From Edaphobacter aggregans (GTDB taxonomy: Bacteria; Acidobacteriota; Terriglobia; Terriglobales; Acidobacteriaceae), in contig NZ_RSDW01000001.1 in assembly GCF_003945235.1 (NCBI RefSeq), forward strand, positions 4,200,001 to 4,232,000: a stretch of DNA of 32,000 nt. The letters are read 5' to 3'. The translations under genes and the position numbers were made by a program. Under the pieces are notes generated by a model. The model did no database searches. It worked only from the letters and a program-made list of their open reading frames with translations, and had not been told where the DNA came from. Below, in pieces: positions 1 through 32,000 of this stretch. Numbering within the stretch: position 1 is the first letter of the stretch; the number at the start of each line of letters is the position of its first letter.

Positions 1-2672
1 TCCTTACCCTCGCCAAGACCGAGGGCATGCTCTTCAAGTGGGGATCGGGCGCAGGCTCGAACCTGAGCAACATCCGCGGCAGCATGGAAACGCTTAGCGG
101 CGGCGGTACCGCATCCGGCCCGCTCTCCTTCATGCGTGGCTTCGATGCCTTCGCTGGTGTCATCAAGTCAGGCGGCAAGACCCGTCGCGCCGCCAAGATG
201 GTCATCCTCAACGTCGACCATCCCGACATCATGGACTTCATCGACTGCAAGGTCAGCGAAGAGAAGAAGGCGTGGACGCTCGTGCAGGCTGGCTACGATG
301 GCAGCGGTCCAGACTCCGAGGCCTACAGCAGCATCTTCTTCCAGAACGCCAACAACTCCGTCCGCGTCACCGACGAGTTCATGGCCGCCGTCGAGTCCGA
401 CTCGACCTTCTACACCCGTACCGTCAAGCACCGCGCGCCGGTCAAGGAGTACCGCGCCCGCGACATCATGCACGCCATCGCCGAAGCCACCTGGCAGTGC
501 GGCGACCCCGGCATGCAGTACGACACCACCATCAATCGCTGGCACACGAGCAAGAACTCGGGCCGCATCAACGCCTCCAACCCATGCTCGGAGTACATGT
601 TCCTCGACGACTCCGCCTGCAACCTTGCATCCTTCAATCTCCTGAAGTTCCTCACTCCGGGAGGCCAGTTCGACGTCGCCGCGTACCGTCACGCCATCGC
701 CATCGTCACCACCGCCATGGAGATTATCGTCGACGCCGCCGGCTACCCCACCGAGATGATCGCGAAGAACTCGCACGACTATCGCCCACTCGGCCTCGGC
801 TATGCGAACCTCGGCGCGCTCCTAATGGCCTTCGGTCTGCCTTACGACTCCGACGCCGGCCGTGACTTCGCAGCTGCCGTAACTGCGATCCTCTGCGGCG
901 ACGCCTACTGGCAGTCCTCGCGCATCGCCGAGACATGCCCCGCCCTCGGAGCCGCCACTCCGCTCACCCAGCAGGCGCACATCGCTGGCGGAGCCTGCCC
1001 CGGCTTCTACGTCAACCGCGAGCCCTTCCTCGACGTCATCCGCATGCACCGCGCCGAGGTCAATAACATCGGCAAGTCCCGCCGCAGCGCCGAGCCCTTC
1101 GTCGCCCCGCAGCTCGACGAGCTCATTGAAGCCTCGCGCCAAGCCTGGGACGGCGCCCTCGCCCACGGTGAACGCCACGGCTATCGCAACTCCCAGGTCA
1201 CCGTCCTCGCGCCCACCGGCACCATCGGCTTCATGATGGACTGCGACACCACCGGCATCGAGCCCGACCTCGCCCTCGTCAAGTACAAGAAGCTCGTCGG
1301 CGGCGGCATGATCAAGATCGTCAACAACACCGTGCCCTCGGCGCTCTTCAAGCTCGGCTACACCAACGCCGAGGTCGACGCCATCGTCAGCTACATCGAC
1401 GCCACCGGCACCATCGAAGGCGCTCCCGCCATCAAGCCCGAGCACCTCGCCGTATTCGACTGCTCCTTCAAGCCCGCCAAGGGCACGCGCTCCATCCATT
1501 ACATGGGCCACATCCAGATGATGGCGGCCACCCAGCCCTTCCTCTCCGGAGCCATCTCGAAGACGGTCAACCTCCCGCAGGACGCGTCTGTGGATGACAT
1601 TGCCGAGGCCTACATCGAGTCCTGGCGTCAGGGCCTCAAGGCCGTAGCCATCTACCGCGACAACTCCAAGGGCTCGCAGCCTCTCAACGTCTCCGCCGCC
1701 GACGGCAAGGCCCAGAAAGAGAAAGCCGTAAGCTCCGTCGCAGCCGGTTCGGTCGAGATCGAAGAAGCCGTCATCGCTGCCAAGGCAGCCGTAGCCCGCG
1801 AAGCGCAGGCCCGCATCACCGCCCTCGAGACCCAGCTCAAGCAGATCGCCGAAGCCGCCCTGCAAAACAGCGACTCGGTCGACGCGCAGTCTCCACCCCG
1901 CGCCGTCCGTCATCGTCTGCCTGCCGAGCGCGCCTCCGTCACGCACAAGTTCGGCCTCTCCGGGCACGAGGGCTACATCACCGTCGGCCTCTACCCCAAC
2001 GGCCAGCCCGGCGAAATCTTCATCCGCATGGCCAAGGAAGGCTCCACCGTCTCCGGCCTCATGGACAGCTTCGCCACGGCCGTCTCGCTCGCCCTCCAGC
2101 ACGGCGTGCCGCTCAAGGTCCTCTGCGAGAAGTTCGCCCACACCCGCTTCGAGCCCTCTGGCTGGACCGGCAACGAGCAGATCGGCTACGCCAAGTCGAT
2201 CATGGACTACATCTTCCGCTGGATCCAGATCCGCTTCCTCTCCGGCCACCAGCTCGACCTCTTCGCCGGCCTCGGCCCGCAGCAGGCCTCCATCCCCGTC
2301 GAAGGCGCCGTAACCAGCCCCTCGAGCGCAGTCATCCTGAGCGGAGCGCGCAGCGCGGAGTCGAAGGACCCCGAGGGTCTTGCCAGCGGCACCAGCATCC
2401 CGAGCCTTTTAGCCTCGGACGACTACTACACCACCACCCCACCCCAGCAGGGAATCGCCCCCGACCCAACAGCTCAGGGAACGTCCACGCAGTACACACT
2501 AAGCTCGACTCCCTCCATGGAAGACCGCGGCATCTACCACGCCGCCGACGCCATGAAGTCCATGTACGACATGGGCGACGCCCCAAGCTGCGCCACCTGC
2601 GGAGCCATCATGACCCGCAGCGGCTCCTGCTATCGCTGCATGTCCTGCGGCAGCACTAGCGGCTGCAGCTAA
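1..2672 (+). CDS. nrdJ: Class II (adenosylcobalamin-dependent) ribonucleotide reductase, 5'-truncated by the window edge
   Basis: ORF 27..2672 stays open upstream to base 3 (..LTLAKTEG-MLFKWGSG), so the start lies outside the window. RNR hallmarks in the translation: NPCSEYMFLDDSACNLASFNL (active-site Cys/Asn block), LAPTGTIGFMMDCDTTGIEPD, ISKTVNLPQDASVDDI..WRQGLKAVAIYRDNSK, and the long-form NrdJ block RHRLPAERASVTHKF..GYITVGLYPNGQPGEIFIRMAKEGSTVSGLMD..RFEPSGWT. The C-terminal cysteine tail is CATCGAIMTRSGSCYRCMSCGSTSGCS. Codons almost all end in G/C. Confidence 0.9.
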   Translation, partial: LTLAKTEGMLFKWGSGAGSNLSNIRGSMETLSGGGTASGPLSFMRGFDAFAGVIKSGGKTRRAAKMVILNVDHPDIMDFIDCKVSEEKKAWTLVQAGYDGSGPDSEAYSSIFFQNANNSVRVTDEFMAAVESDSTFYTRTVKHRAPVKEYRARDIMHAIAEATWQCGDPGMQYDTTINRWHTSKNSGRINASNPCSEYMFLDDSACNLASFNLLKFLTPGGQFDVAAYRHAIAIVTTAMEIIVDAAGYPTEMIAKNSHDYRPLGLGYANLGALLMAFGLPYDSDAGRDFAAAVTAILCGDAYWQSSRIAETCPALGAATPLTQQAHIAGGACPGFYVNREPFLDVIRMHRAEVNNIGKSRRSAEPFVAPQLDELIEASRQAWDGALAHGERHGYRNSQVTVLAPTGTIGFMMDCDTTGIEPDLALVKYKKLVGGGMIKIVNNTVPSALFKLGYTNAEVDAIVSYIDATGTIEGAPAIKPEHLAVFDCSFKPAKGTRSIHYMGHIQMMAATQPFLSGAISKTVNLPQDASVDDIAEAYIESWRQGLKAVAIYRDNSKGSQPLNVSAADGKAQKEKAVSSVAAGSVEIEEAVIAAKAAVAREAQARITALETQLKQIAEAALQNSDSVDAQSPPRAVRHRLPAERASVTHKFGLSGHEGYITVGLYPNGQPGEIFIRMAKEGSTVSGLMDSFATAVSLALQHGVPLKVLCEKFAHTRFEPSGWTGNEQIGYAKSIMDYIFRWIQIRFLSGHQLDLFAGLGPQQASIPVEGAVTSPSSAVILSGARSAESKDPEGLASGTSIPSLLASDDYYTTTPPQQGIAPDPTAQGTSTQYTLSSTPSMEDRGIYHAADAMKSMYDMGDAPSCATCGAIMTRSGSCYRCMSCGSTSGCS

Positions 2673-2681
2673 TGCGCACCT

Positions 2682-2793
2682 TGTTTGATAGCCATAAGGG
2701 TGTGGGTTTACGCATAAGGTGAAAGTTGTACCCCATAAGGCGAAAGTTGAGGCCCCATAAGATGAAAGTCATTCATTTTATGGGGTTTAGATG
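2682..2793 (+). repeat. Tandem ~21-bp direct repeats (putative TnsB-binding sites) forming a Tn7-like transposon right end
   Basis: The core CATAAGGNGAAAGT recurs with 20-22 bp spacing. Copies: CATAAGGGTGTGGG at 2693, CATAAGGTGAAAGTTG at 2713, CATAAGGCGAAAGTTG at 2734, CATAAGATGAAAGTCA at 2756. One inverted partial copy, TTATGGGG, lies at 2778-2785. Two possible 5'-TGT termini: TGTTTGAT at 2682 or TGTGGGTT at 2701. The block starts 10-29 bp after the nrdJ stop and faces the tns genes on the same strand. Confidence 0.55.
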
Positions 2794-2829
2794 CAATATC
2801 TCGAACTCGATATTGTAAACCTCCATAAC

Positions 2830-3999
2830 CTACATAACTTCCACAACTGTCTTTCCTGCTGTTGCTTGCGAGCAATGAAGGTTTTCGGTATCGGCGAGCC
2901 GATCCTCCCCAACGTACATTGCAGAGAGAGTTTGAAGCCGGGTCAGCGTCTCCTTGTCCATAATTAGGCCATTCCCGGCCTGACTCAACCGCCGCGTCGG
3001 CAGACCCAACTTCCTCAGCCGATGTCCCACCTTTTCAGGGCTAAGTTTGGACGGCTCGCCCCGCGCTTCCACCAGACGGTTGATCTCGACCGCGATTTCC
3101 CGTGCGTAAAGTTGTTCGGTGCCTCCCGTGCTCAGGGCGAGTATCGCTTCGACGACCAAGGCTTCGGTTGTATTCCGCCGTTCTGAGATCTGCCGCCGAT
3201 CCCACGGGGCAAGGATTGCAACGAGTGCCGCCTGAAGGTCGGGCGAATCCACAATGCAGCTTCCGAGAGCCTTTGCGACGGCGCAGGTCTCCGGTGAGAC
3301 CCCAATGGGGTTGAACGCAAGCCGGCGTACCTGAGCCAGGTGACCTTCGCGATACTTGGCCAAGTTGCTGTTGAGATCCTCGACAGCTTGGTCAATCCCT
3401 ACGGGAGGAATTCGTTTCTCCGCATTCAGCGCGGGCGTCACGTCGATGTAGATGGCGTGCTGGATCCTTCTAATCGTGGGATCTTCACCGATGTAGACCG
3501 CCTTGGAGCTATGACACTGCAAGTAGGACCCTTGCTCCACGATCATGAATCCCCGGTTTGTCAGGTTTCCCAAGAGGGCTGCGGTCTGGTTGTTCAGATT
3601 GGGTTCAGAGATGAGGAGCGTATGGCGGGACACATCCTTGAGGTCCCCCCTGCGAAATCCAGCAAGGAGCAGTGATCCAAGGCAAAGGTCATGGAGGACG
3701 CGCAGAAGTTCGGTCGCCTCGTGGGCCGGGCCCGTGATCACCAGGCATGGAAGCACGATAAGGGCCTCCTGGAACCAAGTCGAGATCACCCAGAACGCGG
3801 CAATAGCGATGTCGGCGTTGGACAAGTGAGTCTGTGCCTTGATCGTGTGCTTGATGGTAGTGAGGAGCTCGAGGGCCTTGCTTGATGGCGGTGCCGGTGA
3901 AGACTCAGGCGTCGAAGTTGCGGCCTTATTGGTGCCGGACAAGGGCAACGTTGGGTCGGCTTCAGTCGCCGACGGGAGGTTTGCTTGTGACTCGTTCAT
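2830..3999 (-). CDS. Hypothetical protein, DUF3631-like layout with a degenerate Walker A
   Basis: 389-aa ORF with GAGAGG about 7 nt upstream of the ATG. The central block AIAAFWVISTWF..LPCLVITGPAHEATELLRVL..TLLISEPN..LLGNLTNRG parallels the DUF3631 layout (..ITSPxxGCGKT..TLLIDEAD..), but GPAHEAT replaces GxGKT. The C-terminal KLSPEKVGHRLRKLGLPTRRLSQAGNGLIMDKETLTRL resembles the DUF3631 C-terminal helix-turn-helix. The family call is from memory only. Confidence 0.5.
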   Translation of the reverse strand: MNESQANLPSATEADPTLPLSGTNKAATSTPESSPAPPSSKALELLTTIKHTIKAQTHLSNADIAIAAFWVISTWFQEALIVLPCLVITGPAHEATELLRVLHDLCLGSLLLAGFRRGDLKDVSRHTLLISEPNLNNQTAALLGNLTNRGFMIVEQGSYLQCHSSKAVYIGEDPTIRRIQHAIYIDVTPALNAEKRIPPVGIDQAVEDLNSNLAKYREGHLAQVRRLAFNPIGVSPETCAVAKALGSCIVDSPDLQAALVAILAPWDRRQISERRNTTEALVVEAILALSTGGTEQLYAREIAVEINRLVEARGEPSKLSPEKVGHRLRKLGLPTRRLSQAGNGLIMDKETLTRLQTLSAMYVGEDRLADTENLHCSQATAGKTVVEVM

Positions 4000-4449
4000 G
4001 TAGGCCTCTCAAAGAAAGAACTGCGGACGGAAAGCGGCGATGGACTGCGGGGCAACATCCCGTTCTATGAAGGGGTTTCATAGACGGCTTTCTGGAACAG
4101 TGTGTTTCCAGGAGAAGCGCCGGTCGCGACAGGGTCACTGAGCATCCACTGGAAGTCGCGAGGGCTTCGCCCGTGTAGTCTGGACTGGAGGAGCGCTATC
4201 GGTGTTCTGCTTCAACATTGAGTGCTCTTTTTAAGACAGTGCTAGTCGCGAAGTTCAGAGCCAAGTCACGTATCCCACGACCGCGTAGCTGTCATACAAC
4301 GACGAGTTGAAGGGTTTATCGCCACTCCGCTTTGAGCACTGTCTATATATCAATATCGCCGGCGGTCTGGCGACGGGCCCGTTGGCCATGCCCCCAGATG
4401 TACCCCTAAGCTTCCCATCGCCTGGAAAGCTCAGGGGTCAACACCTTGA

Positions 4450-4899
4450 CTACTGCTCGACACGCTCCTTGCTAAGCAAGGTCACACACCGCTTGGTAAT
4501 TTCCTTCCGATCCTTATGGGAAGCGATCGCCTCAATGCAATCCTTGTACTCCGGCGAATTAAGGGCGCCCAACATCTCCCGAACCGCTTCACGCCGTTCG
4601 AATTCCCACAGGTTGGCCCTCGTGATCATCTTGGCCCACGTCGACCAAGGTTCATCGAAAGCCATCTTAATGCACTCACACAAGACATTCGGGTCAGCTG
4701 ACTTCACATGACGGCGGTTCCGACCTGGGGTGTAGTGCCCCATACCGGCGTCGCCATAAACCTGGAGAGCCAGAAACCCTTCAACATACCCCCGGTCGCT
4801 TTCCGAGAGGTCGATATAAGACGAGATAAAATTCTCAGTCACGCGAAGCCGATTCAGATACTTCGGCCCCTTCTTTTTTGGTGTTGCTGATTCAAACAT
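4450..4899 (-). CDS. Hypothetical protein (149 aa)
   Basis: Longest ORF in this interval. GGGAG lies 8-12 nt upstream of the ATG. No motif recognised. The overlapping + strand ORFs (4307..4711, 4516..4701, 4708..4890) look less protein-like. Confidence 0.45.
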   Translation of the reverse strand: MFESATPKKKGPKYLNRLRVTENFISSYIDLSESDRGYVEGFLALQVYGDAGMGHYTPGRNRRHVKSADPNVLCECIKMAFDEPWSTWAKMITRANLWEFERREAVREMLGALNSPEYKDCIEAIASHKDRKEITKRCVTLLSKERVEQ

Positions 4900-5464
4900 G
4901 GTAAAGCTCCCTACAGGTAGTTGGTCCGAAAATGCATACGAACCTGCAATGTCGTCGACGCCTCACGAAGGTGCTGGGAGTGGCGATCGGCCCTGATGGG
5001 GATTGATACCCAAAAATCAATCAAGATCTGGAATACGAGTTGAAGATACCGTGCGGTATTCGCGCTGCATGTCTTTCTCGAAATTGAGATGAAGGAGGCA
5101 TCCGCCGTATTAGCCGACGAAAGCGTCATCAATAACGGCCAGGTCACGCTCGGTCCGTCCTTCGGACGAATACCGAAAATGGGGCGAATGCTTGCCGCTG
5201 GATCAAAGAAAGCGGGCCTAATTTCCCCCGGGCCATTGAGCCGCTCGGTAGGTTCTAAGCATGGGAAACGTAAGCGCGCATGGCACGAAGAGCAACGGGA
5301 CAGGATCATCCTTCAGGTTTGGAAAGTACATCCACTTCCAGCAGGCGACTGTCGGATTTTTATTTGCCCAAAAGTCCCCTTGGAGTCCTGGAGGTCTGTA
5401 GGTTCTGAATGAGACCGATGGAAATCGAGTCTCTATTCGATGCTGGATTTTTCCCAGAGGCCCG

Positions 5465-6796
5465 ATGAATATGTTGACCCACGAATTCGCAGCGCGACCC
5501 GCACTCATTCGACGTGCGATTGCCCAACACCAAGTTTGGATCGAACAGAGCCTCGGCATTCCGTTGGCCGAGGGCATCATCTTGAATTGCGATCAAACTC
5601 TTGCGAACGCAGCGATACCGCAACTGTTGGGAAATATCGATTCCTGCGGTTCCCGCGAGAAGACCACGCGTCTTTTCATGGAGGTCGTAGAGTCTGTCGA
5701 GTTCCCGCCCTCGAATGCACCCTTGCTTCAGGTTGACGCAGTGAGCAGATCGGTTGACCTTGAGACAGTGCTCGGCGGGGGAGAGTCCCGCCAATCGCAG
5801 GCTTTTGCGTGGGACGATGGCCCGGTGGCGTTTAGGGTGCGGGGGATTGGTTCGCCTTTGATCGCATTGACCCTCGCCTATCATGCGGGGCCAACCAGTA
5901 TTTGCGAAAACACCGCGCAAGTCCTTATATTCCGACGCGACGCCTCCAGGCTGGTTCTTGAGCTATTGGCAAGGCTCAGCAAGTCCGACGGTCAACCGAA
6001 GCTACACACCCTCAATGGCGGGGCACAGCACGTCCCGCCTTGCCGTTGGGATCAGCTTGTGCTCGAGCCGAATATCACGTCTCTGTTGAAGGATGACTTT
6101 GGATCCTTCTTTGAGCGCGAACTCTGGTTCCGTAAGATGCAGCTTCCGTTCCGCCGTGGTTATTTGCTCCACGGGCCGCCAGGTAACGGCAAAAGCTCTG
6201 CGATTCGTGCGATGCTGACGAGCGCAGGGCTGACAGCCTACACTCTTCGCCTCTTCGATTCGCGGACAGAAGATTCAGACATCGCCCGTGTCTTTGAGCG
6301 AGCCGTAAACCATGCCCCGGCGATGATCCTCCTTGAAGATATAGATCGTGCTTTTCCTCGCACCGGTGAGTCAAGAAGCAAAGTCAGCCTTCAGCAGCTA
6401 CTGAACTGCCTGGACGGTGTTGCTACCGGCGAAGGGATCGTCACCGTTGCCACGGCCAATGAACCGACGATTCTCGATCCCGCGATTCTGAGAAGACCAG
6501 GCCGATTTGATCGCGTCGTCCATTTCCCGAATCCGTCGTCCGCCCTGCGTCGCGAATACCTCTGTCGGATGCACGACACGTTTGCGGCAGCGAATCTCGA
6601 TTCGGTTGTCTCCGATTCCGAAGGATTCTCCTTTGCCCAGCTTCGCGAGGCTTACATTATGGCGGGGCAACTAGCTTTTGAGGGCAATCGCGAGATTGTC
6701 GTGAAGGATCTCTCTTCCGGAGTTCGTTGCCTGCGAGAGACATCTCAACTCTCTAATAGGTGGAGCAGCCGTGCCGGATTCATCGGCTCAGCCTAA
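5465..6796 (+). CDS. Classic-clade AAA+ ATPase with a unique ~210-aa N-terminal domain
   Basis: Walker A: LLHGPPGNGKSSAI. Walker B: PAMILLEDIDRAF. Sensor and second region of homology: VTVATANEPTILDPAILRRPGRFDRVVHFPNP. There is a single AAA module followed by a short helical lid (LRREYL..FSFAQLREAYIMAG). Confidence 0.85.
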   Translation: MNMLTHEFAARPALIRRAIAQHQVWIEQSLGIPLAEGIILNCDQTLANAAIPQLLGNIDSCGSREKTTRLFMEVVESVEFPPSNAPLLQVDAVSRSVDLETVLGGGESRQSQAFAWDDGPVAFRVRGIGSPLIALTLAYHAGPTSICENTAQVLIFRRDASRLVLELLARLSKSDGQPKLHTLNGGAQHVPPCRWDQLVLEPNITSLLKDDFGSFFERELWFRKMQLPFRRGYLLHGPPGNGKSSAIRAMLTSAGLTAYTLRLFDSRTEDSDIARVFERAVNHAPAMILLEDIDRAFPRTGESRSKVSLQQLLNCLDGVATGEGIVTVATANEPTILDPAILRRPGRFDRVVHFPNPSSALRREYLCRMHDTFAAANLDSVVSDSEGFSFAQLREAYIMAGQLAFEGNREIVVKDLSSGVRCLRETSQLSNRWSSRAGFIGSA

Positions 6797-6913
6797 ATAA
6801 AGGCTGCGATAAGCAAGCCGCGTCTAGCTCGCTGTTGCTCCATCCCTTTGCCATTGACCGGAGCCTTTTCAAAACAGCATCCCTATTTCCTTAACCGCTG
6901 CACAGAGTGAATT

Positions 6914-7663
6914 ATGAAGAGACTTGAGTTGCCAAACACGAGAACCGTATCCATCGAGCAATTTCGAGGCCCCACCTTTGAGACGTCAGCTAATCTCTCA
7001 AGGATCAAAGGCATCCACTTTCCCGAACCTAGCCAGATGCGTTCGCGCAGGGTTGTTTCGCGATCGAATGCGCGTTCAACGGGGAAATACCCCAGCTGGA
7101 AGATGGGACGGATGATGCACTGGGAGTCCATCCATGAGCTCAACGCTTTCCGTCTGCTCGACTGCGACCCGAACGTCACGAGCTACTGTGAGCAGCCCTG
7201 CCAGATCGTGTACGTCCTGGACGGAGTGGAGAGGCTTCATTATCCCGACATTATTGTTACAACGACCGCAGGAAAACAGCTCTGGGAAGTCAAGCTCCGA
7301 TCCAACGCTTCGGAACCCGAGGTTCTCGCCAGGACTGCTTTTCTTTCGCGTGCCCTTCCGAGATGGGGCTACGAGTATCAAACCGTATTTGATGAAGACC
7401 TCGCCAAACAGCCACGTCTCAGCAATGCGAACCTCCTCCTCAGATTAGGTAAACGAGCGGTCAATGATTGCGAATGGGAAGGTGTCCGACGCACCCTTGC
7501 AGAGCAAGGGGAATTGCTTTGGTCGGAGGCCACCTCCGACAACTATGGCGCAAAGGGCAGAGAGATCCTTTTGAGCCTCGTACTCAGGGGCATACTTACC
7601 ATCGACATGGACTCTCCGATCTCATCCGCTACCGAATTTGTCCCCAAGAATGGGAGTTTTTGA
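6914..7663 (+). CDS. tnsA: TnsA-like transposition endonuclease
   Basis: The motif order matches the TnsA restriction-endonuclease fold: WESIHELNAFRLLDCDPNVTSYCEQP (E) .. HYPDIIV (D) .. LWEVKLRS (K). The stop at 7661-7663 sits 1 nt before the tnsB ATG. The exact start is uncertain because internal Met codons exist. Confidence 0.8.
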   Translation: MKRLELPNTRTVSIEQFRGPTFETSANLSRIKGIHFPEPSQMRSRRVVSRSNARSTGKYPSWKMGRMMHWESIHELNAFRLLDCDPNVTSYCEQPCQIVYVLDGVERLHYPDIIVTTTAGKQLWEVKLRSNASEPEVLARTAFLSRALPRWGYEYQTVFDEDLAKQPRLSNANLLLRLGKRAVNDCEWEGVRRTLAEQGELLWSEATSDNYGAKGREILLSLVLRGILTIDMDSPISSATEFVPKNGSF

Positions 7664-7664
7664 T

Positions 7665-9674
7665 ATGGCAACCGCCTGTTTAGAGCAGGGTACGGTCGTT
7701 CATATCGAAGGGAGCGAATACCGCTTCTCGCGAAAGATCGACGACTGCTGGCAATTAGAGCAGTCAAAGACCGGGCGAATCGTTGAGTATGAGCAGCAGG
7801 ATCTGTTGCGCATGCTTGCGGAGCGAAAGTTGACCTTCCGTGGGAGTGTGCCAGTAAGCAGATGCGGACCCGCCAACTGCGACTTGTCTCCGGCAGATCT
7901 CGAATTGGCGAAGCTGCGGCGCAGTTACGTCATGGCCGTCCTTAACACGCCAAATTCCCGGAAGCGACTTGAGGAGGCTATTCACGATGCCTGGAAGAGG
8001 GTCAGAGCACCACAACGAGCTCCCGGTTGGATCACCGTTTACCGCTGGAAATGCAGATTCCTCAGAGCGAGTGGCGACGTTCGCGCTCTGGTTGACGACA
8101 CTCGTAGCAAAGGCAACAAGCAAGGCCGTTACCCAGCATCGGTTATAGAGCGCTGCGAGCAGTCCATATCGAACAAGTATCTTAACAGAACACGCAACAG
8201 CATCCAGCAGACACTTGAAGACGCACTATACCGGGTGAAGAAGGAGAATGAGCTGCGTCCTGCCTGCGATGCGTTGCCGGTGCCAACGCGGCGCCTGATC
8301 ACCCGGATGATTGCGAATATTCCCGCGTTTGACAAGCATTCTGCACGCTACGGACATGATTCCGCAGTCAAAGAATTCCGCGGTGTCAAGGGTCAAACCG
8401 TTGCCCAAGCGCCCCTTGAGCGGGCGGAAATAGATCACACACTGCTCGACCTCATGGTGGTAGACGACCGGACTGGTCTACCGCTGGGAAGGCCATCTGT
8501 CACGGCCTGCATCGACTGCTACACGAGGTGCATCCTGGGTATATACATCGGGTTTAATCCGCCGAGCTATCAATCCGTCGCAGCGTGTCTGAAAGACTGC
8601 TTTCTGCCGAAGGTCAATCTCAAGCGAGACTACCCCGGCATCGTGAACGAATGGCCGGCTTACGGAGTAATGCACAACCTCGTCGTGGACGGCGGTCTTG
8701 AGTTCTACTCCGCGAGTCTCGAACAAGTGTGCCTCTCACTGAACATAAACTGGATCGCTGCTCCCCGTCGCACCGCGTGGTTCAAGGGGAAGATCGAACG
8801 CTTTCTAGGAACGATGAATCGGGCCGTTGCCCATGGAGTTCCGGGTACCACGTTCAGTAACATCTTTGAGAAGGGTGACTACAATCCGGCGAAGCATGCG
8901 GTGATAACCCTCTCGACATTGCGAAAAGTTGTCCGAACGTGGATTGCCGACGTCTACCATCAGCAGGTCCACCGGTCTCTTCAGACGACGCCATCAAAGA
9001 TGTGGACATCGAGCATTAGACCGGAAGACATCCGTCTTCCAGACGAGACGACACAGCTGGATGTCGTTATGGGCCGTGTAGAGTCACGGTCCCTGACACA
9101 CAAGGGGGTCGAGTTTGAAGGCCTGTTCTACAACTCACCTGAACTAACAGAACTGCGCCGTAAAGAGGGAGCAAATCTCAAAGTTGAGATCCGCGTCAAT
9201 GAAAGTGACATCGGCTCGATCTATGTGCTGTCACCAAAGACCTCTAAAGCCTACTCCGTCCCAGCGTCGGACCCTGACTATGCGGGAGGAATCAGCCTAT
9301 GGCAGCACAAAGTCATTAAGAACTACCAAAGACAGCACTCCGATACGGATCATGGCGTAGACGGCTGGCTGCAGGCAAAGAATGAGGTCTCACATCTGAT
9401 CGACGAGAGTCTCAAACTCAAACGCGCCAGGACGCACAAACGTATTGCTCGCTACCGTGAGACCCCCGAGCAGAAGCCGCCGAAAACTCAGATGATTGAA
9501 GCTACCAAACTTCGAACACCTGCTCCGATCAGCGCGACTACAGGAAGTCAGATGGTGGATCGCGGGTTTAGGGATAGCGTTCAGGATCAGGCTGGTATAC
9601 CGCAGCAGGAATCGGCAGTACCCATCATTCGCCCACGATTCAAGGCGGAAATTAGGGAGATCCATGAAGACTAA
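7665..9674 (+). CDS. tnsB: TnsB-like DDE transposase (Mu/Tn7 rve family)
   Basis: DDE triad context: AEIDHTLLDLMVVDD .. HNLVVDGGLEFYS .. WFKGKIERFLGTMN. The ATG at 7665 (MATACLEQG..) directly follows the tnsA stop. The track start at 7638 overlaps tnsA and is less likely. Confidence 0.9.
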   Translation: MATACLEQGTVVHIEGSEYRFSRKIDDCWQLEQSKTGRIVEYEQQDLLRMLAERKLTFRGSVPVSRCGPANCDLSPADLELAKLRRSYVMAVLNTPNSRKRLEEAIHDAWKRVRAPQRAPGWITVYRWKCRFLRASGDVRALVDDTRSKGNKQGRYPASVIERCEQSISNKYLNRTRNSIQQTLEDALYRVKKENELRPACDALPVPTRRLITRMIANIPAFDKHSARYGHDSAVKEFRGVKGQTVAQAPLERAEIDHTLLDLMVVDDRTGLPLGRPSVTACIDCYTRCILGIYIGFNPPSYQSVAACLKDCFLPKVNLKRDYPGIVNEWPAYGVMHNLVVDGGLEFYSASLEQVCLSLNINWIAAPRRTAWFKGKIERFLGTMNRAVAHGVPGTTFSNIFEKGDYNPAKHAVITLSTLRKVVRTWIADVYHQQVHRSLQTTPSKMWTSSIRPEDIRLPDETTQLDVVMGRVESRSLTHKGVEFEGLFYNSPELTELRRKEGANLKVEIRVNESDIGSIYVLSPKTSKAYSVPASDPDYAGGISLWQHKVIKNYQRQHSDTDHGVDGWLQAKNEVSHLIDESLKLKRARTHKRIARYRETPEQKPPKTQMIEATKLRTPAPISATTGSQMVDRGFRDSVQDQAGIPQQESAVPIIRPRFKAEIREIHED

Positions 9675-10683
9675 TAACTCTGCCAGCATCGTCGAACGGA
9701 TGGTGATTCCGCATACTGCCTTTGCTGAAGCCCGTCAGAGAATCGAACAGTGCTTTGCATTTTCTGCGGCGAAGGCCGAGGGCGAGGGTCTGCTTATCGT
9801 TGGCGAATCTGGTACGGGCAAGACCAGCGTACTGAAGAGCTTCCAATTGAATCACATGCCGACGCGTGGTTGCGACGGGATGGAGATCCCGATCCTCTAC
9901 GCCTCAGTTCCTCCGATGCCAACGGTCAAGAGTCTTGCCGGCGTTATGTTAGCTGCTCTCAATGCCCCTGATTCCGAGCGAGGCACCGAGAACGAGAAGT
10001 CGCGGCGCTTGAGGATCCTGATGAAGGAGACGGGAACACGCATGGTGATGATCGATGAATTTCAACATTTCTACGATCGAGGGAAGCGGCAGATCATGCT
10101 TCACGTCGCTGATTGGCTCAAAGTCCTGATCGACGAGACGCGTTCGACGCTTGTCGTAGCAGGGCTCCCGTCCTGCCGAGTAGTCATCAATGAGAACGAG
10201 CAACTTGCCAGGCGCTTTATGGCCTCGATTCAACTTCCAAGGTTTTCGTGGACCGATTCCAGACAGCGCGGAGAGTTCATATCGATCCTTGAGGAGTACC
10301 ACAATCAAATCGCTAAGGACTTCAGTTTGCCCAAACTTTACTCGGAAGAGCTGGCCTTTCGCTTCTTCCTGGCCACTGGAGGGCTGATGGGATACTTGTC
10401 CAAACTACTGCGGACAACTCTGCGCGATGCGGCTGATCGAAAGAGGGCTTCCATTACCCTCGAAGACTTGAATATTGCCCATGCACGCGCAATGTGGTTC
10501 GACGCGACCGTTCAGGAACAGCTCAGACCATTTGAAAAGGGCTTCCGGCCGGAAGTTACCGTAGACGCGCTGAATCGCGCCACAAGGATCGGAACGGTCG
10601 CCGATCTTCCAGAGAAACCGACGCGGCCGCGAAGTGGAATGCGAAAAGCTGAATCGATCAACGCAGCGCTGGTGGCTGCGTGA
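9664..10683 (+). CDS. tnsC: TnsC/TniB-like AAA+ transposition regulator
   Basis: Walker A: LLIVGESGTGKTSVLKSF. Walker B: RMVMIDEFQHFYD. The ATG at 9664 (MKTNNSASIVE..) overlaps the tnsB stop by 11 nt. The track ORF start at 9496 lies inside tnsB. Confidence 0.85.
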   Translation: MKTNNSASIVERMVIPHTAFAEARQRIEQCFAFSAAKAEGEGLLIVGESGTGKTSVLKSFQLNHMPTRGCDGMEIPILYASVPPMPTVKSLAGVMLAALNAPDSERGTENEKSRRLRILMKETGTRMVMIDEFQHFYDRGKRQIMLHVADWLKVLIDETRSTLVVAGLPSCRVVINENEQLARRFMASIQLPRFSWTDSRQRGEFISILEEYHNQIAKDFSLPKLYSEELAFRFFLATGGLMGYLSKLLRTTLRDAADRKRASITLEDLNIAHARAMWFDATVQEQLRPFEKGFRPEVTVDALNRATRIGTVADLPEKPTRPRSGMRKAESINAALVAA

Positions 10684-11564
10684 GTATGCCGCTCCTTGTT
10701 CGCCATCCTGCTCCAAATCCTACGGAAAGCCTTCTGGGATATGTGCTCCGTGTCAGTGAGGGCAACGGCTACAGTTCGCCATGGAGCATCTACTGTCTGG
10801 CAGGCATGAAGTCAAACGAGAGAAGAGCATCGAGAGTTGAATTAGAGAAGCTGGCCAGGATAACCAATTGGCCTCAAGAGAGGCTGGACGCGATTGCGTA
10901 TTCAGCACCCCCTGATCAGCCGCGGTGGTCTCGACTGTTGGGGCATCCTGTTCCGCCCCAGGACCTCAATCTGACCCACCCGAGATTCTGCCCTCAATGT
11001 GTCCGAGGGAGGGGTTTCCTTGAGGCGCACTGGGATCTTACGCTTATGGTCGCCTGTCCTGTCCACCGATGCTTGCTGGCCTCGTCTTGCTCAAAATGCG
11101 GTTGTCGCCTGCGCTGGTTCAGACGAGGCTTGCTCGAATGCGAGTGTGGCGGCGACCTGTCAAATTCCGATCCGTCTTCGATCTCGGAGGCTGAAGCGAA
11201 TCTGCTCGACATAATTCGAAGGAAGGCGTTGTCCTGCCCATCAGATGAGAGTAATCCGAGCGGTCTGCCGCAGGAACAAATGATCGCTATGAGCCTGCGG
11301 TCCATGCTCCTGGCCATCCGAACGATAGGGAAGCATCGCATCATAGCCGATGGAACGAGTGGCAAGAGTAAAGAGAAGGAGATCATCTCGGCTGCTTCAA
11401 GAGTTCTTGTGCAGTGGCCAACGAATTTCATTGCGTTGATGGAAGACCTCGGTCGACAACTTCCATCCGACATCAGTGGTGGCGTCGGTAAACAGTTTGG
11501 TGGCATCTATCGAGCCTTGTTCCGAAGCAAGGCAATGGGAATCCAAAGCATACTGAGTTCCTGA
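10680..11564 (+). CDS. tniQ: TniQ-domain target-selection protein, N-terminal part of an apparently frameshifted TnsD-like gene
   Basis: The N-terminus is typical of TniQ (LLVRHPAPNPTESLLGYVLRVSEGNGY). It has a Cys-rich zinc module: CPQCVRGRGFLEAHWDLTLMVACPVHRC..CSKCGCRLRW..CECG. The GTG start overlaps the tnsC stop (GTGA). The ORF ends abruptly at 11564, while the next ORF's frame is already open from 11492. Confidence 0.8.
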   Translation: MSMPLLVRHPAPNPTESLLGYVLRVSEGNGYSSPWSIYCLAGMKSNERRASRVELEKLARITNWPQERLDAIAYSAPPDQPRWSRLLGHPVPPQDLNLTHPRFCPQCVRGRGFLEAHWDLTLMVACPVHRCLLASSCSKCGCRLRWFRRGLLECECGGDLSNSDPSSISEAEANLLDIIRRKALSCPSDESNPSGLPQEQMIAMSLRSMLLAIRTIGKHRIIADGTSGKSKEKEIISAASRVLVQWPTNFIALMEDLGRQLPSDISGGVGKQFGGIYRALFRSKAMGIQSILSS

Positions 11565-11587
11565 GAGTTGCTTTTCTGGACTTTGCG

Positions 11588-12529
11588 ATGAATCACTGGG
11601 GTCGTGGTTTTGTGGATCACAAAATCATCCAGAAACTGGGCGGCACTGCCTCGAAACGATTTCTAACCCAGACAGAGTTTGCCGCCAGGATCGGTGTGCA
11701 GCAAAGCACCGCTGCTCGACTGCTCAGAAACTCAGGTCTTGCTTCGACGCGAGTGAAGTGTGGAGCAGCCAGCCGGGTTGTCGTAGACTGCGATCTGGTT
11801 TCGATCCCGAAAACTTGGCCAGGGAAGATATACAGAGATAGGGGGGCCGCGAAGCATCTTGGACTCTCCGTGTCTGTCCTGAAGGCTCTCAAAAAAGGGG
11901 GCATTTACGAAGTGAATCATCTTCTGCCGACGCGAACGGGCTTCCATGAACTGGACTTCAAAGCATTCACCAAAAAGCTGGTCGATTTGTCGCCAGATCG
12001 CAAGACCTCCTCTATTCGAGAACAGGAAACTGTAACCCTCCAGTCCGTTCTATGTGGGCGTCGGGATTCGTTGGAGATCAAACTGAACATCGTGCGAGCG
12101 TTGCTCTCGAGGAACATTCCCGTCCGCGGAAGTTCGGATGGAACGGTCGGCGGTCTGCTGATCGACGCCGATGCATATCATAAGGTTGTCGCGGATGTTC
12201 GTTCCAGTGGCACCGCCAATACAAAGAATGTCGGTGAGGCCGCGAGGATGTTGTCATGCAGTCGGGATGCAATCCCTGGGCTGGTAAAACTCAGCGCTTT
12301 ACAAGCGCGAGTAACGCCCGCCGGTCTGCGAATATCTGACGAGTCGATTGCGGCGTTCAGCGGCCAGTACATCTCGCTCTCCTCGCTTGCAGCTGTTGAG
12401 CAGACCAGCAGCAGAGCATTGACGCATCGCTGCCAGGACCGAGGCCTCCGGATTTTGCTGGTGCCGATGCCCAGACAGGGGCCACAGCCCTTCATTCATA
12501 AAATGAATCACGGGAAACTCCTGGAGTAA
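11588..12529 (+). CDS. TnsD-like C-terminal region (multiple helix-turn-helix-like segments), probably the 3' part of the split target-selector gene
   Basis: HTH-like segments: LTQTEFAARIGVQQSTAARLL, RGAAKHLGLSVSVLKALKKGG, VGEAARMLSCSRDAIPGLV. The frame is open upstream to 11492 and there reads ..NPKHTEFLRVAFLDFAMNHWGRGF. Confidence 0.6.
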   Translation: MNHWGRGFVDHKIIQKLGGTASKRFLTQTEFAARIGVQQSTAARLLRNSGLASTRVKCGAASRVVVDCDLVSIPKTWPGKIYRDRGAAKHLGLSVSVLKALKKGGIYEVNHLLPTRTGFHELDFKAFTKKLVDLSPDRKTSSIREQETVTLQSVLCGRRDSLEIKLNIVRALLSRNIPVRGSSDGTVGGLLIDADAYHKVVADVRSSGTANTKNVGEAARMLSCSRDAIPGLVKLSALQARVTPAGLRISDESIAAFSGQYISLSSLAAVEQTSSRALTHRCQDRGLRILLVPMPRQGPQPFIHKMNHGKLLE

Positions 12530-12819
12530 GGCTAGGTGATCGTCTCATCAATTACAGTCGATTCTTCGTTCAACGTCATTTGTGGCCGCTCCTGGTTAAA
12601 TATGTTTATCCCCAATCTTCTGGGGGTCGCTGACGGGGAAGTTCTTATCTGATGCATATAGATTAATTGTGGCGCACATCTCTGCGGATACGCTCCGACA
12701 TGCGGAAGATTCTGGGGCTGGCGCATAGATCTCGCTATTGTGTCGGCAAGTTATCGATTCTGCCACTTACGTGCATATGATACTGCTACGGACTGTAATC
12801 TCTGTGAACAGCTTGTCTC

Positions 12820-12975
12820 TCATGACGGCCGACCCAGTCCAGATTCAGAGTTGCCATCAGAGTTCGCCTGGATCTTCTCGCCAACCCCATAATCCTCGCT
12901 GCCGCTGGCACCCGTACGTTGCGTTGGCGCGTCCCCAAGTTGAAGAAGCCCTTCATTGGACTCCAGCTCCGACAT
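12820..12975 (-). CDS. Candidate small ORF (51 aa, acidic, Gly/Ser-rich), not in the supplied track
   Basis: Hand translation of the minus strand: MSELESNEGLLQLGDAPTQRTGASGSEDYGVGEKIQANSDGNSESGLGRPS. It is preceded by a near-consensus Shine-Dalgarno (TGAAAAGGAGAACAG-ATG). No homology was recognised. Confidence 0.3.
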   Translation of the reverse strand: MSELESNEGLLQLGDAPTQRTGASGSEDYGVGEKIQANSDGNSESGLGRPS

Positions 12976-14176
12976 CTGTTCTCCTTTTCAAATTATGCAC
13001 TCCGCCCAAAGACTATTCGCCGATGAATAATTACGCCTTTTGATCGTGCGCGCCTGGAGAGGATCGACGGCCAACGGCACGGGATGATTCATGAAAATGG
13101 ATTTGCGACAGCGTTGCCGACGATCACCGAAGACTTGGAATACATGTCGAAGACCGCATGGTTCTTTATGGGCTTGGTAAACCAAAAATTTGGCCTAAGA
13201 CTCGATACGCGGCGGCTTATGGGTTTGCAGACAGCTAAGCCTCAAGAAGTGCCAACCGCGTTATCCTCCGATTTATCCCCAGGCACGACTCGACATCGTC
13301 TGTAGGTGTACTGGGGATTCCGTCAGAAAACCGACAATCGTCTAGAAGATTTCTCTTGCATATTCAACGTTTTCTGATAGCCTTGTCGAACTCTGCCGGT
13401 CGGTACACTGCACCACGCAACCTATTCTAGGCTCCGCAGAAGCCGATCCGATTTTGAACCTTGCTGAGAAATTCATAATTGGAGTGTGCATCCGTGTCCC
13501 GCCGCAATAGCCAAGCGTCGTCGAATTCATTAGAGCATCCGCGTATGCCAGTCGCCATAGGACGAGCGCTCCCACATGTGATCCGGGTTTGTCGTAGAGG
13601 CCGCAGACCAAGGCCAACTGTCCCAAACATCCTAAGACGGCGAGAGCATAACGCTAATTCTCGGTGCAAAACAATCGGATGATCAGGTAGTCGGCCACGC
13701 AGGAACGTATGAGGCACTTAAGGCCCAACAACGAGCTTTTTATACCCAAGCGAACGAGCCGTGCATGCTGATTTCATGATGCCTTCGTCGGCCAGGAAAA
13801 GAAATGCAGAGATCTTGCCAAAGTGCCTGGTCGTGAATTTGCTCACCGGTCTTCGTTTCCAACATGTCGCGCAGACTGGAGGATCGGCTGCCGTCAAAAC
13901 CGCCCGAATATGGTTGCACCGGTTCAGACTACTTGAAGGGATCGACGACAATAGCTTTATTGAGGCCTGGCTCTACGACAGCTTCGGCAATCCGACCCTC
14001 CACCAACTCCGATCCAAGAAATTGACGCCGGAAGGAGTTTTGACGAGGCGCCGGCTCGGATGTCAGATCGGACGGATTCAGTTTCACTGCCACACCCGGG
14101 CTCAATGTGCAGTTGTTCGCTGTTTTCGGGGTCTGGTCCGGAGGGATCCACCGGCGGCCCGCGTAGGAGGACATCG

Positions 14177-15547
14177 ATGCCGCACGAAGTGTGTCTTGTC
14201 GAACCAGCTGGCGTGACCCCGCAGTTAAGCTTGAGCCGAATGCTCAGGCCAGAGGATGGCTATCGTTGCAAGTGCGAATGCTGGACTTCTTTTTCCGCTG
14301 GACCAAACTTTCTCGGCGCTCAATTGCTGCTGGCCGTCGCAGTCCCGGAATGCTGGGCCGCGATCAGCTTTTTCCGCACTCAATCTTGCAATCAGGGTCG
14401 AACGCCGACCCTGGCCGTCGTCCCTAGCGAATCCAGCGAAGAACTGCTGCGTAGCGCTTCGGATGCGTCAGATGACTTTATGTTCTGGCCCATTCGCGAA
14501 CAGGAACTGCTGGAACGGGTGAAGCGCTTAATCGGCGCAGCCACGCGCGACAAAGACACGGTGCAGGGGGTGCTCACCGAAGAATTGGGACTTGAACAAG
14601 TGATCGGCTCGTCTCCGGCTTTTATTGAACTCCTCGCACAACTCACTCGGATGGGACCAAGCGAAGCCCCAGTGCTGATCACCGGAGAGACGGGCACGGG
14701 CAAGGAAGTATGCGCCCGTTCCATCCATCTGTTGAGCCGGCGGCGGCAACAACCTTTCATTCCGGTCGATTGCGGAGCGATACCTGAACATCTGGCAGAG
14801 AGCGAGCTTTTTGGCCATGCACGCGGCGCTTTTACTGATGCCCACCGCGACCATAAGGGGCTAGTCTCTCTGGCCGATGGAGGCACTCTTTTTTTGGACG
14901 AGATCGATGCACTTTCCTTGAACATGCAGGCCAAGTTCTTGCGTTTTATTCAGGAGAGCACTTATAGGCCGGTTGGCGGCGAGCAGTTTTGCCGAGCCAA
15001 TGTTCGGGTCATCGCGGCCACTAACCGTAGGCTTGAGCAGTCTGTTCTGGACAGGCAATTTCGAAACGATCTCTATTTTCGCCTGAATGTTTTGCGCTTA
15101 TCCGTTCCCCCTTTGCGAGAAAGGCGTGGAGATATAGCGCTGCTTGCAAGATATTTTCTTGAGAAGCTCGGGGGCTCAGGGGTGCCGGCACGCAAATGGT
15201 TATCGCCAGTAGCTTTAAGGAAGTTGGAGGACTACGACTGGCCCGGCAACGTTCGCGAAGTAAGTAACGTAATGCAGCGCGCCATCGTGCTCTCGCCTGG
15301 ATCTCAGATTCTTCCCTGTCACATCCTTCTTTCCACCGGCGATCCTCGCGGTATCGAGTGTACCCCGTCCCCGTCTAACTTCCGCTGCGCCAAGTCGAAG
15401 GCAATCGAAGCTTTCGAGCGGCAGTACGTCCTCGACCTTCTGCAGAAGCACGACGGCAACATCACTCGGGCAGCCCGAGATGCAGACAAGGATCGCCGCG
15501 CCTTCGGCCGATTAGCCCAGAAATATAAGTGGGACACCAGCCTCTAG
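14177..15547 (+). CDS. Sigma-54-dependent transcriptional activator (bEBP) with a degenerate receiver-like N-domain and Fis-type HTH
   Basis: AAA+ sigma-54 interaction domain: VLITGETGTGKEVCARSIH (Walker A), ESELFGHARGAFTDA (GAFTGA-type loop), GGTLFLDEIDAL (Walker B), RVIAATNRRL, DLYFRLNV, PPLRERRGDI, YDWPGNVREV. C-terminal HTH: HDGNITRAARDADKDRRAFGRLAQKYKW. The preferred start is the ATG at 14177, preceded by AGGAGGACATCG. The track start at 14060 adds a low-complexity leader. Confidence 0.9.
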   Translation: MPHEVCLVEPAGVTPQLSLSRMLRPEDGYRCKCECWTSFSAGPNFLGAQLLLAVAVPECWAAISFFRTQSCNQGRTPTLAVVPSESSEELLRSASDASDDFMFWPIREQELLERVKRLIGAATRDKDTVQGVLTEELGLEQVIGSSPAFIELLAQLTRMGPSEAPVLITGETGTGKEVCARSIHLLSRRRQQPFIPVDCGAIPEHLAESELFGHARGAFTDAHRDHKGLVSLADGGTLFLDEIDALSLNMQAKFLRFIQESTYRPVGGEQFCRANVRVIAATNRRLEQSVLDRQFRNDLYFRLNVLRLSVPPLRERRGDIALLARYFLEKLGGSGVPARKWLSPVALRKLEDYDWPGNVREVSNVMQRAIVLSPGSQILPCHILLSTGDPRGIECTPSPSNFRCAKSKAIEAFERQYVLDLLQKHDGNITRAARDADKDRRAFGRLAQKYKWDTSL

Positions 15548-15830
15548 CCAGGCAGGTTGCTGAAACTCCATTTTCAAAAGTCCAAATAATTTGTGCGGAA
15601 GGCGATTGCCTGGATATTCCACAGGCTTTGAGCAAGTGGGTCGATTTCATCCCATCTCTGGGTCGAATCGAGCCCACCCTCGCTTCCCCGTGTACAGATC
15701 GGGTTCGGACTGCCTTGGATGTGCGGGAAGAAAAGAGACCAGGGCTCTTTCTTACCCGGCTGCTGTTCGTACGTCGACGTGTTCCGGTGACTCTGCCTTA
15801 TTTTTCAGAGGTGCGAGACCAGTAGCGGTG

Positions 15831-15846
15831 TGGAGAAGCAATTGCT
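15831..15846 (+). promoter_or_regulatory. Candidate sigma-54 (-24/-12) promoter for the eCIS operon
   Basis: TGGAGAAGCAATTGCT has GG and GC in exactly the canonical TGGCAC-N5-TTGC register, with a good -12 TTGCT. It lies about 35 nt upstream of the SD (AAGGAGAGAG) and TTG start of the first operon gene, and about 280 bp downstream of the bEBP gene. Confidence 0.5.
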
Positions 15847-15881
15847 AGGCAGGGGGTACCGCGTGTGATTAAGGAGAGAGC

Positions 15882-16184
15882 TTGCCACGCAAGACTTCGA
15901 CTCCGACATCAGAGTTGGCAAGGGAGATATTGAGCTACTTCCTTCGAAACCCACAAGCTGCGGACAGCCTGGAGGGTGTGACGCGGTGGCGCTTACTGGA
16001 AGAGAGAGTGCACCGCCAGCTGGAGGACACTGACTTAGCTTTGGGGTGGTTGGTTAGCCATGGCTTCCTGGTGAAGATTTCTTCGCAGTGGACCGAAGCT
16101 GTTTATCGATTGAACGAGGGGAACCGCGGCGATGCAGAGGAATTCATAATCGAAAACGAGAAAGGTAAGCGCAAATCGCGCTGA
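15882..16184 (+). CDS. Small hypothetical protein (100 aa), winged-helix-like, first gene of the eCIS operon
   Basis: TTG start with a strong SD (AAGGAGAGAG). The pattern REILSYFLRNPQAADSLEGVTRW..LALGWLVSHGFLVKISSQWTEAVYRLNE resembles a winged helix-turn-helix. The tail is basic and acidic. Function unknown. Confidence 0.6.
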   Translation: MPRKTSTPTSELAREILSYFLRNPQAADSLEGVTRWRLLEERVHRQLEDTDLALGWLVSHGFLVKISSQWTEAVYRLNEGNRGDAEEFIIENEKGKRKSR

Positions 16185-16198
16185 AGCTGAATTGATTT

Positions 16199-16792
16199 AT
16201 GTCAACCTATGCAGCGATTGCCGGTACCTGCGAAGCGGTAGTCAGGCTGCTCCGTTGCAATTATGACCCAACGAAGTTCAATGGAGCTATGTTGGATTTT
16301 CAGGTTTACGTGGCTAATGACTTCACCACCCCCATGGAAGAGGGCGTGTCAGTGTTTTTGTATCGGATCTACCAGAACGGCACGCACCGAACACCAACAG
16401 GCCGCCTGCTGCCCGATGGCACCAGGCAAGCGACTATGTTGCCCCTCGACCTTCATTTTCTCCTAACCGCGTGGGCTAAGAAGGCCTCGCTGCAAAATGA
16501 AATCGCCGGTTGGATGATGCGTGTAATGGAAGACAATGCAATCCTTCCTGCCAGCATGTTGAATGCTTACCAGCCGAACGTCTTCCGGCCGGATGAGGCA
16601 GTGGATCTGACTTTCACCGAACTTAGCGTGGAAGATATGTTCCGAGTGTGGGAAACCATGATCGGTCACGTTTATCAACTTTCCGTGCCGTACCAGGCGC
16701 GCATGCTCGAGATTGAGTCGTTGGTGTCGATACCGCCCGAAGGCAGGCCGGTACAAGGGCGCACGTCCGATATACGCCTGATCAGCACATAG
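16199..16792 (+). CDS. DUF4255 (Pvc16/Afp16 N-terminal-like) tail terminator/cap protein
   Basis: Family-typical blocks: VSVFLYRIYQNGTHR, LPLDLHFLLTAWA, MRVMEDNAILPASML, FTELSVEDMFRVWETM, QLSVPYQARMLEIES. Confidence 0.8.
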   Translation: MSTYAAIAGTCEAVVRLLRCNYDPTKFNGAMLDFQVYVANDFTTPMEEGVSVFLYRIYQNGTHRTPTGRLLPDGTRQATMLPLDLHFLLTAWAKKASLQNEIAGWMMRVMEDNAILPASMLNAYQPNVFRPDEAVDLTFTELSVEDMFRVWETMIGHVYQLSVPYQARMLEIESLVSIPPEGRPVQGRTSDIRLIST

Positions 16793-16840
16793 CCATCGGT
16801 TCGCAGTGACGTTACGGTTCGAGTCGTTAAGGAACTACTT

Positions 16841-17767
16841 ATGGCATCCACAGGTCCGGGAATCCCGCTGGAGCAAGTCTTTGTATTTACGGTGCTCGGC
16901 ATCCAGTTTTGGGATCAGACATTGGACCAACCGATTACCGATGGTCTCACGGTGACGGCCCAACTGCGGGGCACGGACTATCCGCTGGTGACCGCTTTTC
17001 GCACCGCCTCAGGCGCGTATGCGTTTCAGGGACTCCCATGCCTGCATGACGTCGAATACCCTGTGGGCGGGAGCCAGGTCTCAACCAGCCCGCAAAAGAC
17101 TTTTTCATTTGTAATTACAGTTGCGGATTCTCTCGAGCGATTTCTGCCCACACTTTTTGCGCTGGATCTTCCCTTGGACTATCCGGGCCTCTTCTTGAGC
17201 AATGAAATAGGAAGTCCCGTGGGAATGGGAGCTCGAGCTTATCTGTTTTCGGCGCCAACCCGCGCAGCCGCTGTAGGAATTAGCGTGATTCGGGTCAACC
17301 TTTGGGACCACGACAGGAACCAGGCCGCCGCGTATGCCGCGCTTCAAGTGTCCGTCGGCGGCCAGCAGTGGACAGGTATTGCAGATGGCCAGGGCAGGTC
17401 GCAAGTCCAGTTCCCATCACCCTTGCTGCAGAGTCTCAGTCTCGGCTCTCCGCCTGGCAGCGGACAAGGTCCGACGTCATCCGTAAGCTGGCCTATTCAA
17501 ATAAGAGTGCTATATGAGCCGGCGCAGCTGCGCTTCCTGTTACAAGGTGTGCCGGATGTTGTCTGGCCGAGGAAGAGCACGCCCAGCTTAAAGAGCATTC
17601 TGGACGAGCAGCAGCCGGCTCTGGTCTGGCAGCAGGCAGTTGGACCTCCGGTGCCGGAGTGGACCGGAACACTCAGTTACGGCACGCCGCTTGTTGTGCG
17701 CACTATCTTAAGCGACCCCACGCAGATTTCTTCGGTTCTGATGATTTCACAAAGCACTTCGCCCTAA
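16841..17767 (+). CDS. Hypothetical eCIS-associated protein (308 aa) with two beta-sandwich-like repeats
   Basis: SD AAGGAA is present, and the gene is co-directional within the operon. The two segments GIQFWDQTLDQPITDGLTVTAQLRG..AFRTASGAYAFQGLP and VIRVNLWDHDRNQAAAYAALQVSVGGQQWTGIADGQGRSQVQFP resemble carboxypeptidase-regulatory or transthyretin-like folds. This is inference only. Confidence 0.65.
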   Translation: MASTGPGIPLEQVFVFTVLGIQFWDQTLDQPITDGLTVTAQLRGTDYPLVTAFRTASGAYAFQGLPCLHDVEYPVGGSQVSTSPQKTFSFVITVADSLERFLPTLFALDLPLDYPGLFLSNEIGSPVGMGARAYLFSAPTRAAAVGISVIRVNLWDHDRNQAAAYAALQVSVGGQQWTGIADGQGRSQVQFPSPLLQSLSLGSPPGSGQGPTSSVSWPIQIRVLYEPAQLRFLLQGVPDVVWPRKSTPSLKSILDEQQPALVWQQAVGPPVPEWTGTLSYGTPLVVRTILSDPTQISSVLMISQSTSP

Positions 17768-17782
17768 CAAAGGAGGCATGCC

Positions 17783-19843
17783 ATGCCTGAGTATTTGGCA
17801 CCCGGCGTCTATGTTGAAGAAGTTGAATTCAGTCCCAACAGCATTGGCGGCGCCAGCACCACTATCACGGGTTTCATAGGCCCGACGCTGTTTGGTCCTC
17901 CTTACGGAGTTTCGGAGCTGCTCACCAGTTATGCCGACTTTGAGGCCATTTACGGCGGCCTCGACCCGCTGCAGTTTGAGGACGCCGGCGAGGAAACCAT
18001 TAATTACCTGGCTCAGAACGTACGCGCCTTCTTTCAGAATGGCGGTCAGCAGATCTATGTGGTGCGCACGTTTTCCTCCGTGGCGCGAGGCATGGAGGAA
18101 GAAGAGTCAAGCCAAGTCTATCAACCCTTTGGAACTCAATGCTGCGCTTCGGCGACTATAGCGGACACTGCTTCCGGTTCGCCGGCGGATTCCATTCAGC
18201 TCTTTGCAAGATATCCAGGTAGTATCTGCGGCGACGGTAACTTAACCCTGACCTTCACCGTCTACACCACTAAAAACGTGCTCTCGGGCAAGCCGCACAA
18301 TCCTTTGCTCCCATCAGGTCCCAAGGACCCGGTGTTGCTTGGCGTCAACAACTACGACACCGTCTGGATTCAGCAGAATGAAGGCTCTCCAGCGATGGCG
18401 GCTATTTATTGGGCGGAGAAATATCTCAATCCAGTGACACAGCAATGGGATTGGCAATTTCACGCCGAGGGTGGTGGCGTCCCTCTGCAATTGTCAGCCT
18501 TGCAGCCGGCCCAGACTGGAGTGACGGGCGACGTGGTGCAGGTCGTAACTGTTTCGGTGACAGTGGCTTTTGGCGGCGCTTTCCCGCGCTCAATTTCTTA
18601 CCCCGGCCTCACGTTCCATCCCGCTTCACCCACTTCACTTTCCACCTTTTTTGCACTCAAGCCTAACTCTCGCTCCCAGGCGCTCACTGTGCCTCTAGTG
18701 TTTGATCCGCAGAGTCAGTTCGCAGATGGACCCACGATCGCCAGGATCATGCTCACACAGCCACGAAGCCTACCGGAGATAGGGCGATTGAAGAGGCTTT
18801 TGAATTTCGGCCCGCTCGGTAGCCCCCCGGCCCCGAATCTTGACCTCTCCATTCTCGGCACTCTCGGGTACCCCCAACTTGCTAACACCGACCGCCAGTT
18901 CCAGGTCGCGCTGACCGGCGGACTCGATGGCTTTTGGCCCACCCCGCGGTATTACGAAGGGGATGATTCCGACCCCACCGCAAAGACAGGGCTGAAATCC
19001 TTCGAGGACCTTACCGACATTTCCATTGTCGCCGCGCCCGGTTCGACTGCGGCCAACGAAGACCTGGCCTCTGATCTCGACATGGCCGACAAATTGACAA
19101 TTGCCGGCCTGCTGATCACCCATTGCGAGCAGATGCTTTATCGGGTCGCAGTCCTCGACTCGATCAACGGGCAGGACCTCACCGATGTGGCAGCATACCG
19201 CGGACAGCTGGATTCAAAATACGCTGCACTCTATTACCCGTGGGTTAGGATTGTCGATCCCGTCAGCGAAAACGAAATCAATCTTCCGCCCAGCGGGTTT
19301 GTTGCCGGGCTCTATGTGGCCAACGATATCGCCACCGGCGTGCATAAGGCGCCCGCCAACATGGTGGTCGACTTGGCCATCGGCTTCGAACTGATGCTCA
19401 ACAAGGCCCAACAGGACGTCCTGAATCCGCTGGGGATCAACTGCTTCCGCTTCTTCGAAGGACGCGGTTACCGATTGTGGGGTGCGCGGACGATCAGCTC
19501 CGATTCCCAATGGATGTACGTGAATGTGCGCCGATACTTCTGCTATCTGGAACACTCTATCGATTTGGGAACGCAGTGGGTGGTCTTCGAACCCAACAAC
19601 CAGGCGCTTTGGGCCAGGGTGGCGCAGTCGGCGTCGAGTTTCCTGTACACGGAATGGCAGGCTGGCCACCTGATGGGTACCAAGCCGGAACAGGCCTACT
19701 TTGTGCGCTGCGATCAATCCACCATGACTCAGTACGATCTCGACAACGGACGTTTGATCTGCCTCATTGGTGTGGCCCCCGTCGAGCCGGCCGAATTTGT
19801 GATCTTCCGCATCGGTCAGTGGACGGCCTCACTGACTTCTTAA
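17783..19843 (+). CDS. Contractile tail sheath protein (Afp2-4/Pvc2-4 class)
   Basis: The N-terminus is MPEYLAPGVYVEEVEF..ITGFIGPT. The C-terminal domain has AALYYPWVRIVDP, LPPSGFVAGLYVANDIATGVHKAPAN, INCFRFFEGRGYRLWGARTIS, YVNVRRYFCYLEHSI and EQAYFVRCD..GRLICLIGVAPVEPAEFVIFRIGQW. SD: AAAGGAGG. Confidence 0.95.
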   Translation: MPEYLAPGVYVEEVEFSPNSIGGASTTITGFIGPTLFGPPYGVSELLTSYADFEAIYGGLDPLQFEDAGEETINYLAQNVRAFFQNGGQQIYVVRTFSSVARGMEEEESSQVYQPFGTQCCASATIADTASGSPADSIQLFARYPGSICGDGNLTLTFTVYTTKNVLSGKPHNPLLPSGPKDPVLLGVNNYDTVWIQQNEGSPAMAAIYWAEKYLNPVTQQWDWQFHAEGGGVPLQLSALQPAQTGVTGDVVQVVTVSVTVAFGGAFPRSISYPGLTFHPASPTSLSTFFALKPNSRSQALTVPLVFDPQSQFADGPTIARIMLTQPRSLPEIGRLKRLLNFGPLGSPPAPNLDLSILGTLGYPQLANTDRQFQVALTGGLDGFWPTPRYYEGDDSDPTAKTGLKSFEDLTDISIVAAPGSTAANEDLASDLDMADKLTIAGLLITHCEQMLYRVAVLDSINGQDLTDVAAYRGQLDSKYAALYYPWVRIVDPVSENEINLPPSGFVAGLYVANDIATGVHKAPANMVVDLAIGFELMLNKAQQDVLNPLGINCFRFFEGRGYRLWGARTISSDSQWMYVNVRRYFCYLEHSIDLGTQWVVFEPNNQALWARVAQSASSFLYTEWQAGHLMGTKPEQAYFVRCDQSTMTQYDLDNGRLICLIGVAPVEPAEFVIFRIGQWTASLTS

Positions 19844-19880
19844 ACCATGACTCCAGGGGGAGTCGGAAAGGAAACTTGCT

Positions 19881-20342
19881 ATGGCGGTGCAGCGTGCTCG
19901 TCCTTATAGCCAATTTAATTTCATGGTCCAGATCGGGAATGACAACGGTCAGGGTGTGAATGCTGGGTTTCAGGAAGTGTCCGGTCTGGGAGTCGAGATT
20001 CACGTCGCTGAGTATCGCGCAGGAAACTGGTCGGATAATTCGCCGATCAAGGTGAATGGTTCCTATAAGGTTCCGGATGTCACCCTGAAACGTGGCCTGA
20101 TCGCCGAGTTGACTCTTTTGCATGCCTGGCTCAAGGCCGTCCGCGACGGCGGCAATGATGCCAGCGTTCTGCTGCCGGTGGTTATCAATCTCATGAGCGA
20201 AGACCGAACGACGGCTGTTCAAACCTGGACGTTAACCAATGCGCGTCCCATGAAGTACACGGGCCCCTCACTCACCGGCAAGGGTACCGATGTCGCGATC
20301 GAAGAACTGGTCCTTGCCTCCGAGCACATTGAGATTTCCTGA
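19881..20342 (+). CDS. Contractile tail tube protein (T4 gp19-like / Afp1 class)
   Basis: PYSQFNFMVQI..AGFQEVSGLGVEIHVAEYRAGN..PIKVNGSYKVPDVTLKRGLI..WTLTNARPMKYTGPSLTGKGTDVAIEELVLASEHIEI. This is the typical conserved phage-tail-region tube signature. Confidence 0.9.
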   Translation: MAVQRARPYSQFNFMVQIGNDNGQGVNAGFQEVSGLGVEIHVAEYRAGNWSDNSPIKVNGSYKVPDVTLKRGLIAELTLLHAWLKAVRDGGNDASVLLPVVINLMSEDRTTAVQTWTLTNARPMKYTGPSLTGKGTDVAIEELVLASEHIEIS

Positions 20343-20345
20343 AGA

Positions 20346-23300
20346 GTGATTATGACTACCCGGCTGCCAGGCGTCTATTTCGAAACGGTCGTGCCCCCGA
20401 TTACCAGTACGTTGCCGCGCATGGACATTGCCGCCTTCGTGGGCTTTGCGGCATCGGGGCCGCTCGACGTACCGGTGGTTATCGAAGATGCCGGGCGGTT
20501 TCTGGAAATATACGGTCAAGATCAAACCCTGGCTTGGGATCCCGTTGCAGGAGAGACGGTGTATGCACAATTGCCGCCAACGGTGCGCGCCTTCTTTCGT
20601 AACGGCGGCGAACGGTGCTGGGTAGTGCGCGTTGCAGATGATACGGCGGCAGTTGCAAATGAATTCATGCTGCCTGGCATGCTGCTCGCCAGGTCCGGGC
20701 CGCCTAGTCAGGCCGGCTGGCTGCTCGCTCGTTCTGAAGGCAGCTGGTCCGATGACTACAATGTCAACGCCACCCTGAGCCTTGGGCCTATCCGGGCTGA
20801 CCCTCCGCGGCCCAGCGCAGCCGGTATCTCGGTTGTGCTCTATCCCAATACGGTTACTTCGGTTGCGATCGGCGACTTGTTGCAAATTTCGTTTGATCCT
20901 CCGCCGGCAAGTCCCTCTTCACTCGTCGCTCCGATTCTGTACTTGCCGGTAAGTAAGGTGTCAGCTAAGAGTCTGATCACGGCGTCGGGGGCGGTTGAGC
21001 AGACCATCACCGCCTGCGGTACGGAGGCATATTGGTTTCGGCCCGCGGCCATGGAGGACTTCGCGCAACTCCAATCCAGCCCCGCATCCGGTCAGTTGAA
21101 TCCGACGGTCGAGTGGCTCGTCGTTCCACAGAGTGTTACCTGGCTCACTCAGCCGCAGAATGCCGAACTCTGGATTGCGAGTTGGGGAATTGAGTACGCA
21201 ACCAATCCACCAACTTTCGTTTTGGATGGCCTCCGTTCGCATGCGGAGAACATCCCCCCAGGTTCATGGCTGCTTGCCCAATTCGCTGCTGCCGATTTGC
21301 CAGAAGGAGCGCAACAATTATTGTTGCTGGTAGACAGCGTACGCGGCTCGAAGGCAACGGCGCCGGGTAGTCCTGGTTCTCCTCCGGGTGATCAGGAAAC
21401 CGTCCAGATTGTGGTGAACGAGGCCTGGTGGGTGATGGACGATCAGGTGGGCTGGCTGCAAAATTTGTCTGCCCCGCGCGTGGATGTTGTCACAATGGAA
21501 TTGTGGGTGCGGGACGGCTCCGGCCAGATCATCAGCCTGAGCAACCTCGGCCTCACTCCATTGCACCCGCGCTACATTGGCTATCTGCCGACCGACGAAC
21601 AACTGTACGCGCGATCCGACCAGCCGTTGACGCCGCCCTGGAGCGAGCTTCTGTATGATATAGATCCTCCTCGTTTCGCGCTGGCTGCGCCCAATGATGA
21701 TGCTTCGGCTCCAACCTCAACTGGAGCAAGCGCGCCGTCTTTGCCTTTCTATCTTCCCCTTGGAGTTCCTGGACTGGTAGATCCAAACTTTTACCAGCCC
21801 TCCGTCACGCAAACCGCGCCTGCCCTTCAGCGGGACGGATTAGTGCTGCCGACCGGACAAATCACCGCGAGCCTCTTTCTTGATCCCGATCTTGCGGATG
21901 CTACTGTGGACACTCTGCTAACCCAGGCTTTTCACAAACAGTACCAATTGCAGCGCGGAGATTTCCAGGGACCATCGGGAGAGCCACTCCTCAAAATGCA
22001 TGCCATATTGCCGGTCGACGAGGTGAGTTTGCTGGCCTTACCGGACGCCATGCATCCGGGCTGGCAACCGGCGCCGGTTGCGCCCGGAGGAAGTATCGTC
22101 GCACCCAATCTGATTTCCATTTCCGAGCCCACGCCGCAAGCGCAGATCACCGCGTCGTGGACAGTGGTGGCGGGAGCGACATCCTATACGCTTCAGCAAT
22201 CCAGTGATCCCCGGTTTGCCTCCTCTACCGTGGCCTGGAGTGGAGCCGGTAGCCCTGACCCGTCCAATCCGGGGTTCATTCAAGCCGGGTCGTTTGCCCA
22301 GCCAAGTGGATGTCCCAGCCTAGCGTACTTCCGGGTTTGTGCCAGTTACAGTGGCATTACCGGCCCATGGTCGAACACGGTTAGTCAGACTCTGTCCACT
22401 GAGCCCTTCGCGTCGTGTAATCCCCAGACACCCGACCCGCCCGTACTCGAAATGCTTCCCGAGAGCCGCGGTCGTGTGGCATTGCAGTGGTCGGTTGCAC
22501 ACACCATTGGGAACCTCTATCAGGTGCAGGTTGCGTATGAGCCGGCCTTTGCTTTGCCGGAGATAATTTTTCAGGGGAGCACTACCTACTTTGAGGTCTG
22601 GAGCGATCCCAGCCGCACCGCCTATTTCCGGGTGGGCGCCACCAGCGGAAATGAGACCAGCCCCTGGTCCAACACCGTCGTGGCGCAGTCCGATCAGCAA
22701 TACGATCAGTATTGGATGAACCCGCCGCCGGCTCCCGGCAGCGCGGGCGCTTCTTCGAGCGAGCTCCTGCAGATTCACCAGGCCATGATCCGTTTATGCG
22801 CGGCTCGTGCCGATATGTTCGCATTCCTCGGTCTTCCTCGATCCTACGACGCTTCCACTTGCGTGCTTTACCAAAGCCTCTTGACGACCGCCTTGACCCC
22901 GGAGAATGGACCTACGACGCTCAGCTTTGCCGCCATCTACCACCCGTGGCTGGTGGTGCTGGACTCCGTCGACGAACAGCCAGGGGCGATCCGAAGCGTT
23001 TCGCCCGAGGGAGCGATGGCGGGAATCGCGGCCGCGCTCACCCTCTCGACGGGGGCATGGCTCTCTCCAGGCAATCACTTGCTGCAGGCGGTGGTGGATC
23101 TGGACGCGCAATTGGGCGACCAGACTCCGATGACGTTCTTCAATAATCAGCTCAATCTCGTCATTCAGGAAGCGTTGGGTTTTCTCACCATGAGTTCTTT
23201 TACGCTCAGCTCCTCGTCGCGGCTTTCCGAGATCAACGTGCGCCGCCTCTTGATTCTGCTGCGCCGGCTGGCACTGCGCGAGGGCATGGTGTACGTATTT

Positions 23301-23567
23301 CAACCCAATGACTCGACGTTCTGGCGCAGAGTGCAGCGGCGGTTTGAAGACGTGCTAAGCGATCTCTTCCTCCAGGGAGCTTTTGCCGGCAGCACGCAAA
23401 GCGAAAGCTTCCAGGTAACGACGGACAGCTCCATAAATGCTCTGGAAACCATCTCCCAAGGGCAGTTCATCGTGGACGTAAGTATTGCGCCGTCGCTTCC
23501 CCTCGAATTTCTGACGGTGCGCTTGTTACAAGAGGGTGGGGATCTGACATTAAGCGAGGAGACTTAG
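20346..23567 (+). CDS. Giant sheath paralogue (1073 aa) with large insertions, including two FN3-like domains
   Basis: Sheath-like N-terminus: RLPGVYFETVVPP..DIAAFVGFAASGP..YGQD. Sheath-like C-terminus: AAIYHPWLVV, SPEGAMAGIAAA, LSEINVRRLLILLRRLALREG, FQPNDSTFWRRVQRRFEDVLSDLF, SESFQVTTD..GQFIVDVSIAPSLPLEFLTVRLLQ. Between DEVSLLALPDA and ELLQIHQAMIRL (nt ~22101-22686) lie two ~95-aa repeats: ITASWTVVAGATSYTLQQSS..YFRVCASYSGITGPWSNTV and RVALQWSVAHTIGNLYQVQVAY..YFRVGATSGNETSPWSNTV. The start is either GTG at 20346 or ATG at 20352. Confidence 0.85.
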   Translation: MIMTTRLPGVYFETVVPPITSTLPRMDIAAFVGFAASGPLDVPVVIEDAGRFLEIYGQDQTLAWDPVAGETVYAQLPPTVRAFFRNGGERCWVVRVADDTAAVANEFMLPGMLLARSGPPSQAGWLLARSEGSWSDDYNVNATLSLGPIRADPPRPSAAGISVVLYPNTVTSVAIGDLLQISFDPPPASPSSLVAPILYLPVSKVSAKSLITASGAVEQTITACGTEAYWFRPAAMEDFAQLQSSPASGQLNPTVEWLVVPQSVTWLTQPQNAELWIASWGIEYATNPPTFVLDGLRSHAENIPPGSWLLAQFAAADLPEGAQQLLLLVDSVRGSKATAPGSPGSPPGDQETVQIVVNEAWWVMDDQVGWLQNLSAPRVDVVTMELWVRDGSGQIISLSNLGLTPLHPRYIGYLPTDEQLYARSDQPLTPPWSELLYDIDPPRFALAAPNDDASAPTSTGASAPSLPFYLPLGVPGLVDPNFYQPSVTQTAPALQRDGLVLPTGQITASLFLDPDLADATVDTLLTQAFHKQYQLQRGDFQGPSGEPLLKMHAILPVDEVSLLALPDAMHPGWQPAPVAPGGSIVAPNLISISEPTPQAQITASWTVVAGATSYTLQQSSDPRFASSTVAWSGAGSPDPSNPGFIQAGSFAQPSGCPSLAYFRVCASYSGITGPWSNTVSQTLSTEPFASCNPQTPDPPVLEMLPESRGRVALQWSVAHTIGNLYQVQVAYEPAFALPEIIFQGSTTYFEVWSDPSRTAYFRVGATSGNETSPWSNTVVAQSDQQYDQYWMNPPPAPGSAGASSSELLQIHQAMIRLCAARADMFAFLGLPRSYDASTCVLYQSLLTTALTPENGPTTLSFAAIYHPWLVVLDSVDEQPGAIRSVSPEGAMAGIAAALTLSTGAWLSPGNHLLQAVVDLDAQLGDQTPMTFFNNQLNLVIQEALGFLTMSSFTLSSSSRLSEINVRRLLILLRRLALREGMVYVFQPNDSTFWRRVQRRFEDVLSDLFLQGAFAGSTQSESFQVTTDSSINALETISQGQFIVDVSIAPSLPLEFLTVRLLQEGGDLTLSEET

Positions 23568-23569
23568 TC

Positions 23570-24046
23570 ATGGCGAGCAATGCGATTTCGGCCCGACCCT
23601 TCACGACGTTCAACTTCGTCGTGCTGATCGACGTGGATGGAGTCGCCAATGGCAGCACCCAGGTCTGCGCGGCGTCGTTTTCGGAATGTGATGGCCTGGA
23701 AATGACGCTGGAGCCGAAGACCATTCGCGCAGGAGGAAGAAATTGGGGACCAGTGCATTTGGCAGGTGGAGTCAGCTACGGTCAGCTGGCGCTGAAGAGG
23801 GGAATGACGACCAATCTCGATCTCTGGAAGTGGTTCGAAAAGATGGTCCAGAACGGGCAGACAGGGTATCGCACCTCCGCCACGGTGGTGATCCGCGCAT
23901 CCGACCAATCCGATCTCGCAGTCTTTCAACTTACAGGATGCCTCCCCGTCAAGTTAAAGGCGCCGGCACTGAACGCCAAGGATGGTCTGGTCGCAATCGA
24001 AGAGATGCAAATCGCTTACGAGTCTTTATCGCTGCAGGGGTCATAA
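23570..24046 (+). CDS. Second tail tube protein (Afp5/Pvc5-like paralogue)
   Basis: FTTFNFVVLID..ASFSECDGLEMTLEPKTIRAGGRNWGPVHLAGGVSYGQLALKRGMT..FQLTGCLPVKLKAPALNAKDGLVAIEEMQIAYESLSL. The start lies 2 nt after the preceding stop. Confidence 0.9.
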   Translation: MASNAISARPFTTFNFVVLIDVDGVANGSTQVCAASFSECDGLEMTLEPKTIRAGGRNWGPVHLAGGVSYGQLALKRGMTTNLDLWKWFEKMVQNGQTGYRTSATVVIRASDQSDLAVFQLTGCLPVKLKAPALNAKDGLVAIEEMQIAYESLSLQGS

Positions 24047-24100
24047 GTCCGTCGGGCTCGGGCTCTTGAAGATTGAATCTGCCACAACTGAGGAGCATAG

Positions 24101-25003
24101 ATGCCACAATCCGTCACATTAGAGACCGCGAGATTCCAGGAAGTTTATTGGGATAACCAGGGCAAGGTCAACGTCACCAACGGGGGTAAGAACTTTCAGG
24201 TCCAGTTCAACCCCCAGACGTTGAAGCTGACCTACTCGAATCAGAAGGCGGGTGGAGATCAGCCAAAAGGTTCCTCCACGCAGTTCGTCGGGCGTGGGGT
24301 CACTAAGCTCAGTCTCGAACTCTGGTTTGACGTCGCATTAGCGCAAACACAAAACAAAGCGACTGCCAAGGACGTCCGCCAGCTAACCCAGGAAGTTGTC
24401 TATTTCATGATTCCCAAAGATGCTCCGGCTTCGTCGGCCAAGAAGCAGGCTCCGCCTCCTCCAGGCCTGCAGATCAGCTGGGGTGCGTTTACCTTTGCCG
24501 GCAATATGGATTCGTTGGACGAAACCCTAGATTTCTTCTCCTCTGACGGCTATCCCTTGCGGTCCAGTCTCGCGATCAGTATCACCAGGCAGGAGATCCA
24601 ATATGACGCGACCGCTGCGGCGACGCTGCAGAACCCCCAATCTGCAGGGCTTCAGGAGTACACCCCGGTACAGAGTAAACAGACGTTCCAGCAGATGGCG
24701 GCGAACGCAGGTTCCTCGTCGCTGCCAGGCGCGCCGGGATGGCAGGGGTTGGCGCTGGCCAACGGCATTGAGAATCCGCGCCTCATCGCAGCCGGCGCTT
24801 TAGTGAATGTTTCTGCGGACGTGTCGGTGAGTGCGAGCGCACAGCTAGGCGTGACAGCGCAGACCAGTGGACCGCTCAGCTTGAACCTGGGAACTTCGGG
24901 CACTGCGAGCGGAGGCGTCGCTCTGGGTTTTGTGGGTACGACCATCACCAGCGGTGGATCTGCTGGATTCCAGGCGAGTGCCGGCTTCAGTATCGGTAGC
25001 TGA
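24101..25003 (+). CDS. CIS tube-initiator-type protein with a degenerate LysM-like segment and Gly/Ser/Ala-rich tail (Afp7/Pvc7 class)
   Basis: The N-domain has the characteristic FQVQFNPQTLKLTYSN..KLSLELWFD..LQISWGAFTFAGNMDSLDETLDFFSSDGYPLRSSLAISI. The segment YTPVQSKQTFQQMAANAG..WQGLALANGIENPRLIAAGALVNV follows the LysM spacing pattern but is divergent. SD: GAGGAG. Confidence 0.7.
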   Translation: MPQSVTLETARFQEVYWDNQGKVNVTNGGKNFQVQFNPQTLKLTYSNQKAGGDQPKGSSTQFVGRGVTKLSLELWFDVALAQTQNKATAKDVRQLTQEVVYFMIPKDAPASSAKKQAPPPPGLQISWGAFTFAGNMDSLDETLDFFSSDGYPLRSSLAISITRQEIQYDATAAATLQNPQSAGLQEYTPVQSKQTFQQMAANAGSSSLPGAPGWQGLALANGIENPRLIAAGALVNVSADVSVSASAQLGVTAQTSGPLSLNLGTSGTASGGVALGFVGTTITSGGSAGFQASAGFSIGS

Positions 25004-25048
25004 TAGCGAAGACATTATCGCTCTTGAAAGAACTGCGGAGGACGAGAG

Positions 25049-25219
25049 ATGGCGGTCATCATTAACGAACTCGAAGTGGTGTTGGAAGCACCGGGCGCGC
25101 CCATTACAGCGGCGCCCGTCACAGCTGCGCCGCAACCATCGCAGCAGCTTCAACCTCTTGATCTCAGCGACGTCAGGGCTCGCGAAGCACGTAGCAAGTG
25201 GAGGCTGTTTGCCCACTAA
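25049..25219 (+). CDS. Small conserved-position eCIS ORF (56 aa), absent from the supplied track
   Basis: Hand translation: MAVIINELEVVLEAPGAPITAAPVTAAPQPSQQLQPLDLSDVRAREARSKWRLFAH. It is preceded by GGAGGACGAGAG. It fills the gap between the tube-initiator and gpD-like genes. The hydrophobic 'I-x-E-L-x-V' N-terminus resembles small proteins at this position in other CIS loci (recollection, not verified). Confidence 0.5.
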   Translation: MAVIINELEVVLEAPGAPITAAPVTAAPQPSQQLQPLDLSDVRAREARSKWRLFAH

Positions 25220-25244
25220 GTTTTTTGACTAAGGAAGCAGAACC

Positions 25245-32000: not shown

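Follow-up and report, generated by a model that had tools for sequence, protein, structure and literature searches.

A probable Tn7-family right end at a chromosomal attachment site downstream of nrdJ in Edaphobacter aggregans

In Edaphobacter aggregans, the gene of the class II ribonucleotide reductase, nrdJ, is followed at its stop codon by a block of head-to-tail repeats, and the locus raises the question of whether this block belongs to the host gene or forms the end of a mobile element that uses nrdJ as its landmark. We analyzed a stretch of 32,000 nucleotides around it (the window) together with about 90 related nrdJ genes (92-93 distinct loci). A sequence-only reading of the window had proposed a Tn7-style right end with nrdJ as its attachment site, and the comparison bears this out: the same end is found at 26 distinct nrdJ loci of Acidobacteriaceae genomes and of soil metagenomes, related loci are empty, and tnsABC and a TniQ/TnsD-like gene come with the end. 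With a probability of about 0.9, a Tn7-family cut-and-paste transposon therefore has its right end at positions 2701-2775 and occupies a chromosomal attachment site downstream of nrdJ. The junction is composed as follows (window positions):

1-2672, plus strand: 3' part of nrdJ (2.67 kb), the class II ribonucleotide reductase gene, whose start lies upstream of the window
2628-2675, plus strand: putative recognition sequence of the TnsD-like selector, made of the last ~14 nrdJ codons and the stop
2673-2700: host spacer of 28 nt separating the element from the nrdJ stop, with AAGGG (2696-2700) as predicted target-site duplication
2701-2708, plus strand: right-end terminus TGTGGGTT, the first 8 nt, identical or near-identical in all related right and left ends
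2711-2731, plus strand: putative TnsB-binding repeat 1 (CGCATAAGGTGAAAGTTGTAC), each alignment column conserved across 17 right ends
2732-2753, plus strand: putative TnsB-binding repeat 2 (CCCATAAGGCGAAAGTTGAGGC), conserved in 17 aligned right ends
2754-2775, plus strand: putative TnsB-binding repeat 3 (CCCATAAGATGAAAGTCATTCA), conserved in 17 aligned right ends
2817-2838: motif AACCTCCATAACCTACATAAC, conserved in relatives and lying some 115-135 nt in from the right end

The product of nrdJ matches the Pfam families Ribonuc_red_lgC (2.6e-127) and TSCPD and ends with ...SCYRCMSCGSTSGCS; its stop codon is a TAA at 2670-2672. The sequence-only reading had counted four repeats of about 21 bp. Three of them are complete, CATAAGGNGAAAGT occurring head to tail at 2713, 2734 and 2756 with a spacing of 21 and 22 bp; the fourth, at 2693, has to be given up, being mostly flanking host DNA that shares only CATAAGG (2693-2699), or 8 of 13 specified bases, and overlaps the true terminus. 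Searching the whole window for the repeat core with at most two mismatches returned 4 matches against 0.48 expected, a number reached by none of 100 shuffles. Repeat 3 also pairs with an inverted partial copy of the repeat (2763-2786), and the two fold into a strong hairpin (2753-2785, -23.7 kcal/mol, z = -6.25). Two 5'-TGT candidates had been offered for the terminus and both exist, but the related elements all begin with TGTGGGTT followed by nnCGCATAAG, which places the terminus at 2701, rules out TGTTTGAT at 2682, and predicts a duplication of AAGGG instead of CACCT. Across 17 aligned right ends, TGTGGGTT and the three repeats are conserved. The 11 left ends found in relatives have their terminal ~20-27 nt in common with the right ends, in inverted orientation, and carry four sites which are spread out, unlike the right-end layout. 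The motif AACCTCCATAACCTACATAAC lies at the same place in L004, L071, L054, L032, L050, L065, L005 and L026, and in several relatives it is found beyond the stop of the neighboring ORF.

The position of the end relative to nrdJ is nearly constant. At 22 of the 26 occupied loci it starts 27-30 nt past the stop, the mode being 28 nt (distance from the stop to TGTGGG: 23 nt at 2 loci, 27 at 4, 28 at 10, 29 at 5, 30 at 3, 31 at 1 and 32 at 1), and at every one of them the three-site right end is oriented toward nrdJ. Spacer sequences are unrelated from locus to locus, with an information content of about zero, while the tail peptide of nrdJ is nearly invariant among 92 distinct loci and conservation falls to about zero directly 3' of the stop. 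This spacing recurs in different hosts whose TnsB has diverged from that of E. aggregans: 28 nt in L005 (74% identity), 29 nt in L003 (77%) and 28 nt in L004 (92%). These sequences show that the transposon family as a whole inserts about 28 bases downstream of nrdJ. Empty sites account for 67 of the 92-93 distinct loci, and such an end follows roughly 1 in 10 to 1 in 5 of the nrdJ genes sampled without selection from soil metagenomes. The sequence-only reading had made its case depend on whether relatives lacking tns genes keep the block after nrdJ: no block was found where tns genes are absent downstream of nrdJ, most clearly in L073, whose nrdJ (1090 aa) is 95.1% identical in nucleotides to window positions 1-2671, an identity that ends at the stop codon. 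Complete insertions were found as well: L066 carries a 2.2-kb mini-element 28 nt past nrdJ with GGACT on both flanks, a perfect 5-bp duplication, and on one MAG contig 34 kb separate the right end, at nrdJ, from a left end with matching flanks. Two flank pairs agree over 6 nt instead of 5. In L039, L040 and L012, left and right ends meet in tandem junctions, 5 nt apart. In at least one case (L071) a related right end sits away from nrdJ, upstream of lexA.

Inward of the right end, the window contains the following genes:

2830-3999, minus strand: ORF of 389 aa, convergent with nrdJ and conserved beside the right end in this transposon family
5465-6796, plus strand: classical AAA+ ATPase of 443 aa, directly upstream of tnsA (Pfam AAA, 6.6e-21; weak IetA/IteA matches)
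6914-7663, plus strand: tnsA (Pfam Tn7_TnsA-like_N, PF08722, 27.7 bits for a cutoff of 26.5; 62-82% identity to related tnsA)
7665-9674, plus strand: tnsB, DDE transposase (Pfam Mu-transpos_C, PF09299)
9496-10683 (ORF), plus strand: tnsC, AAA+ regulator (Pfam TniB, PF05621, 3e-30; VchTnsC 8.6e-28)
10680-12529, plus strand: TniQ/TnsD-like selector gene, in two ORFs (10680-11564 and 11588-12529; TniQ 1e-18)
14053-32000, plus strand: Sigma-54 activator and extracellular contractile injection system (eCIS; Pfam Sigma54_activat, Pvc16_N, sheath, tube and baseplate)

The genes tnsA, tnsB, tnsC and the TniQ/TnsD-like selector run in one direction (6914-12529), and the same four accompany the right end in L003, L004 and L005. 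The gap between the end and tnsA is 4.2 kb here and 5-5.5 kb in L003 and L005; in Tn7, tnsA lies closer to the end. The coordinates proposed earlier for tnsB are supported both by its Pfam domain and by its matches to solved TnsB structures (type I-F3 CASTs at ~1e-72, Tn7 at 5e-15), and its product is 100% identical to an Edaphobacter aggregans protein. The product of tnsA had no match when solved structures were searched by sequence. Judging from the 339-aa homologue of L004, tnsC likely starts near 9664. The ORF of 389 aa has homologues (34-81% identity) adjoining at least 17 related right ends, and gave no match in Pfam, PADLOC, NCBIfam or a PDB profile search. The 443-aa ATPase gene, found also in L002, L004 and L007-L011, is a cargo or accessory gene common to a sub-clade. 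Further inward, the Sigma-54 activator occupies 14060-15547 and the eCIS operon starts at 16199 and runs past the window end; homology to eCIS contigs without tns genes starts at 14053, and the activator and the operon are possible cargo of the element.

How might such an element find nrdJ? The selector would combine an N-terminal TniQ core with a C-terminal half bearing helix-turn-helix motifs, for which the matches are weak, and could bind the near-invariant last ~14 codons of nrdJ. We infer this target from the conservation of the tail and from a geometry matching that of Tn7, in which the TnsD footprint extends from +23 to +58 relative to the insertion point. Acting via TnsC, the selector would then recruit TnsA and TnsB, which would insert the element some 28 bp 3' of the nrdJ stop in a fixed orientation, right end toward nrdJ, with duplication of 5 bp. 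The binding sites of TnsB itself would be the three adjoining 21-22-bp repeats that follow the TGTGGGTT terminus, and the element would go between gene and terminator, leaving nrdJ intact.

The E. aggregans copy, on the other hand, has probably lost the ability to target nrdJ by itself. Its selector gene, unbroken in L004, L003 and L005, is split by a 1-nt deletion that alignment locates in a G run near 11537, and the two halves are 83% and 92% identical to residues 1-287 and 304-615 of the intact 616-aa L004 protein; because of this frameshift the copy may be a fossil. Its left end would be an inverted TGTGGGTTTACGCATAAGG followed by AAGGG (or a one-base-shifted TAAGG); no stretch of the window up to 32000 gave a match to a left end. 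Moreover, the 28-nt spacer shows no homology to the DNA that follows the stop codon in the 95%-identical empty site L073, which is not what a simple single insertion predicts.

This last observation is the starting point of one alternative, in which the element exists but owes its constant position mainly to homologous recombination in the conserved nrdJ 3' end, carrying donor flank along, or in which the selector reads something else. Besides the unrelated spacer, divergence from the L073 nrdJ rises in the last 45 nt (6 mismatches) and the nrdJ tail is present a second time in some spacers (L109, L111, L113, L114). Yet the distance stays constant although the spacers of the 26 loci are unrelated, the L066 element has its perfect duplication, the tandem junctions of 5 nt imply that new insertions reached a single position repeatedly, and the nrdJ tail is the sole conserved sequence near the site; we regard this alternative as improbable. 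Tandem junctions also suggest that the end at 2701 might come from a different, decayed element of an array and not from the tnsABCD genes at 6.9-12.5 kb, since arrays and end scraps are common at the nrdJ site (L007-L010, L039, L040, L062, L022) and the 4.2 kb from the end to tnsA is long. Such an origin is slightly less probable still: the interval 2800-6900 holds no further end motif, L004 (TnsB 92% identical) shows the same end, 389-aa ORF, AAA ATPase and tns order, and L003 and L005 have comparably long gaps.

A third alternative takes the repeats as a host feature of nrdJ (a terminator, an operator or another regulatory array) and treats the presence of tns genes at a distance of 4 kb as a coincidence. 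The location of the block, in intergenic DNA directly after nrdJ, and the hairpin formed by part of it would suit this explanation, which nevertheless fails to account for a block that is wholly missing beside a 95%-identical nrdJ and at most other nrdJ loci, or for the same sequence recurring inverted at left ends and away from nrdJ; in addition, no terminator-like site was called in 2400-3200. We give it almost no credence and retain the Tn7-family right end as the explanation of the block.

Tn7 likewise uses TnsA, TnsB, TnsC and a TniQ-family selector in the same gene order relative to the target gene; its ends also begin 5'-TGTGGG (the terminus being TGTGGGCG), with packed repeats at the right end and spaced ones at the left, as in the left ends of the relatives studied here. 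It too turns its right end toward the target gene, inserts at a short, constant distance 3' of the stop codon of an essential, conserved gene that is kept intact, and duplicates 5 bp, as seen here in L066. The target is glmS in Tn7 and nrdJ here, at about 28 nt from the stop; the Tn7 right end has four repeats and the nrdJ-associated one three. Unlike in Tn7, 4-5.5 kb of variable genes and a conserved ORF separate the right end from tnsA, and no TnsE homologue was seen in the nrdJ-associated element. TnsB and TnsC are in fact much nearer to the type I-F3 CAST/Tn6677 branch than to Tn7: CASTs of this type are the closest solved relatives of TnsB (~1e-72) and TnsC (~1e-27), and the TniQ core is related. 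In contrast to these CASTs, the annotated ORFs of the window include no cas genes and no CRISPR array, and the TniQ protein is long (~600 aa) with an HTH-bearing C-terminal half, which is the architecture of protein-guided TnsD-type selectors (PMC10293859).

Ribonucleotide reductase genes already serve other Tn7-like elements as safe-site landmarks. According to the accessible text of bioRxiv 10.1101/2025.07.27.667033, attachment sites lie at nrdB in Acinetobacter baumannii (citing PMC11014353) and at nrdD in Agathobacter, Fusibacillus and archaea, with insertion outside the coding sequence in the nrdD cases. The present elements differ from them in their target, the class II (B12-dependent) nrdJ, and in their hosts, Acidobacteriaceae. 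The suspicion that nrdJ had not been described as a Tn7-family site agrees with the literature searched, which in the portions available reports nrdB and nrdD only and, that preprint included, makes no mention of nrdJ in this role. A wider reading would make the nrdJ 3' end a heavily used, undescribed attachment site of an Acidobacteriota-wide Tn7-like lineage, perhaps also of another lineage whose ends differ, the domain-less right-end ORF (389 aa here) a new family-specific factor of transposition or target choice, and the cargo at least 29 kb long with a complete eCIS; taken as a whole, we find it doubtful.

The addition of nrdJ to nrdB and nrdD would mean that all three classes of ribonucleotide reductase are landmarks for Tn7-like elements, a striking repeated convergence on one essential function. 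As a frequent hot spot, the site is useful for finding cargo such as defence genes and injection systems in a hard-to-study phylum, and an intact element of the L004 type, combined with the short invariant tail of nrdJ, may offer a tool for site-specific integration in Acidobacteria.

The sequence-only reading had proposed a Tn7-style right end immediately 3' of nrdJ, the class II ribonucleotide reductase gene whose 3' part opens the window, with nrdJ as the attachment site. This interpretation is supported, and the observation itself is confirmed in part. The analysis shows the gene set, the structure of the end, its fixed position and orientation across 26 loci beside an invariant coding sequence, empty sites, and a duplication in relatives. 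The features concerned are the following:

1-2672, + strand, 3' part of nrdJ, closed by TAA at 2670-2672
2673-2700, spacer
2701-2775, right end of the element, facing nrdJ
2830-3999, - strand, 389-aa ORF with no recognisable domain
5465-6796, classical AAA+ ATPase gene, weak matches to the anti-phage ATPases IetA/IteA
6914-7663, + strand, tnsA
7665-9674, + strand, tnsB
ending at 10683, + strand, tnsC
10680-12529, + strand, gene of the TniQ-domain target selector, after tnsC
from 14060, sigma-54 activator and operon for an extracellular contractile injection system (eCIS), extending past the window edge

Two scans, one with the end pattern on one genome per species (61 loci, about half of them from Acidobacteriaceae, E. 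aggregans not among them) and one of metagenomes with the C-terminal 400 aa of NrdJ as query (80 loci), were pooled and de-duplicated into 92-93 distinct nrdJ 3' ends. All of these encode a tail close to SCYRCMSCGSTSGCS followed by the stop codon, directly past which conservation is about zero. A TGTGGG-type end is present at 26 of them, at a distance from the stop of 23 nt (2 loci), 27 nt (4), 28 nt (10), 29 nt (5), 30 nt (3), 31 nt (1) or 32 nt (1), and in all occupied loci the end with three contiguous repeats points toward nrdJ. Right ends follow the nrdJ stop in Edaphobacter modestus DSM 18101 and Tunturiibacter gelidiferens, among others. Under the strict pattern, 8 of the 74 distinct loci of the unselected metagenome set carry an end, with variants or remnants at several more. 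Viral contigs scanned with the end pattern gave no match. Aligning the regions downstream of nrdJ in relatives had been suggested as a way of finding an empty site, and 67 nrdJ loci proved to be empty, usually with a terminator hairpin 3' of the stop. The most telling is locus L073, whose nrdJ DNA is 95.1% identical to window 1-2671: homology stops at the stop codon, no part of its next 8 kb is found anywhere in the window, and at least 29.3 kb of the window differ from it. The window spacer is also unrelated to that of L073. The spacers of loci L037, L051, L042, L022, L025, L109, L111, L113 and L114 contain pieces of element ends or repeat the final codons of nrdJ; these scraps and tail copies suggest that the site has been used and repaired repeatedly.

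Four repeats and two TGT candidates for the terminus had been read from the window. Three of the repeats are real, with the core CATAAGGNGAAAGT standing head-to-tail at 2713, 2734 and 2756 (spacing of 21 and 22 bp); with up to two mismatches the core occurs four times in the window, where 0.48 occurrences would be expected, and none of 100 shuffles reaches four. The exact terminus was placed through the loci of four relatives, L004, L003, L005 and L006, whose TnsB is 92%, 77%, 74% and 74% identical to that of the window. They have a common layout of nrdJ, a short unrelated spacer, TGTGGGTTnnCG(C/T)(A/G)TAA and three repeats, so that of the two candidates, both of which exist, the one at 2701 is the terminus. 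The other, TGTTTGAT at 2682, occurs in no relative and was rejected. The supposed repeat at 2693 is not a fourth site: a terminus at 2701 leaves its CATAAGG, the only part in common with the core, in the host flank. The third repeat and a partial inverted copy at 2763-2786 form a hairpin at 2753-2785 (14-bp stem, -23.7 kcal/mol, z = -6.25), which the window has in common with a sub-group (loci L071, L014 and L023) but not with every relative. The insertion would cut nrdJ off from its own terminator, and one may speculate that this hairpin replaces it; terminator prediction around the right end gave no site. A further motif, AACCTCCATAACCTACATAAC, lies at 2817-2838, about 115-135 nt internal to the right end, and is kept in many relatives, in several of which it is positioned past the stop of the homologue of the 389-aa ORF.

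The hallmarks of transposition come from the relatives. Locus L066 contains a complete 2.2-kb mini-element 28 nt past nrdJ, with GGACT at both flanks and the host terminator directly beyond it; it comprises a four-repeat right end, a truncated methylase gene and a left end. On one MAG contig, 34 kb separate the nrdJ-side right end from a left end, and the flanks of the two match. Eleven left ends of relatives have their terminal sequence in common, matching the window right end at up to 27 of 27 nt, but their layout differs from that of the right end: instead of contiguous repeats, one terminal repeat is separated from three further repeats by about 35 bp that include TTCAATGACTTAC. Tandem left-end/right-end junctions are spaced by 5 nt in loci L039, L040 and L012 and by 6 nt in L062. 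In the window itself, searches by PWM, regex and blastn-short with the 11 related left ends as queries found no left end. A single ACCCACA at 15955, with no adjoining repeats and a flank that does not match, was treated as chance. The left end of this copy is expected to be inverted and to end in ...CCTTATGCGTAAACCCACA, and since it lies outside the window, AAGGG is a prediction of its target-site duplication.

The assignment of 7665-9674 to TnsB was confirmed by matches to TnsB of type I-F3 CRISPR-associated transposons and of Tn7 (5e-15). The I-F3 proteins are the closest to both TnsB and TnsC of the window (about 1e-72 and 1e-27). An Edaphobacter aggregans protein is 100% identical to the window TnsB. 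The selector is read as two ORFs of 294 and 313 aa, aligning to residues 1-287 and 304-615 of the intact 616-aa protein of L004, a metagenome locus; relative to the latter, the split results from the loss of 1 nt from a G run near 11537 (window 11530-11545). Either the element has been immobilised or the frameshift is an assembly error, and unless it is the latter, the split suggests that the window copy is unable to target nrdJ alone. The C-terminal half of the selector has weak helix-turn-helix matches. The AAA+ ATPase gene is directly 5' of tnsA in the window and in loci L002, L004 and L007-L011, whereas L003 and L005 lack it at this position; small ORFs lie between it and the 389-aa ORF. 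At least 17 related elements have a homologue of the 389-aa ORF (34-81% identity) just within their right end, each time convergent with nrdJ, and the ORF looks like a family-specific core gene. It had no match in Pfam, PADLOC, NCBIfam or a PDB profile search with a 10-sequence alignment, and a single-sequence AlphaFold model was unusable (mean pLDDT 34).

Other ends and other locations were also encountered. Loci L093, L105, L119 and L121 present ends of a different family about 28-33 nt past the nrdJ stop, for example TGTGCGCG... with AAAATGCAAGT repeats or TGTCGGAG... with GAAACT repeats, and a second lineage may use the nrdJ site; no homologues of the window tns genes were found in the metagenome nrdJ loci retrieved. 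A right end nearly identical to that of the window lies about 95 nt 5' of lexA in L071 (6480-6700), from a MAG with a further right end at nrdJ (L014), and a different right end and a left end, both from one MAG (L028 with L017), have a common 6-nt flank at a non-nrdJ location. These ends hint at a second target pathway. In L012, from a Zoogloea MAG, the betaproteobacterial tandem junction (3276-3332) has TGTGGGTTGACGCAT termini as in the window family, together with homologues of TnsC and of the selector at 30-45% identity, and the end family therefore extends outside Acidobacteriota.

Beyond the tns genes, a gene-poor stretch of about 1.5 kb (12530-14053) precedes the eCIS genes. Related eCIS clusters (88% nt identity) have homology to the window only from 14053 on and no tns genes upstream. 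The Tn7-like element may have the eCIS on board.

According to a preprint of 2025, nrdB in A. baumannii and nrdD in bacteria and archaea are Tn7-like attachment sites, ribonucleotide reductase genes having been targeted independently several times (bioRxiv 10.1101/2025.07.27.667033). The literature searched, mostly outside subscription journals, gave no match for nrdJ in this role, and the main text of two large surveys does not include this site; one of them lists four Acidobacteria host species without giving a site. The claim that nrdJ is undescribed in this role is thus likely to hold, within that scope and short of certainty.

The duplicated 5 bp are centred about 26 nt past the nrdJ stop. 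The footprint of TnsD in Tn7 extends from +23 to +58 and, counted from this centre, would cover exactly the nrdJ tail. We infer that the long TniQ/TnsD-like selector reads the last 14 or so codons of nrdJ, and that TnsB would bind the repeats. The system of the window passed those tests for the Tn7 family that could be run, and would work like the TnsD pathway of Tn7: the mechanism is classical, and the landmark gene, nrdJ, is probably new.
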